From Vicinamibacterales bacterium (GTDB lineage Bacteria; Acidobacteriota; Vicinamibacteria; Vicinamibacterales; UBA8438): a DNA stretch of 64,000 nt. Positions 1 to 64,000 of this stretch are shown here, in pieces; the stretch's first letter is position 1, and every line of letters starts with the position of its first letter. The position numbers and the translations under genes are program-made. The stretch is taken from contig OZ241843.1 of assembly GCA_965202695.1 (NCBI GenBank), forward strand, positions 826,254 to 890,253. Reading direction: 5' to 3'. Under the pieces are notes generated by a model. It did not search any database. It was not told the origin of the DNA and saw only the letters and a program-made list of their open reading frames with translations.

Positions 1-981
1 GACGCCTACGAGGCCGCCCTGGCGCCCCTCTCCGACGACGGACGCCTGGTGCTCACCCGCCGCGAGACGCGGACCGAACCGCCGAACTACTTCGTCCGGG
101 ACCTCGACGCGGGCGCCCGGCGCGCGCTCACCGCCTTCGAGAACCCGGCGCCGCGGCTCGCGGGCATCCGCAAGGAGCTCGTCACCTACGAGCGGGCCGA
201 CGGCGTGCGGCTTTCCGGCACCCTCTACCTGCCTCCGGGGCACCAGGAAGGCGAGCGCGTCCCCCTTCTGATGTGGGCGTACCCCCGCGAGTACGTCGAC
301 CCCCGGCTCGCGGGCCAGGTCACCGGCTCGGACCACCGGTTCACCACGTTCCGCGGCGCCTCCCACCTGCTGCTGCTGACACAGGGGTTCGCGGTGTTCG
401 ACGGTCCCACGATGCCCATCGTCGGCCCCGGCGAGACCGCGAACGACACCTACGTGGAACAGCTCGTGGCGAGCGCCCGGGCCGCGGTGGACACCGTCGT
501 GGAGCGGGGCGTCGCCGACCGCGGCGCCATCGGCGTCGGGGGGCACAGCTACGGGGCGTTCATGACCGCCAACCTGCTCGCCCATTCCGACCTGTTCCGG
601 ATGGGCATCGCCCGCAGCGGCGCCTACAACCGGTCGCTGACGCCCTTCGGGTTCCAGAACGAGCGGCGCACGTTCTGGGAGGCGGCGGACGTCTACGCGG
701 CGATGTCGCCGTTCTTCCACGCCGACGAGATCGACGAGCCCATCCTCCTCGTCCACGGCGAGGTGGACGACAACTCGGGCACGTTCCCGATGCAGTCGGC
801 CCGGATGTACATGGCCCTCAAGGGCCACGGCGCCACCGTGCGCTACGTCACCCTGCCCCACGAGTCCCACGGCTACGCGGCCCGCGAGTCGGTGCTGCAC
901 ACCGTGGCCGAGATGCTGAACTGGGCCGACCGGCATCTGCGGCCGGGAACCGGAACGACCGGCGGGGCCGGGCGGCGGTGA
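1..981 (+). CDS. S9-family (prolyl oligopeptidase/dipeptidyl-peptidase type) serine peptidase, C-terminal catalytic domain; 5' end lies off-window
   Basis: Frame 1 is open from base 1. GGHSYGAF is the nucleophile elbow (GxSxG). HGEVDDN and ESHGY supply the Asp and His of an alpha/beta-hydrolase triad. Confidence 0.85.
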   Translation, partial: DAYEAALAPLSDDGRLVLTRRETRTEPPNYFVRDLDAGARRALTAFENPAPRLAGIRKELVTYERADGVRLSGTLYLPPGHQEGERVPLLMWAYPREYVDPRLAGQVTGSDHRFTTFRGASHLLLLTQGFAVFDGPTMPIVGPGETANDTYVEQLVASARAAVDTVVERGVADRGAIGVGGHSYGAFMTANLLAHSDLFRMGIARSGAYNRSLTPFGFQNERRTFWEAADVYAAMSPFFHADEIDEPILLVHGEVDDNSGTFPMQSARMYMALKGHGATVRYVTLPHESHGYAARESVLHTVAEMLNWADRHLRPGTGTTGGAGRR

Positions 982-1034
982 TGGAACTCCGCGTCGCACC
1001 GCGCCCGAAGGGCGCCGGCGGGCAGTGAACGTCC

Positions 1035-1300
1035 GGCGGACAGAGGACGCCCGCACCGGCAAGGCGTGAGAAGGGCGCATACCGGGCACGTTCAACCGGC
1101 GAACGACGCAGTCGGGCGGGATGCAGCGCGGCTTGCAGTGCGAACGGGGCGTTTGGGCTCGTCAACCCGGGGCAGTTCGTTCCCACCGCGGAATGCTGCG
1201 GCGCGGGCGGCGGGCTGGGGCGATTCACCACGGGCTCGTCAGCCCGGGGCGGTTCCACCACGGGATGCTACGGCGCGGGCGGCGGGCTCTCGGCGTCGTC
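1035..1300. repeat. Cluster of REP/MITE-like repeats: one family-1 copy (about 1035-1150) followed by two tandem units of about 77 bp (starting 1155 and 1232)
   Basis: 1049-1140 aligns by eye with the core of the element inserted in res (caaggcgtgagaagggcgcata...ggcgggatgcagcgc). The unit gggctcgtcaRcccggggcRgtt..ccaccRcggRatgctRcggcgcgggcggcgggct occurs twice. Confidence 0.6.
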
Positions 1301-1909
1301 GAAGAGTGCCGTGACGTCGACGGCGACGCCGTCCAGCAGCAGCGACGTCGCCGTGTCGCCGCGCGCGAAGACGCCGTGTTCGACGAAGGCGTTCCCGGCG
1401 AGGGTGAGCACGGTAACCGTCTCGCCGCGGGGATCGACGATCCAGTACTCGGGAACCGACGCCTCGGCATAGTCGGCGCGCTTGACCACGAGGTCGCGGG
1501 CCGGGTCGTCGGGGCCGACGATCTCCGCCACCAGGTCCGCCCCGAGCCAGAAGCGGTCGCGGCGGCGGGCGTCGGACGGATCGCGGAGCAGCAGCAGATC
1601 GGGTTCGCGGAACTTGCCTTCGCGCACGCGCATCCGCAACCCCGAGGTCACGACGACGCCGTCCCGACGCGGTCCATGCAGCCAGGCGTAGAACCGCCGG
1701 TAGAGGGACAGCAGGATGATCTGGTGCCTCTCGGTCGGCATGGGCAGCACTTCGACGCGGCCGTCGGTGAACTCGATCGGACGGCGGGCGCGGTCCGTGA
1801 GCCACAGGTAGTGCTCGTCGCTCCAGCCGCCCTGGGACGGCAGGGCTTCGCCGAGGACGGCGTTCAGCGCGTCCTGGGACGTGGCGGCCGCGGTGACGGC
1901 GTGCGTCAT
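1268..1909 (-). CDS. Uma2-family (DUF820) putative endonuclease
   Basis: 213-aa product from the ATG at 1909 (MTHAVT...). Typical Uma2 features: WSDEHYLWL, EFTDGRVEVLPMP, REPDLLLL, GADLVAEIV, KRADYAEASVPEYWIVDP. The upstream part of the 408-aa ORF is Arg/Gly-rich shadow sequence. Confidence 0.8.
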   Translation of the reverse strand: MTHAVTAAATSQDALNAVLGEALPSQGGWSDEHYLWLTDRARRPIEFTDGRVEVLPMPTERHQIILLSLYRRFYAWLHGPRRDGVVVTSGLRMRVREGKFREPDLLLLRDPSDARRRDRFWLGADLVAEIVGPDDPARDLVVKRADYAEASVPEYWIVDPRGETVTVLTLAGNAFVEHGVFARGDTATSLLLDGVAVDVTALFDDAESPPPAP

Positions 1910-1926
1910 CACCCACCCCGGGCGGA

Positions 1927-2361
1927 CTACGGAATCCGGAACGCGTCGTCGAACACGAGATCGACCTGCGCCGTCTCCCCCGCGCCCACCGCGATGGGGG
2001 ACGGCGCGAAGGAACCGGCCGCGACGTACGCGCCGGCGGGCGAGCCGGAAGGCACGGACGTGGCCGGATTCCAGCCGCCCTGCTCGTCGTAGAACGCCGA
2101 GACGTAGACGGTGGCGGCGCCGACGTTCTCGAACGTCGCCGTCTCGCCGTTCGCGGTGACGATCTGCGTGCCGATGATGTTGTCCGGCTGCATGTCGGCC
2201 GTGGAATAGAGCGCCAGATACACGGCATGACCCGCGTCGACTTCCCCGGGGCCGGCATAATTGACGGTCACCTCCAGGGTTCCCCCCTGCTCCGCCGCCG
2301 CGCCGACCGCCAGCAACGCGAGCCCCGCCGCCAGCGCGGCCGCTCGTCTCGTCAAGGACAT
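1927..2361 (-). CDS. Small secreted hypothetical protein (144 aa)
   Basis: ATG at 2361. N-terminal signal-like MSLTRRAAALAAGLALLAVGAAAE, then a beta-rich Gly/Ala/Val sequence. No family recognised. Confidence 0.55.
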   Translation of the reverse strand: MSLTRRAAALAAGLALLAVGAAAEQGGTLEVTVNYAGPGEVDAGHAVYLALYSTADMQPDNIIGTQIVTANGETATFENVGAATVYVSAFYDEQGGWNPATSVPSGSPAGAYVAAGSFAPSPIAVGAGETAQVDLVFDDAFRIP

Positions 2362-2924
2362 CCGTTTCCTCCTCGGGTCGCTGCACTCCCCGAGCCGGCG
2401 CATCCGCCCGCGGCCCCGGGAGAGCTTCTGAAACTGAAACTGACGGGCCTGCCGCGGGGAGCGTCTCGGCAAGACGCGGCCTCCCCTGCCGCACGTTCCG
2501 CCCACGGCCCCATTGTGACCGGACGGCCCGCCGGCTGCAAGCGCCCGCCGGGCGGCGGTGCGCGGGCCCGCCACCCCTCTTCGCCCTCGTCCCCGAAGGC
2601 AGGCGAAAGCGGGGGACCGCGTCCTCGACAGGCGCGTTGTCCGAGCGTGGGCGCGTCGTCCGGGGTGACGGTAAAGAAGATGAACACGATACCGCCCTCC
2701 GTGGCGTCTACGAAGACGACCGTGGTCGGTACGGACCACGTGACGACGGTCCCGGAGCCTCTCCGACGGGACGCCTCCGAACGTGAAGCGCCCTCCATGG
2801 CCCAGGCGGACGACCCCGGGCGGCGGCCAGCGTCCCCTGTGGTACGCTGGCCGCGTTCCGTCCGACCCACGCGGAGATGTTCGCGGTCGATTCCCGGCGC
2901 CCGCGGACGCGCACGAACCCGACC

Positions 2925-3797
2925 ATGAGATCGACCCGCGGCGGATCGCCGCTCGTGGTGTTCCTCCTGCTCGGCGCGGGCGTGTTCGCCCTCGACCGCT
3001 GGCTGGACGACGCCGGGGCGGGTCGGGTCGTCACGGTGAGCGACGAGCAGGTCGCGGCCATCCGCGCGCGGTGGGCGGCGCAATGGGGACGGCCGCCGGC
3101 CGGCCCGGAGCTCGAGGCCCTCATCGACGAGGCGGTGCAGGAGGAGGTGCTCTACCGCGAGGCTTTGCGCCTGGGCCTCGACCGCGGCGACCCCATCGTC
3201 CGCCGCCGGCTCGCGCAGAAGATGACGTTCCTGCTGGAGGACCGCGCGGGGGCGCCGGCGGCGGCGCCCGAGGACGTCGAGGCGTACTTCGCGGCCCGCG
3301 CCGAGCGGTACCGCGAACCGCGCCGCACCACGTTCCGGCACGTCTTCCTGAGCCGCGATCGCCGGGCCGACCCCGCGCGCGACGCCGCCGCCCTGCTGCC
3401 CGATGTGCGCGCCGGACGCGGCGGCCGGTGGCGGCGGCTCGGCGACCCGTTCATGCTGCTTCGGGAGTACGCCGGCCGGTCCGACCAGGAGATCGCGGAG
3501 CTGTTCGGCGGGGAGTTCGCGGCGGCGCTCGCCGCGGTGGCCGCGGGCGCGTGGCAGGGGCCGTTCGAGTCGGCGCACGGCGCCCATCTCGTGCAGGTGC
3601 TCGGCCGCACCGAACCCCGGCTGCCCGCCTTCGACGAAGTCCGCGAGCGGGTCGCCGCCGACCTGCGGGAGAACCGGCGGCGCGAGCGGAACCGGGCCGC
3701 GCTGCAGGCGCTGCGCGAACGCTACGAGGTCCGGATGCCCGGACCAGCCGGCTCCGGGCAGGAACCGCAAGACGGCGGCGGGCAGGGACCGCGATAG
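2925..3797 (+). CDS. Parvulin-like peptidyl-prolyl isomerase (PpiC/Rotamase_2-type) with N-terminal membrane anchor
   Basis: ATG at 2925. TM segment SPLVVFLLLGAGVFAL. Rotamase-like C-terminal half (FRHVFLS..., GPFESAHGAHLVQV). The GTG at 2877 is an alternative start. Confidence 0.65.
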   Translation: MRSTRGGSPLVVFLLLGAGVFALDRWLDDAGAGRVVTVSDEQVAAIRARWAAQWGRPPAGPELEALIDEAVQEEVLYREALRLGLDRGDPIVRRRLAQKMTFLLEDRAGAPAAAPEDVEAYFAARAERYREPRRTTFRHVFLSRDRRADPARDAAALLPDVRAGRGGRWRRLGDPFMLLREYAGRSDQEIAELFGGEFAAALAAVAAGAWQGPFESAHGAHLVQVLGRTEPRLPAFDEVRERVAADLRENRRRERNRAALQALRERYEVRMPGPAGSGQEPQDGGGQGPR

Positions 3798-3896
3798 AGC
3801 ATGGGACCGCGGCGGGGGCGCGGCGGGACGCTGTCGATGCCGGGGCGCGACGCTCGCGCTGCCGGCGGCGCTCGCGGCCCGACCGAGGTATCGAGC

Positions 3897-5000
3897 ATGG
3901 CCGCCGAACCGCGGCGGGGACGCCGGGCGCCGGACTCGCTGCCGGCGTTGCTGGCCGCGCTGGCGCTGCCGGCGGCGCTCGCGGCCCACGAAGTGCGGCC
4001 CGCCTACCTCGAGCTGACCGAGGTCTCGGCCGGCGTCTTCGACGTGCTCTGGAAGCAGCCGGCGGCGGCGGACGCCGAGCCCGGACTGGTCCGACGCCTG
4101 CCCCTCCGGCCGGCGTTCCCCGCCCGCTGCCGCGAATCCGGGCGGGACGTGCCCGAGGTGACCGCGTCGGCGCTGATCGAGCGCTGGACGATCGACTGCG
4201 GGACCCGCGGGCTGGCCGACGCGCCGATCGAAATCGCGGGCCTGCCCCGCACCCTCACCGACGTCCTGCTGCGCGTGCGCTTCCTCGACGGCGCGTCCGT
4301 CGACCACCTCCTGCGGCCGGAGGCGCCGCGCGCCGAGCCGGCGCCCGCCGCGGGACGCGGGATGGCGGCGCCCGCGTATCTCCGGCTCGGCGTCGAGCAT
4401 CTGCTCTTCGGGTTCGACCACATCCTTTTCGTCGTCGGCCTGACGTTCCTGGTGCGCCGGCCCCGGCAGCTCGTGGCGGTGGTGACGGCGTTCACGGCCG
4501 CGCACAGCGTCACCCTCGCCCTGTCGACGCTCGGCGCGGTGACCCTGCCGCAACGCCCCGTCGAGGCGGCGATCGCGCTGAGCATCCTCTATCTCGCGGT
4601 CGAGCTGGCCGGCGGCGGTCCGGGCGGTCCGGGCGCCGACCGCCGACCGCGCGCGTCCCCGGCGCGGTCGCCGTGGACGATCGCCTTCGGGTTCGGACTG
4701 TTGCACGGGTTCGGCTTCGCGGGGGCGCTGGCCGAGATCGGACTGCCCGAGGAGGCCCGTGCGACGGCCCTGCTGCTCTTCAACGTCGGGGTCGAGATCG
4801 GCCAGCTCGCGGTCGTCGGCGTCCTGCTCGCCCTGCTGTACGGGCTCCGGACCGCGCGGGTCCCCCTGCCCGCGGCCGTCGCGCAGGCGCCGATTTACGT
4901 CATGGGCGCGGTGTCCGCCGGGTGGTTCCTGGAAAGGGTGCTGTCGATCGTGCCGCTGGAATCGCTCGCCGTTCACTTCAGCTTCAACAGCCCGTGGTGA
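3897..5000 (+). CDS. HupE/UreJ-family membrane protein
   Basis: Signal peptide ending AALAAHE. Then GFDHILFVVGL, AFTAAHSVTLALS, FGFGLLHGFGFAGAL and NVGVEIGQL, the hallmark HupE/UreJ TM motifs. The start is uncertain (3801-3897). The stop codon lies inside a repeat arm. Confidence 0.8.
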   Translation: MAAEPRRGRRAPDSLPALLAALALPAALAAHEVRPAYLELTEVSAGVFDVLWKQPAAADAEPGLVRRLPLRPAFPARCRESGRDVPEVTASALIERWTIDCGTRGLADAPIEIAGLPRTLTDVLLRVRFLDGASVDHLLRPEAPRAEPAPAAGRGMAAPAYLRLGVEHLLFGFDHILFVVGLTFLVRRPRQLVAVVTAFTAAHSVTLALSTLGAVTLPQRPVEAAIALSILYLAVELAGGGPGGPGADRRPRASPARSPWTIAFGFGLLHGFGFAGALAEIGLPEEARATALLLFNVGVEIGQLAVVGVLLALLYGLRTARVPLPAAVAQAPIYVMGAVSAGWFLERVLSIVPLESLAVHFSFNSPW

Positions 5001-5045
5001 ACGCCCCGCCGCATCGCGAGCGGCGGCGCATCCCGCCTGCCTGCG
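4988..5045. repeat. Family-1 REP/MITE arm (single arm)
   Basis: cagcccgtggtgaacgccccgccgcatcgcgagcggcggcgcatcccgcctgcctgcg aligns with the arms of the element at 46401-46560. Confidence 0.6.
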
Positions 5046-5204
5046 TCGTTCGTCGGACCGCAAAGCGACCCGCGTAGTCCGGCGCAACTCCGGTTCCCGC
5101 TCTCCAGTGTTCCATCAAGGCCCGGTGCTCGACTTCATGATATGATTTTCTCGCCTTCCGCGGGGCGACGACAGGATACCGTCGAATCGCAGAAAGAGGA
5201 CGGA

Positions 5205-6131
5205 ATGCCTGGTTGCAGGACGGCGCCGCTCGGGGTTGCATCCCTGGACGAAGTCGCGCAAGTATCCCTGTTTTCATCGCTGGACCACTGTTCCGCCGAC
5301 GACGGTCGATTCATTCTGGCTTGCGGAGACAACTTGTCCTTCATGGAGCACCTTTCCAACGGACGGATGAAATTGATCGTCACGTCTCCACCCTACAACA
5401 TCGGCAAGGACTACGAGGCCAGGACTTCCCTGGATGATTACCTTGCCGTGCAGGAGCGCGTAATAAGCGAGTGCGTTCGCGTGCTTCATGCGCAAGGATC
5501 GCTTTGCTGGCAAGTCGGAAACTACGTCGATCATGGAGAAGTAATTCCCCTCGACGCGGTTCTGTACCCCGTCTTTCGCGCGCATGGACTCAAGCTTCGC
5601 AACCGGATCGTCTGGCACTTCGGGCACGGCCTGCACTGCACGAAACGCCTCTCCGGCCGATACGAAACGATCAACTGGTGGACGAAGAGCGACGACTACA
5701 CGTGGAACCTCGACGCCATCCGCGTTCCGTCGAAGTATCCGGGCAAGCGGCATTTCAAGGGGCCGAACGCCGGCAAGCTGTCCGGCAACCCGAAGGGCAA
5801 GAACCCGAGCGACGTATGGGAATTTCCCAACGTCAAGAACAACCATCCCGAGAAGACGATACATCCGTGCCAGTTTCCGGTCGAACTGGTCGAGCGCCTC
5901 GTTCTCTCCATGACCAACGAGGACGAAGCGGTGTTCGATCCGTACATGGGAGTCGGCTCGTCTGCCGTCGCCGCTCTCATGCATGGGCGCATAGCGTACG
6001 GATGCGACCTGGTTCCTGAATACGTGGACGTCGCCCGCGAGCGTGTTCGCCAGCTCCACGCTGGAACTCTCAAGACCCGCCGGATGGGCAAGCCTGTCTA
6101 CGATCCAGCGCTGCCGAACGGTGGACACTGA
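5205..6131 (+). CDS. Beta-class N4-cytosine/N6-adenine DNA methyltransferase (motif IV SPPY precedes motif I)
   Basis: LIVTSPPYNIGKDY (motif IV) is followed C-terminally by FDPYMGVGSSAVAA (motif I, FxGxG-like). An AGAGGA RBS-like sequence precedes the ATG at 5205; the alternative start is 5142. The region has visibly lower G+C than its flanks. Confidence 0.85.
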   Translation: MPGCRTAPLGVASLDEVAQVSLFSSLDHCSADDGRFILACGDNLSFMEHLSNGRMKLIVTSPPYNIGKDYEARTSLDDYLAVQERVISECVRVLHAQGSLCWQVGNYVDHGEVIPLDAVLYPVFRAHGLKLRNRIVWHFGHGLHCTKRLSGRYETINWWTKSDDYTWNLDAIRVPSKYPGKRHFKGPNAGKLSGNPKGKNPSDVWEFPNVKNNHPEKTIHPCQFPVELVERLVLSMTNEDEAVFDPYMGVGSSAVAALMHGRIAYGCDLVPEYVDVARERVRQLHAGTLKTRRMGKPVYDPALPNGGH

Positions 6132-6385
6132 TGCGAATTCTGGCCCGCTATTCACATTTGAATGGAGAAGAGTACCTGCTCGTTCACCGCAGGAAACTAT
6201 GGGACGAAGTGCAGGCGGTGATAGCGGAGGTGAACGCCCTTGCGTGCCGGACGAAGGTTTCCAGAGAAAGAACGATGCGCGGCAGAATGTTGTTTTCTCC
6301 GGGCGACATGAACCAAAGTTCAAGGACGGCCTTCACAGCCCGTGGTGAAAGTCGCCCATTCGGGCATTTCGGGAAATCGACATGA
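6131..6385 (+). pseudogene. Truncated restriction endonuclease remnant (BglII/BstYI-like N-terminal fragment, from memory)
   Basis: Its ATG overlaps the methyltransferase stop (TGATG). RYSHLNGEEYL..KLWDEVQAVI..RMLFSPGDMNQSSRTAF resembles my recollection of the BglII N-terminus (YNHADEILNPQLWKEIEETL...SLIFDPVGTNQYIKDEL). The similarity ends at 6335, where a family-1 repeat terminus begins. It has only 84 codons. Confidence 0.45.
6335..6356. repeat. Family-1 REP/MITE terminus fragment
   Basis: cagcccgtggtgaaagtcgccc matches the conserved terminus CAGCCCGTGGTGRAAC. Confidence 0.45.
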
Positions 6386-6412
6386 CGGCTCACCTGTTCT
6401 ACACTGGTGGAC

Positions 6413-8131
6413 ATGGCAATGGGCACGACACGTGACGACGGGTCGCAGCAGTCGATGTGGGTGTCGGCGGCCGACTTGCCGTCGACCCGCGCGAAGCCCG
6501 CGACCGCCGACGAACGTTCCATACCGGGAAGAAAGACCGCCATGAAATCGATGCCGAATATCCGAACCGCGGTGGAGGCAGTCGGCACCGTCGCGAAATC
6601 GGCGAGAGACCGCACGGTCGAAGCGGCCGGCACCGCCGCCAGATCGACGAGGGACCGCACGGTCGAAGCAGCCGGCGCGGTCGGAACCGCCGCCAGATCG
6701 GCAAGGGACCGCACGGTCGAAGCAGCCGGCGCAGTCGGAACCGCCGTCAGATCGGCGAGGAACCGCACGGTCGAAGCGGCCGGCACCGCCGCCAGATCGA
6801 CGAGGGACCGCACGGTCGAAGCAGCCGGCGCAGTCGGAACCGCCGTCAGATCGGCGAGGGACCGCACGGTCGAAGCGGCCGGCACCGCCGCCAGATCGAC
6901 GAGGGACCGCACGGTCGAAGCAGCCGGCGCAGTCGGAACCGCCGCCAGATCGGCAAGGGACCGCACGGTCGAAGCAGCCGGCGCAGTCGGAACCGCCGCC
7001 AGATCGGCGAGGAACCGCACGGTCGAAGCGGCCGGCACCGCCGCCAGATCGACGAGGGACCGCACGGTCGAAGCAGCCGGCGCAGTCGGAACCGCCGTTA
7101 GATCGACGAGGGACCGCACGGTCGAAGCAGCCGGCGCAGTCGGAACCGCCGTCAGATCGGCAGGGGACCGCACGGTCGAAGCAGCCGGCGCGGTCGGAAC
7201 CGCCGCCAGATCGGCGAGGGACCGCACGGTCGAAGCGGCTGGTGCGGTCCAGGCCGTTCTGTGCGAGGCCACCGCGATACAGCTCGTCAACGACAGCTTG
7301 GCCCAGCTCGTGAAAGGGTCCGCAACGATCTACGACAAGGCGATGGACGCGGAGTACCTGGCGACGCATATCGGTGGCGGCAATCATCGGATGTTCGACG
7401 GTGGCCATACGCTCTGGGGGGCCGCCAAGGCCGTCCACGACGCAGGCGGCACCGCCAGCGAGCAGGCCGCGGGCTACGTGCAAGGTCTGGCGCGTGACGT
7501 GACGACGACGAAAGGTTTGCCGCTGGCGACGTGGAGCAAGGACTCCTACGAATCGGTGTCGAACACGCTCCACCTGCCGAACAACTGGTTCTACGACTTG
7601 AACAGCTTCGATGCATCGGAAGTGATCGGTGCGTCGGTTGGAGCGGTCATGCTGGTGCTGCAGTGGCGAAAACCGGACGCCGACAGATTCGGCAAGACGG
7701 TCGGCGCCTTGGGGATCGCCAGTGTCGTCGGCGCGAATCCTCTGCTGATCATCGCAGCCATCGCCGGTCTCGCTCGTCTGTACCAGACCGCCCGGCGGGA
7801 CGGCGCCGGCGTCGAGGCGTTCGACGGCATGGCGCGCGGTGTGACGGCGGGGGGTGGGGCGATGCTCGTCGCGTCGGGAGTCGCAGCCCTCGGCGGCCCC
7901 GTCGGAGTGATAGTTCTGGCGGGTGTCGCGGCCGGAGTCCTGGGCGGCGTGGCAATGGATCGGGTAAGCGTTGCCGGGATAGTCATGCGCATGACGACGA
8001 TGCTGCCCGATGGCCGCAAACTCCGAGAGACCGCGGGCACAGCCGCTACCCGGCTCACCGAAGCCGCCAGCAAAGTAGGCACCAATATCCTGAGCCCGCG
8101 AAGGCAGATAACCGGGACCACGAATCCCTGA
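6413..8131 (+). CDS. Hypothetical membrane protein with an N-terminal array of 15/18-aa tandem repeats and a Gly-rich TM C-terminus
   Basis: About 14 units of RDRTVEAAG(AVG)TAARS(A/T). The C-terminal half contains hydrophobic Gly-zipper-like segments (VIGASVGAVMLVL, LLIIAAIAGLA, GVIVLAGVAAGVLGGVAM). Start is GTG 6407 or ATG 6413. Confidence 0.55.
   Translation: MAMGTTRDDGSQQSMWVSAADLPSTRAKPATADERSIPGRKTAMKSMPNIRTAVEAVGTVAKSARDRTVEAAGTAARSTRDRTVEAAGAVGTAARSARDRTVEAAGAVGTAVRSARNRTVEAAGTAARSTRDRTVEAAGAVGTAVRSARDRTVEAAGTAARSTRDRTVEAAGAVGTAARSARDRTVEAAGAVGTAARSARNRTVEAAGTAARSTRDRTVEAAGAVGTAVRSTRDRTVEAAGAVGTAVRSAGDRTVEAAGAVGTAARSARDRTVEAAGAVQAVLCEATAIQLVNDSLAQLVKGSATIYDKAMDAEYLATHIGGGNHRMFDGGHTLWGAAKAVHDAGGTASEQAAGYVQGLARDVTTTKGLPLATWSKDSYESVSNTLHLPNNWFYDLNSFDASEVIGASVGAVMLVLQWRKPDADRFGKTVGALGIASVVGANPLLIIAAIAGLARLYQTARRDGAGVEAFDGMARGVTAGGGAMLVASGVAALGGPVGVIVLAGVAAGVLGGVAMDRVSVAGIVMRMTTMLPDGRKLRETAGTAATRLTEAASKVGTNILSPRRQITGTTNP
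6566..7250 (+). repeat. In-frame tandem repeat array, alternating 45-bp and 54-bp units
   Basis: The unit gaccgcacggtcgaagc(a/g)gccggc(gcagtcgga)accgccgccagatcg(gc/ac)gag(g/a)g recurs head-to-tail with no unique spacers. Confidence 0.85.
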
Positions 8132-8145
8132 CCGGAGGGTGGCTG

Positions 8146-8292
8146 ATGGCGAATGACGAAGCGACGATTGGCAGGCTGGTTTCACCACGGGCTGTTCAGG
8201 TGCGAGGATGGAACGAGCGCCGAAGCACGTTCTGGGTAACCGCCGACGAGAAGATCCTGCGCAGCGTCTACCACCTGCCGGAGGTCGAGTAG
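8146..8292 (+). CDS. Possible small ORF (48 aa), hypothetical
   Basis: ATG at 8146 preceded by GGAGGG 7-12 nt upstream. No similarity recognised. Weak call. Confidence 0.2.
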   Translation: MANDEATIGRLVSPRAVQVRGWNERRSTFWVTADEKILRSVYHLPEVE

Positions 8293-8431
8293 AAACAGGC
8301 GATAGAGGAACGCGCGTCGCGGTACGAGCGGGACTTGCTGAACGTGGTGCGGCAGGGGCGCAGCGTTCCGGCAGTTCCTCTTGTCCTCGTCGGCGTTGCT
8401 CCATGATCACGACATCGATTCGAGTCGCCGT

Positions 8432-8845
8432 TCACTTCAGTTTCAGGCAGGGGTAGTCCGGCGTCCGGGGCGCCACGGTGCGATTCGCGCAGTCGGCCAG
8501 CAGGTCGAGCGATTCGAGCACCACCTGGCCGAGAAGGCCCTCGCTCAGCGGCGGTCCGACGACGCAATCGGTGGTCATGAACCGTTCGGCGACGTGAATC
8601 GTCACCGGACCGGCGACCGGGCGTTCCTCTCTCCGTTCGTCGGCATACGTGACGATCACCGTCCGCCGGGTCGTCAGTCCGAGCCGTTCCACGACGTTCT
8701 GGGGCAGTACCAGAGAAACGGCACCGGTGCCGGCGACGAGCTCGACCGTCGTGCGCCGAATCCGCGCTTCGTCGAGGAATCCCCCCTCGTGGAGGGCGCG
8801 GTCCGCCGTGTTTTCGAGCAGGACCTTCGCGTTGATTTCTCCCAT
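8432..8845 (-). CDS. Retropepsin-like (clan AA) aspartic-protease-fold protein, possibly inactive
   Basis: VELVAGTGAVSLVLPQNVVERLGL aligns with the xxDTGAxxxxLPxxxAxxLGL signature of bacterial clan AA proteases. Gly sits where the catalytic Asp is expected. Confidence 0.6.
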   Translation of the reverse strand: MGEINAKVLLENTADRALHEGGFLDEARIRRTTVELVAGTGAVSLVLPQNVVERLGLTTRRTVIVTYADERREERPVAGPVTIHVAERFMTTDCVVGPPLSEGLLGQVVLESLDLLADCANRTVAPRTPDYPCLKLK

Positions 8846-9070
8846 GGCGTTCGAGGCCTCCGTCGTTTGCCGACGAGGTCAATCCCCCGCGCCCGGCGAC
8901 ACGATCGGGTACGACGAACGGCGGCAAGGACCACTACTCCCTGCCGTGTCCGCGCGGCACGAAAACCGCGCGCGCCCATCGTACTACCGAAGGGGCGCGC
9001 TTCGGCGGGTGACGACCGACGGTCCGCATCGTCTTCGGCGGGTGACGGCCGCGGCGGGCCGACTTCGCCG

Positions 9071-9228
9071 GGTGCGCGTCAAAAGCGAGACGTCGCCGCC
9101 GGGGCATCCACGCGGCCGGTTCGCGGCGTCCGTACCCGTTCGGAGGGCCTGGAGATCGACGGCTACACGGTAATCGACGACCCTGACGGGCGCCGACGGG
9201 TGCTCGTCTCGCAAATCTGACGCGCACC
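9071..9228. mobile_element. Family-2 MITE-like element (158 bp) with ~22-bp terminal inverted repeats
   Basis: Left end is GGTGCGCGTCAAAAGCGAGACG (9071-9092). The reverse complement of the right end is GGTGCGCGTCAGATTTGCGAGACG (9205-9228). The core tccaggccctccgaacgggtacggacgccgcga is shared with 54921-55152 in the opposite orientation. Confidence 0.55.
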
Positions 9229-9338
9229 TCCCGCCCGCGCCGCGAGAGTGGAACGGCGAGGACCGCGGTAGTAGGATCGCGGTGGGCGGGCGCCGGAGCC
9301 GCGAGAGGCGGCGGGGGTGCCGGGACCAGGGAGGTGTC

Positions 9339-11249
9339 ATGCCACGTCGAACCCGCCGCGCCGGAGAATCGCCCGCGCCCCTGTCCCGCGCCGCCGCGGC
9401 CCTCGGAGCCGCCGCGCTCCTCGGCGTGGCGGCCGCCGGCTGCGCCGGCGGCGGCGGACCGGCGGCGGCGGCGCCACCCCCCGAGAGCCCCGCGCAGACG
9501 GAGGCGCCGAATCCCCTGCGCAACGTCTACTTCGGCGACCTGCACGTGCACACCAACTTCTCCTACGACGCCTTCCTCAACGGCACGCGCGCCACGCCCC
9601 ACGACGCCTACCGGTACGCGAAGGGCGAGGCCCTGACCCACCCCGCGGGGTTCGAGGTCCGGCTCGACGCGCCCCTGGACTTCTACGCGGTCACCGACCA
9701 CGCCAGCTTCCTGGGCATGCTGCCGGCGCTGACGGACCCCGCGCGGGACGTCTCCCATCCCGCGGGCGCACTCGTGAACGACTTCGTCTCCGGGGCCCTG
9801 GACGGGGACGCCCGCGCCGAGGCCCGGCGCGACATCCGGGCCTACACTCTCGGCCTGAGCCAGCCGCCGCACGACCCCGACGTGGTCCGCTCGGCATGGC
9901 GCGAGACCGTCGCGGCGGCCGAGGCCCACTACGAGCCGGGCCGCTTCACCACCTTCGTCGGCTACGAGTTCACCGGCAGCCCCGAGAACCAGAACCTGCA
10001 CCGCAACGTCATCTTCCGGGGCAGCGCGGTGCCCGAGCTGCCGTTCAGCCGCCTCGACTCGTTCAACCCGGAGGAGCTGTGGGCGTGGATGGACCGCAAC
10101 CGCGAGGCGGGCATCGAGGCCCTGGCCATCCCCCACAACTCGAACGGTTCGAACGGCCTGATGTTCCGGCTCGCGACGTACGCCGGCGACCCCCTCGACG
10201 CCGGCTACGCGGAGGTCCGCACCCGCAACGAGCCGCTGGTCGAGATCACCCAGACGAAGGGCACCTCCGACACCCATCCCGCCCTCTCGCCCAACGACGA
10301 GTGGGCCGACTTCGAAATCTGGTCGTACCGGATCGGCGGAGGCACGACCCCGAGCCGGCCCGGCGGCAGCTACGTGCGCGAGGCGTACCTGAACGGCCTG
10401 CGCCTGGAGGAGGAACGCGGCATCAACCCGTTCCGCTTCGGGCTCGTGGGCGCCACCGACAGCCACGCCGGCGCCGGCGCGCTGCGCGAGTCCGACTTCT
10501 TCACCGCCGGCGGGGCCCCCCAGGTGGGCTCCTCCATACCGTTCGACCCGCCGCGGCCGGACGGCCGGCGCTACGCCGCCTCGCCCCTCGGGGCCCTGCG
10601 GGGCGCGTCGGGGCTGACCGGGGTGTGGGCGGAAGAGAACACCCGCGAGGCGATCTTCGACGCGTTCCGCCGCCGGGAGACCTTCGCCACCACCGGCCCG
10701 CGCATGCGGGTGCGGTTCTTCGCCGGCTACGGCTACCCCGACGATCTCGCGGACGATCCCGATCTGATCGCCCGGGCCTACGCCGGCGGCGTCGCCATGG
10801 GGGGCGAGCTCGCGGCCCCCGGCGGCCGGACGCCCCGCTTCCTGGTGTGGGCGAGCCGCGACCCGTCGAGCGCGCCGCTGGCGCGGCTCCAGGTGATCAA
10901 GGGCTGGGTCGACGGCGGCGCAGCGCACGAACGGGTCCACGACGTCGCGTGCTCGGACGGTCTGCGGGTCGACGAGACGACGCACCGCTGCCCCGACAAC
11001 GGCGCCCGCGTGAACCTCGCCGACTGCAGCGTCGACGAGGACGCCGGGGCGGCCGAGCTGCGCACCCTGTGGACGGACCCCGACTTCGACCCGGCCCAGC
11101 GCGCCGTCTACTACGTGCGGGTGATCGAGAACCCGTCGTGCCGCTGGTCCACGTGGGATGCGGTCCGCGCCGGCGTCGAGCCGCGGCCCGATCTCCCGGC
11201 CACCATCCAGGAGCGGGCCTGGTCGTCGCCGATCTGGATCGCGCCCTGA
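9339..11249 (+). CDS. DUF3604-domain protein, probable lipoprotein
   Basis: GGGAGG RBS before the ATG at 9339. Lipobox-like LLGVAAAGC. Typical DUF3604 features: YFGDLHVHTNFSYDAF, YEFTGSPENQNLHRNVIF, IPHNSNGSNGLMF. Confidence 0.85.
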   Translation: MPRRTRRAGESPAPLSRAAAALGAAALLGVAAAGCAGGGGPAAAAPPPESPAQTEAPNPLRNVYFGDLHVHTNFSYDAFLNGTRATPHDAYRYAKGEALTHPAGFEVRLDAPLDFYAVTDHASFLGMLPALTDPARDVSHPAGALVNDFVSGALDGDARAEARRDIRAYTLGLSQPPHDPDVVRSAWRETVAAAEAHYEPGRFTTFVGYEFTGSPENQNLHRNVIFRGSAVPELPFSRLDSFNPEELWAWMDRNREAGIEALAIPHNSNGSNGLMFRLATYAGDPLDAGYAEVRTRNEPLVEITQTKGTSDTHPALSPNDEWADFEIWSYRIGGGTTPSRPGGSYVREAYLNGLRLEEERGINPFRFGLVGATDSHAGAGALRESDFFTAGGAPQVGSSIPFDPPRPDGRRYAASPLGALRGASGLTGVWAEENTREAIFDAFRRRETFATTGPRMRVRFFAGYGYPDDLADDPDLIARAYAGGVAMGGELAAPGGRTPRFLVWASRDPSSAPLARLQVIKGWVDGGAAHERVHDVACSDGLRVDETTHRCPDNGARVNLADCSVDEDAGAAELRTLWTDPDFDPAQRAVYYVRVIENPSCRWSTWDAVRAGVEPRPDLPATIQERAWSSPIWIAP

Positions 11250-11359
11250 CCGCAACGGCCCGCATCGGGCCAGGTCCCGGCAGCGGCGCCGACGGTGCGC
11301 GGGTCCGGCGGCTCGTGCTATCTTAGCGGGGCGTAGTTTTCGATTCTGGAGGTCTTGCA

Positions 11360-12343
11360 ATGAGAGTTGGACGTTCGATGGCGGCGTTTTCGATCGTGGC
11401 GCTGGCCGGGCTGGCGGCGCTGCCGGCGGCGGCCCCGGCGCAGGATGCGCCGCGAACCGCGTGGGGGGCGCCGGACCTGCAGGGGGTCTGGGATTTCCGC
11501 ACCATCACCCCGCTCCAGCGTCCGGAGGACCTGGGCGACAAGGCGTTCCTGACGGAAGAGGAAGCGGTGGAGCGCGAACAGGCCGCCGTCGAGCGCAACA
11601 TCCGCCTGTGGAACCGGGAGGCCCAGCGCACCGAGGCGGGCGGAAGAGTGGGCGGGTACAACAACTTCTGGATGGACCGGGGCACCCGGGTCATCGGCAC
11701 GCGGCGCACGTCGCTCGTCATCGACCCGCCGAACGGCCGGCTGCCGGAGGTGACGGACGCGGGACAGGCCCGGGCCGCCGCCGGCCGCGGCTCGTTCAGC
11801 GACCAGCTCCCCGCGTCCTATACGGACCTGAGCAACGCGGACCGCTGTCTCACGGGCTTCAACGCCGGCCCCCCGATCACCCCCGGCGGGTACAACCAGA
11901 ACGTGCAGATCTTCCAGACCCCCGACCACCTCGTGCTGATGACCGAGATGGTGCACACCGTACGGAGCGTGCCCCTCGACGGCCGTCCCGCGATCGGGGA
12001 CGAGCGGCTCGCGCAATGGTCGGGCAACTCGCGCGGGCGCTGGGAAGGGGACACCCTGGTCGTCGAAACGACCAACTTCGACACGGACCGCAACTGGCGG
12101 GGGTCGAGCACCGGGATGCGCCTGGAAGAGCGGTTCACCCGCATCGACGAAACCACGCTCGAGTACGAGTACACCGTGCGCGATCCGGAAACCTGGACCG
12201 AGCCGTGGACCGTGAACCTGCCCATGACCCTGAACGAGCTGCCGATGTTCGAGTACGCCTGCCACGAGGGGAACTACTCGATGGACGCGATGCTCGGCGG
12301 GGCGCGCGCCGAGGAGCGCGCGGCGGAGGAAGGCGGGCAGTAG
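11360..12343 (+). CDS. Secreted hypothetical protein (327 aa)
   Basis: Signal peptide MAAFSIVALAGLAALPAAAPAQ. Coding-like composition. No family recognised. Confidence 0.55.
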   Translation: MRVGRSMAAFSIVALAGLAALPAAAPAQDAPRTAWGAPDLQGVWDFRTITPLQRPEDLGDKAFLTEEEAVEREQAAVERNIRLWNREAQRTEAGGRVGGYNNFWMDRGTRVIGTRRTSLVIDPPNGRLPEVTDAGQARAAAGRGSFSDQLPASYTDLSNADRCLTGFNAGPPITPGGYNQNVQIFQTPDHLVLMTEMVHTVRSVPLDGRPAIGDERLAQWSGNSRGRWEGDTLVVETTNFDTDRNWRGSSTGMRLEERFTRIDETTLEYEYTVRDPETWTEPWTVNLPMTLNELPMFEYACHEGNYSMDAMLGGARAEERAAEEGGQ

Positions 12344-12419
12344 CCGCGGAGCCGTCACCCGGCGTGCCGCGCCGCCGTTGCCGGATCCGTTCCCGGCAAC
12401 GACTCCCGCGCGGACGACC

Positions 12420-14003
12420 ATGACGCAGACCGACCGGGACAGGCAGCCGGCAGCCGGCGACCGGCGCCGGCTGCCTGTCGGCCTCCAGACTTTCCGCGAG
12501 ATCCGCGAGGGCGGCTACTACTACGTCGACAAGACGGCCGCGCTGTTGCAGCTCGCGGCCGAGGGCAAGCACTACTTCCTCTCCCGCCCGCGGCGCTTCG
12601 GCAAGAGTCTGCTCGTCGATACGCTGAAGGAGCTCTTCGAGGGCAACCGGCCGCTGTTCGCGGGGCTGGCCGCCCACGACCGGTGGGACTGGACGGTCCG
12701 CCATCCGGTGCTGCGCCTCGACTTCAGCAGCGGCGGCTTCACCGAGCCGGACGCGTTGCCGGCCAACGTCCAGGACCAGCTCGCCGCGGCCGAACGGCGG
12801 GCCGCCGTCGGCGGCGCCTACGCCAGCGCGGAAGGCCGGTTCGCGGGGCTCATCGAGGCGCTGCACGCGCAGGGCGGGCAACGCGTGGTGGTGCTGATCG
12901 ACGAATACGACAAACCGATCCTCGACGCGCTGGAAACACCCGATCTCGCCCGCGCCAACCTCGACTTTCTGCGCGGCCTGTACGGAACCATCAAGTTCAG
13001 CGACGCCCACGTCCGATTCACCCTGCTGACCGGCGTCAGCCGATTCTCCAGGGTCCGGCTGTTCTCCGGTCTCAACAACCTGATCGACATCACTCTGGAC
13101 CCGCGCTTCGGAACCCTGTGCGGCTACACGGATCACGACCTGGACACCGTGTTCGCCCCGGAGCTGCCCGGTCTGGACCGCGACGAGATTCGCGAGTGGT
13201 ACAACGGCTACCGCTGGCCGGACGGCGAACCCGTCTACAACCCCTTCGACGCCCTGCTGCTGTTCCGGAACCGCGCCTTCGGCTCCTACTGGTTCGAGAC
13301 CGGCACTCCGACGTTCCTCGTCGAGACCTTGGTTGCGCGCGGCTTCGACGCTTTCGCGCTGGAGGGTCTGCTGGGCAGCGACACGCTGCTGTCGTCGTTC
13401 GACGTGGGAGAAATCGAACCCGAGGCGCTGCTGTTCCAGACCGGCTACCTCACGGTCCGCGGCGTCGAATCGCGCGGCGGACGCACGTACTATCGGCTCG
13501 GCTACCCCAACCGCGAAGTGCGGCAGAGCCTGAACGAGTGCCTGCTGAACCATCTCACCGGCCGCCCGCGGCAACGGGCCGAACAGCGGTTCCGGCTGTA
13601 CGACCTGCTGCAGGCCAACGACTTCGCCGGCCTGGAGGCGCTGTTCCGGGCCTTCTTCGCCGGCATCCCCCACCAGTGGCACACCAACAACGACATCGCC
13701 CGCTACGAGGGCTACTACGCCAGCGTGTTCTACGCCTGCCTCGCCGCCCTCGGGCTCGACGTGCGGGTCGAGGACAGCACCAGCCACGGGCGGCTGGACC
13801 TGACGCTGCCCTTCAACGACCGCATCTACCTGTTCGAGTTCAAGGTGGTGGAGCGCGCCTCCGCCGGCGCCGCCCTGGCCCAGTTGCAGAAACGCCGCTA
13901 CGCCGACAAGTATCGGGGGTTGGGGCAGCCGATCCACCTGATCGGGGTGGAGTTCAGTCAGGCCACGCGCGGGCTGACCGCCTTCGACGTCGCCGCCGGG
14001 TGA
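12420..14003 (+). CDS. AAA-ATPase-like domain + PD-(D/E)XK nuclease-family protein (DUF1703-type)
   Basis: LPVGLQTFREIREGGYYYVDKT...HYFLSRPRRFGKSLLVDTL is the characteristic N-terminus of the AAA-ATPase_like/PDDEXK_9 family. C-terminal DLTLPF..IYLFEFKV resembles the nuclease core. Confidence 0.8.
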   Translation: MTQTDRDRQPAAGDRRRLPVGLQTFREIREGGYYYVDKTAALLQLAAEGKHYFLSRPRRFGKSLLVDTLKELFEGNRPLFAGLAAHDRWDWTVRHPVLRLDFSSGGFTEPDALPANVQDQLAAAERRAAVGGAYASAEGRFAGLIEALHAQGGQRVVVLIDEYDKPILDALETPDLARANLDFLRGLYGTIKFSDAHVRFTLLTGVSRFSRVRLFSGLNNLIDITLDPRFGTLCGYTDHDLDTVFAPELPGLDRDEIREWYNGYRWPDGEPVYNPFDALLLFRNRAFGSYWFETGTPTFLVETLVARGFDAFALEGLLGSDTLLSSFDVGEIEPEALLFQTGYLTVRGVESRGGRTYYRLGYPNREVRQSLNECLLNHLTGRPRQRAEQRFRLYDLLQANDFAGLEALFRAFFAGIPHQWHTNNDIARYEGYYASVFYACLAALGLDVRVEDSTSHGRLDLTLPFNDRIYLFEFKVVERASAGAALAQLQKRRYADKYRGLGQPIHLIGVEFSQATRGLTAFDVAAG

Positions 14004-14018
14004 GCCCCGCCGCCGCGG

Positions 14019-15710
14019 TCAAGCCACGGTCGGCCGGAAACGCGGCGGGCGGCGGGCCCGCACGGTCTGCTCGAAGGCGTATGCGATGCGGACGAGGGTC
14101 GGCTCGCTCCAGGCGCGGCCGAAGAACGACAGCCCCACCGGCAGCCCGTGCACGGCGCCGGCCGGAACCGTGACGTTGGGGTATCCGGCCGCCGCGGGAT
14201 AGCCGGAACTGCCGCCGCCGAAGTGGTCTCCGTTCACCAGGTCGGTCACCCAGGCCGGCCCCCCGGTCGGGGCGGCGATGGCGTCGAGCCGGTGCTCGTC
14301 CATCGTGCGGTCGATGCCCTCCGCGCGCGAGAGGCGCCGGGCCGTCGCCAGCGCCGTCAGGTAGGCGGGCTCCGACAACGGCCCCCGCTCCTGCGCCGCG
14401 ATCAACCGCTCCTGCCCGAAGTACGGCATCTCGGTCTCGGCGTTGCGTTCGTTGAAGGCGATCAGGTCCGCCAGCGAGCGCACCTCCGCCCCGGGGCCGC
14501 GGCGGGCGAGATAGGCGTTCAGCCCCGCCTTGAACTCGTACAGCAGCACGTCGGTCTCGGCCGCCTGCAGGCTCCGGCCGGCGCCGGGGCCCAGCACGAC
14601 CGGGTCGACGACGACCGCGCCGGCCGCCCGCATCGCGGCGGAGGCGTCCTCGACGACGCGGTCCACCCCCTCGTGGAACCCGAGGAACTGCCGCGCCACG
14701 CCGACGCGGGCGTTCCGGAGGCCGTCCGGGTCGAGGAAGGGCGTGTAGTCCGCGAGCCCGCGGGTCTCGCCGGCCGCGGTCGCCGGGTCGCGGGGGTCCG
14801 GCCCGGCCAGGATCCCCAGCAGCACCGCCGCGTCGCGCACGGTCCGGGCCATGGGGCCGGCGGTGTCCTGGGTGTGGGAGATCGGAATGACCCCGGCCCG
14901 GCTGACCAGCCCCACCGTCGGCTTGACGCCCACGATGCCGTTGGCCGACGACGGGCAGACGATCGAGCCGTCGGTCTCGGTGCCGAGGGCCGCCGCGGCG
15001 AGGTTGGCGGACACCGCGGCCCCCGAGCCCGAGCTCGACCCGCACGGATTCCGGTCGAGGACGTAGGGGTTCCGGCACTGGCCGCCCCGGCCGCTCCACC
15101 CGCTGGACGACCGGGTCGACCGGAAGTTGGCCCATTCGCTGAGGTTGGTCTTGCCCAGCAGCAGCGCCCCCGCCTGCCGCAGCCGGGCCGCGGCGCCGGA
15201 GTCCTCCGGGGGAATCCAGCCCGCCAGGGCCAGCGATCCCGCCGTCGTGGTCATGCGATCGGCGGTGTCGACGTTGTCCTTCAACAGCACCGGAATGCCG
15301 TGCAGGGGGCCGCGGAGCCGCCCGGACCGACGCTCGCGATCGAGCCGGTTCGCGATGGGGAGGGCGTCGGGGTTGATCTCGATCACCGAGCGCAGGGCCG
15401 GCCCGCGCGGGTCGATCCGCTCGATGCGGCCCAGATAGGCTTCGACGATCGAACGGGTCGTCCACGCGCCGCGGGCCAGACCCGCCTGCAGGTCCGCCAC
15501 CGTCGCTTCCGCGAGCGGGAAGTCGTCCGCGCCCGGCGGGGGCGGCTGACCCGCCGGGGCGGCGGCGCCGGGGCCGCCGGCGCCCGGCGACCCGGTGACC
15601 GCCAGCGCGCCGGCGGCCCCGGAAACGCGCAGAAAGTCCCGCCGCGACAGGCCGTCGCCCGCGTTCGCGGGGCGTGATGCTCGTGCGCCGTACCGGACGT
15701 CGTCGGTCAT
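14019..15710 (-). CDS. Amidase (amidase-signature family) with Tat signal
   Basis: SRRDFLRVSGAAGALA twin-arginine signal. GGSSSGSGAAV amidase signature and KDN...T motifs. Confidence 0.9.
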   Translation of the reverse strand: MTDDVRYGARASRPANAGDGLSRRDFLRVSGAAGALAVTGSPGAGGPGAAAPAGQPPPPGADDFPLAEATVADLQAGLARGAWTTRSIVEAYLGRIERIDPRGPALRSVIEINPDALPIANRLDRERRSGRLRGPLHGIPVLLKDNVDTADRMTTTAGSLALAGWIPPEDSGAAARLRQAGALLLGKTNLSEWANFRSTRSSSGWSGRGGQCRNPYVLDRNPCGSSSGSGAAVSANLAAAALGTETDGSIVCPSSANGIVGVKPTVGLVSRAGVIPISHTQDTAGPMARTVRDAAVLLGILAGPDPRDPATAAGETRGLADYTPFLDPDGLRNARVGVARQFLGFHEGVDRVVEDASAAMRAAGAVVVDPVVLGPGAGRSLQAAETDVLLYEFKAGLNAYLARRGPGAEVRSLADLIAFNERNAETEMPYFGQERLIAAQERGPLSEPAYLTALATARRLSRAEGIDRTMDEHRLDAIAAPTGGPAWVTDLVNGDHFGGGSSGYPAAAGYPNVTVPAGAVHGLPVGLSFFGRAWSEPTLVRIAYAFEQTVRARRPPRFRPTVA

Positions 15711-15902
15711 CCGTCACACTCTCCTGTCACCGTTGCCGAGCGGCCTGCCGGCCCGCCGTGGGTTCACCGCGCTGCCGTGGAAGAACTCCGGCGATGTTTC
15801 GCCCGCCGCTTGCAACGTACGGCGAGGGCAGCAGAATACCGCACCCGGCGCGACCAGGCGCATTGACACCCCCTCCTGATTCGCTGATCGTATAATTCGA
15901 CC

Positions 15903-16178
15903 ATGCCGTCCCGCGTGTATGCCGTCCTCCTTGAAGAACCCAGCTCGGAGTCGTTCGAGCGTCTGCGGAAGACCTACGCCGACAATTTCTACGAGATGAC
16001 GCCGACCTCGGGCTTTGTGCGAACCGACGCCCTGACCAGGACGATTGCGGAGAAGGCCGGCATCAAGGACGAACAGGAACAGATAGCCTCCGGCGTGGTC
16101 TTCAGGCTCAACAAGGCGTACTCCGGGTTCGCCGACAGGGCGCTGTGGGAATGGCTGCGACAAGCCGAAGAAGACTGA
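15903..16178 (+). CDS. Hypothetical protein (91 aa)
   Basis: ATG ORF in a locally lower-G+C patch with normal amino-acid composition. No family recognised. Confidence 0.4.
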   Translation: MPSRVYAVLLEEPSSESFERLRKTYADNFYEMTPTSGFVRTDALTRTIAEKAGIKDEQEQIASGVVFRLNKAYSGFADRALWEWLRQAEED

Positions 16179-16394
16179 GGGGGCAGCAGCCAAAAACCGC
16201 GGCTGAAGTCGACCGCGATGAGCGCGAACGGGAAACGACCGATTCCCGGCTGCGCGCCCTGGAGAACCGCATGACGCGCGTGGAGACGATCCTCTGGATC
16301 GTGGGCGCCCTCACCGCCATGCTGTTCGCCGCCGTGACCAGGATGTGCGATATCCCTTGGCCGGCTCCCGGGTCCGATTGACGGCAGCTTGGCC

Positions 16395-16505
16395 CCGTTC
16401 AACCGTCAGGAACGTCCTTCACCACAACGCTCCCGCCGGCGCTGCCGCGGCGCGGAGCCGACCGCTGTCCGTTCAACCGTCGGGAACGTCATTTCACAAC
16501 GCTCC
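16395..16505. repeat. Direct repeat, two ~40-bp copies 74 bp apart
   Basis: ccgttcaaccgtcRggaacgtc(c/a)tt(t)cac(c)acaacgctcc occurs at 16395 and 16469. The second copy contains the MFS stop codon. Confidence 0.6.
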
Positions 16506-17745
16506 TCCGCGGCGGGACGGGGCGCCGCAGCGCGGCGGCGGCGGCCGCGCCGGCGAGGCCGAGCGCCAGCAGGCCGATGAACGGTACCGCATAGCTGCCG
16601 GTCGCGTCGAACGCGGCGCCGGCCAGCCACGGCCCCAGACCGCCGAAGACGCCGGTGCACGTGGTCCGGATGCCGCTGGTCACCGCGAACGCGCCCCGGC
16701 CGAAGAAGTGGGAGAAGACGACGGGGATGCACACGAAGGCCATCCCGAACCCGACCCCGATCAGGGCGACGGCCGCCAGGGCGAGGGCGGGGTCGCCGGC
16801 CAGCACCAGCGCCCCGGCCCCGAGCCCTTCGAGGGCGAGGGCCGCGGCCAGCACGCGCTGCGGCGCGACCCAGTCTCCCACCGCCCCCATCATGCGCCCG
16901 CCGATGCTGACGAGGGCCATCGTGCCCACGAACCCGATCGCCGCCGTCTCCGCGTGCCCGAGATCGGTCAGGTGCAGGGCGAGATGGGCCACCGCGGTGT
17001 TCCAGGGCGTCGCGTAGGCGACGCCGCACACGAGCAGCAGGCCGAACTGCGGCGTCCGCACCGCCTGGCGCGCCGTCCAGCCGTCCGCGGCCGCGCCGTC
17101 CGACGCCGCGCCCCCGCCCGGCCCGCCCCCCGGGGCGGCAGCCGCGCCGTCGAGATGCTGGCCGACCGACTCGGGACGCTCCCGCACGAGCGCCGCGGCG
17201 ATCAGCCCCAGGGTCGCCGAGAGGCCGGCGATCAGGACCCAGCCGGTGCGCCAGTCGTAACGTGCGAGGACCCACGCGTCGGCCGGGGCGACGAGCCCGC
17301 CCACGAGGCCGCCGGCCGTGAAGATGGCGGCGATGACCCGCGCCCGGCGGCGGAGAAACCAGTTCTGTCCCAGCGTCTGCGCGGGCACGGTGGTCGAGAA
17401 CCCGATGCCGATGCCTCCCAGAACCGAGAAGCCGAGGTAGCAGTCGAACGCGGTCTCCGCCCCGGCCAGCAGGAGCAGCCCCGCCGCGGTGACGCAGAAC
17501 CCCGCCGGCATGACGCGCCGCAGCCCGAAGCGGGCGATGGCCAGGCCCACGAGCAGGCCCACGCACTGGTGCAGGGTGTTGAACAACCCGAACACGCCGC
17601 CGGCGGCGGCGCGGTCGATGGCGAGGTCGGCGGTGATGCGCGGCGCGAAGATGCTCCAGCTATAGTACGCTGGCGACATCCCGAACCCGTAGCACAGGCC
17701 GGCCGCGAGCAGGACGACCCAACCGTAGAAGAAGCGGGACGTCAC
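16489..17745 (-). CDS. MFS transporter
   Basis: 418 aa with about 12 hydrophobic segments. N-terminus FFYGWVVLLAAGLCYGFG and the loop GLAIARFGLRRVM are typical of the MFS (oxalate/formate-antiporter-like) family. Confidence 0.85.
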   Translation of the reverse strand: MTSRFFYGWVVLLAAGLCYGFGMSPAYYSWSIFAPRITADLAIDRAAAGGVFGLFNTLHQCVGLLVGLAIARFGLRRVMPAGFCVTAAGLLLLAGAETAFDCYLGFSVLGGIGIGFSTTVPAQTLGQNWFLRRRARVIAAIFTAGGLVGGLVAPADAWVLARYDWRTGWVLIAGLSATLGLIAAALVRERPESVGQHLDGAAAAPGGGPGGGAASDGAAADGWTARQAVRTPQFGLLLVCGVAYATPWNTAVAHLALHLTDLGHAETAAIGFVGTMALVSIGGRMMGAVGDWVAPQRVLAAALALEGLGAGALVLAGDPALALAAVALIGVGFGMAFVCIPVVFSHFFGRGAFAVTSGIRTTCTGVFGGLGPWLAGAAFDATGSYAVPFIGLLALGLAGAAAAAALRRPVPPRRSVVK

Positions 17746-18017
17746 GGCCGAAGGGGGAACGCCACCGCCACCGCCTGCTTGATGGCCGGCGTACCGGTCA
17801 CGCGCGGCCCGCGGACGTCGCTCAGCCAGCCGACGTGCCGCATCACCTGCGAGCGTTCCAGCCCCTCCTCGCGGATGGCCGCCACCACCGCCTCGTCCAC
17901 CGGCTGGGCCGCCGCCGGGAGGGCGAGCGCCGCGGCCAGGAAGGCGGCCAGGAAGGCGGCCGGGAACGGCGGCGGGCGGCGGGAGCTGGAACGGCGGCTC
18001 ATGCGGGACGCCTTCAT
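17742..18017 (-). pseudogene. N-terminal remnant of an M28-type peptidase (signal peptide + first ~60 residues)
   Basis: IREEGLERSQVMRHVGWLSDVRGPRVTGTPAIKQA resembles the conserved N-terminal helix region of M28 aminopeptidases. The ORF stops after ~90 codons, where the MFS start overlaps it. Confidence 0.4.
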
Positions 18018-18113
18018 GGCGCGGGCCGGCCCATCATACCGCGGCCGGTCCATGGCGCACGCGCGCGCTTTGCACTGCGGCATGGCCCGGCCCCGGCGGG
18101 GCCGGAACGCGGT

Positions 18114-18605
18114 TCAATCAGAACCGGAGATCAAGCGGAGTTCCCGAACGAATTCGTCGTCGCTCCGGCACCGGTTGCGCATCTGGGTGATCTCGGAGTC
18201 GGGGATGCCGGCGTCCCGCGCCTGCGCCACGGCTTCGGCGACCGGGCCGGTTCCACACCCGATGGGTCGGGGAGGCTGAGGCCGGAGAGGCTCCTGCTTC
18301 TCCGTTTCCCGATCGCGGGTACGGGAAGGAGAACTTTCGGGCGACGCCCACCTGTTCTCGGTGCCGACGCCGGGTGCTTCGGCGAGCCAAACAGTTTGCC
18401 ATCTGTCTTCGTACAGTTCCTTGACGAGCCTGCGCGGAAAGGTCCTTCCATTCCTGGTCCGGACCATCACAACAAGGCCCTTTACCGCGCACGCGGCATC
18501 CTCGACAGGGATCGACACCCCCCAGGTTTCGGCGGGGGATCCGTCGACGGGCCTGACCCGGACGGGCTTCGCCCAGCATGCGGCCGTTTTCGTTTCGCGC
18601 GTCAT
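18114..18605 (-). CDS. Hypothetical protein (163 aa)
   Basis: ATG at 18605. Lower-G+C patch with non-shadow composition (MTRETKTAACWAKPV...). No family recognised. Confidence 0.35.
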   Translation of the reverse strand: MTRETKTAACWAKPVRVRPVDGSPAETWGVSIPVEDAACAVKGLVVMVRTRNGRTFPRRLVKELYEDRWQTVWLAEAPGVGTENRWASPESSPSRTRDRETEKQEPLRPQPPRPIGCGTGPVAEAVAQARDAGIPDSEITQMRNRCRSDDEFVRELRLISGSD

Positions 18606-18799
18606 GCCGGGGTCCTCCTTCCTCATTCGGATCCGATCGTTTCGCTTTTCCGTCCTGCACGGAGCCCGTCGGCCGTTTCCTTCGTTCGGCGCGCCACCGG
18701 GCGATGATTTCATCCTGCCCCGCGGCATTCAAGCTGCGACGCCCGGCGTTGCTCCTCGGACCGCCTTGCGGGCCGCGAACGCCGTTTCGCCGCGGGCGC

Positions 18800-19585
18800 T
18801 TACGGCCGGGCGGCGACGACCAGGCTCTGGGCCGCGCGCCCCACGACCCCGTCCGCGTCCCACAGGCGGGTGCGGCACAGCCCGATGCCCGACGGCTCGG
18901 CCACGCTGCGGGACTCCAGGCCGACCCAGGCGCCGCGCGGCGGCCGCACGAGATGCACCGACAGGTCGGCGTTGAGGAACGTGTACTCGCCGAGGGGAAC
19001 CGGCACCGCGACCCCGTGGCCGGCGTCCGCCGCGACCAGGGTGCGCTGCCACGGCGTCGGCGCCTCGCCCGGCACCAGGGGACATCGCTGGCGCATCCAG
19101 CACGTCACGTCCGACCGCCCCCACGCGCCCCGGACGTAGCGCACGTCGACCGCGGACTGGTAGCCGACGGGGTCCGGGAAGAACGGGAAGGTGTACGGCT
19201 CGGCCGCCCCGGGGGGCGGGGGCGGCGCGCATTCCGCCTCGTTGACCGGCAGGGCCACGCGCCGCCGGCGCAGGCACAGGGCCACCGCCGTCAGCGCGAG
19301 GTCGGGGCCGGACCACAGCCGCGCCGCGTGCCGCTCCACCAGCCGGCCGCGTTTCAGGGCCTCGGTCTCCACCCGCATCGGCCCGATGGGCACCGGCCGC
19401 AGGAACTCGACCGTGAAACGGACGATGGCGCAGTCCCTGTCGGACAGCGCCGCCTCGACCGCGCGCGCGAGCAGGGCCGCCGGGGGACCGCCGTGCTGGT
19501 GATCCCGGCTCCACGGGCCGCGGGTCCAGCCCGTCGCCCGGAAGCGGCCGGCGCCGGCGGGTTCGTAGAAGCAGGTCGGCGGCAT
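18800..19585 (-). CDS. Thioesterase-family protein (TesB-like double hot-dog)
   Basis: 261 aa from the ATG at 19585. HGGPPAALLARA and two hot-dog-like halves. The rest of the 592-aa ORF is shadow sequence. Confidence 0.6.
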   Translation of the reverse strand: MPPTCFYEPAGAGRFRATGWTRGPWSRDHQHGGPPAALLARAVEAALSDRDCAIVRFTVEFLRPVPIGPMRVETEALKRGRLVERHAARLWSGPDLALTAVALCLRRRRVALPVNEAECAPPPPPGAAEPYTFPFFPDPVGYQSAVDVRYVRGAWGRSDVTCWMRQRCPLVPGEAPTPWQRTLVAADAGHGVAVPVPLGEYTFLNADLSVHLVRPPRGAWVGLESRSVAEPSGIGLCRTRLWDADGVVGRAAQSLVVAARP

Positions 19586-19620
19586 GGCGAAGACCGGGGC
19601 GGGCGGACGCGGTTCCGCGG

Positions 19621-20613
19621 TCAGGCCCGCAGATGCGGCTCGAGGGCTGCAAACCGATGCTCGATCTCGTCGATCTGGGCCTGCGTGAAGCTGTACTCGC
19701 CACGCCGCGACTTCGTCGTCTTGAACAGCCCGCGCTTCCGCAACACGTGGAGCCGCACGCCGGGAATCAGCCGGTCGAGGTTCAGCATCAGCAGGAGCTT
19801 GGCGTAGAGGTCGCGCATCTCGTCGTGCCGGCCCGCCTCGTGCAGGTCCCACAGCCCCGCGTAGACGTCGGCGTACATCACCCCGCCGGTCATCACGCCG
19901 TCGGTGCCGAGGCGCATCTCCCAGGCCCACGCCCGGCCGAAGTCGGCGCCCAGGACGCTCTTGACGGGATGCGGACGGTGCTTCATCAGCGCGACCATCC
20001 GCTCCTGCACCGGCGGGTGCTCCTCCTTCACGTAGCCGCACTGCGGGAACTCGCGCGCCAGCGCCACCAGGAAATCGACCGTCGGTTCGACGTCCGGCGC
20101 CCCGCCGCTCGTCTGCACGAAGACCGGACGGCCGGTGACGCCGCACAACGCGGCGTAGTAGTCCCGGAAGTCGTCCAGCGACGATGCGGTGCGCGGCGGA
20201 ATCGCGATCATCGCGTCGGGCTCGAGGGCCTCGGCGTAGCGGGCGTACTCGAGCATGCCGGCGGTGTCGTCGGCCTGCACGCCGAGCACCAGCGCCGGCG
20301 CGCGGCCCGCGTTCGCCTCGGCCAGCACGTCGAACCCGCGCAGGCGCTCGGCCTGGCTCAGATGGCGCTGCTCGCTGGAGTTCTGCGGCCACACCAGGGC
20401 CTCGACGCCGCAGCGGTCGCAGAAGTCGACCTCGCCGGCGAGGTCGTCGTAGTCGACCTGGTTCGCGGCGGTGTAGGGCGTGCTCAGAATCATGAAGGCG
20501 CCGCGCATGGGCCGGCCCTCGGCCGCGCCCGCGCGCAGGCCCGGGAACACGGCGGCCGCCGCGAGCGATCCCAGGCACTCCCGCCGGGTCATCGTGAACC
20601 GTGCGTCCGCCAT
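19621..20613 (-). CDS. Dihydrodipicolinate synthase/N-acetylneuraminate lyase-family aldolase with Tat-like signal
   Basis: MTRRECLGSLAAAAVF signal-like N-terminus. DapA-family layout with the Schiff-base Lys context CGYVKEE. Confidence 0.75.
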   Translation of the reverse strand: MADARFTMTRRECLGSLAAAAVFPGLRAGAAEGRPMRGAFMILSTPYTAANQVDYDDLAGEVDFCDRCGVEALVWPQNSSEQRHLSQAERLRGFDVLAEANAGRAPALVLGVQADDTAGMLEYARYAEALEPDAMIAIPPRTASSLDDFRDYYAALCGVTGRPVFVQTSGGAPDVEPTVDFLVALAREFPQCGYVKEEHPPVQERMVALMKHRPHPVKSVLGADFGRAWAWEMRLGTDGVMTGGVMYADVYAGLWDLHEAGRHDEMRDLYAKLLLMLNLDRLIPGVRLHVLRKRGLFKTTKSRRGEYSFTQAQIDEIEHRFAALEPHLRA

Positions 20614-20894
20614 GTCCGTCCTCCCTTCGATGCTCTCCGCCCCATCCGCCGGACGCTACTCTACATCGAATCCGCCGGCCTCGCCGGCCCGGCGATCCCG
20701 GCCGCGGGGGCGTCGCCGCCCCGGGCGCCCGACTCCGCCGCCGAGGATTCGGCGCAGCGCGAACCGCCCCGAGCCGGACCGCGCACCGGGACGCCGGGGC
20801 GCGGTATCATTACCGTCGGCGCGGGGCTCGCGGGGGCCGGCGGGACGGACCCGGCGCGGCGCGACGGCCCCCCGGCCGAAGGGAGGAACCACCC

Positions 20895-23255
20895 ATGCCG
20901 CACGGAATTCGGAGTCTGCGTGGAACGGCGCGGACTCCCGGGCTTCGCCTCGCCGCCGGCCTGCTCGCGTGCCTGACGCCGGGCGCCGCGGCGGCGCAGG
21001 TCGCCTACATCGACCCCGCCGGCAGCTTCACGCAGGTCGTCGCCGCGACGCACGAGGGCGTGAAGACGATCTTCGTGTCGGGGCAGGTCGGCCGGGGCGA
21101 CACGCTGCGCGAACACGTCGAGTCGGCGTTCGCGGGGGTCGTGCGGCGTCTCGCGCAGGCGGGCGCCGCGCCCGAGGACGTCGTGAAGATCCGCATCTTC
21201 GTGAAGGACTTCGAGCCGGAGCAGTACCCGGTCGTCGCCGAGGCGCGGCTGGCGACCTTCCCCGAGGGCCACTGGCCGGCGAGCACGATGGTCGGGGTCG
21301 GGGCGCTGTTCGCCGAGACGATGCGCGTCGAGATCGAGGCCCTCGCGGTGGTGGCCGAACCGGGAGCCGACCTGCGGATCGAGCGCTTCAACCCCGCGAA
21401 CGGCTTCAGCGGCGCGGTGGCGGTGACCGCGCACGGCGTGAAGACCGTCTACGTGGCGGGACAGGTCGGCGGCGGCGACACCCTCGCGGCGCAGACCGCG
21501 GCGGTGTGGGAGCGCGTCGGCCAGCAGCTCGCGGCGGCGGGGGCGTCCTTCGGCGACCTCGTCAAGGCCACCACCTACGTCGTCGACTTCGACCCGGAGA
21601 CGGACCTCGCCGCGTACCGCGCCGGCCGCGAGCAGGCCCTGTCCCTCCCGGACATGCCCGCGAGCACCCTGCTCGGGATTCCGGCCCTCGCGGCCGAGCG
21701 GTTCCGCATCGAGATCGACGGCGTCGCCGTCGTCGGCGCGGACGGCGGGCCGGTCGAGCGGGCGTTCATCGATCCGGCGCCCGGCTTCACGCAGGTGGTG
21801 ACGGCGCGCGGCTCGGGACCCACGGTGGTCCGGGTCTCGGGCCAGGTGGGCCGCCCCGGCGACCCCCTCGGCCGCCAGGCCGACCAGGTGTTCGCCAACC
21901 TGAGACGGCGTCTCGAGGCGGCCGGCGCAGGACCGGAGAACCTGCTGAAAGTCGTGGTCTACGTGCCGGACTACACGCCGGGCGACTTCGCGGCGGTCGA
22001 CGCGGCCCGCCGGGCGCACGGCTTCTCCGACGAGACGGCGCCGGCGGCGACGCTGCTCGGCATCCAGTCGCTCTTCGCCGCCGGCGCGCGGCTGGAGATC
22101 GAAGGGACCGCCGTCGTGCCGCCGGCCGCGGACGGCGGCCGGCTTCCCGACGACGTGAACCCGGAGTCGCGCAGCCGCCTCCCGCCCATCGACCGCGAAG
22201 AGCTCGATCCCGCGCGCCGCGAGGCGTACGACGCGGCGGCGGCGAGCCCGGCCGGCCCGCCCGCCGGAGCCGCCGCCCTGCGGTTGCACGGGTCGGGCGC
22301 CAGTCTGCGCTTCGCCGCCCCGATGGGACGCCGGCTGACCGAGCTGACGGTGCTGACCACCGCGCGCGAGTACGACCAGCCGTACGAGTGGGCGCTGCAC
22401 GAGCTGGAGGCGCTCGCGGTCGGGCTCGACGCCGGCGTCATCGACGTGGTGCGGCACCGGAAGCCGCTCACGGGGCTGAGCGACCGCGAGGCGATCGTCG
22501 TCGAGGTGGGCCGGGAGCTGTTCGGCACGCGGCGGCTCGGCGCGGACACCTACGCGCGGGCGCTGGCCCTGCTCGGCAAGACCAACCTCGTCGACGTCGT
22601 CGACGTGATGGGCCGCTACGCGAGCACCGCGGCCACGCTGACCGCCTTCAACCAGCGCATGCCGGCCGGCTGGCGGCAGTCGCTGCCGCTGCCCTTCACG
22701 CATCCGGACGACGTCCATCCCGATTCGCGCAGCCGCCTGCCCCTGCGGAGCCCGGCGAGCCGCACCTCGGTGGCCGAGCTCTACGGGCGCATGCTGTCCC
22801 CTTCGGGGATCGGTCCGGGAGTCATCCGCGGCTACGGCGCGGGACAGGAGACGCTGGAGGCCCGGGTGGGACGGCGGCTGATGCAACTGGCCGTCCTGGT
22901 GACGGCGCGCGCGCACGACTCGCAGTACGACTGGACCCTGAACGAGCCGCGGGCCCGGGAGGCGGGTGTCGAGCCGGAGCTGATCGACGTCGTCCGGCAC
23001 GGCCGGCCGCTGACCGGGGTCGGCGAGAAGGACGCCGCCCTGATCGCCTTCGGCCGCGAGCTGTTCGGCGACCACAACGTCGGCGCCGACACCTACGTGC
23101 GCGCCGAGCGGGCGTTCGGGGTGCGGGATCTGGTGGACCTCGTGGGCCTGATGGGCGCCCACGCGGCCGACGCGGCGGTGCTGGCCGCCTTCGACCAGCA
23201 CCTGCCGGAGGGCGTGGAGCCGCTGCTGCCGCCCGGCACGGACTCCGCGCCGTAG
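20895..23255 (+). CDS. Secreted multidomain fusion: three RidA/YjgF domains + two carboxymuconolactone-decarboxylase (CMD)-like domains
   Basis: GGGAGG RBS before the ATG at 20895, and a signal peptide. Three repeats of the pattern GxxTVxVSGQVG...(I/V)EI(E/D)(A/G)xAVV. Two repeats of R(L/M)(T/M)ELxVLxTARxxDxxYEW..H and IDVVRHxxPLTG. Confidence 0.7.
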   Translation: MPHGIRSLRGTARTPGLRLAAGLLACLTPGAAAAQVAYIDPAGSFTQVVAATHEGVKTIFVSGQVGRGDTLREHVESAFAGVVRRLAQAGAAPEDVVKIRIFVKDFEPEQYPVVAEARLATFPEGHWPASTMVGVGALFAETMRVEIEALAVVAEPGADLRIERFNPANGFSGAVAVTAHGVKTVYVAGQVGGGDTLAAQTAAVWERVGQQLAAAGASFGDLVKATTYVVDFDPETDLAAYRAGREQALSLPDMPASTLLGIPALAAERFRIEIDGVAVVGADGGPVERAFIDPAPGFTQVVTARGSGPTVVRVSGQVGRPGDPLGRQADQVFANLRRRLEAAGAGPENLLKVVVYVPDYTPGDFAAVDAARRAHGFSDETAPAATLLGIQSLFAAGARLEIEGTAVVPPAADGGRLPDDVNPESRSRLPPIDREELDPARREAYDAAAASPAGPPAGAAALRLHGSGASLRFAAPMGRRLTELTVLTTAREYDQPYEWALHELEALAVGLDAGVIDVVRHRKPLTGLSDREAIVVEVGRELFGTRRLGADTYARALALLGKTNLVDVVDVMGRYASTAATLTAFNQRMPAGWRQSLPLPFTHPDDVHPDSRSRLPLRSPASRTSVAELYGRMLSPSGIGPGVIRGYGAGQETLEARVGRRLMQLAVLVTARAHDSQYDWTLNEPRAREAGVEPELIDVVRHGRPLTGVGEKDAALIAFGRELFGDHNVGADTYVRAERAFGVRDLVDLVGLMGAHAADAAVLAAFDQHLPEGVEPLLPPGTDSAP

Positions 23256-23295
23256 CCGTGCGCCGCCGCGTCAGGGCAGGCGCCGCCCGCGGCCC

Positions 23296-23441
23296 GTGGC
23301 GAGGCTGCGCGTCCGAAGGCGGCGGGACAGGGGATCCCGGGCCAGCCGGCGGGTGCGGCGCCGGCCAAGTGGCGAGGTTGCGTGTCCGAAGGCGGCGGGA
23401 CAGGGGATCCCGGGCCAGCCGGCGGGTGCGGCGCCGGCCAG
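23296..23441. repeat. 73-bp tandem direct repeat, two copies
   Basis: gtggcgagg(c/t)tgcg(c/t)gtccgaaggcggcgggacaggggatcccgggccagccggcgggtgcggcgccggcca occurs at 23296 and 23369. Confidence 0.85.
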
Positions 23442-23554
23442 GTCGTTCATCGAGCCGCGGGCGTGGCGCCGGGCGAGACCTGCGCCCTATGGCGGCGCGG
23501 CGCCGGCGAGAGCAATTCACCGAGCCGGACTCGGCTCACGCGGGAGGTTGGCAA

Positions 23555-24772
23555 ATGGAGATCAGACGTTCCGTTCTCGCGGCGGCGCCGCTGCTGCTGT
23601 GCCTGCTCACGGCCGCCCACGCGCAGGAGGAAGAGCCCATCGGGGTGCCGGTTCCGCCGCTCGGCGCCGGCCCCTGGGTGCTCGACACCGCCGAGCAGCA
23701 CAAGATCCGCGTCAGCGTCGTGGTCAGGGGGCTGTCGCACCCGTGGGCCGTCGCGTTCCTGCCCGGCGGCGGGATGCTCGTCACCGAGCGGGACGGCCGC
23801 CTGCGCGTCGTCCGCGGCGACGTGCTCGATCCGCGGCCCGTCGCCGGCGTGCCGGAGGTCAGGACCGACGGCAACGGCGGCCTGATGGACGTGGCGCTGC
23901 ATCCCGAGTTCGCCGACAACGGACTGGTCTATCTCACCTACACCAAGGGGCACGCCGACGGCCGCGGCTCGCCGGCCCTCGCGCGGGGCCGGCTGGAAGG
24001 GGGCGCGCTCCGCGACGTCGAGGACCTCGTGGTCACCGCGCCCTTCCACACCAACTCGGGGCTGAACGGACGTGTCGCCTTCGGCCGCGACGGCAAGGTC
24101 TACATGTCCACCGGCGGCCGCATCCGGTCGCTCGACGGCGACCTCCTAGACGCCCCGCAGGACCCGGCGAGCCTGCGTGGCAAGGTCCTGCGCCTCAACG
24201 ACGACGGTTCCGCCCCGGCCGACAACCCGTTCGTCGACGAGCCGGGCCACCGGCCGGAGATCTACACCATCGGACACCGCAACACCCTCGGCCTCATGCT
24301 GCACCCCGGGACCGGCGACCTCTGGCAGCACGAGAACGGCCCCAACGGCGGCGACGAGATCAACGTCCTGCGGCCGGGGCGCAACTACGGCTGGCCGCTG
24401 ATGAGCTTCGGGCGCCTCTATCCCGGCGCGCGGGTCTCCCCGCATCCGACGCGCGACGGATACGAATCGCCGATCGTGGTCTGGCTGCCGGCCATCGCGG
24501 CCGCCGGCATGGCCGTCTACACCGGCGACCGGTTCCCAGCCTGGCAGGGCAACCTGTTCGTCGGATCCCTGCAGATGGGCGGGATCCCGGGCACGGGCCA
24601 CCTGCAGCGCATCGTGTTCAACGAGCACATGGAGGAACTGCGGCGCGAGCTGCTGCTGACCGGGTTCCGGCAGCGCATCCGGGAGGTGCGGCAGGGGCCC
24701 GACGAGCTGCTCTACGTGCTGACCGACCACACCGACGACGGCGCGCTCCTGCGCATCGAGCCGGCGCCGTGA
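23555..24772 (+). CDS. PQQ-dependent (soluble) sugar dehydrogenase, copy 1
   Basis: GGGAGG RBS, ATG start and signal peptide. LSHPWAVAFLPGGGMLVTERDGRLRVV, GGLMDVALHPEF, HRNTLGLMLHP and NGPNGGDEIN are typical of the Ylil/sorbosone-dehydrogenase beta-propeller family. Confidence 0.85.
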   Translation: MEIRRSVLAAAPLLLCLLTAAHAQEEEPIGVPVPPLGAGPWVLDTAEQHKIRVSVVVRGLSHPWAVAFLPGGGMLVTERDGRLRVVRGDVLDPRPVAGVPEVRTDGNGGLMDVALHPEFADNGLVYLTYTKGHADGRGSPALARGRLEGGALRDVEDLVVTAPFHTNSGLNGRVAFGRDGKVYMSTGGRIRSLDGDLLDAPQDPASLRGKVLRLNDDGSAPADNPFVDEPGHRPEIYTIGHRNTLGLMLHPGTGDLWQHENGPNGGDEINVLRPGRNYGWPLMSFGRLYPGARVSPHPTRDGYESPIVVWLPAIAAAGMAVYTGDRFPAWQGNLFVGSLQMGGIPGTGHLQRIVFNEHMEELRRELLLTGFRQRIREVRQGPDELLYVLTDHTDDGALLRIEPAP

Positions 24773-24834
24773 CGGCCGACGCGGCCCGGTCGAGCGGGCG
24801 TTCGTCGGGTCCGGCTCACGCGGGAGGTTGGCAA

Positions 24835-26055
24835 GTGGAGATCAGACGTTCCGTTCTCGCGGCGGCGCCGTTGCTGCTGTGCCTGCTCGCGGCCGCCCAC
24901 GCGCAGGAGGAAGAGCCCCTCGGCGTGCCGACGCCGCCGCTCGGCGACGGCCCCTGGGTGCTCGACACCGCCGAGCAGCACAAGATCCGCGTCAGCGTCG
25001 TGGTCAGGGGGCTGTCGCACCCGTGGGCCGTCGCGTTCCTGCCCGACGGCGGCATGCTCGTCACCGAGCGGGACGGCCGCCTGCGCGTGGTGCGCGGCGA
25101 CGCGCTCGATCCGCGGCCCGTCGCCGGCGTGCCCCAGGTCAGTACCGACGGCGACGGCGGCCTGATGGACGTGGCCCTCCACCCCGAGTTCGCCGACAAC
25201 GGGCTGGTCTATCTCACCTACACCAAGGGTCACGACGACGACGGCACGTCGCCGGCCCTCGCGCGGGGCCGGCTGGAGGGGGGCGCGCTCCACGACGTCG
25301 AGGACCTCGTGGTCACCGAACCCTTCCGCCGCAACTCGGAGCTGAACGGGCGCGTCGCCTTCGGCCGCGACGGCAAGGTCTACATGTCCACCAGCAACCC
25401 CCGCGGCCGCCTCCGGCCGCGCAACGCGCTCCACCCCGCGCAGGACCCCGCGAGCCTGCGCGGCAAGGTCCTGCGCCTCAACGACGACGGCTCCGTCCCG
25501 GCCGACAACCCGTTCGTGAACGAGCCGGGCCACCGGCCGGAGATCTACACCCTCGGACACCGCAGCACCCTCGGCCTCATGCTGCACCCCGGGACCGGCG
25601 ACCTCTGGCAGCACGAGAACGGCCCCAACGGCGGCGACGAGCTCAACGTCCTGCGGCCGGGGCGCAACTACGGCTGGCCGCTGATGAGCTTCGGGCGCCT
25701 CTATCGCGGCCCGCGGATATCTCCGCATCCGACGCGCGACGGATACGAGTCGCCGATCGTGGTCTGGCTGCCGGCCATCGCGGCCGCCGGCATGGCCGTC
25801 TACACCGGCGACCGGTTCCCGGCGTGGAAGGGCAACCTGTTCGTCGGGTCCCTGCGGATGGGCAGGATCCCGGGTACGGGCCACCTGCAGCGCATCGTGT
25901 TCAACGAGCGCATGGAGGAACTGCGGCGCGAGCTGCTGCTGACCGGGTTCCGGCAGCGCATCCGGGAGGTGCGGCAGGGGCCCGACGAGCTGCTCTACGT
26001 GCTGACCGACCACGCCGACGACGGCGCGCTCCTGCGCATCGAGCCGGCGCCGTGA
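24835..26055 (+). CDS. PQQ-dependent (soluble) sugar dehydrogenase, copy 2 (tandem paralogue, GTG start)
   Basis: Near-identical to copy 1, including the upstream ccggctcacgcgggaggttggcaa. The start codon is GTG instead of ATG. Confidence 0.85.
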   Translation: MEIRRSVLAAAPLLLCLLAAAHAQEEEPLGVPTPPLGDGPWVLDTAEQHKIRVSVVVRGLSHPWAVAFLPDGGMLVTERDGRLRVVRGDALDPRPVAGVPQVSTDGDGGLMDVALHPEFADNGLVYLTYTKGHDDDGTSPALARGRLEGGALHDVEDLVVTEPFRRNSELNGRVAFGRDGKVYMSTSNPRGRLRPRNALHPAQDPASLRGKVLRLNDDGSVPADNPFVNEPGHRPEIYTLGHRSTLGLMLHPGTGDLWQHENGPNGGDELNVLRPGRNYGWPLMSFGRLYRGPRISPHPTRDGYESPIVVWLPAIAAAGMAVYTGDRFPAWKGNLFVGSLRMGRIPGTGHLQRIVFNERMEELRRELLLTGFRQRIREVRQGPDELLYVLTDHADDGALLRIEPAP

Positions 26056-26134
26056 CGTCTTGCGCCGGCGCCGGCCTCCGCCGGCTCCGCGCGCGAACCG
26101 GCCATGACGCCGCGCATCCGGTGTCCAACAGCCC

Positions 26135-27406
26135 GTGCCTGTCCCGACCGTGTTCCGTCTTCCGCGACCGGCCTCCTTCGGTCCCGGCCTGCTCTGGGCG
26201 GCCACCGCCATCGGGGTCTCGCACCTCGTGCAGTCGACCCGCGCCGGGGCGGCGGCCGGCTTCGGCCTCGCCGGCGTGATCCTGATCGCGCTGGTCCTGA
26301 AGTACCCGTTCTTCGAATACGGCCCGCGGTACGCCGCCGCGACCGGCGAGAGCCTCGTCGAGGGCTACGCCCGCGTCGGCCGCTGGGCGCTCTGGCTCTA
26401 CCTGGTCATCACGGTGTCGACGACGGCCTCCGTGCCGCCGGCGGTGGTGATGTTCACGGCCTATCTGCTCGGCTTCAGCCTGGGTCTGGACTGGCCGCTG
26501 CCGATGCTGGCGGCGGCGGTGATGGCGCCGGCCGCCGCCCTGCTGTGGTGGGGCCGGTTCCGGGGCCTGGACCTCTCCATCAAGCTCCTCGTGCTGCTGC
26601 TGGCGCTGTCGACGCTGCTGGCGGCGGCGGTCAGTCTTCCCCGCGCCGACGTGTCGACGCTGGCGGTGTGGCCGGCCGGCCTTCTCGGCTCGACGGTCCC
26701 GTTCGTGTTCCTGCTGGCCCTCGCGGGGTGGATGCCGTCGGGGGTCGACAGCGCCGTCTGGAGCTCCCTGTGGACCCTCGCCAGGAACGACGCCGCCGGC
26801 CGGCCCGGCTCGGTGGCGGCGGCGCGGCAGGACTTTCTCGTCGGCTACGCGGGCACGGCGGTCCTCGCGTTCGCCTTTCTGACGCTGGGCGCGGGGGTGA
26901 TGTTCGGGTCAGGCCGGACGTTCGCACCGGAGGGGACGCGGTTCGCCACCCAACTGGTCGACCTGTACAGCGCGACGCTGGGCGCCTGGACCCGGCCGGT
27001 GGTGCTGGCCGCGGTGGTGACCACGATGCTTTCGACGGCGCTGACGGTGCTCGACGGGGGGCCGCGCTCGATCGAGCGCACCGTCGCGGTGCTGCGCGCC
27101 AAGCGGCCCGCCGCGCCCCCGGCGCCGTGCGGTCCGGTCTACTGGTGGAGCCTCGCGGGCGTGATGCTGCTCACCCTGGCGGTCCTGGCCCTGTTCATCG
27201 GCAACCTCACCACGATGATCGACTTCGCCACGACCCTTACGTTCCTCACCAGCCCCGTGCTCGGCTATCTGAACCTGCGCGCCGTCGGCTCGCGCGAGAT
27301 GCCGCCCGAGCACCGGCCGGGCCGGCCGATGCGGGTCCTCTCGTGGGTGGGCATCGTCCTGCTCGGCGGGACGGGGCTGATCTACCTGCTCACGTTCGCG
27401 TTCTGA
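26135..27406 (+). CDS. NRAMP-family divalent metal transporter
   Basis: FGPGLLWAATAIGVSHLVQSTRAGA plus about 11 TM segments, matching the NRAMP N-terminal DPGN-like region. Confidence 0.8.
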   Translation: MPVPTVFRLPRPASFGPGLLWAATAIGVSHLVQSTRAGAAAGFGLAGVILIALVLKYPFFEYGPRYAAATGESLVEGYARVGRWALWLYLVITVSTTASVPPAVVMFTAYLLGFSLGLDWPLPMLAAAVMAPAAALLWWGRFRGLDLSIKLLVLLLALSTLLAAAVSLPRADVSTLAVWPAGLLGSTVPFVFLLALAGWMPSGVDSAVWSSLWTLARNDAAGRPGSVAAARQDFLVGYAGTAVLAFAFLTLGAGVMFGSGRTFAPEGTRFATQLVDLYSATLGAWTRPVVLAAVVTTMLSTALTVLDGGPRSIERTVAVLRAKRPAAPPAPCGPVYWWSLAGVMLLTLAVLALFIGNLTTMIDFATTLTFLTSPVLGYLNLRAVGSREMPPEHRPGRPMRVLSWVGIVLLGGTGLIYLLTFAF

Positions 27407-27437
27407 GCGGCGGGCCCGTGGACGCACCGGTTCCTGG

Positions 27438-27495
27438 CCGCCCGTGGTAAAGTCCCCGCTGCATTGCGAGCGGCGATGCGCCCCGCCCGCCTGCC
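27438..27495. repeat. Family-1 REP/MITE arm (single arm, degenerate)
   Basis: ccgcccgtggtaaagtccccgctgcattgcgagcggcgatgcgccccgcccgcctgcc aligns with the arms of 46401-46560. Confidence 0.5.
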
Positions 27496-27539
27496 CCTGC
27501 CGCGATGCGTTGAATCCCGCGTCGGAGAGGACTGCGCCC

Positions 27540-28517
27540 ATGGATGCCGCCATCCGCATGACCGGCGTCACCAAGACGTTCGGACCGCTGACCGCGGTCG
27601 ACCACCTGGACCTCGAGGTGCCGCGCGGCGGGTTGTACGGGTTCATCGGACCCAACGGGGCCGGGAAGACGACCACCATCCGGATGATCATGTCGATCCT
27701 CTTCCCGGACGCCGGCGCCGTCTCCGTCCTCGGGCATGCGTCGGCGCTCGCGGCGAAGGACCGCATCGGCTACCTGCCCGAGGAACGGGGCCTCTACAAG
27801 CGGATGAAGGTCCGCGCGTTCCTCCGCTACATGGCCCGGCTCAAGGGCGCCGACGGCCCCGATCTCGAACGGCGGATCTCGGCCGCGCTGGAGCGCGTCG
27901 GGCTGTCCGGCATCGATTCGAAGCGGTGCGACGAGCTGTCGAAGGGCATGTCGCAGAAAGTCCAGCTCGTCGCGGCGACGATTCACCGGCCGGACCTGCT
28001 GGTGCTGGACGAACCGTTCAGCGGCCTCGACCCGGTGAGCACGCGGATGCTGCGCGACCTGATCCTCGAAGAGCACGGCCGGGGCGCCACCATCCTGTTC
28101 TCGACCCACGTGATGCCGCAGGCGGAGGAGATCTGCCCGCACGTGGTCATGGTGCACGAGGGCCGCAAGGTGCTCGACGACGCGCTGGCCGCCATCCGCC
28201 GCCGGCACGACCCGCGGTCCATCCAGCTCGACCCGCTCGACCCCGCCGCCGACACGGCGGCGCTCCGCGCGCTCCCCGAAGTGGAGCGCGTCGACGACAC
28301 CGGCCGCGGGCTGGAGATCGGGCTGCGGACCGGGACGGACCCGACGGCGGCGATGCGGCGGATCCTGGAGACGGCGCCGGCCGCGCGCATCGAGATCACC
28401 CGTCCGCGCCTCGAGGACGTCTTCATCGAGATCGTCACCGGCGGCGCTTCCGGCGGAGACGAAGACCGGTTGCGCGCCGCGCTCCGGGACGCCGAAGGGG
28501 AGGAGGCGCCCGCATGA
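27540..28517 (+). CDS. ABC transporter ATP-binding protein (ABC-2/NatA-like)
   Basis: Walker A GPNGAGKTT, signature LSKGMSQK, Walker B LLVLDEP. GGAGAGG RBS before the ATG at 27540. Confidence 0.9.
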   Translation: MDAAIRMTGVTKTFGPLTAVDHLDLEVPRGGLYGFIGPNGAGKTTTIRMIMSILFPDAGAVSVLGHASALAAKDRIGYLPEERGLYKRMKVRAFLRYMARLKGADGPDLERRISAALERVGLSGIDSKRCDELSKGMSQKVQLVAATIHRPDLLVLDEPFSGLDPVSTRMLRDLILEEHGRGATILFSTHVMPQAEEICPHVVMVHEGRKVLDDALAAIRRRHDPRSIQLDPLDPAADTAALRALPEVERVDDTGRGLEIGLRTGTDPTAAMRRILETAPAARIEITRPRLEDVFIEIVTGGASGGDEDRLRAALRDAEGEEAPA

Positions 28518-29884
28518 ACCGCATCCTGCACGTCGCCCTCCGCGACTTCCTCGCCACGGTGACGACGAAGACCTTCCTCGCCGGGCTGCTCGTCGCGCCG
28601 GCCATCGGCGCCGTCATGATCGTCGTGGGGCCGCGGCTCTTCGACGACCGCGGCTATCAGGTGGAGGGCGAGTACGCCGTCGTCGACCCGACCGGCGTCG
28701 TCTTCCCGGAAATGCGCGCGGCGCTCGACCCGGAGGTCGTGGCGCGGCGGCGGAGGGACGAGTTCCGCCGGGGACTCGCCGAGGCGCCGGCGCCGGTCCG
28801 CGGGATGGCCGAGGCGGCGCTGCGGCAGTCGATGGACGAGGCCCTGGGGCCGGCGCCGAACGTCCGGCTGACCGCGCTGCCGGCCGACGCCGACCTCGAC
28901 GCCGCCAAGGCGTGGCTCGACGGGGAGACGGACGGGCTGCGCCACGCCGCGCTCATCGTCATCCACGAGCACGCGGTGGCCGCCGCCGGCCCCGCCCGGG
29001 AACTGGGGACCTACGACCTGTTCGTGCCCCCCGGCCTCGACGACCGCGACCTCGACTTCATCCACGACAGCACGCGGAACGCCATCATCGACGCGCGCGT
29101 GGCGGCCCACGCCCTGGACCGCGAAGCGATCGACGCCCTGCTGCGGGTGGCGCGGCCGCGGTCGACCACGATCGCCCCCGACGTCGAACGCCAGACGGTC
29201 GGGGGCCTGAACTTCATGCTGCCCCTGGCGTTCATGATCCTGATGTTCATGGGGATCATGGGCGGCGGCCAGACCATGCTCACCTCGACGGTGGAAGAGA
29301 AGTCGAGCCGGGTCGTCGAGGTGCTGCTGTCGGCGGTGTCCCCCATGGAGCTGATGGCCGGCAAGCTGCTCGGCGGGGTCGCGATCAGTCTGGTCATGAT
29401 CGGCCTTTACGCCGCCCTGGGACTGGCGCTGCTGTCGTCGTTCTCGATGTTCGGCCTGATCGACCCGTGGCTGATCGTCTATCTCGGGATCTTCTTCCTG
29501 ATCGGGTTCTTCCTGATCGGGTCGCTGATGCTGGCGGTGGGCGCGGCGGTCAACGACATGACCGAGGCGCAGTCGCTCCAGATGCCCCTGATGCTGGTGG
29601 TCATGGTCCCCTGGTTCGTCTGGCCGGCGGTGTCCCGGAACCCCGACTCGACGCTCGCCGTCGTCGTGAGCTTCCTGCCGCCCGTCAACGCGTTCGGGAT
29701 GCTGCTGCGGGTGGCGTCGAGCCAGCCGCCGCCGTGGTGGGAGGTCTGGCTGTCGATCGCCGTCGGCCTCGCGTCGGTGGCCGGCGCCGTGTGGGTCGCC
29801 GCGAAGGTGTTCCGGATCGGGCTGCTGATGTACGGCAAGCCGCCCGACCTGAAGACCCTCGTCCGGTGGGTCAGGGCCGCGTAG
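28514..29884 (+). CDS. ABC-2 family transporter permease (NatB-like)
   Basis: The ATG overlaps the upstream stop. One N-terminal TM segment, a large extracytoplasmic loop, then a cluster of 5-6 TM segments, as in ABC-2 permeases. Confidence 0.8.
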   Translation: MNRILHVALRDFLATVTTKTFLAGLLVAPAIGAVMIVVGPRLFDDRGYQVEGEYAVVDPTGVVFPEMRAALDPEVVARRRRDEFRRGLAEAPAPVRGMAEAALRQSMDEALGPAPNVRLTALPADADLDAAKAWLDGETDGLRHAALIVIHEHAVAAAGPARELGTYDLFVPPGLDDRDLDFIHDSTRNAIIDARVAAHALDREAIDALLRVARPRSTTIAPDVERQTVGGLNFMLPLAFMILMFMGIMGGGQTMLTSTVEEKSSRVVEVLLSAVSPMELMAGKLLGGVAISLVMIGLYAALGLALLSSFSMFGLIDPWLIVYLGIFFLIGFFLIGSLMLAVGAAVNDMTEAQSLQMPLMLVVMVPWFVWPAVSRNPDSTLAVVVSFLPPVNAFGMLLRVASSQPPPWWEVWLSIAVGLASVAGAVWVAAKVFRIGLLMYGKPPDLKTLVRWVRAA

Positions 29885-29951
29885 CGGCCCGCGAACGGGG
29901 GCGGCGCCCGCCGGCCGGAGCGGCAGGCCGGCGGCGTTCCACCCCGGGTCG

Positions 29952-32900
29952 TCAGGCCGGCGCCGCCAGCTCCCGGAAGCGGCAGAAGGGGTTGGCCAGA
30001 CGCATCTGCTCGGGGGTGCGGCAGTCCGGCGCGAAGAGCGCCGGACTCGCGACGACGGCCGCCACGCAGCGGGCGCGGGACGTGGCGACGTTGAGGCGGT
30101 GCCGGCTGTAGAGGAACTCCATCCCGCGGGGGGCCTCGTCGGCCGTCGAGGTGGCCATCGAACAGATGGCTATCGGCGCTTCCTGCCCCTGGAACTTGTC
30201 GACCGTCCCCACCCGCGCGCCGGCCGGGAGCCGCGCGCGCAAGGCCGCGACGTGCGCGTTGTACGGCGCCACGACCAGCACGTCGGCCAGGGCCAGCGGG
30301 CGCCGCACACCCTGCGCGTCGACCCACGCGCCGCCGCCGCCGAGCAGCTCGTCGACGAGGTCGGCGACCCGCGCCGCTTCCTCGTCCGAGGCGTTCGTGT
30401 TGCCGGCATGCTCCACCGCGACGAAGCGCAGGCCGCGCCCGGCCAGCGGCCCCGGCCCGATCACCCGCTGCCGGGCCAGCTCCGGGCGCGCGCCCAGCCG
30501 TCCGTCGTAGAACTGTTCCGTCGTGAACGCGCAGACGTCCGGGTGCATGCGCCACGTGCGGTCGAGGAAGACGCCGCGCGCCGGGTCGACGGTCGCCGAC
30601 GCGCCCAGGAGATGACCGAGGGCGGAGACGTCGGCGCCCGACGGGTGGACGCCCTGGATCGGCTGATCGAGCTGACGCGGGTCGCCGAGCAGGACGAGGC
30701 TCCCCGCCGCCTGGCAGACGGCGAGGGTGCTGGCGAGGCTCATCTGTCCCGCCTCGTCGATGACCAGCACGTCGACCGCATCGGCCATCTCCTCGCGCGC
30801 CCACAGCCACGCGGTGCCGCCGGCCAGGTTGGCCTCGCCGGTGGCGAGCGCCTTCGCCACCTTCTCGTTCGAGCCGGCCGGGACGATGCGCGCGTCCGGG
30901 CAGCCGTCGCCGTCGTTCGCCTTCTGGACGCCGCGCACGGCGACCGGCGCCGGCGCGCGGCCCCGCCCGCTCCCGGCTCCGCCGACGGCGTCCGATCCGC
31001 GGTCGGCCGCCGCGCACACGGCGGCGAGAAGGTTGGAGATCACCTTGTGGCTGTTGGCGGTCACCCCGACCCGCATCCCCGCCGCGAGCAGATCGAGGAT
31101 CATCCGCGCGCCGGTGAACGTCTTGCCGCTGCCCGGCGGTCCCTGCACCGGCAGCACCGAGCGGTCGAGCCGCGGGGCGATGCGCCGGACCGCGTCCAGC
31201 GGCGTTTCTCCTTCCGCGGCCAGGCTCGCTCCGTCCGCGCGCGCCGCCGCCCCGAAGCGCGGCAGCGCGCGCCGCAACAGGTCGAACGCGGCGCGCCGCG
31301 GGCTGTCGGAGGCGAAACCGCGGGACGCGGCCTCTTGCGCCAGCCGGCCGATGCTCTCCTGCAGCACCCGGCTGTTGACCAGGTCGATCGGCACGAGCGC
31401 GGTCGGATGCGGAGCCGGCGAATTGCGCAAGCGCTTCAGGTCGATGACGCCCGCGGCCTCGTCGAGGGCGGCCACGCTGCCGCAGTAACCGCGCTTGCAC
31501 TCGTCGGATTCCGCGGTGGCGGGGTTCTTCGGCGCGTCGCCGACCTCCATCTCGTGGGACTGCTCGGGGAACCGGTAGCGGTGGACGACCGAGCGCTTCT
31601 CCTGCGCCACTTCACCGACGTGGGTCAGCGCCCCGAGCGTCGCCCGGCTCTCGACGTGCTCCTCTTCCGTGAAGCCGCAACGGGCGAAGAACTCCCACCA
31701 CGTGGACTTCTCCTCGCGCCGGTGGAACTCCAGCAGGTGCGCCAGCAGCCGCCGCGCCCGTCCGTCGTCGTCGGCCGGCGCCGCGTCGTCGGCCGGCGCG
31801 CCGCCGGTGAGCGCCTCGAACAGGGCCGCGACCCCGGCCGCCGACTCCCGCTCCCGTTCGCGCTCGTCGTCCCGCGGGGCCGGCCGCGGCGCCGGTTCGC
31901 CCGTCCGCGCCTCGATTTCGCGCCGGCGCTCCTCCAGCCAGTCGGCGAGACGCAGCGTCGAAAGGCAGTCGTCCCGGTTGTATCCTTCGACTTCGCCGCG
32001 CAGTTCGTCCGACGTCCCGCCCGCGACGCCCGCCTCCAGCGCCGCCTCGAACCGGACGAGCGCCCGCGTCGCCGCCGTCAGCCCGACCGCGCGCCGGAAA
32101 CCGTAGAACGGCTCCAGCTTCTTGATGGAATAGCGCTCGACCGAGGCCCGCAGCCCCTGCCGCACCACGCGGTGCAGGTCGACGAACACGTCGCCGCGGA
32201 GCAGACGGTCCACCTCCTCCCCGCGGGTGGCGTGCCGGCTCGTCAGGCGCTTGACCGCGGTCGTCTCGTAGGCGCCGTAGTGGTAGACGTGGAAGCCGGG
32301 ATGCCGCGCCCAGCGCGCCATGACCCCGTCCATGAAGCGCTCGAACGCGCGCTTCTCGTCCGGCGGGTCGAGCGCCCAGCAGGCGTCGTACCCGCCGGCC
32401 CGGTCCGCCACCCCGAACAGGTACTCGAACCCGCCGGCCCCCGCGAAGGCGTCGCCTTCGACGTCGAAGAATACGTCGCCGGCCGACGGCTCCGGCAGCG
32501 CCGCGAGCCCCTTGCCCCGCTCGACCGGCGTGACGAGCTCGCAGATGCGCCGGCCCTCGCGCCGCGCCCGATCCTGCACGCGCGCCTGCTCGCGGACGCG
32601 GGCCAGCGCGGCGGCGCCGACCCCGTCCAGCCGGGGGACCAGCGGCAGGTCGAGCGCGCCCAGATCGGCCATCGTCGCGACGCCGCGCGCCATGAGCCGG
32701 CGCCGCTGGCCGCGGGTGACGCCGGCGACCAGCGACAGATGATCGTCGGCCCGGCGCCGTTCCGCGCACGCCTGCTTCCACGCGCAGAGCGCGCAATGCT
32801 CGACCGGTTCCGGATACGTCTCCGGCGGCGCGTCGGCGTGGGCCTCGAAACGCCGGCGCACCGCGCGGTAGTACGCCGCGTACTCCACGACCCGGAAGCT

Positions 32901-33482
32901 CTCGAGGCCCGCGCCGTCGCCCCCGCCGAGGACAAGGCGCATCTGCCGGGGTTCGCTTCCCTGGGCCCGCGCCAGCAGGTCCGAGTACAAGAGAAGCTGC
33001 AGCAGCGCCTCGCCCTTTGCGCGGCGGGCCAGCTTCGCGTCGAGCACTTCGTACGACCAGCCGCCCAGCGCGCTGCGCCCGTCCACGCGGAGCAGGAAGT
33101 CGGGATAGCCGCTCCAGCGCCCGGCGTCGTCCTCCAGACGCCCCTGGTAGACGACGTCGACCCCGCGCGCCATCGCGTCGCGCGTGCGCACGGCCGCCGC
33201 CGCCGCGTCCCGCCGCGACAACGGCGTGTCCGCCTCGACGACCGTCTCCACCACGCGGCCTTCGGCCCTGAACCGCTCCACGAGCCGCCGCTCGTGCTCC
33301 ACGCCGCGCTGCCGCAGCACGTCGCCGCGGGGATCGTCGTACGGCGGCGGAGACTCGATCTCGCCGAGCGCGACGGCCCGGTTGAGAGTCGTCAGGTGGC
33401 TGCACGAGAGGTGGCGGGAGAGATCGGTGGCCGAGAACGCAAGCCGACCGGAGACGCGCCGCATGGGATCGGACGATAGCAC
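29952..33482 (-). CDS. RecB-like (TM0106-type, Cas4-like) nuclease fused to an SF1 (Upf1/DNA2-like) helicase
   Basis: N-terminal FSATDLSRHLSCSHLT...YEVLDAKL nuclease core with a Cys cluster (HCALCAW..C). C-terminal GPPGSGKT Walker A, VLVIDEAGQ Walker B, and VDKFQGQE / ...NVATSRA helicase motifs. Confidence 0.8.
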   Translation of the reverse strand: MLSSDPMRRVSGRLAFSATDLSRHLSCSHLTTLNRAVALGEIESPPPYDDPRGDVLRQRGVEHERRLVERFRAEGRVVETVVEADTPLSRRDAAAAAVRTRDAMARGVDVVYQGRLEDDAGRWSGYPDFLLRVDGRSALGGWSYEVLDAKLARRAKGEALLQLLLYSDLLARAQGSEPRQMRLVLGGGDGAGLESFRVVEYAAYYRAVRRRFEAHADAPPETYPEPVEHCALCAWKQACAERRRADDHLSLVAGVTRGQRRRLMARGVATMADLGALDLPLVPRLDGVGAAALARVREQARVQDRARREGRRICELVTPVERGKGLAALPEPSAGDVFFDVEGDAFAGAGGFEYLFGVADRAGGYDACWALDPPDEKRAFERFMDGVMARWARHPGFHVYHYGAYETTAVKRLTSRHATRGEEVDRLLRGDVFVDLHRVVRQGLRASVERYSIKKLEPFYGFRRAVGLTAATRALVRFEAALEAGVAGGTSDELRGEVEGYNRDDCLSTLRLADWLEERRREIEARTGEPAPRPAPRDDERERERESAAGVAALFEALTGGAPADDAAPADDDGRARRLLAHLLEFHRREEKSTWWEFFARCGFTEEEHVESRATLGALTHVGEVAQEKRSVVHRYRFPEQSHEMEVGDAPKNPATAESDECKRGYCGSVAALDEAAGVIDLKRLRNSPAPHPTALVPIDLVNSRVLQESIGRLAQEAASRGFASDSPRRAAFDLLRRALPRFGAAARADGASLAAEGETPLDAVRRIAPRLDRSVLPVQGPPGSGKTFTGARMILDLLAAGMRVGVTANSHKVISNLLAAVCAAADRGSDAVGGAGSGRGRAPAPVAVRGVQKANDGDGCPDARIVPAGSNEKVAKALATGEANLAGGTAWLWAREEMADAVDVLVIDEAGQMSLASTLAVCQAAGSLVLLGDPRQLDQPIQGVHPSGADVSALGHLLGASATVDPARGVFLDRTWRMHPDVCAFTTEQFYDGRLGARPELARQRVIGPGPLAGRGLRFVAVEHAGNTNASDEEAARVADLVDELLGGGGAWVDAQGVRRPLALADVLVVAPYNAHVAALRARLPAGARVGTVDKFQGQEAPIAICSMATSTADEAPRGMEFLYSRHRLNVATSRARCVAAVVASPALFAPDCRTPEQMRLANPFCRFRELAAPA

Positions 33483-33547
33483 GGAACCGGTGGTCGGAAG
33501 GTGTCAGCCGCAGCGGCCCCTGGCTCGCATGTGCTTCGACGGCAGGA

Positions 33548-33787
33548 TCATGGCTCGACGACAGGTCCCGCCGTGTCGCACGGTATCCGTTCGGCTCGTG
33601 CGCCGCGTTCTCCGGCGTCGTCCTCGCGGGGCGCCAGCGTACGGGGCGGGCACTGCACGTAGTTCCGGCCCGACTTGGCTTCCACGGCCTTGACGTGCCT
33701 GAAGATGGCTTCGAGGTCATCGTCGAACCGTGCGGCCAGCCGGTCTCGCGCGGCCCGCACTTCCGCCACGATGGGGTCGGTGGTCAT
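33548..33787 (-). CDS. Small partner protein of the upstream PIN protein (antitoxin-like, 79 aa)
   Basis: ATGA overlap with the PIN gene stop. IVAEVRAARDRLAARFDDDLEAIFRHVKAVEAKSGRNYV resembles small proteins I recall paired with this PIN family. Confidence 0.5.
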   Translation of the reverse strand: MTTDPIVAEVRAARDRLAARFDDDLEAIFRHVKAVEAKSGRNYVQCPPRTLAPREDDAGERGARAERIPCDTAGPVVEP

Positions 33788-34281
33788 CGTTCTCCATCCT
33801 CGTCCACGAGTTGTTCGGGCGTGCACAGCACCGGGGGATCGACGCCTGCTCCGCGACAGACCGATTCGATCCGCGGCCTGGACATCGCATTCGCAATGTG
33901 ACGGAAGTTCCACGTCACGAGAAACTCCACGCCGTGAACCGCGGCGATGGCGACGTGCGCCGCGTCTTGCGCCGCCCGTTCGGGAACGGCCCCGACACGC
34001 ACCAGACGCCGCGTCAGTTCCAGTGCTTCCGTCGGCGCCGCGAGCGTCGTCAGCGGCGCGAGGGCGGCAAGTCGGGCGCGGGACGCATCGTGATCGCCGA
34101 CGGCCGCTTCCTCCCGAACCAGTTCGGAAATCACGAGGTCGAACCGCTTGGGGGCAGTCTCCCACCAGTCGCGGGTGCTTTGTTGCCGGCCTGCGATCAC
34201 GACGTCGCGCGCCGGCCGCGCCGTCAGGTAGCTGACGATGCTGGTCTCGACATAGACGCGAGGTCTTGCGGATGCCGTCAT
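33784..34281 (-). CDS. PIN-like domain protein (VapC-family toxin candidate)
   Basis: VYVETSIVSYL (first acidic residue), LVISELVREEA, and AAQDAAHVAIAAVHGVEFLVTWNFRHI match a PIN-like layout. Confidence 0.65.
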   Translation of the reverse strand: MTASARPRVYVETSIVSYLTARPARDVVIAGRQQSTRDWWETAPKRFDLVISELVREEAAVGDHDASRARLAALAPLTTLAAPTEALELTRRLVRVGAVPERAAQDAAHVAIAAVHGVEFLVTWNFRHIANAMSRPRIESVCRGAGVDPPVLCTPEQLVDEDGER

Positions 34282-34405
34282 TCGTCCCTCACACCCGGAA
34301 CAGCAGGCGGCTCGTTGCCCACGTCTTCCGGTCAGCCGCTCGGATCGTCGAAGATCGAAACCCGGCCCGTTACGTGCGCACGATGCCGTGCATCCTCGAA
34401 AAGTT

Positions 34406-35602
34406 TCACGCCGCCTCCGGGACCCGGTTGGTCCGATAGGCTGATATCACTTCTTCCTTTATCAGTCCCCTGTGACCCAACCTCTTCGGAGCCAGCATCC
34501 TGTCCCGAATGGGATCTCTGAATCGGTCGAACAGCGCGAAACCCTTCTTTTCGATAATCGCATGCAGGACGTTCCACGTGCAAACTCTCACGCTTCCAAT
34601 CAGATTGTCCCCGCACACGACCACCAGACACGCATTGTCGTCCAGCGTGTCCCTTATCGTGTCGAACGCATTGTCCATGTCGTAGAAGTACCGATGAACG
34701 ACGGCGCACAGGCGGGGATTCCGCGACTTCAAGCTCCTCAACGCCGGCGCCAACGTGAAATCCCTTTCGATGGATTCCCGAGGCACCCCTTCCAGCAACC
34801 TTCCTCGTTCTCTCCCCACGAATCGTTCCTTCACGTCCTTCACCTTGAACGGCAGTACGTCTTCCAGCAGATGCAGCTCGAGCTTGAAGTTCCGAAAATA
34901 GTCCTGCGCGTTGATGTATGGCGGCGACGTGATGACGTGCGAGTGCCGCCCCAGGTCTCTGAAGCTCCGCCGCGGATCGCAAACGTCGGCGCAAGCGAAG
35001 CGGGATCCGACGCTCGCTTCGCGACCTCCCCCGTAGAGCATCGAGAGCTCTTCCAACAGCTTCAGCATGATTCCATACGGATCGAAATGCCGCCCCGCCC
35101 TCGAACGCCGCGCTTGCTGCGAGATGAACGGCTTCGGGCTTCGCTGATCCGCCCTGGAGCACAACCGGACCGCAAGAGCGTAACCGAGAAGAACGGGCCA
35201 ACATTCCGGGGTGCCCCGGAGAGGAACGCTCCTGCTGGCTGCTCTCAAGCGCTCGAATTTTTCGAGGGTGCCCGCCGTAAACCAGTAGCTCTTGCCGATC
35301 CAGTCAACCGGCAACGGTTCGATCGGGCGTTGCGCCTCGGCAATCCACGCCTTGCCGAGCTCCCGGGCGCGATCCAAGTCGAATCCCTGGACCTTCACGC
35401 GGTAGAACAACTCCGAGATCGGGTTCAAGTCGACACCTGAAACCCGAAGTCCGGCTCGGTTGGCCGCGGCGGCTATCGCACCCGATCCGCAAAATGGATC
35501 GAGAACGGAATCCGCCTCGGCCGCGTATCGCCGGATCAGCCGATCCGCCAGCCGGGACACCATCTTGCCCGGGTAGCGGTCCAGTCTCGTGGCCAGTCTC
35601 AT
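34406..35602 (-). CDS. Stand-alone DNA methyltransferase (N6-adenine/N4-cytosine; motif I N-terminal, motif IV SPPY ~230 aa later)
   Basis: ATG at 35602 overlaps the upstream stop (ATGA). VLDPFCGSGAIAAAA is motif I and HVITSPPYINAQDY is motif IV. Low G+C relative to the window. Confidence 0.8.
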   Translation of the reverse strand: MRLATRLDRYPGKMVSRLADRLIRRYAAEADSVLDPFCGSGAIAAAANRAGLRVSGVDLNPISELFYRVKVQGFDLDRARELGKAWIAEAQRPIEPLPVDWIGKSYWFTAGTLEKFERLRAASRSVPLRGTPECWPVLLGYALAVRLCSRADQRSPKPFISQQARRSRAGRHFDPYGIMLKLLEELSMLYGGGREASVGSRFACADVCDPRRSFRDLGRHSHVITSPPYINAQDYFRNFKLELHLLEDVLPFKVKDVKERFVGRERGRLLEGVPRESIERDFTLAPALRSLKSRNPRLCAVVHRYFYDMDNAFDTIRDTLDDNACLVVVCGDNLIGSVRVCTWNVLHAIIEKKGFALFDRFRDPIRDRMLAPKRLGHRGLIKEEVISAYRTNRVPEAA

Positions 35603-36549
35603 TTGCCGCCAGCCGTCTTGAGCACCCAGGTCGGACCGATTCCCGTGGAGAAGAACGCGTGGTTGTGCCGAAGCGGTCCCGCGTAGACGATCGCCGGCGG
35701 GTCGTCCGCCTTCCTGACGTAGTCGTAGATGCCCAACGTCTGCGGCTTGGTGCCCAGCGGACAGATGATCCGCGCGAAGCCACCCCTCCCCGACCCTCCG
35801 AGAACGTCCGTGAGAGTCGCGCTCGCCGCGGCCGGGTCCAGCGCATCGATTTTCCGAACCTCCTTTCTGCCGACCACGGTCAGAAGGTCGTGGTTGAACT
35901 CCTCCGTCCTTCCGGTCCAATCCGGCCTGTACGGTGGATCGGGGACCGCCAACGTCGTCTTCATCGGCTGGATCTGTTCATAGACCGCCATCGCCCGGTC
36001 GCCCTCGTATCCCAGGAACAGTATCAAGTGAACGGGGCGGCTGAGGTCGGGACAGGCGGAAAAGCCGGGAGCCTGTTGGAGAGAGGCGAGTCCAAACGAA
36101 AGCGGAACGTACCTGGAAACCAGATAGTCGCCCGGTTCGCTGTACACGACGTGCAGTCGGTCCCACAGACCGTGGTCGTCGAGCCACCGCAGCATCATCA
36201 GCAGGTGTCGCTTCGTGAAGACGGAAATGTCGATGACGACGGCCCGGCCGGCGGACCGCTCCATGGACCGGCGAAGCTCGTCCATGTTCGCGCGAAGGCT
36301 CGTGACCGCGTCGGCTTCCGTGAACTGAAGAACCGTCAACCGGGCGCCGAGCTTTCGGAACGCGGATTCCATCTGTCGATGGTTCCTTTCGCGCGCGGGG
36401 CTCTCGTCGTCGTAGTGAAACAGGACTACTTCACGCGGCGACCAGGCCTGCGCGCGAGTCAGAAGCCCCTTGCACCGATCCTCATGGCTGGAACAAGTGA
36501 TCAGCACCGCCCCGTCGGGCAGGCATCCAACCGTCAGCGGCCGCCTCAT
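35599..36549 (-). CDS. Uncharacterised 316-aa protein, middle gene of the TIR-NTPase/MTase operon
   Basis: ATGA overlaps at both ends (36546-36549 and 35599-35602). Alternating beta-strand-like hydrophobic runs (VLITCSS, VVLFHYDD, VVIDISVFTK, HLILFLGYEGD, ARIICPLGTKPQ) suggest Rossmann-like alpha/beta folds. No family recognised. Confidence 0.6.
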   Translation of the reverse strand: MRRPLTVGCLPDGAVLITCSSHEDRCKGLLTRAQAWSPREVVLFHYDDESPARERNHRQMESAFRKLGARLTVLQFTEADAVTSLRANMDELRRSMERSAGRAVVIDISVFTKRHLLMMLRWLDDHGLWDRLHVVYSEPGDYLVSRYVPLSFGLASLQQAPGFSACPDLSRPVHLILFLGYEGDRAMAVYEQIQPMKTTLAVPDPPYRPDWTGRTEEFNHDLLTVVGRKEVRKIDALDPAAASATLTDVLGGSGRGGFARIICPLGTKPQTLGIYDYVRKADDPPAIVYAGPLRHNHAFFSTGIGPTWVLKTAGGK

Positions 36550-38819
36550 TCGTCTTCCCCCATCTGGAACAAGGGGCGATTCCGCGACGTGTCGCTGTTG
36601 GAATTCTCCATCGCCTTCTTCAATCTGCGCACCGCGTGCTCCCTCGTGTCGGGTTGAAGCAGGCCCTGCAAGTCGGAGCACCGGACCGTGGTTCTCCAGC
36701 GGAGACGCGGACTGATCTGCAGGACGGGAGCGTAGACCCGGCAGATGTTGAATTCGACCGGCTGTGGATCGGAACCGTGCTTCGGCTTGAACGCCGGGAG
36801 ACCTTCCTTGGTCTGAAAAACCCCTTCCCGTTCGCCGACCGCAAGGACGCGTTTCAACGCCTTCATGGAGTCTTTTGCCAGTACTTCCGGGTCCGCGATC
36901 GTCAAGCGCGCCGCCTCCAGCTCGCTGGTGTGCCTGAGCAGCTTGTGCCGAAGACAGGCGCCAAGATCCAGCAAGAAGTACTTCAATTCTTCGCCGTGCC
37001 GCTCGACGTTGCGACTGAGCGTCGTGAGGTTGTCCTGGGAAACGATATGAACGGCTCTCGACTGCCGATCCGGCGGAAGAACGAGCGAGCCGGCCGGCGG
37101 AGACTCGGCGCCAAAGGTGAGGTGATAGCCGACGCTCAGGAATTCCTGGAAATAGCGGATTACCCCGGATCCCAGAAGCGCGAGCTCCTTGAAACCCGCG
37201 AACCGTTTCTCCTGTTGACGGCCGGACTTCGCGAGAAGGACTCGATAGAGCGCCGCTTGACCCCAGTAAGTTTTCTTCTCCCGTCGTTTTTCGTCCGGCA
37301 GGCTCTCGAATCGTTCAGGCGCGAGCTTGCTGAGCTTGGCCACTTCCGCGAGACACAGGGATGGATCCACCTCCGGGTCACCAAAGCCGGGCAGAAGTTC
37401 GTCCATGTCGAACGGCCGATCGTCGTCGAGCGTGACCATGTTCCTGACGATGTGCCGCAACAGCTCACGATAAGCCTTCTTCTGGTCCGCATCCTGCAGG
37501 TTGTAGACCAGAGGAACCCTCGTATAATCGTGAATCTCCTGCAACTCCTGACCGGTCGTCGTGGCCGGCGTATCTCCGCTCGCGAGTTTCTTGGCAATCT
37601 TGATCGAAAGATGTGGCGGACCGAGCTTGATCAGGCCGTTGACTATCCGTTGCTGGTAAGAAAACAGATTCTCGTATTCGTCGAGCAGAACGACGAACAT
37701 CGACGATTCGAGCGTGGGAACGGCTCTGCGCACCAGGAGCACGACGCGCTTGAATTGCTCCAGGTCGAACGTCGCCATCGGAACGGACGCCGCTTCCTGA
37801 TAGACGAACTTGCGCCGGATGAATTCCGCCAGTCGCTTGTGCGCACTCGACAGCTTTGCTTGCAGTTCCGCGAAGGAAACGATCCTGCCGTCCGTGGAGT
37901 CGAACAACAGCTCGTCCGCCGCTTCGCAAATACGTGGCTCGATATTCCTGCCGTACTCAATCAGATCATGCGTGACGCAGTACTCCAGTTCTGAAAACAG
38001 GCTTTCCGTCATTTGCAGCATCAGTTCCTGGGCTGCAACGTCCGTGAGGATGGCCTCGGCGGCCGAATCCAGGCGTTCGGCATCGAAACGGGCTCCAATG
38101 TTGCAAAGCGCCCCGCGAGTGAGCTTCAGGTAGAATCCGAAACGTCGGGGCGCCGTTTTTTCGGAAGGGCGCCGTTGCAGAAAGTTGCGCGCACGCAGAG
38201 ACAGCAGCAGCATCGACTTGCCGGTGCCCCGGGAGCCTTCGAGAATGCAGGGTGTCATTTCCTCCAGCGCGCCGATCTTGACGGTGTCCGGCGGCGCGAA
38301 CGTCTTGGCGTGAAGCTTCGGCTGTTTCTCGAAGTATTCCGCTCGAAGATGACGGAAAGGATTTCCTGAATCCGGCCTGAACGCCTCGGAGACCAGGGAC
38401 GACGCGGTCTGGTCGCTGAACAGCACCGCGCAGACCTCCTCGACCAGTTTCTTGACAGAATCCCGGTCGTCCGGTTCCAGCCGCCCGTACACCTTGGGTC
38501 CAAGTATCGGCGGCACAGGCGTGTCGTCCAGTCGGACGACGATGCACCGCCCGCCGTCGGCGGCGACCTCGTTCCAGACGGCGGCTTCGACTTCGAGATT
38601 CTGCCATCTTGCGGAACGAGTGTGCTCGGACAAGAGAATGATGATCGCGGCGGCGGCGCGGATCTCCTCGTTCATGAATGCGATGGCGCTGTCGCCAAGG
38701 CCGAGATCCTGCGTGTCGACCGTCGCCTCATGGCCCGCATTGCGGAGATGCTTCACCAGAGCGGTCGCGATGCCCGCGTCGGGGCCGGCGTGGGAAACGA
38801 AAATGCGTCTGATGCCCAT
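36546..38819 (-). CDS. TIR domain fused to a P-loop (ORC/Cdc6- or STAND-like) NTPase, 757 aa
   Basis: N-terminal IFVSHAGPD...IIILLSEHTRSARWQNLEVEAA is a TIR layout with the W-x3-E catalytic context. Walker A GSRGTGKS (aa 195-202), Walker B FVVLLDE (aa 375-381). Long helical C-terminal region. Confidence 0.8.
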   Translation of the reverse strand: MGIRRIFVSHAGPDAGIATALVKHLRNAGHEATVDTQDLGLGDSAIAFMNEEIRAAAAIIILLSEHTRSARWQNLEVEAAVWNEVAADGGRCIVVRLDDTPVPPILGPKVYGRLEPDDRDSVKKLVEEVCAVLFSDQTASSLVSEAFRPDSGNPFRHLRAEYFEKQPKLHAKTFAPPDTVKIGALEEMTPCILEGSRGTGKSMLLLSLRARNFLQRRPSEKTAPRRFGFYLKLTRGALCNIGARFDAERLDSAAEAILTDVAAQELMLQMTESLFSELEYCVTHDLIEYGRNIEPRICEAADELLFDSTDGRIVSFAELQAKLSSAHKRLAEFIRRKFVYQEAASVPMATFDLEQFKRVVLLVRRAVPTLESSMFVVLLDEYENLFSYQQRIVNGLIKLGPPHLSIKIAKKLASGDTPATTTGQELQEIHDYTRVPLVYNLQDADQKKAYRELLRHIVRNMVTLDDDRPFDMDELLPGFGDPEVDPSLCLAEVAKLSKLAPERFESLPDEKRREKKTYWGQAALYRVLLAKSGRQQEKRFAGFKELALLGSGVIRYFQEFLSVGYHLTFGAESPPAGSLVLPPDRQSRAVHIVSQDNLTTLSRNVERHGEELKYFLLDLGACLRHKLLRHTSELEAARLTIADPEVLAKDSMKALKRVLAVGEREGVFQTKEGLPAFKPKHGSDPQPVEFNICRVYAPVLQISPRLRWRTTVRCSDLQGLLQPDTREHAVRRLKKAMENSNSDTSRNRPLFQMGEDE

Positions 38820-38856
38820 TGGAGTTGTTAGAAATTCCCGTCTTGCGTGTTTTCCT

Positions 38857-41800
38857 TCACACCCGGAACACCTTCATCACCTCGTCGCCCAGGTGGTTGA
38901 TCACCTTCACGGCGATGCGGCCGGACGCGGGGCGGGGAAACGGGCGCGACGTGTCGCTGCGCAGGGTGGCCCACGCGTCGGGGTCGATCTCGGCCTTGAG
39001 CGTCGTGCGGAGCGCCTTGTACGGGTCGTTGGCGCCGAGGAAGTAGGCGTGGCGGACGAAGAAGCTCTCGTCGTTGTAGTCGGTGTCGATGAACCAGCAG
39101 GCGATGCCGTCGGGGCCGTCGCTGCGGACCTCGCCGGTGTTGGGGTGGAAGACGTCGACGCCGGCGATCCGGACCCGGATGCGGCCGGCGTCGGGCTTGT
39201 CGCCGCCGCCGGGCCTGTCGCCGCCGCCGGGCCTGTCGCTGGTGCCGGGCCTGTCGCCAGCGCCGGGCGTGTTGCCGGAGCCGGACTTGTCACCGGCGCC
39301 GGGGTCGCCGTGCGAATCGTCACCGTCGGCGGGCAGGATCTCGACGTCCGGCTCGCCGAAGACGACGAACAGGTTGCCCTTGCCGGTGTTCTTCAGCTCG
39401 CCGGCCATGTGCAGGTCGGCGTTCATGCGCGCCTTCAGCACGGGCAGGGCGCCGAGCCTGCTGAAGTCGGTGGTGTGCGGTTCGTAGTTGAAGGCGCAGG
39501 CGATCAGCACGTCGAAGCCGGCGTAGCCCGCTTCGCGCGCGGCGCGCACGAGGTCCTGCCGGCTCACCGTGCCGAACTCGGGGCCGACGAGGATGCCGGC
39601 ACGCCGCTCGGGGCCGTCGTCGTCCTCGCTTTCGACGTAGCGGCCCTGGGCGCAGATCAGGTGACCGGGCCAGGGGTCGAGCGCGGTGAAGCGGATGCGG
39701 TCGGCCTTGCGCGCCTGCTGCACGCCGGCGGTGGCGAGGTGGCCGAGCACCATCGCGGCGAAGTCTTCCGCCGACCCGTAGGCGGGGGCCTGCTCGGCGA
39801 CCCGGTCGATCAGCTCGTCGCGCTCGTCGAGGGCCAGCAGGCGGTGCGGCGACAGGCTTTCGACGGTGAACGGGCCGGCGACGCGCACCTTCTTTCGGTC
39901 GTCGTACGGCTTGTCGTAGAGGTATTCGACGTCGGCGCGCGCGGCGATGGAGGCGTCGATCTCCCGCTGCCGCGCGATGCGCGCCTCCCACCACCGGCGG
40001 TGCGCTTCGGCCGCGGCGGCCGGCCACGGGTCGCGCGGCCCGGCGGGGAGATCGGTCAGCGTGTAGCGGCGGTCGAGCGCGGCGTTGACGGCGCGCAGGG
40101 CGGCGGCGCGGTCGGCGTCGGTCCCGGCTGCTTCCAGACGCTTCCAGGCCGCGGCGGCCGCGGGGGGCCACGGCTCGCCGGCGTCGCGCGGGATCTCCCA
40201 CTCCCGCCACGACCGGCCGAGCGCGGCGTTCAGGTCGGCGCGGAGCGGCTCGAGCGTCTCCTGCCAGCGTTCCCAGATGACGTCGATCTCCGCGTTGTTG
40301 GCGATCGACTTGAGGGTGACGTGCGGCACGCGCTCGTAGACGAAGCCCTGCCGGACGTCGCCGCGCGTAGGCGCCTCGGACGGGGCCGCGCCGGTGATTT
40401 CGGCTTCCTTCCGCTGTCCCTCCGGGCTGTCGGCGAGCAGGTAGTAGGGGTAGCGCGCGCCCATGATGCGGGCGCGGGCGAGCGCGAGGGCGACGCGCGA
40501 CGTGTCGATGGTGATCCAGCGGCGGCCCCACTGCTCGGCGACGTAGGCGGTGGTGCCGGATCCGCAGGTGGGGTCGAGGACCAGGTCGCCGGGGTCGGTC
40601 GCGAGCAGGATGCAACGTTCGATGACCTTATTGCTTGTTTGAACTACATAGGTGAGTCCCGTGCCAAGTTGAACAGATTCCCATCTGTCATTTAGAGGAA
40701 CGACAGCAAAATCATCGATACGCCGGATGTATCTGATCGTTCGTCCACTAGAACGAACGCGTCCAGCAGCAGCAAGTCTCGTCAAACCTGCGAAGTTGGA
40801 TTTGGACGTTCCCTGGCCGGGCATGTATGCTACGCCTTGATAAACAAACTCAAGAAGATCTCCTTCTCCTTTCGGGCGAGCGCTCGTCAACGACGTAAGC
40901 TGACATCGTATAACCGCGCCAGCGGTTTCACCGTTTGATTCGTCATCGAGATCGCTTTTGTTCAATCTGCGAAGAGTGCCGTCTTGCGCAATAGCCATAT
41001 CGTAGCGTTCAAGTGTAGTACTCCCGGGTCTGCGTTCCGCATAAAGCCGGCGGTACTTCACTCGTTCAATATTCCTTGCGAAAACCAAAAGGTAGTCGAT
41101 GGTCTGCGGAACAAGTGTTTGATCCGTTGAACCCGTTTTTTGGAAACCTATTGTACCGACGTAATTGTCTCGTCCGAATACCTCATCCATCAGCGCCCGC
41201 ACCCGGTGGACGTTCTCGTCGCCGATCTGCACGAAGATGCTCCCGCTCTCCGTCAGCAGCTCCCGCGCCACGGTCAGCCGGTCGCGCAGGTAGGTCAGGT
41301 ACGAGTGAATCCCGTCGCGCCACGTGTCGCGGAACGCCTTCACCTGCTCGGGCTCACGGCTGATGTGCTCGGCCTTGCCGTCCTTGACGTCGCGGCTGGT
41401 GGTGGACCACTGGAAGTTGGAGTTGAACCGGATGCCGTAGGGCGGGTCGAGATAGATGCACTGCACCTTGCCGCGCAGCCCCTCGCGCTCGGCCAGCGAC
41501 GCCATCACCTGGAGGCTGTCGCCCAGGATCATCCGGTTCGACCAGTTGGCGTCGTGCCGGTAGAACTCGGTGCGGGCGTCGCCGGCGGGCAGGCCGTTGA
41601 AGTCGGCGAACAGGTCGGGCTGCCCGTCCCCGCCCCCGGCGCCCGCCTGCCGCGCGCGGGTCTCGCGCCGCAGGTCGTCGACGAGGACCTTCGGGTGCAC
41701 CTTCTCCTGGATGAAGAGCGGCGGGGCGGGCACGACGAGGTCGGACCAGTCCGCGAGGTCCTTGCCGCGCCAGACGAGCTGCGGGTCGAGGTCGCGGTTG

Positions 41801-41943
41801 CGGCGCTTCCAGGCGGTGCGGACCGGCTCCTGCTCGGCCGGGCCGAGGACCGGCTCGAACTCGGCGGTCGGGATGTTCCGGCGCGAGGCGGCGCCGTGGG
41901 TGAGGGTCTCGACCGTCCTGGGTTTCTTCGGTGTCCGCGCCAT
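38857..41943 (-). CDS. mod: Type III restriction-modification methyltransferase (Mod), beta-class N6-adenine MTase with long C-terminal extension
   Basis: ATG at 41943. IYLDPPYGIRFNSNF (motif IV) precedes VLDPTCGSGTTAYVA (motif I), with a divergent low-G+C TRD between them. The upstream part of the 1160-aa ORF overlaps vapC and is rejected. Confidence 0.85.
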   Translation of the reverse strand: MARTPKKPRTVETLTHGAASRRNIPTAEFEPVLGPAEQEPVRTAWKRRNRDLDPQLVWRGKDLADWSDLVVPAPPLFIQEKVHPKVLVDDLRRETRARQAGAGGGDGQPDLFADFNGLPAGDARTEFYRHDANWSNRMILGDSLQVMASLAEREGLRGKVQCIYLDPPYGIRFNSNFQWSTTSRDVKDGKAEHISREPEQVKAFRDTWRDGIHSYLTYLRDRLTVARELLTESGSIFVQIGDENVHRVRALMDEVFGRDNYVGTIGFQKTGSTDQTLVPQTIDYLLVFARNIERVKYRRLYAERRPGSTTLERYDMAIAQDGTLRRLNKSDLDDESNGETAGAVIRCQLTSLTSARPKGEGDLLEFVYQGVAYMPGQGTSKSNFAGLTRLAAAGRVRSSGRTIRYIRRIDDFAVVPLNDRWESVQLGTGLTYVVQTSNKVIERCILLATDPGDLVLDPTCGSGTTAYVAEQWGRRWITIDTSRVALALARARIMGARYPYYLLADSPEGQRKEAEITGAAPSEAPTRGDVRQGFVYERVPHVTLKSIANNAEIDVIWERWQETLEPLRADLNAALGRSWREWEIPRDAGEPWPPAAAAAWKRLEAAGTDADRAAALRAVNAALDRRYTLTDLPAGPRDPWPAAAAEAHRRWWEARIARQREIDASIAARADVEYLYDKPYDDRKKVRVAGPFTVESLSPHRLLALDERDELIDRVAEQAPAYGSAEDFAAMVLGHLATAGVQQARKADRIRFTALDPWPGHLICAQGRYVESEDDDGPERRAGILVGPEFGTVSRQDLVRAAREAGYAGFDVLIACAFNYEPHTTDFSRLGALPVLKARMNADLHMAGELKNTGKGNLFVVFGEPDVEILPADGDDSHGDPGAGDKSGSGNTPGAGDRPGTSDRPGGGDRPGGGDKPDAGRIRVRIAGVDVFHPNTGEVRSDGPDGIACWFIDTDYNDESFFVRHAYFLGANDPYKALRTTLKAEIDPDAWATLRSDTSRPFPRPASGRIAVKVINHLGDEVMKVFRV
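39193..39318 (-). repeat. Seven in-frame 18-bp tandem units inside mod (Gly/Asp/Pro-rich hexapeptides)
   Basis: Units of gggc(c/t)tgtcgcc(g/a)(c/g)cgcc encode GDPGAG-DKSGSG-NTPGAG-DRPGTS-DRPGGG-DRPGGG-DKPDAG. Confidence 0.8.
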
Positions 41944-41960
41944 GACTGCTGCGCTCTCGT

Positions 41961-42359
41961 TCACGTCTCCCATACCGTCTCGACGTGCGGGTAATCGAGA
42001 ATCCTCGCATCGGCCGTGACGACGGGCGCCGACAACCTGCGGGCTTCCGCGACGATGATCCGATCCGCCGGGTCGCGGTGGAACGGGACAGGCAATGCAT
42101 AGGCTTCTTCGACGGTCCCCAGTTCTACCGGCAGCACCGTCCAGCCGTTCGATTGCACGTGGCCCCGGAACCAGCGGCGCCAATGCCGATCGAGTTCGAT
42201 ACGCCCGCGCTCCGCGGCGCACGCGATCTCGGCGCAACTGATGGCGGAAACGCATACCTTCGTATCGGCCGTTTCCAGGATCGCGACGACCCGGTCGGGA
42301 AGCCGCTCGGGTTCGCTGACCGCCCAGATGATCGCGCAAGTGTCGAGTACGACCGTCAC
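41961..42359 (-). CDS. vapC: PIN-domain toxin VapC
   Basis: VVLDTCAIIW (first Asp), SAISCAEIA, HRDPADRIIVAEA and VVTADARIL are canonical PIN acidic-residue positions. 4-bp overlap with the upstream antitoxin. Confidence 0.85.
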   Translation of the reverse strand: MTVVLDTCAIIWAVSEPERLPDRVVAILETADTKVCVSAISCAEIACAAERGRIELDRHWRRWFRGHVQSNGWTVLPVELGTVEEAYALPVPFHRDPADRIIVAEARRLSAPVVTADARILDYPHVETVWET

Positions 42360-42604
42360 GACGGTTTCTTCCCCAGCATCTCCCAGTCGCCGAGCGGGAT
42401 CATGGGGTCGACCAGACTCTTCTTGACGACGACCGACCCCCTGCCGGAGCCGAGTACCGTCCGGTTGCGTTGATGGGCCGGGATCGGGACTACGCGGGCG
42501 AGAGGCGTGTTCCGTTTCCGGATCTCCAGCTCCTCTCCGTTCTGGACGGCGGCGAGGTACTCGCTCAAGTGGTTCTTGAACTCCGCGACGTTGGCTATCT
42601 TCAT
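42356..42604 (-). CDS. Phd/YefM-family antitoxin
   Basis: MKIANVAEFKNHLSEYLAAVQNGEELEIRKRNTPLARVVP is a Phd/YefM N-terminal fold signature. ATG at 42604. Confidence 0.75.
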   Translation of the reverse strand: MKIANVAEFKNHLSEYLAAVQNGEELEIRKRNTPLARVVPIPAHQRNRTVLGSGRGSVVVKKSLVDPMIPLGDWEMLGKKPS

Positions 42605-42663
42605 GGCCGCATTATAGGCCCTGTCCGAGCGGGGCCGTCCGGGCGCGGCGTTCGTCGCGGCTG

Positions 42664-42915
42664 TCACCGGTTACCCGCGCGTGGGTCGGAATCCGTGGCG
42701 GCCACGGGACGGAGCCGCGCCGCCGGAACCGTGGCCACCGCCGCCGTGCCGCCGTCAAGGGTCAGAAACTCCACCTCGAAGGCCCGGCCGTCGCGATAGA
42801 CGTGCACGATTGTGCCGACGTCTCCCGCCTTCAGGCGCAGGCCGGGAACGTCCTCCGTGAGCACGATGCGATCATGTTCTTCCAGCATCGCTCGTCCGGC
42901 CCGTGGCAGTTTCAT
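42664..42915 (-). CDS. DUF4926-domain protein
   Basis: HDRIVLTEDVPGLRLKAGDVGTIVHVYRDGRAFEVEF matches my recollection of DUF4926. An alternative start is at 42888. Confidence 0.55.
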   Translation of the reverse strand: MKLPRAGRAMLEEHDRIVLTEDVPGLRLKAGDVGTIVHVYRDGRAFEVEFLTLDGGTAAVATVPAARLRPVAATDSDPRAGNR

Positions 42916-42945
42916 GCGCTCCGGCGACCATCGGTGTCCGGGGCA

Positions 42946-43191
42946 TCAGGCCGCCCCGCCTTGCGTGAACTCGAAGACCGTCAGCGGAACGGACCGAACC
43001 GGCGCCGCGTCGCCATGCGCCATCCGCCGGACCCGCTCCGCGGTTTCGCGGCTGAGCGACTGCTCTCCGCACCGGACGCAGACACGCGCCGGAATGCGGC
43101 CGACCAGCACGTAGCGGTCGCCGACGCGAAAGACGTCGTCGACCAGATCGTCACGGCTCCGATCGGCGCCGCAGACCGGGCAGTCAGGCAT
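42946..43191 (-). CDS. YgiT-type zinc-finger protein (MqsA-N-like)
   Basis: CPVCG...(x27)...CVRCGE form two CxxC pairs with the typical YgiT spacing. Confidence 0.65.
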   Translation of the reverse strand: MPDCPVCGADRSRDDLVDDVFRVGDRYVLVGRIPARVCVRCGEQSLSRETAERVRRMAHGDAAPVRSVPLTVFEFTQGGAA

Positions 43192-43233
43192 GCTTGTCTC
43201 CGTCGGATGTAATCGACGTGTCCAGGAGGAACT

Positions 43234-43455
43234 TCACAACTCCACGTCCCGCGCGACGTCACGGGGCCGAATGAGGTCGACGCCCTCCAGCGGGCAGGCC
43301 GCGAGCAGAGCCTTGAAGCCGCGACCGGACGCGGCGCCGAACCGTTCGCGCAACGTAGCCCGCGCAGCAACCTCGCATTCCGGGTCGCGCAACGGCGCGG
43401 CTACCGTGCGAACGAGCTGGTCCTTGTAGGTTGTTCTGGCAGGCATGGTCGTCAT
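43234..43455 (-). CDS. Hypothetical small protein (73 aa)
   Basis: ORF sits in the position where a toxin would follow the upstream antitoxin, but it has no PIN features. The C-terminus LEGVDLIRPRDVARDVEL looks antitoxin-tail-like. Confidence 0.3.
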   Translation of the reverse strand: MTTMPARTTYKDQLVRTVAAPLRDPECEVAARATLRERFGAASGRGFKALLAACPLEGVDLIRPRDVARDVEL

Positions 43456-43458
43456 CCC

Positions 43459-43905
43459 TCACTCTGGCCCGGCATCATCCCAGTCGCCGGGCGGGATCAG
43501 AGGGTCCACCAGACTCGTCCTGACGATCACCGAACCTCGGCCGGAGCCGAGCACCGTCCGATTGCGTCGGACGGCGCGGGCGTCCGGCGCGTTCCGGTTC
43601 CGGATCTCCGGCTCCTCTCTGTTCCCGAAACCAAGCTCGTCGGCCGGGTCGAGCGGTTCCAGCGTATCGTCCACGTCAGGGAACTCGTCGGGTAGCGGCG
43701 GCAGACGCGCGAGCAGGTCGAGCAGGCGGCCCTTCCCGACCGGTTCGATGACCAAGCGGTCCCCGTCGCGCCAGATGACGGCTTCCGCGCCGTCGATCTC
43801 GAAGTCGCGGGGAATGCGCACCGCCTGACTGCGCCCGCTCCTGAACAACCGTACGCGGCGCACTGCTTCCGGTTCGTCCCGGGACTTCCGCATACCTCGA
43901 ATCAT
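43459..43905 (-). CDS. Chimeric antitoxin: AbrB/MazE/SpoVT-type VapB N-terminus + Phd-type C-terminal tail
   Basis: GGAGG RBS 8 nt before the ATG at 43905. RLFRSGRSQAVRIPRDFEIDGAEAVIWRDGDRLVIEPV is the AbrB swapped-hairpin. The tail RNRTVLGSGRGSVIVRTSLVDPLIPPGDW is near-identical to the tail of the 42356-42604 antitoxin. Confidence 0.65.
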   Translation of the reverse strand: MIRGMRKSRDEPEAVRRVRLFRSGRSQAVRIPRDFEIDGAEAVIWRDGDRLVIEPVGKGRLLDLLARLPPLPDEFPDVDDTLEPLDPADELGFGNREEPEIRNRNAPDARAVRRNRTVLGSGRGSVIVRTSLVDPLIPPGDWDDAGPE

Positions 43906-44137
43906 ATGCCGGCCTCCGTCTCGCACCAAAACCGACGCGGCAGAACGTTGCCTGCGATCCTCGATCGTCCGGCTCGTCACCACCGAGACGACGGACGCAC
44001 CAAACCGACGCGGCAGGGAACGTTGCCTGCGATTCGGGGCATGGTGACGGCTCCGCGCCGGCCGCGAGGAATCCACGGTTCCGCGCCGCGCCGCCGCCGA
44101 TCATCGGGTACGATGCGGAAGACGGTGTGATTCCGCC

Positions 44138-45091
44138 ATGCCTGACCGAACCGCGCGTCACGTCCACGGCCCCCCGGACGCCTGGACGGTCATCGACGGC
44201 CGCCCGGACGAGACCGAACTGCGGCCCGTCCTCGACGCCATCGCCGCGGCCGTCGATCCGGACCGCATCATCGTGTTCGGCTCCGCCGCCCGCGGGACGA
44301 TGACCGCCGACAGCGACGTCGATCTGCTGGTCGTCAAGCGCACCGACGACCTGCGCGCGCTCCGCGCCGCCGTCCGCGCCGCGCTGGCCGCCAACCGGCG
44401 GCCGGTCGACGTCGTCGCCGGCACGCCGCGTATGCTCGACGAGCAGCGTCGATGCCTGAGCATGGTGTACGGCCCCGCGTTGCGGGACGGGGTCGTCGCC
44501 TGGGCCCGTGGCGCCCGCGAGACGACGGGCGCTCCCGCGTGGAGCACGCTGCCCGAACGGAAAGGAACCTCCGGCGAAATGGTCCGAACCCTGCGCTTCC
44601 GCCGCGAGGAAGCGGACACGTGGCTTGCCAAAGCTCGGGAAGATCTGACCGTGGTGAACACCACCGACGCGGCGATTCCCTTCGCGCCGCGGGCGTACAG
44701 CGCGCAGGCGGCGACGGAGAAGGCTCTCAAGGCGCTGCTCGTGGCGCACGGGCGGCCGGTTCCGTTCGACCACGATCCGGACACGCTGGCCGACCTCGCC
44801 GTCCAGCAGGGCGAAGCGCTGCCGGCCGTCGCCGCCCGCGACGCCCTGGAAGCGTTGTCCGACTACGGCGGACCGGCGCAATACCCGCACTACGGCGGGG
44901 AGGCCGACCCGGGCGCCGAAACCCTGTTTCCGGCGATCGCCAACGAGATGACGGCCCACGCGGCGTCCCGCGTCGACGCGATCCTGCGTGGGAAGCGCCC
45001 CCGGAAGGCCGCGGGCGACGCCGGTCGGCCCGACCAGGAAGGAAAGCGTCCGGGCCGGAGCGGTCCGGCTGGCGAAGAATCAAGCGACTGA
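44138..45091 (+). CDS. Fused minimal nucleotidyltransferase (MNT) + HEPN-domain protein
   Basis: IIVFGSAARGTMTADSDVDLLVV is the GSxxRG...DxD NTase motif. The C-terminal helical region ADTWLAKAREDL...EKALKALL...YP has a HEPN-like layout. Confidence 0.6.
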   Translation: MPDRTARHVHGPPDAWTVIDGRPDETELRPVLDAIAAAVDPDRIIVFGSAARGTMTADSDVDLLVVKRTDDLRALRAAVRAALAANRRPVDVVAGTPRMLDEQRRCLSMVYGPALRDGVVAWARGARETTGAPAWSTLPERKGTSGEMVRTLRFRREEADTWLAKAREDLTVVNTTDAAIPFAPRAYSAQAATEKALKALLVAHGRPVPFDHDPDTLADLAVQQGEALPAVAARDALEALSDYGGPAQYPHYGGEADPGAETLFPAIANEMTAHAASRVDAILRGKRPRKAAGDAGRPDQEGKRPGRSGPAGEESSD

Positions 45092-45224
45092 AGCAGGGAC
45101 GGTCCTGCGCCGCGCCCCGGCGCATCGAACGGGGCCACCACGCGGCGGCTGGGCCGCGGTCGCCGCGGGCCGGCGAAGAGGCCGCGCCCCGGCGCATCGG
45201 ACGGGGCCGTCGCGCGGCGCGCGC

Positions 45225-48200
45225 CTATCGGCTCGGGAGGGACGCGAACGTCCGCTCGAAGGCGGCGGAGACGGCGGCGTCGAGGTCGGTCTCCATCGCG
45301 TACGCGGACGTCATCTCCCGGAACGTCCAGCGGCCGAACGCGCCCAGGCGGTTGACGGCCGGGACCCAGTAAGTCTCCATCGCCGTCTTCTTGTCCTTCG
45401 CGTCCTCGCGGCGGTAGCCCTTGACCTCGACCACGAGACGCAGGAGGTCGTCGGGGCCGCGCCCGTCGTCGACGAGCAGGACGAAGTCGGGCAGGTAGCG
45501 CCGGTGCTCGGCGCCGCGGCGGTAGGGGACCTCCAGCCCGAGGTTGTGGTTCTTGACGTACGCCCGCACCCGCGGGTGCGCCTCGGCGACGCGGCAGAAC
45601 TCCGCCTCCCAGTCGCTGTCGCAGACGGCCCAGTCGACGTGGCAGCGCCGGGCGTCGGTTTGCCAGCGGGTCTGCTTCGACGTGGCGAACCGCACGTGCC
45701 GCGTGGACCCCTCGGGGTTGTAGGGGTCGAGCATCGCCTGGATCGGGCGGGTCTCCCGATGCCGCTCGACGATGCCGTCGGTGATGCGCCGGCAGGCGTG
45801 GTCGGCCAGCTCGGCGTACAGCAGTTGCGCCGGGCGCGTGCCCCCTTCGCAGACCAGATGCGCGTCGAGCCACTGCCGGGCGATGCGCTTGAGCTGGCCG
45901 AACAGGTACAGCCGGGGCTCCTGGTTCGGGTCGCGCCACTCGGTCAGCAGCAGATGGCGGGTCAGGTGGTAGAGCAGCGTGGCGCGCCGCACGGCGCCGG
46001 CGCGGACCAGCGTCAGGTCGATCCCCTCGCCGACGATCCCCTCGTTGCGGGTGACGGCGGGGCCGACCAGCTCGGGGGTGAGCACCAGGGTGGAGTCGTC
46101 TTCGAAGCGGGCCGTCAGCCGGTCGTCGGGGAGCTCCACGCGGTAGCCCTGGACGCGCGGGAAGCGGATTTCGCACGCGTCGCGGTCCGGCGTCACCGCC
46201 CGCACCATGACCGTCTCGCGCGGCGGCAGGGGCGGGGCCACCACCGGCTTGGCGGTGAAGTCGAACGGGATGCCGAGCACGTCGGCGTACTCCACGTCGA
46301 ACAGGCCGGTCTCGCCGTTGACTTCGTACGACTGCCGGCGTAGCGCGCGGCCGACGATCTGTTCGCAGAGAAGCTGCGTGCCGAACGCCCGCACGCCCAG
46401 CAGCCCGTGGTGGAACCCCCGCGTCGCACCGAGAGCGGCGATGCGCCCGCCTGACAAGGCGTGAGAAGGGCGCATATTGGGCATATTCAACCGCCGAACA
46501 ACGCAGTCAGGCGGGATGCAGCGCCGCTCGAATGCAGCGGGGCGTTTCACCACGGGCTGCCAGGACGTGGGTGACGGTGCGCGCGTCCCAGCCCTCGCTG
46601 AGCATCGAGACCGACACCACGCAGCGGGTCCGCCCGCCCAGGCGGCCCTCGACGCCGACGGTGTTGACCACCTCGCGCAGCAGGTCTTCGTCGGTGAGCC
46701 GGTCGGCCTGCCGCCGGTCGCCGGTGCGCGCGACGATCTCGCGCCGGAAGCGTTCGATCTCGTCGGCCGCCGCGGCGCGGAACCCCCGGTCGAGCGCCTC
46801 GCCCGAGTCGAGCTGCTCGCTGTCGATCAGCAGCGTCCGGGGTCGGGGGCAGGGGCGGCCGTGCTCGTCGAAGTTGCGGAAGAGCGGCAGGCGGCCCTGC
46901 TCCAGGCTGGTCGAGCCGTCCTCGCGCCGGCGGTGGAACCCGGAGACGTAGTCGTAGACCAGCTTCGACGTGGCGGTGTTGTTGCAAACGATGATGAAGC
47001 AGGGGGGACGCGGATGCCCGCCTCCCGCCACGCGTCGAAGGTCCGCGCGTAGTGGCCGTACAGCGCCTCGAGGGCGGTCACCAGCTTCGTCGGCAGGCGC
47101 AGCGGATCGGCCGCGCCCGCCCCGCGGCCCTTCTTCGGCATCTGCCTGCCGACGTGCTTCCACAGCTCGCGGAACTGGGGCATCTCGGCGCCGGGGACGT
47201 TGTCGGCCACCGGCACGCGCGGCAGCTTGACGATGCCGCACTCGATGGCGTCGAGCAGCGAGAAGTCGCTCGCGGTCCACGGGAACAGCGTCCCCTCGGC
47301 ATAGCCCGACCCGCGCAGGAAGAACGGCGTCGCCGACAGGTCGACGACCCGCTGCAGGCCGAGCCGGCGCCGCACCGCTTCGAGGCCCGACATCCAGATG
47401 CGCGCGGCCTCGCGGTTCTTCTGCGCCTCCTGCCACTCGTCGCCCCGCAGCGCGCCCTCGACCGACTCGGCCGGCCTCTCGCGGTAGCAGTGGTGGGCTT
47501 CGTCGTTGAGCACCCAGATCCGCTTCAGGCCCATCAGCTCGGGCAGGACCCGCTGCAGCATCCGGCCCTCGGTCTCCCGCGTGCGCAGCGGGGCGCCCTG
47601 GCCCTGGAGCAGGGCGCGGCCGACGGCGGAGACGGCCAGCGTCTCGCGCCGCTGGAACGCGTGGTAGTTGGTGACGACGATCTTCGCCCGCTCGAGGTCG
47701 CGGAGCATGTCGGGCGGGACCAGCTCGCGGCTCGCGTAGTAGCTGTCGGGGTCGTGGGGCTGGAGCACGCGCAGGCGTTCGCGGATGGTCACGCCGGGCG
47801 CGACCACCAGGAACCCCCGCGTGAAGCGCGGGCTGGCCGGGCGCCGGACCGCGTTGACGGTCTGCCACGCGATGAGCAGGGCCATGACGGTGGTCTTGCC
47901 GGCGCCGGTCGCGAGCTTCAGGGCCACCCGGTCCAGGGCGGCTGACGGCTCCGCCGCCGCCCCGGCGTTCGCGTTCGCCAGGTGCTCGAGGTAGCCGCGT
48001 CCCTCCCGGCCGATCTTCGGCGCGACCTCGGTCAGCCAGATCACCGTCTCGGCCGCCTCGACCTGGCAGAAGAACGGGCGGACGCCGCCGAAGGCGTGGC
48101 GCCGCCAGTGCCGCAGCAGGCGCGCGGTTTCGGGCGTGACCCGCCACGCGCTCTCCGGCGCCGCCCGCCAGCCGTCGACGGCGCGCCGCAGGCCGTTGAC

Positions 48201-48461
48201 GAACGCCGTCAGGTCGTACTGCTGGTCCGCGGTCCCGACCGCCGCCGCGGTCTCGTCGGCGACCAGCGCGAGCTGCCGGGCGCGGCGTTTCCGGGGCGCG
48301 GGGATCGGCGAGACGTACGCCGAGGGCCGCCGCCCGTCGACGACGCGGTTGGTCGGCCGGTTGTCCGCGTCGAGCTCCCAGTGGCGGCCCGGCCGCTCGT
48401 ACGGCGAGTTGAGGATCGGCCGTTCGTGGAAGGCGTCGGAATCCGCGAACATCCGGGGCAT
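45225..48461 (-). pseudogene. res: Type III restriction enzyme Res subunit (SF2 helicase + C-terminal PD-(D/E)xK nuclease), disrupted twice
   Basis: Walker A LATGAGKTT, DEAH box VLNDEAHH, motif VI-like SMLSEGWDARTVTHVL, nuclease core LPDF...VVEVKG. The reading frame breaks at the G6 tract 47002-47007 and again at a 160-bp insertion at 46401-46560. Confidence 0.8.
46401..46560. mobile_element. Family-1 palindromic MITE/REP-like element (160 bp) inserted in res
   Basis: Termini are CAGCCCGTGGTGGAAC (46401-46416) and, as the reverse complement of the right end, (G)CAGCCCGTGGTGAAAC. The ~55-bp arms are mutually inverted. CAG flanks both sides (46398-46400 and 46561-46563). Deleting 46401-46560 restores ...TVTHVL-LGVRAFGTQLLCEQ in frame. 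Confidence 0.65.
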
Positions 48462-48596
48462 TCTCGCATGGCCAGCGGCGCACGTGCGGATGCGGGAAGC
48501 GACGGCGCATGCGGAAAGACGCCGCGCAAAAAGACCCCGCGCAGCGGGGTCCGCTGCGCGGGGTCCATCTTTCCGCGTCCGGGCCGATCGGGCGGC

Positions 48597-50840
48597 CTAC
48601 TCGACGTAGTTGCCGTCCACCTCCAGGGCGATGATCGCGGCGTGCTCGTAGGACTGGTCGAACAGCGCGGTCGCGCTGATCCAGTCGCCCGGCTCGGCGT
48701 CGGCGAGAGCGCCCACGGCGCGCGCGGGTATCGGGGTGGTGAAGGTGATGCGGCGGCGGTCTTCGTCGGCCGACACGAACTCCACCGGCAGCACGTAGCC
48801 GTGCTTCAGCACCGACTGCTCCCGCGGCTCCAGATAGCGGATGGCCCGGTCCGCGCCCCTGGTCCCCGGCGTCCAGATCAGCACGACCTGGTCGCCGGCG
48901 GCGAAGCGGTCGACGTAGCGGAACACGTGCTCTTCGACCGGCGCCGATACGGTGAGGGAGGCCGCGGCCTCGTCGAGGTCCACCAGCGCCCCGTTCCACA
49001 CGTAGCGGCGGGCGCGGCGGGCGGGGTCCCAGGCGTCGACCAGGGTCACCGCGCCGAGCCCGGAATCCGGCCGGTGGGGCGAGGTCCCGATGGCCCACGC
49101 GCCGGGGGCGAGCCCCTGCATCAACGGGGCGCTGTCGGCCGGCGGCTCGACCGTGAAGGTGAGATACCGCCCCTCGACCGCGTCGAACCGCGCCGGCAGC
49201 AGGAAGCGGTCGCTGCCCCACAGCCCCGAGCCGTCGTCGCGCCTCACGGCGCGGATGCCGTCGGCCCGGCCGTCGAACCCGGACCAGGTGATGACGATGG
49301 GGTCGCCCGCGTCCAGATCGGCCGCGACCACCCCCGACGGCGAGACGATGCGGGAGCGGACGGTCAGGGCGCCGGCTTCCTCGTCGCGCGACACCAGCTC
49401 GCCCCGCCACTCGTAGGTGTCGGCGGCGGCGGGAACCTTCCCCGCCAGCCGCGGCGCCGCCGAGGGCGCGTAGGCGTCGGCGGTCAGCACCGGGGCCGCG
49501 CCGGCCGCGGGGCGGTGACGCGACGTGAGGGTGGCCCAGCTCCCGCGGGTCAGGGCGCGCAGCGCAGCGACGCGGTCGGCCGGGGGCGCGACCGAGAACG
49601 TCAGGTACCGCCGCGCCGGGTCGGTCTCGACGAACGTCGCCTGCAGCAGGAAGCCGCCGCCGCCCCACAGCCCGGCGTCGCGCTCGACGGCGCGAATGCC
49701 GTCGGTCCGGTTCTCGAAGCCCGACCAGGTGATGACGATCGGGTCGCCGGCCTCGAGGCCCGCCGCCGACCGCGCGGCGGCGTCGGACACGAGGCGCGAC
49801 CGCACGGTCAGGGTGTCGCCGGCGTCGTCGAGCGACACCAGCTCGCCGTGCCAGCGGTAGGCCGCGTCGGCGGGCAGGGGGGCAGGGGCCGGCGACGCCG
49901 CATAGGCGGCGACCGCCTCGACCGCGGCGTCGGCCGTCGGCTGGTGGGGCGACGTGGCGGTGGCCCACGCGCCCGGGGTCAGGGCGCGCAGCGCGGCGAC
50001 GCCGTCGGCCGGGGGCGCGACCGAAAAGGTCAGATACCGCGAATCGACGGCGACGAGCTCGGCCTCGAGCAGGAACCGCTCGCTGCCCCACAGCCCCGAG
50101 TCGTCGGCCGGGACCACGGCGCGCACGCCGGACGCGCGATCGCGGTAGCCCGACCAGGTGATGCGGATCGGGTCGCCGGGTTCGAGCCCCGCGGCGGCCG
50201 CGTTCGGCGACACGAGACGCGACCTGACCGTCAACGACCGGCCGGCGCCGTCGAGCGACACCAGCTCGCCGCTCCAGTCGTAGGTGTCGCCGGGGGCCGG
50301 ACCCTGTCCGTTCCCCGCGCCGTGGGCGCTCGCGGTCACCACCGCGGCCGGCCCGTGCGCGGGCCGATGCGGCGACGTCAGGGTCGCCCAGGTGCCGGGG
50401 GTGGTCGCCCGCAACGGCGCGAGCGCGCTGGGGGGACCGCTGACCGAGAACGTCAGCGAACTCCGGGCCGCGTCGGCGGCCACGAACCGCGCCCGGAGCC
50501 GGAACCGGTCGCCCGGCGACAGGCCCGACCCGTCGTCGGCGGCGACCGCGGCGACGCCCTGGGCGCCGTGGTCCGACCCCGACCACGTGATCAGGATGGG
50601 GTCTCCGCGCCGCAGGTCGGCGACGTCCAGCCCGGCCGGGGCGACGACCCTGGAGGTGACGGTGGCGGTGCGCGCCCCCGCGTCGAGCGCGACCAGTTCG
50701 CCGAGCCACCGATACGTCTCCACGCCGGCGCCGAACGCCGCCGCGGGTTGCGCCACGGCCAGCGCGCCCGCCAGCGCGACCCCGCGCCACGCGCGCGGCG
50801 GCGCGGTCAGACCTGCTCGCCTTCCGGTCCGGTTCGCCAT
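48597..50840 (-). CDS. Secreted protein built from five tandem ~140-aa repeats of an unrecognised domain
   Basis: AAGGAGGG RBS before the ATG at 50840, and a signal peptide ...AVAQPAAAFGA. The pattern Y.W.GELVSLD....LTVRSR.VS....L..GDPI.ITWSG......G(I/V)RAV....FLL.A.FV......YLTFSV.PPA....L..LTPG.WAT.TSPH.P occurs five times. Confidence 0.65.
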   Translation of the reverse strand: MANRTGRRAGLTAPPRAWRGVALAGALAVAQPAAAFGAGVETYRWLGELVALDAGARTATVTSRVVAPAGLDVADLRRGDPILITWSGSDHGAQGVAAVAADDGSGLSPGDRFRLRARFVAADAARSSLTFSVSGPPSALAPLRATTPGTWATLTSPHRPAHGPAAVVTASAHGAGNGQGPAPGDTYDWSGELVSLDGAGRSLTVRSRLVSPNAAAAGLEPGDPIRITWSGYRDRASGVRAVVPADDSGLWGSERFLLEAELVAVDSRYLTFSVAPPADGVAALRALTPGAWATATSPHQPTADAAVEAVAAYAASPAPAPLPADAAYRWHGELVSLDDAGDTLTVRSRLVSDAAARSAAGLEAGDPIVITWSGFENRTDGIRAVERDAGLWGGGGFLLQATFVETDPARRYLTFSVAPPADRVAALRALTRGSWATLTSRHRPAAGAAPVLTADAYAPSAAPRLAGKVPAAADTYEWRGELVSRDEEAGALTVRSRIVSPSGVVAADLDAGDPIVITWSGFDGRADGIRAVRRDDGSGLWGSDRFLLPARFDAVEGRYLTFTVEPPADSAPLMQGLAPGAWAIGTSPHRPDSGLGAVTLVDAWDPARRARRYVWNGALVDLDEAAASLTVSAPVEEHVFRYVDRFAAGDQVVLIWTPGTRGADRAIRYLEPREQSVLKHGYVLPVEFVSADEDRRRITFTTPIPARAVGALADAEPGDWISATALFDQSYEHAAIIALEVDGNYVE

Positions 50841-51376
50841 CTTTCCCTCCTTGACGGTTCCCATGACTGCTCCCGAAATCCACCGGACGAGTCCGAGCCT
50901 CGCTCCGCGGACGAGTCCGCCCCTCGGCCGGCGTCGTCGACGACCACCGCACCGCACCGCGGCCGCCTTCACCGGGCGGCGACCGCGTCACTGGACGGGA
51001 CGGCGGCGCCGCGCCCGATCCGCCGCGAAACGCTCTCTTCGGACTGCCCCATGAAGCACTGTCCCGCCGCCGACGGCGGACAACGCACACGCATTGCTTT
51101 CATCGGCCCTGGGAAAAGCCGACACGTTGGAGGGATGGGCGTGACCGCGTACCCGCCGCGATTATGGGAGAACCGATCGGCGCTGTCAAGGGTAAAATAC
51201 GCGGGTTCCCTGCCCGACTGGCGCATCGGCCGTTCGGTGCGACGGCAGGGCTGACGAGGGGGACGGGAATACGACGGCCGTTCCGGGGGTCCGAGTCATC
51301 GACGGACGGTTCGAGACCGGCGCGGCGCGCGCGACGGCAAGACGTCCTGTTCCAGGGAGACCATCGGAGACCATCG

Positions 51377-51913
51377 ATGAGAAGACTGCGTATCGCCTTC
51401 GTTCCTCTCGCCCTGCTCGCGGCGGCGGCCCTCGCGGCCCCGGCCGCGGCCCAGGAGGCCGACTTCTCGGGCACGTGGCGGCTCGACGCCGACGCCAGCG
51501 AACTGCCCGACTTCGGGGGCGGCCGGCGGTTCGGCGGGGGAGGGAGACCGCGGGGCGGCGGCGGGCAGGGGCCCGGCGGCGGCGCCGCGACGCTGGTCAT
51601 CGTGCAGACCCCGGCGATGCTGATCGTCGAGCAGCGGACGGACCGCGGCAGCCGCGCCGCGACCTACCGCCTCGACGGCGAAGAGAGCAGCAACCCGGGC
51701 CCGCGGGGCGAGCAGACGAGCCGGTCGCGCTGGGACGGCGCCGCTCTCGTCACCGAGGGCACGCAGGCGGTGAGCACCCCGCGCGGCGACTTCTCGCTGG
51801 AGTTCACCGAGCGGCGCACGCTGAGCGCCGACGGGGGGACGATGACCGTCGAAACGACCCGGTCGACCCCGCGCGGCGACCTCGACACGACGCTGGTCTA
51901 CCGGCGCCAGTGA
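51377..51913 (+). CDS. Small secreted hypothetical protein (lipocalin/beta-barrel-like)
   Basis: Signal peptide MRRLRIAFVPLALLAAAALAAPAAAQ. A Gly-rich linker followed by beta-rich sequence. No family firmly recognised. Confidence 0.5.
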   Translation: MRRLRIAFVPLALLAAAALAAPAAAQEADFSGTWRLDADASELPDFGGGRRFGGGGRPRGGGGQGPGGGAATLVIVQTPAMLIVEQRTDRGSRAATYRLDGEESSNPGPRGEQTSRSRWDGAALVTEGTQAVSTPRGDFSLEFTERRTLSADGGTMTVETTRSTPRGDLDTTLVYRRQ

Positions 51914-51937
51914 ACCGGAGCCGCGCTCGCCGGCCCG

Positions 51938-54484
51938 TCACAGGGCGGCCAGCGCGCTCCGCTGCCGGGCGAGACGCTCGGCGCGCTCTTCGGCGAACCG
52001 GACCACCCCGGCGACGACGGAGGCCCGGTCGAGATGCGCCTCGGCGATCACGTCGGGCTCCAGGCCGCCGGTCAGCCAGCGGTCGTGCCAGTCGGAGACC
52101 AGGGAGTACTCGTCCGTCAGCGGCCCCGGGTCGCGGAGCGGCCACTGGCGCCGGGTGCCCGTGGTCACCACCATGAGGTCGTACCGGGCCCCGGGCGGCA
52201 GCACCGCGTCGCGGTAGGCGGGCGGCTGGCGGTCGAACAGCTCCTCGCTGACGGCCGCGACGACCTTCACGTTGACGCCCCGCGCCTCCAGATCCGGCAG
52301 CGCCTGCACCAGATTGAAGGTCGAGCTGGCCCCCTGGGCCAGCACGTAGCCGTGCCGGGGCCGGCCGGGGGCGAAGTCGCGCACCACGTAGAACCCCCTG
52401 GCGGCGGCCCGCGGATCGGAGTCGGCGAAGGTCGAGCGGTCGGCCACCGGGAGGTCGGGCCTCGCCACTTCGAGCACGATCACCCCCACCCGCGGGTCGC
52501 GGGCCGCAATCTCGGCCGCCGCGAAATAGCCCGGCGCCACGTCGTTGTAGTCCCAGAAGCTGAGGGTGATGACCTGCCCGCGGGGGAACAGCTTCCACAC
52601 CTGCGGCGCGAAGATGCCGAAATGGGTGCGCGCGTCGGCCGCCGTCTCCGGCCCCGAGTGGCCGGCGAGGATGTTGAGCACCCCGACCCGGAACGGACTG
52701 TCCTGGTTCTGCTGGCTCCAGATGCGCGCCGGCAGGTACATGAGCGGCGTGAAGGCGCCGTAGCTGCCGCTCAGGGCCCAGACGCCGCAGTGGACGGCGG
52801 GGTCGAGGGAGGCGCTCTGGCCGACGAGGCCCACGGCCGTCGAGGCGTTGCCCGCCTCCTGGATCGCGGCCTTGAGCCGCGTGCCGGCCTGGTTGGACCG
52901 CGGGTCGTAGTGCCCGGTCAGCGACCCGTTCTCGACGTTGATCGAGTTGGAAAGGTCAGCCGACAGGGTGATGAAGCGGTTGCCGGTGACGTGGTTCATC
53001 CACTTGATGACCTCGGAGATCGCCCGCCGGGTGCCGGCCATGCGGCCCGGCGGCTTGAACAGCTCGATGCCGATCTCCTGCGCCTCGCCGTTCCGGCGCG
53101 CGGTCACCGTCTGCGGCTCGACCGGCAGGCGGTCGACGCGCAGCCGGTCGTCGCGGAACGGGTCGGCGGTCACGTCGAAGCGGAGCTTCGCGTCGCCGCG
53201 CACGCGGTCGCCGACGTCGACCATCCGGTCGGTCAGCCAGTCGCCGAGGCCGTCCCGGTCGAGCACCGAAAGGACCACGTCGACGTTGGTCTTGAACTGC
53301 CGCAACCGCTCGGCCGGGTCGGTCACCGCGCCGTCGCGGATGCCCTGGAAGACGACGCCGTAGCGCCGCTCGAAGGTCTCGGCGAGGGCGACGAAGTACG
53401 GCGAGTTCATCTTCATCGCGTAGGGATGGCTGGGGTACCCCACCACCTGCGGGCCGAAGCCGGGGATGGCGCCGCCGCGCGCGGCCGGCCACCACCCCTT
53501 CGTGGTGCGGCCGACGACGATCATCGGGCGCCGGTCGGCCGGGTCCCATTCCTCCATCGTCCGCAGGGCCGCCAGCACGTGGTCGTAGTCGTTGCCGTCG
53601 TCCAGCGCCAACACGTTCCACCCGTACGCGGACCACTGGTCGGCGATCTCGTAGCCGTCCATCGACGCGGACACCACGCCGCCGACCAGCGCGTCGTCGA
53701 TGCCCGCGTTGTTGTACGAGAGCAGGATGCGCAGCCGCTTGCCGACCTGCTGGGCGACGGCCTGGGTCTTCATCTCCTGCGCGTGCCCCGCGGTCATCGC
53801 GAACTCGCCCTCCAGGGCCACCACCTTCGGGGACGCCCCCGCCCCCATGAAGTCCCAGAACGCGGCCTTGCCGGCGGCGGTGGCGACGCCGATGCCCGAC
53901 GGACCGCCGTTGACGTCGTTGATGAGGTCGGTGGTCTCGGAATGTCCGGCCAGCGAGCGGATGCCGCGCAGGCCGGCCTGGGCGAACAGCGGGTCGCCGG
54001 CGACGCCGGCGTCGGCGAGCAGCGTCCGCAGCGCCCCCGCCCCGCGGCGGAAGCCCAGGCAGTCGATGGACAGCATGGCGACGTCGGGGTCGACCCGGTA
54101 GCGGTCGTCGCCGGTCGCCGCGTGACGCCGGGCCATCGCCTCGCCCATGACGATCCACAGGGCGTACAGGGTCGGGACGTTGTGGCCGCCCGCGAGCAGC
54201 AGCTTGTCGCCGAAGGGGTGCTTCGGGCGGCGGTAGTCGTAGCACAGGCCCCCGTTCTCCGGCCCCGCGAGATGGAGGGCGACGTTGTACGGCGTGTACG
54301 CCAGCGGCCCCCCGAAGTGCCCCGTCTGCTGGTAGTTGCCGAGCAGCGTCAGGGTCATCGCGGTCAGGAAGCCGACGTCGTCGAACCGCGGGCGCTCGTA
54401 GGGCGGAACCCCGACGCGGAGGGCGCTGGAAGCGCCGCGCGCCGCGGTGGTGCGGATCCGGACGGGCGTGCCGTGGGAAGCCAT
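51938..54484 (-). CDS. Transketolase-family thiamine-diphosphate-dependent enzyme (848 aa, atypically long)
   Basis: TGHFGGPLAYTP, GGPSGIGVATAAGKA, ALEGEFAMTAGHAQE and SYNNAGIDD parallel the transketolase TPP-binding motifs. The C-terminal Pyr and C-terminal domains are plausible. Confidence 0.7.
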   Translation of the reverse strand: MASHGTPVRIRTTAARGASSALRVGVPPYERPRFDDVGFLTAMTLTLLGNYQQTGHFGGPLAYTPYNVALHLAGPENGGLCYDYRRPKHPFGDKLLLAGGHNVPTLYALWIVMGEAMARRHAATGDDRYRVDPDVAMLSIDCLGFRRGAGALRTLLADAGVAGDPLFAQAGLRGIRSLAGHSETTDLINDVNGGPSGIGVATAAGKAAFWDFMGAGASPKVVALEGEFAMTAGHAQEMKTQAVAQQVGKRLRILLSYNNAGIDDALVGGVVSASMDGYEIADQWSAYGWNVLALDDGNDYDHVLAALRTMEEWDPADRRPMIVVGRTTKGWWPAARGGAIPGFGPQVVGYPSHPYAMKMNSPYFVALAETFERRYGVVFQGIRDGAVTDPAERLRQFKTNVDVVLSVLDRDGLGDWLTDRMVDVGDRVRGDAKLRFDVTADPFRDDRLRVDRLPVEPQTVTARRNGEAQEIGIELFKPPGRMAGTRRAISEVIKWMNHVTGNRFITLSADLSNSINVENGSLTGHYDPRSNQAGTRLKAAIQEAGNASTAVGLVGQSASLDPAVHCGVWALSGSYGAFTPLMYLPARIWSQQNQDSPFRVGVLNILAGHSGPETAADARTHFGIFAPQVWKLFPRGQVITLSFWDYNDVAPGYFAAAEIAARDPRVGVIVLEVARPDLPVADRSTFADSDPRAAARGFYVVRDFAPGRPRHGYVLAQGASSTFNLVQALPDLEARGVNVKVVAAVSEELFDRQPPAYRDAVLPPGARYDLMVVTTGTRRQWPLRDPGPLTDEYSLVSDWHDRWLTGGLEPDVIAEAHLDRASVVAGVVRFAEERAERLARQRSALAAL

Positions 54485-54668
54485 GCGGTCGCTCTCTCGG
54501 CGGGCGGGGACGCGCCCGGCGGCGCGGGGAATTACCGGCCGGGACGCGGTTCGGGCCGGCCGCTCCCCCGGCGGCGGGAACCGCCGGCCGCCGGCGCGCC
54601 GGCCGGCGCGGCTCCCGAAGCCCCGGACGTCACACGCGACGTCGTCGCAACGACCCGCAAGGACAGAG

Positions 54669-54759
54669 TGGCGGAGAGGGTGGGATTCGAACCCACGTGC
54701 CGGTTACCCGACAAGACGCTTTCGAGGCGCCCCCGTTACGACCACTTCGGTACCTCTCC
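54669..54759 (-). tRNA. tRNA-Ser (anticodon CGA), encoded CCA
   Basis: The reverse complement reads GGAGAGG-TA-CCGAAGTGGTCGTAACGG-G-GGCGC-CU-CGA-AA-GCGTC, then a long variable arm, then GTGGGTTCGAATCCCAC-CCTCTCC-G-CCA. It has a 7-bp acceptor stem, the GTTCGAATC T-loop and a long extra arm (class II tRNA). Confidence 0.9.
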
Positions 54760-54920
54760 GCAAAAGGCCGGACTCGGCCGACGCCGAGCCGCGCGCCGCC
54801 GGACGAGGGCGGGCAGCGCGCCGGAAGGCGGCGTCCGCGCACCCTCGTTGCCCAGTGTATGCCGCCCGCGGAGCCGTTGGCAACCGGGCCGCGAACGGCG
54901 CGTCGCGCGAGCGCGCGGCG

Positions 54921-55152
54921 GATGCGCGTCAGCTTCGTGAGACGAGCGCCCGTCGGCGCCCGTTCGCCTGGGAGGTCGGTCCATCGCGGGAACGACTGAC
55001 GCAGCAGGCCGACCACCACCGCTGTCCGGTCGTCGATTACGGCGCCGTTCCCGGCCTCCAGGCCCTCCGAACGGGTACGGACGCCGCGAGAACCCGCCGC
55101 GCCGGCGCCCCCGGCGGCGGCGTCTCGTTTTCCTGTCGTGCGCCTGCGCACG
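54921..55152. mobile_element. Family-2 MITE-like element, second copy (inverted relative to 9071-9228, with a ~65-bp internal insertion)
   Basis: Shares gcgcgtcag...gagacgagcRcccgtcggcgcccgt and gtcgtcgattac...tccaggccctccgaacgggtacggacgccgcga with the reverse complement of 9071-9228. Confidence 0.5.
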
Positions 55153-55404
55153 ACCGCGGTGTTGCCCGCGGCCGCGGGAATGGTAGAATGGGTCGTTTGC
55201 GCGTTCAGAGCCGAGCTTGAGCGCGTTGGTCCCCCGGGCCGTCGGGCCGCATTCGACGAGGGCCGCGACGGCCGGTTCCGGCAATCGAGGCAGCGCGGAT
55301 TCCGCATCACGCAAGTTCATGCAGGCCGATCAGGCGGTTTCGCCGGCGGATGCGCGGACGGCGCGGATGCCCGCGGCCCGTTTCGAGCCGGCCCCCCGAC
55401 CACA

Positions 55405-55950
55405 ATGACGAATCGCACGGCGGCGATGCGCTACGCCCGCGCACTCTTCGACGTCAATCTGAAGAACGGCGGCCTCCGAACCGCGGAATCGGACCTGGAC
55501 GCGTTCGCCCGGCTCGTCGCCGGACACGAGCAGTTGAGGCGGGTGCTCTTCGCCGCGGCGGTGCGGGCGCCGACGAAGCGCGCCATCATCCACGATCTGC
55601 GGGACCGGTTCCGCGACGTCTCGCCGACCGTCACGCGGTTGCTGACGACGCTCGCCGACCGCGGGCGTCTGGCGCTGCTGCCGGACGTGGTGCGGTTCTA
55701 CCGCGCCCGCGTGTTCGAGCACCTCGGGGTCGTCGATGCGCAGGTCACCACCGCGCAGCCGCTCAGCCCGGAGCAGGACGCCGCCCTGCGGGAGCGGCTC
55801 GCCGGCGCGGGGGCCGGCGACGTCCGCATGACCAAGGTGGTCGACCCCGAAATTCTGGGCGGGGTGGTCGCGCGGATCGGCTCGACGGTGTACGACGGCA
55901 GCATCGCCCGGCACCTCGAACGGATGCGCCAGACCCTCCTCGATCGATGA
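55405..55950 (+). CDS. atpH: F1 ATP synthase subunit delta (OSCP)
   Basis: [11 protein letters not shown]... and the C-terminal [28 protein letters not shown] are the OSCP signature. It lies immediately upstream of atpA. Confidence 0.85.
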
Positions 55951-56086
55951 AGGAAGCCGTTCCCACCCGGGCGCTCCGCCCGGGAGCCGGCGGCGAGACC
56001 GCGGAGCGCCGCCGCGAGCGCGTCGGGAACACGGCGGCGCGCGGGCGGAGACCTGGACCCGCCCCATCAGGACGAGAGTTTCTGCA

Positions 56087-57616
<1,530 letters not shown>

Positions 57617-57663
57617 CGCCGGAGAGCGAGCGTCCCTCGCCCCCGGCCCGAGAGCAGCATCCA

Positions 57664-58536
57664 GTGCCTTCTCTTCTCGACCTTCGCAGACGTATTCGCG
57701 CGGTCAAGTCGACGCAGCAGATCACCAAGGCCATGAAGGCGATAGCCGCCTCCCGGCTGCGCAAGGCGCAGGACCGCATCCTGGGCGCCCGGCCGTTCGC
57801 GGTCCAGATGCAGCGCGTGCTCGGCGGTCTCGCCGCCCACGTCGACACCGGCGCGCACCCGCTGCTCGCCCGCCGCGAGGCGGACGCCCCCCCGCGCCCC
57901 ACGCTGCTGGTGGTGGTCACCGCGGACAAGGGGCTGTGCGGGGGGTTCAACACCAACGTCATCAAGGAGGCCGGCGGCGCCATCGCCGCGAGCGCCGGGC
58001 CGGGCGCCGCGCTGGGACTGGTCGGCCGCAAGGGCCGCGACTTCTTCGCGAGACGCGGCTTCGACGTGCGTTTCGAGCTCGTCAACGTCTTCTCGCAGTT
58101 GCAGTACGGTCATGCCCAGGCGATCGCCCGCGAGGCGATGGACGCCTTCACCCGGGACGAAGTGGACGGCGTCCAGCTCGTCTACAACGAGTTCAAGAGC
58201 GTTCTGCAGCAGCGGGTGGTGGTGGACCAGGTGCTGCCGATCCCGCATCCGGAGCCCGCGGACGGCGACGGCGAACGCCTGCCGGACTACCTCTACGAGC
58301 CGGCGCCGGCGGCCATCTTCGACACCCTGCTTCCGCGCCACGTCGAGATCCAGTTCTGGCGGGCGCTGCTGGAGTCGGCGGCGGCCGAGCACGCGGCCCG
58401 GTTGACGGCCATGGACGCGGCCAGCAACAACGCGACGGAGCTGATCGAAGACCTGACGCTCTACATGAACAAGGTCCGTCAGGCCACGATCACCCGGGAG
58501 ATCATCGAGGTGGTGTCCGGCGCCGAGGCCTTGTAA
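57664..58536 (+). CDS. atpG: F1 ATP synthase subunit gamma
   Basis: GTG start giving (M)PSLLDLRRRIRAVKSTQQITKAMKAIAASRLRKAQ. C-terminal ITREIIEVVSGAEAL. Confidence 0.9.
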   Translation: MPSLLDLRRRIRAVKSTQQITKAMKAIAASRLRKAQDRILGARPFAVQMQRVLGGLAAHVDTGAHPLLARREADAPPRPTLLVVVTADKGLCGGFNTNVIKEAGGAIAASAGPGAALGLVGRKGRDFFARRGFDVRFELVNVFSQLQYGHAQAIAREAMDAFTRDEVDGVQLVYNEFKSVLQQRVVVDQVLPIPHPEPADGDGERLPDYLYEPAPAAIFDTLLPRHVEIQFWRALLESAAAEHAARLTAMDAASNNATELIEDLTLYMNKVRQATITREIIEVVSGAEAL

Positions 58537-60056
<1,520 letters not shown>

Positions 60057-60057
<1 letters not shown>

Positions 60058-60476
60058 TGGCCATTCCCGATCATCTGACGCTGGAGATCGTCACCCCGGA
60101 ACGTTCGATCGCCCACGGGGAGATCGACGAGGTGCGGGTGCCGGGAGCCGAGGGGTCGTTCGGCGTCCTGCCCGGCCATACGCCCCTGCTGACCCCCCTC
60201 GCGGTCGGCGAGATCGAGTATCGCAGGGGCGGCGAGACGTCGTACGTCGCGGTGTCGTTCGGGTTCGCCGAGGTCCTGCCCGACCGCGTCACGGTGCTCG
60301 CGCAGATCGCCGAGCCGAGCGGCGAGATCGACGTGACCCGGGCCGAGGCCGCCGTACAGCGGGCGCGGGAGCGGCTCGCCCGGCCGGCGGTCGAGCTGGA
60401 CTACGAGCGGGCCCGGCTGTCCCTGCTGAAGTCGCTGGTCCGGCTTCAGGTGGCCTCGCGAAGAGGGCCGCGCTAG
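60057..60476 (+). CDS. atpC: F1 ATP synthase subunit epsilon
   Basis: The GTG overlaps the atpD stop. LEIVTPERSI...VPGAEGSFGVLPGHTPLLT is the epsilon N-terminal beta-sandwich signature. Confidence 0.9.
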
Positions 60477-60574
60477 CCGGGCGCCGCGCCCCCGCGGGGC
60501 GGCGCCCCGTATCTCCGGGCGCGGTTCCTGGCCGCCGCAACGGGCGATTACGCCGTGGGAATGGACAGGACGTC

Positions 60575-61342
60575 ATGCCCGCCTCCTCCGGTTCGGCCAC
60601 CGACAAGGGCCTGCGGCGGTCGACGAACGAAGACAACCTGCTGGTGCGGGACGACCTGGGGCTGTTCGTCGTCGCCGACGGCATGGGAGGGCACGCCGCC
60701 GGGGAGGTCGCCTCGCAGGTCGCCGTCGAGGGCATCGCGGCGTTCGTCGAAGCCACCGTCACGGTGTCGCCCGACCAGACGTGGCCGGTTCCGTTCGACG
60801 CCCGGGAGAGCGTCGACGCGAACCGTCTGCGGGCGGGGTTCAGCGTGGCCAACGACCGGCTCGCGGCGCGGATCGCCTCGTCGCGGGAACTGCGGGGCAT
60901 GGCGACCACCGCGGTGGCGATGCTGGTCGACGGAGACGCCGTCACGCTGGCCCACGTCGGCGACAGCCGGGCCTATCTGCTGCGGCAGGGGCGGATCGCA
61001 CGGCTGACCCGCGATCACTCCTGGGTGGAGGAACAGATTCAGGCGGGCGCGTTGAGCGCGGCGGCGGCGCGGCGGCACCCCTGGCGGAACGTCGTGACGC
61101 GGGCGCTGGCGGGGGCCGCCGATCTCGACGTCGAGATCCAGGAATTGCGGCTGGAGCCGGGCGACCGGGTCCTGCTGTGCACGGACGGCATCTTCTCGGT
61201 GCTCAGCGACGACCGGATCGGCGAGCTCCTGGGCCGGGACGCCGGCCTCGACGACCTGTGCGGCGTACTCGTCGAGGAAACCAACGAGGGAGGAGGACCC
61301 GACAACGCGACCGCGGTCGTGATCGAGTTCGATGCTCGCTAA
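60575..61342 (+). CDS. PP2C-family Ser/Thr protein phosphatase
   Basis: NEDN...FVVADGMGGHAAGEVAS, GDSRAYLL and LLCTDGI..., ending with GGPDNATAVV. Confidence 0.85.
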   Translation: MPASSGSATDKGLRRSTNEDNLLVRDDLGLFVVADGMGGHAAGEVASQVAVEGIAAFVEATVTVSPDQTWPVPFDARESVDANRLRAGFSVANDRLAARIASSRELRGMATTAVAMLVDGDAVTLAHVGDSRAYLLRQGRIARLTRDHSWVEEQIQAGALSAAAARRHPWRNVVTRALAGAADLDVEIQELRLEPGDRVLLCTDGIFSVLSDDRIGELLGRDAGLDDLCGVLVEETNEGGGPDNATAVVIEFDAR

Positions 61343-62126
61343 CCTCGTCCGGCTGTTCCGCTATCGGGGTCTCGTCCGGATCCTGGTGGCCCGGGAACTC
61401 AAGGCCCGCTACCGCGGGTCGGTGCTCGGGTTCTTCTGGTCATTCGTCAACCCGCTCCTGCTCCTGCTCGTCTATTCGTTCGTCTTCACGTCCATCATCC
61501 GCCGCGGCGACCTCGCCGGCCTGGAGCCCTACGCGGTCTTCCTGTTCTGCGGTCTCCTGCCCTGGATCTGGTTCTCGTCGTCGCTCAACGAGAGCGCCAA
61601 CGTCCTCATCGTCAACGGCAACCTCATCAAGAAGGTCGTGTTCCCCGTCGAGATCCTCCCGGTGGTGACGGTGGTGTCGAACCTGTGCCACTTCGTCCTC
61701 GGCCTGCCGATCCTGTTCGGATTCCTCGTCTACCACGACGTGCCGCCGCGGCTCGCCGACCTGATCTGGTTTCCGGCGGTGGTGGCCGTCCAGCTCTGCC
61801 TCACCCTCGGCCTGGCCATGATCCTGGCCGCGCTGACGGTCCATTTCCGCGACGTCAAGGACCTGCTGGCGAACGGACTGACCCTCTGGTTCTTCGCCAC
61901 CCCGATCCTCTACGACACGTCGTCGGTGCCGCCGGGCGCCAGGGCGGTGATGGACCTGAACCCGTTCGCGCACCTCGCGATCTCGTATCAGGAGATCCTC
62001 TTCCACGAAGGACCGTTCGGCCACTGGAAGCGGCTGCTCGCGTTGGCCGCCGGCAGCGGCGCGCTGTTCCTGGGCGGCTACTGGTTCTTCGATCGGCTGC
62101 GCGACTCGTTCGCGGAGGAAGTGTAG
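61332..62126 (+). CDS. ABC-2 type polysaccharide/O-antigen exporter permease (Wzm/TagG-like)
   Basis: RELKARYRGSVLGFFWSFVNPLL is the hallmark N-terminal motif. Six TM segments. Confidence 0.85.
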   Translation: MLANLVRLFRYRGLVRILVARELKARYRGSVLGFFWSFVNPLLLLLVYSFVFTSIIRRGDLAGLEPYAVFLFCGLLPWIWFSSSLNESANVLIVNGNLIKKVVFPVEILPVVTVVSNLCHFVLGLPILFGFLVYHDVPPRLADLIWFPAVVAVQLCLTLGLAMILAALTVHFRDVKDLLANGLTLWFFATPILYDTSSVPPGARAVMDLNPFAHLAISYQEILFHEGPFGHWKRLLALAAGSGALFLGGYWFFDRLRDSFAEEV

Positions 62127-62127
62127 G

Positions 62128-63576
62128 GTGTCCGCGATAACCCTCGAGGGCGTCTCGAAGGTGTACCGCCGGCACGGGCGCCAGCGGCGGTTCGCGACCC
62201 TGAAGAGCGCGCTGCTGACCGGCAGCCTGGTCCGGCACCTGCGCCCGGACCAGGCGTTCCGGGCGCTGGACGGCGTGTCGTTGTCGGTCGAAGCGGGCGC
62301 CGCCTGCGGCGTCATCGGCCGCAACGGGTCGGGCAAGAGCACCCTGCTGAAGCTGGTCGCGGGCATCACCCGGCCGACGAGCGGCCACGTGGGCGTCCGC
62401 GGGCGGGTCTCGGCCCTGATCGAGCTGGGCGCGGGTTTCCACCCCGAGATCAGCGGCCGCGAGAACGTGTTCATCAACGGCGTCATGCTGGGCCTGTCCC
62501 GCCGCCAGATCGACCGGCGGTTCGCCGAGATCGTCGAGTTCGCCGAGCTCGAAGACTTCATCGACGCGCCGGTCAAGACCTACTCCTCCGGCATGTACAT
62601 GCGCCTCGGGTTCGCGGTCGCCGTGCACGTCGACCCCGAGATCCTGCTCGTGGACGAAGTGCTGGCGGTGGGCGACGAGAGCTTCAGCCTGAAGTGCCTC
62701 GACAAGCTCGCCGAGTTCAGGCGCCGGGGCAAGACGATCCTGTTCGTGACCCACGCGCTCCCGATGGTCGAGCGTTTCTGCGACGAAGCGGTGTGGCTCG
62801 ACGCGGGGCGGCGGCGGATGGCCGGCGACCCCCGGCGGGTCGTGCAGATGTACCTGTCGGACGTCGAGCAGGCCGAGAACGCGCACCTCGCGGCCGAGGA
62901 CGCCCGGACCCAGGGCGCGGCGCTTCCCGCCGCCGCCCCCCCCGACGCGCCCGGGAACGCGCGCCCCGCGGCCGAGGACGCCCGGACCCGGAGCGCGGCG
63001 CTTCCCGCCGCCACCCCCCCCGACGCACCCGGGGCGGGCGGGGCGGCGGCGCCCGAAGAGAAGGAAGACGCGCCCGCCGCGCCGCCGCCCGAGGCCCCGG
63101 ACGAGCAGCCGCCGGCCGACATGTTCGAGGCGCGGGAAGGGCGGTGGGGATCGGGGACGGTGCGCATCGAACGCGTGACCCTCGAAGGCCCCCGGGGCGC
63201 CGCGCACGTGTTCCGGAGCGGGGAGCCGATGACCATCCGCATGCGGGTGGTCGCCGACCGGCCGGTCGGCGACTTCGCCTTCGGCATCAGCATCTTCAGC
63301 ACCGACGGGGCCTGCTGCTACGGCACCAACACCCACATCGAGGAGATGGAGCCCAAGCGGCTCGACGGCGCCGGGGAGGTGGCCTTCGCGGTCGAGCGCC
63401 TGGACCTCGTGGGGGGGACCTACAAGCTCGACGTCGCGGTGCACAAGCGCGACGGCTTCTCCTACGACTATCATCGTCTGCTCCATACCTTCCGGGTGAA
63501 GTCGAGCACGCGGGACGTCGGCGTCTATCGCCCCCGACACGCATGGCACTTCAGCGAGAACATCCGCTTCGAGTGA
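62128..63576 (+). CDS. ABC polysaccharide exporter ATP-binding protein (Wzt/TagH-like) with C-terminal substrate-binding-type domain
   Basis: GTG start. Walker A GRNGSGKST, signature YSSGMYMRL, Walker B LLVDEV. An Ala/Pro-rich duplicated linker and then a beta-rich Wzt_C-like domain. Confidence 0.85.
   Translation: MSAITLEGVSKVYRRHGRQRRFATLKSALLTGSLVRHLRPDQAFRALDGVSLSVEAGAACGVIGRNGSGKSTLLKLVAGITRPTSGHVGVRGRVSALIELGAGFHPEISGRENVFINGVMLGLSRRQIDRRFAEIVEFAELEDFIDAPVKTYSSGMYMRLGFAVAVHVDPEILLVDEVLAVGDESFSLKCLDKLAEFRRRGKTILFVTHALPMVERFCDEAVWLDAGRRRMAGDPRRVVQMYLSDVEQAENAHLAAEDARTQGAALPAAAPPDAPGNARPAAEDARTRSAALPAATPPDAPGAGGAAAPEEKEDAPAAPPPEAPDEQPPADMFEAREGRWGSGTVRIERVTLEGPRGAAHVFRSGEPMTIRMRVVADRPVGDFAFGISIFSTDGACCYGTNTHIEEMEPKRLDGAGEVAFAVERLDLVGGTYKLDVAVHKRDGFSYDYHRLLHTFRVKSSTRDVGVYRPRHAWHFSENIRFE
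62890..63045 (+). repeat. 78-bp in-frame tandem duplication in the Wzt linker
   Basis: AAEDARTQGAALPAAAPPDAPGNARP / AAEDARTRSAALPAATPPDAPG. The DNA copies start at 62890 and 62968. Confidence 0.8.
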
Positions 63577-63655
63577 CCCGGACCGGTCCCGGGCGGCGGG
63601 ACGTCCGCCGGCTTCCCCGCCCCGGCCGCCGGTCCGGGGCAGGGAGCGGCCGCCG

Positions 63656-64000
63656 GTGACCGGCACGTCGCTCACGCTCCAGGCGGCGTTGCGGTCGGCG
63701 TCCGCCCGCGTCGGGCTGGGGGGCGCGGCGCGGTCCCTCTCCGGGCTGTCGGCGTCCGCCAAGGGGTTCGCGGTGGCCGCGGCGGCGGCCGAGGCGCCGG
63801 TCGTGGTCATCGTCCCCGGCGCCGGCGACGTAGAGCAGATGGTGGCCGACACCAGCTTCTTCCTCGGCAGCCTGACCGCCGCCTCGGCGCACGACTTGCG
63901 CCACCACGTCCTGCCGTTCCCGTCCCACGAGGTCGATCCGTACCGCGGGCTCTCTCCTCACTTCGACGTCGCGGCGGCGCGGGGGCGCGCCCTCCACGGG
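63656..64000 (+). CDS. mfd: Transcription-repair coupling factor, N-terminal fragment (3' end off-window)
   Basis: Frame is open to the window edge from the GTG at 63656. ...VVIVPGAGDVEQMVADTSFFLG...VLPFPSHEVDPYRGLSPHF matches the conserved Mfd N-terminal (UvrB-homology) region. Confidence 0.6.
   Translation, partial: MTGTSLTLQAALRSASARVGLGGAARSLSGLSASAKGFAVAAAAAEAPVVVIVPGAGDVEQMVADTSFFLGSLTAASAHDLRHHVLPFPSHEVDPYRGLSPHFDVAAARGRALHG

What the first reader, a model, noticed from the sequence alone, without database searches (positions are those of the whole stretch)
46401..46560. 160-bp palindromic MITE/REP-like element inserted into the Type III res gene, flanked by CAG direct repeats
- **Break point.** The res reading frame runs ...SMLSEGWDARTVTHVL (ending at 46561) and resumes as LGVRAFGTQLLCEQIVGR (from 46400) in another frame.
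- **Structure of the insert.** The intervening 160 bp has termini CAGCCCGTGGTGGAAC and GTTTCACCACGGGCTG(C). Its ~55-bp arms are inverted copies of each other around a ~50-bp core, and CAG abuts both ends.
- **Excision test.** Removing 46401-46560 rejoins the helicase motif VI region in frame. This is direct evidence that the repeat family transposes, or is inserted, into coding sequence.
- **Consequence.** The insertion inactivates the nuclease subunit while mod stays intact.
Basis: seen in the sequence. Interest (0 to 1): 0.65.

Follow-up and report, generated by a model that had tools for sequence, protein, structure and literature searches.

The report
Small transposon splitting a restriction-enzyme gene
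A 159-bp non-coding mobile element (a MITE that borrows the transposase of an IS1182/IS5-like insertion sequence) has jumped into the nuclease gene of a restriction-modification system in a soil acidobacterium, breaking it while the partner methylase gene stays whole; this is a clean but ordinary example of transposon-driven gene decay.

Summary
The insert is 159 bp (46401-46559), not 160, and it is flanked by a 4-bp direct duplication, CCAG, not CAG.

- **Empty sites.** Three relatives, one with a 98% identical Res protein, carry the uninterrupted site with a single CCAG. 118 of 120 Res homologues read TH(V/I)LG(V/L)RAFGTQ without a break.
- **A family, not a one-off.** About 24 full copies (78-93% identical) turned up in Vicinamibacterales genomes. 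Their 4-bp duplications are mostly CTAG.
- **Likely source of the transposase.** The 16-bp ends (CAGCCCGTGGTGAAAC) are identical to the left end of a 1464-bp insertion sequence that also makes CTAG duplications. It encodes a 467-aa DDE transposase whose best family match is IS1182, below the curated cut-off.
- **What it is.** A MITE, not a REP element.
- **Effect on the system.** Res is frameshifted and stops 17 codons into the element. Mod (1031 aa) aligns end to end with intact homologues.
Res has a second lesion, a 1-nt loss in a C-run, which may be a sequencing error.

This is a new member of a known kind. One side observation is unexplained: the whole element is a hairpin kept by compensatory changes, with a strand bias.

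The parts
46401..46559 (+). 159-bp MITE. The top strand as aligned to the family is the window + strand, antisense to res.
   Evidence: Absent from empty sites in L001, L124 and L125. Hairpin z = -8.9. 78-93% identical to about 24 full copies in Vicinamibacterales genomes.
46397..46400 (.). Left copy of the 4-bp target-site duplication, CCAG
   Evidence: Empty sites have a single CCAG (CTGG on the gene strand). The family shows 4-bp duplications.
46560..46563 (.). Right copy of the 4-bp target-site duplication, CCAG
46401..46416 (+). Left terminal inverted repeat, CAGCCCGTGGTGGAAC
   Evidence: Matches the IS left end CAGCCCGTGGTGAAAC at 15 of 16 bases.
46544..46559 (-). Right terminal inverted repeat. 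Its reverse complement is CAGCCCGTGGTGAAAC.
   Evidence: 16 of 16 identical to the left end of the 1464-bp IS in L117-L122.
46456..46505 (+). Central 50 bp, the distal part of the hairpin. The promoter-like pair CTGACA-16 nt-CATATT lies at 46451-46478, overlapping this stretch at its left edge.
   Evidence: Conserved in the family alignment with compensatory pair changes. Promoter-like match, 1 found against 0.0 expected. Function not shown.
45225..48461 (-). res pseudogene (BPTD_3080-family restriction endonuclease), interrupted by the MITE and by a frameshift
   Evidence: The repaired 1025-aa protein scores 1274.7 bits on NF046055 (cut-off 800) and matches Pfam ResIII. It is 98% identical to the intact P0001.
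46507..46509 (-). Premature stop codon inside the MITE, in the upstream res frame (...THVLAARGETPRCIRAALHPA*)
47002..47007 (-). Second lesion in res: a run of 6 C where the intact relative has 7 (codons RVPPCF), giving a -1 frameshift
   Evidence: Alignment to L001. Homologues read G(I/V)xVPPCF(I/V)(I/V)VC in 78 of 120 by a strict pattern. Could be a homopolymer sequencing error.
38857..41952 (-). mod: an intact N6_N4 DNA methyltransferase gene (1031 aa) of the same system
   Evidence: Pfam PF01555, E = 1.2e-27. Aligns over residues 4-1031 with the 1033-aa and 973-aa Mod proteins next to intact res homologues, 74% identity.
6336..8194 (+). 1859-bp unit bounded by the same terminal repeats, with TTCA on both sides. 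It is an IS-derived, non-autonomous element in which the transposase gene is replaced after about 31 codons.
   Evidence: Its left end is homologous to the IS left end. The 574-aa ORF contains a 54-bp tandem repeat and matches no family.
970..1165 (+). Decayed copy of the MITE, of the 176-bp variant type, with mutated termini
   Evidence: BLAST 85% over element positions 44-147. Compare the L004 variant.
4988..5056 (-). Half copy of the MITE (right arm plus part of the centre)
   Evidence: 87% over element positions 91-159.
27437..27494 (-). Half copy of the MITE (right arm), just upstream of an ABC-transporter ATPase gene
   Evidence: 83% over element positions 103-160.
58537..58572 (+). Fragment of the right arm of the MITE in an intergenic gap
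   Evidence: 95% over element positions 124-160.

Best explanation
[quoted passage not shown] It belongs to a family that is widespread in Vicinamibacterales (Acidobacteriota). It encodes nothing.

**How it moves.**
- Its 16-bp terminal inverted repeats are the binding and cleavage sites of a DDE transposase supplied in trans.
- That transposase comes from an IS1182/IS5-like insertion sequence that has the same ends.
- The transposase makes a 4-bp staggered cut at the target, preferably CTAG and here the one-off variant CCAG. It joins the element's ends to the target.
- Gap repair then duplicates the 4 bp.

**What it did here.** The element landed between the codons for ...THVL and GVRAF..., in the helicase motif VI region of a BPTD_3080-family restriction endonuclease gene. 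The extra 163 bases shift the frame, and a stop follows 17 codons into the element. The C-terminal third of Res, which includes the endonuclease domain, is therefore cut off from the ATPase/helicase part. The cognate methyltransferase gene, 3 kb downstream, is untouched. The system is left as methylase only, which is the tolerated direction of decay for restriction-modification systems.

**Shown:** the insertion, the duplication, the empty sites, the family, the identity of the ends with an IS, the frame disruption, and an intact mod ORF.

**Inferred:** that this transposase actually mobilises the element, that Res is non-functional, that Mod is still active, and that the insertion is recent.
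For: **The insertion itself**
- Empty sites exist at DNA level in L001 (Res protein 98% identical), L124 and L125. Each has a single CTGG where the window has CTGG-element-CTGG.
- 118 of 120 Res homologues are contiguous across the site.

**A mobile family**
- 24 full-length copies, 68-93% identical, were found in other genomes, almost all Vicinamibacterales or other Acidobacteriota.
- Of 53 terminal-repeat pairs, 24 have identical 4-bp flanks: 14 CTAG, plus non-palindromic ones such as CTGA, CCAG, TTAG, CTTG and CTAC. The next 4 bp outward match in 0 of 53.

**The partner IS**
- A 1464-bp IS (L117-L122, positions 2437-3900) is flanked by CTAG/CTAG.
- Its left end, CAGCCCGTGGTGAAAC, equals the MITE terminus at 16 of 16 bases.
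- It encodes P0121, 467 aa, with DUF772 and DDE_Tnp_1 domains. Its best NCBIfam match is IS1182.
- One genome (CBDAUL01) holds both the IS (L057; L117 is on the same contig as L038) and a full MITE copy (L038).
- The window itself holds an IS-derived unit with the same ends.

**The genes**
- The repaired Res scores 1274.7 bits on NF046055.
- Mod is full length compared with homologues.

**Precedent.** MITEPye1 of Paracoccus yeei has IS1182-like ends and 4-bp direct repeats (PMC11578231).
Against: - No transposase gene of this kind lies in the 64-kb window, and the source genome could not be found. A partner in this particular genome is therefore not shown.
- Only the terminal 16 bp are shared between the MITE and the IS. 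The interior is unrelated, so the MITE is not a simple deletion derivative of this IS.
- The transposases score below the curated cut-offs: IS1182 171-194 bits against 270, and IS5_4 105-115 against 140. The family assignment is approximate.
- The target here is CCAG rather than the preferred CTAG.
- A second frameshift in res means the MITE may have landed in a gene that was already dead.
- The hairpin shows compensatory changes and a G.T over A.C strand bias. Plain DDE transposition does not require either.
Confidence: 0.9

Rival explanations
1. It is a REP/REPIN-type palindromic element spread by a RAYT (IS200/IS605-like Y1) transposase acting on single-stranded DNA hairpins, not a DDE-transposon MITE.
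For: - The whole element is one long hairpin maintained by compensatory changes: 21 of 55 pairs, against 7.2 +/- 1.4 in shuffles.
- G.T pairs greatly outnumber A.C pairs on one strand: 84 against 12 cells, 22 against 10 pairs. That is what selection on a single folded strand would give.
- Half copies and tandem arrays exist.
Against: - The element has 4-bp target-site duplications, including non-palindromic ones, and an empty site with a single copy. Y1 transposases do not make duplications (established knowledge).
- Its termini are identical to the end of a DDE-type IS that makes the same CTAG duplication.
- It has no GTAG or CGTC head motif.
- At about 158 bp, the unit is far longer than a REP.
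Confidence: 0.02
2. The 163 bp is not a real insertion in the organism. It is an assembly or consensus artefact, for example a repeat-induced chimera in a metagenome-assembled genome, or it is present in only part of the population.
For: - The window seems to come from an uncultured Vicinamibacterales genome.
- The nearby C-run frameshift is the kind of error long-read assemblies make.
- The source contig is not in the searchable collections, so no reads could be checked.
Against: - The junctions are exact: complete terminal repeats on both sides and a perfect 4-bp duplication of the very bases present once in three empty sites. A chimeric join would not reproduce this.
- Flanking res sequence continues at 98% identity on both sides.
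Confidence: 0.03
3. The insertion does not abolish function but splits Res into two expressed polypeptides. The element would supply a start codon, and perhaps a promoter, for the C-terminal nuclease part. Alternatively it acts as a reversible off-switch through precise excision.
For: - A GTG at 46553 inside the element opens a 442-aa ORF in frame with the C-terminal part of Res.
- A promoter-like pair of hexamers lies in the element.
Against: - The promoter-like site is on the opposite strand to res.
- The break lies inside the helicase motif VI region, which is invariant in 118 of 120 homologues.
- A second frameshift upstream already truncates the N-terminal part.
- No intact homologue is naturally split at this position.
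- No evidence of excision was found.
Confidence: 0.03
4. The segment is ancestral to this Res lineage and was deleted in the relatives.
For: None beyond its presence here.
Against: - It breaks the frame and introduces a stop.
- It is absent from 118 of 120 homologues spanning 70-98% identity.
- It is a member of a dispersed repeat family with duplications.
- The 4-bp repeat is exactly what insertion, not deletion, predicts.
Confidence: 0.01

Closest known systems
MITEPye1 of Paracoccus yeei (MITE with IS1182-family ends; PMC11578231)
   Same: - Small, non-coding and hairpin-forming.
- Terminal inverted repeats similar to those of IS1182-family insertion sequences.
- Flanked by 4-bp direct repeats.
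- Presumed to be mobilised in trans.
   Different: - Different phylum (Alphaproteobacteria against Acidobacteriota).
- Different repeat sequence.
- Present in only 1-3 copies per genome and reported as intergenic.
- The family here is widespread across many Vicinamibacterales genomes, and this copy sits inside a gene.
IS1182 / IS5 superfamily insertion sequences (DDE_Tnp_1 transposases with an N-terminal DUF772 domain)
   Same: - The presumed partner IS is 1464 bp with one 467-aa ORF carrying DUF772 and DDE_Tnp_1. A second type in L117 also carries DDE_Tnp_1_6.
- Its best profile match is IS1182, followed by IS5.
- A 4-bp duplication at CTAG-like sites is what I recall for IS5 itself. This is from memory and was not tested here.
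   Different: - The scores are below NCBI's curated family cut-offs (171-194 bits against 270), so these are divergent relatives and not certified members.
- The MITE itself shares only 16 bp with them.
Correia elements (Neisseria) and similar bacterial MITEs (ERIC, RUP, Nezha)
   Same: - 100-160-bp hairpin-forming elements with terminal inverted repeats and short target duplications.
- Dozens to hundreds of copies.
- Can carry promoter-like sequences and affect neighbouring genes (general knowledge; review PMC10969869).
   Different: - Correia elements duplicate TA and have no known active partner transposase.
- Here the duplication is 4 bp (CTAG-like) and a candidate partner IS with identical ends was found.
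Rickettsia palindromic elements (RPEs)
   Same: Palindromic mobile repeats found inside protein-coding genes (general knowledge).
   Different: RPEs insert in frame and are tolerated as extra peptide segments. This insertion adds 163 bases, shifts the frame and creates a stop.
REP/REPIN elements mobilised by RAYT transposases
   Same: GC-rich palindromic repeats, dispersed mostly between genes, sometimes in arrays.
   Different: REPs are 20-40 bp, have GTAG or CGTC heads and make no target duplication (PMC3733652 abstract; general knowledge). This element is 159 bp, has IS-type ends and makes 4-bp duplications.

Membership tests
Prokaryotic MITE | Small size (roughly 50-500 bp) and no coding capacity | tested here: met
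   159 bp. Family copies are 156-179 bp. All three minus-strand (gene-strand) frames contain stops or trivial peptides.
Prokaryotic MITE | Terminal inverted repeats | tested here: met
   CAGCCCGTGGTG(G/A)AAC at both ends. Conserved in all family copies.
Prokaryotic MITE | Target-site duplication, shown against an empty site | tested here: met
   CCAG on both sides here, and a single CCAG in L001, L124 and L125. 24 of 53 pairs have identical 4-bp flanks, against 0 of 53 in the control.
Prokaryotic MITE | Multiple dispersed copies | tested here: met
   One intact copy, one decayed copy and three partial copies in the window.
Prokaryotic MITE | Ends shared with an autonomous IS able to supply a transposase | tested here: met
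   16 of 16 identity with the left end of a 1464-bp IS that has a CTAG duplication and a 467-aa DDE transposase. The IS and the MITE co-occur in genome CBDAUL01.
Prokaryotic MITE | Actual mobilisation by that transposase | not testable with these tools
   Needs a transposition assay.
IS1182 family (for the partner transposase) | Protein reaches the curated family score (NF033551, 270 bits) | tested here: not met
   171.1 bits (P0121) and 193.7 bits (second IS type). IS1182 is still the best hit, and IS5_4 is next at 105-115 against a cut-off of 140. I therefore call it 'IS1182/IS5-like' and do not file it as a member.
IS1182 family (for the partner transposase) | DUF772 N-terminal domain plus a DDE_Tnp_1-type catalytic domain (DDE_Tnp_1_6 in many members) | tested here: met
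   PF05598 at E = 2e-18 and PF01609. PF13751 is listed for the 461-aa relative.
REP/REPIN (RAYT-mobilised) | Insertion without target-site duplication; 20-40-bp units with GTAG or CGTC heads | tested here: not met
   A duplication is present. The unit is 159 bp and no such head was seen.
REP/REPIN (RAYT-mobilised) | An associated RAYT gene flanked by the repeats | not tested
   No RAYT search was made. None of the recurring ORFs next to copies was a transposase of any kind.
BPTD_3080-family restriction endonuclease (Res-like) | Full-length match above the curated score (NF046055, 800 bits) | tested here: met
   1274.7 bits over profile positions 2-969 of 970, on the protein repaired at both lesions. 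As encoded, the gene is broken in two places.
Restriction-modification system with a separate Mod | A cognate N6/N4 DNA methyltransferase gene nearby, with conserved pairing | tested here: met
   Mod lies at 38857-41952 (PF01555). The same res - small genes - mod layout occurs in L001, L124 and L125.
Restriction-modification system with a separate Mod | Methyltransferase and nuclease activities | not testable with these tools
   Needs methylome data or restriction assays.

The most novel reading that the evidence does not exclude
This MITE family may be more than a passive hitch-hiker.
- Its entire length is a hairpin preserved by compensatory substitutions across genomes.
- Wobble (G.T) pairs are concentrated on one strand.
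- A conserved promoter-like hexamer pair lies on that same strand.
- Most intergenic copies look co-oriented with the neighbouring gene.

Together these would fit an element selected at the level of a single-stranded transcript, such as a mobile RNA stabiliser, attenuator or small-RNA module. They would also fit an element whose transposition goes through a strand-specific folded intermediate. The copy in res would then also emit an antisense transcript into the 5' part of res.
Probability: 0.1. Interest if true: 0.55.

Novelty: new member of a known kind. Interest (0 to 1): 0.3.

Why it matters
- **A worked example of RM decay.** It documents, with empty sites and a candidate partner transposase, how a restriction-modification system decays in the safe direction: the nuclease is lost and the methylase kept. 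The host belongs to a very abundant but poorly studied soil lineage.
- **A previously undescribed family.** As far as the searchable literature shows, this MITE family and its IS1182/IS5-like partners in Vicinamibacterales have not been described.
- **Practical use.** Such repeats break assemblies and gene calls in these high-GC genomes. The family consensus could improve annotation of acidobacterial genomes assembled from metagenomes.
- **No change to principle.** It does not alter any principle of transposon or restriction-modification biology.

Tried and rejected
- **Rfam.** A scan of the whole window found only a tRNA and nothing at the element.
- **Plasmids.** BLAST of the element against PLSDB plasmids gave no match.
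- **Recurring neighbour ORFs.** I looked for the partner transposase by clustering ORFs that recur next to terminal-repeat hits. The recurring clusters were ABC-transporter ATPases and PQQ-dependent dehydrogenases, which are simply common neighbours.
- **Long terminal-repeat pairs with matching flanks.**
  - L035 2217-3946 turned out to be a MITE plus a solo end around a proline-dehydrogenase-like gene.
  - L090 6059-7949 has flanks that do not match.
  - Matching CTAG flanks do not discriminate, because CTAG is the preferred target.
- **Solo ends in Nannocystaceae and in an unclassified MAG (L058, L015).** These lie beside dnaN and kinase genes, with no transposase.
- **Source genome.** Exact-protein look-ups for three window proteins were not on record.
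- **attC site.** I considered an integron attC site because of the GTGAAAC/GTTTCAC motifs. They do not fit the RYYYAAC/GTTRRRY cores, and the element makes duplications.
- **Intein, intron or in-frame RPE-like insert.** Rejected because 163 bases shift the frame and a stop follows.
- **Literature.** Searches for an existing description of this family in Acidobacteria or Vicinamibacter found none.
- **Orientation of copies.** A crude GC3-based gene caller was used to test the orientation of copies. It is too rough to support a claim.
Full report
**1. What is in the sequence**

The window is about 72% G+C. On the minus strand, 48461 to 45225 encodes a Res-like protein broken into pieces. One frame ends ...SMLSEGWDARTVTHVL at 46561. 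Another resumes LGVRAFGTQLLCEQIVGR from 46400.

The bases in between start CAGCCCGTGGTGGAAC and end GTTTCACCACGGGCTG. They fold into a single long hairpin:
- as DNA, -61.5 kcal/mol against -35.8 +/- 2.9 for shuffles, z = -8.9;
- as RNA, z = -8.5.

The arms are about 55 bp and about 79% complementary, around a 50-bp centre.

**2. It is an insertion, and its exact limits**

I repaired the two frame breaks by hand. The resulting 1025-aa protein matches NCBIfam NF046055 (BPTD_3080-family restriction endonuclease) over the whole profile, at 1274.7 bits against a cut-off of 800. It also matches Pfam ResIII.

A protein search found intact homologues, the best of them 98% identical (P0001, 1033 aa). 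Its contig (L001) aligns to the window at 98% on both sides of the element. L001 bases 11933-11936 (CTGG) align to both flanks.

The window therefore has 163 extra bases: a 159-bp element (46401-46559) plus a second copy of CCAG (46397-46400 and 46560-46563 on the plus strand).

Two more relatives (L124, L125; Res proteins 86-87% identical) have the same uninterrupted DNA, ACCGTCACCCACGTCCTGGGCGTGCGG. Of 120 homologues, 118 read EGWDAxxVTH(V/I)LG(V/L)RAFGTQ without interruption.

Removing 163 bp restores the wild-type sequence.

**3. It belongs to a mobile family**

The window holds further pieces:
- a decayed full copy at about 970-1165;
- half copies at 4988-5056 and 27437-27494;
- a fragment at 58537-58572.

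I scanned one genome per species for CAGCCCGTGGTGRAAC. A 16-mer is expected by chance in high-GC genomes, and many single hits in unrelated phyla look like that. Vicinamibacterales genomes, however, are heavily over-represented, and they contain the whole element: 24 full-length copies of 156-179 bp, 68-93% identical to the window copy.

The window shares 84-88% identical syntenic DNA with one of these genomes (L049, CAXXVU020000002.1). The host is therefore a Vicinamibacterales bacterium.

Flanks of the copies show 4-bp direct repeats, mostly CTAG. Of 53 terminal-repeat pairs, 24 have identical 4-bp flanks:
- 14 are CTAG;
- the others include the non-palindromic CTGA, CCAG, TTAG, CTTG and CTAC.

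None of the 53 match in the next four bases outward. The non-palindromic cases, and the window's CCAG checked against an empty site, show that these are true duplications and not an extension of the inverted repeat.

**4. The likely source of the transposase**

One solo terminus (L057) is followed, about 70 bp inward, by an ORF with a DUF772 domain and the start of a DDE_Tnp_1 domain. The full protein (P0121, 467 aa) is encoded on several contigs.

There the element is 1464 bp and is flanked by CTAG on both sides:
- its left end is CAGCCCGTGGTGAAACGG...;
- its right end is ...CCCTTTATCCACGGGCTG.

The left end equals the MITE terminus at 16 of 16 bases. Beyond that the sequences are unrelated.

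A second IS type next to it (461 aa, also with DDE_Tnp_1_6) has ends CAGCCCGTGGTGAAAG....

By NCBIfam both transposases are closest to IS1182 (171 and 194 bits) and then to IS5_4. Both are below the curated cut-offs. I call them IS1182/IS5-like and do not file them as members.

The same genome (CBDAUL01) carries this IS (L057; L117 lies on the same contig as L038) and a full MITE copy (L038). A published parallel exists: MITEPye1 of Paracoccus yeei has IS1182-like ends and 4-bp direct repeats (PMC11578231).

No such transposase gene lies in the window. However, 6336-8194 is a 1859-bp unit with the same ends and TTCA on both sides. Its first 150 bp are homologous to the IS left end, including the first 31 or so codons of the transposase.

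**5. Mechanism and consequence**

The best-supported reading is standard DDE transposition in trans, in three steps:
- the transposase binds the 16-bp ends;
- it makes a 4-bp staggered cut at a CTAG-like target and joins the element's ends to it;
- gap repair duplicates the 4 bp.

The steps shown here are the structure, the duplication, the empty sites and the shared ends. The catalysis itself is inferred.

In res, the upstream frame runs into the element and stops after 17 codons (...THVLAARGETPRCIRAALHPA*, stop at 46507-46509). This separates the ATPase/helicase part from the C-terminal part, which carries the endonuclease domain (a weak PF19778 match at residues 892-971).

Mod (38857-41952, minus strand, PF01555) is a complete 1031-aa ORF. 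It aligns over residues 4-1031 with the Mod proteins next to intact res genes in L124 and L125. The layout res - small variable genes (nucleotidyltransferase/HEPN, antitoxin-like, DUF4926) - mod is conserved.

**6.

Res has a second lesion. A run of seven C in L001 (codons RVPPCF) is six C here, at 47002-47007. This shifts the frame about 450 bp upstream of the MITE. It may be a true mutation or a homopolymer sequencing error. I cannot tell without reads. Either way, the MITE alone is enough to break the gene.

**7. Rivals**

- **REP/REPIN mobilised by a RAYT.** This is contradicted by the duplications and the IS-type ends.
- **Assembly chimera.** This would not reproduce perfect ends plus a duplication of the exact bases seen once in three empty sites.
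- **Ancestral segment deleted elsewhere.** This is contradicted by the frameshift, the stop and 118 of 120 homologues.
- **A split but functional Res.** A GTG at 46553 opens a 442-aa ORF in frame with the C-terminal part. This is unlikely given the break in an invariant motif and the second frameshift.

**8. An unexplained side observation**

I aligned 21 copies. The consensus fold pairs nearly the whole element. Pair counts on that fold:

| Measure | Observed | Controls |
|---|---|---|
| Cells forming standard pairs | 96.7% | 31-44% when partners are slid by 1-3 columns |
| Pairs with compensatory changes (of 55) | 21 | 7.2 +/- 1.4 in shuffles; 2-7 when slid |

On the strand as aligned (the window plus strand), G.T pairs outnumber A.C pairs: 84 cells against 12, and 22 pairs against 10. 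The same strand carries a promoter-like CTGACA-16 nt-CATATT at 46451-46478.

Relatedness of the copies inflates such counts, and my orientation check was crude. I therefore report this only as a lead. It suggests selection on a single folded strand, which ordinary MITE biology does not require.

**9. Verdict**

It is a new family of a well-known kind of element doing a well-known thing. Interest is modest.

Noticed in passing
window 6336-8194: A 1859-bp unit is bounded by the same terminal repeats, with TTCA on both sides. Its left 150 bp match the left end of the IS1182-like IS through about 31 codons of the transposase. The rest is a 574-aa ORF with twelve 54-bp tandem repeats and a glycine-rich C-terminus, and it matches no Pfam or NCBIfam family. 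It looks like an IS whose transposase gene was replaced by a passenger gene.
   Followed up: partly
window 47002-47007: The res gene has a run of 6 C where the intact relative (L001, Res protein 98% identical) has 7. This gives a second frameshift, independent of the MITE. It is either a real mutation or a homopolymer sequencing error.
   Followed up: partly
window 45095-45240: About 146 bp between the res stop and the nucleotidyltransferase/HEPN gene are absent from L001. They consist of two copies of a 39-nt GC-rich hairpin repeat (GCCGCGCCCCGGCGCATCGRACGGGGCC...). No other copy was found in the window or in the fetched loci.
   Followed up: partly
window about 40651-41173 (inside mod): This stretch of mod has no DNA match to L001, although the flanks are 88-99% identical. 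That fits a swapped target-recognition region, and so a different methylation specificity.
   Followed up: no
window 41945-42673 and 43260-43619; L001 14857-15169: The block of small genes between res and mod differs between the window and L001 by insertions or deletions of about 730, 360 and 310 bp. The gene content of this spacer also differs in L124 and L125.
   Followed up: no
L016 5767-6201: Three copies of the MITE lie head to tail with 162-bp spacing, joined by the 4 bases CTGC. This is a tandem array rather than dispersed insertions.
   Followed up: no
L106 7969-7997; L103 about 6579-6635; L013 7879-7907: Very short palindromes (29-57 bp) are made of little more than the two terminal repeats and are flanked by CTAG-like bases. 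They may be minimal derivatives of the same transposon system.
   Followed up: no
L043, L051, L062, L083 (Thermoanaerobaculia); L036, L073 (Planctomycetota); L104: Elements of 133-385 bp have the same 12-16-bp termini and CTAG flanks but unrelated interiors. The same transposase type seems to serve several MITE families in several phyla.
   Followed up: no
alignment A6 (21 copies); window 46401-46559: The whole MITE is a hairpin kept by compensatory changes: 21 of 55 pairs, against 7.2 in shuffles. G.T pairs far exceed A.C pairs on one strand (84 cells against 12). The same strand has a promoter-like CTGACA-16-CATATT at 46451-46478.
   Followed up: partly
window 27437-27494 and several loci (L023, L099, L004): MITE copies or halves often lie immediately upstream of ABC-transporter ATPase genes or PQQ-dependent dehydrogenase genes. 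By a crude gene call, about 11 of 13 intergenic copies are co-oriented with the adjacent gene.
   Followed up: partly
window 48431-48461 and upstream: Similarity between the window and L001 stops at the 5' end of res. The upstream genes are unrelated (a 791-aa repeat protein here, PhzF in L001). The res-mod block therefore sits in different genomic contexts, as expected for a mobile defence island.
   Followed up: no
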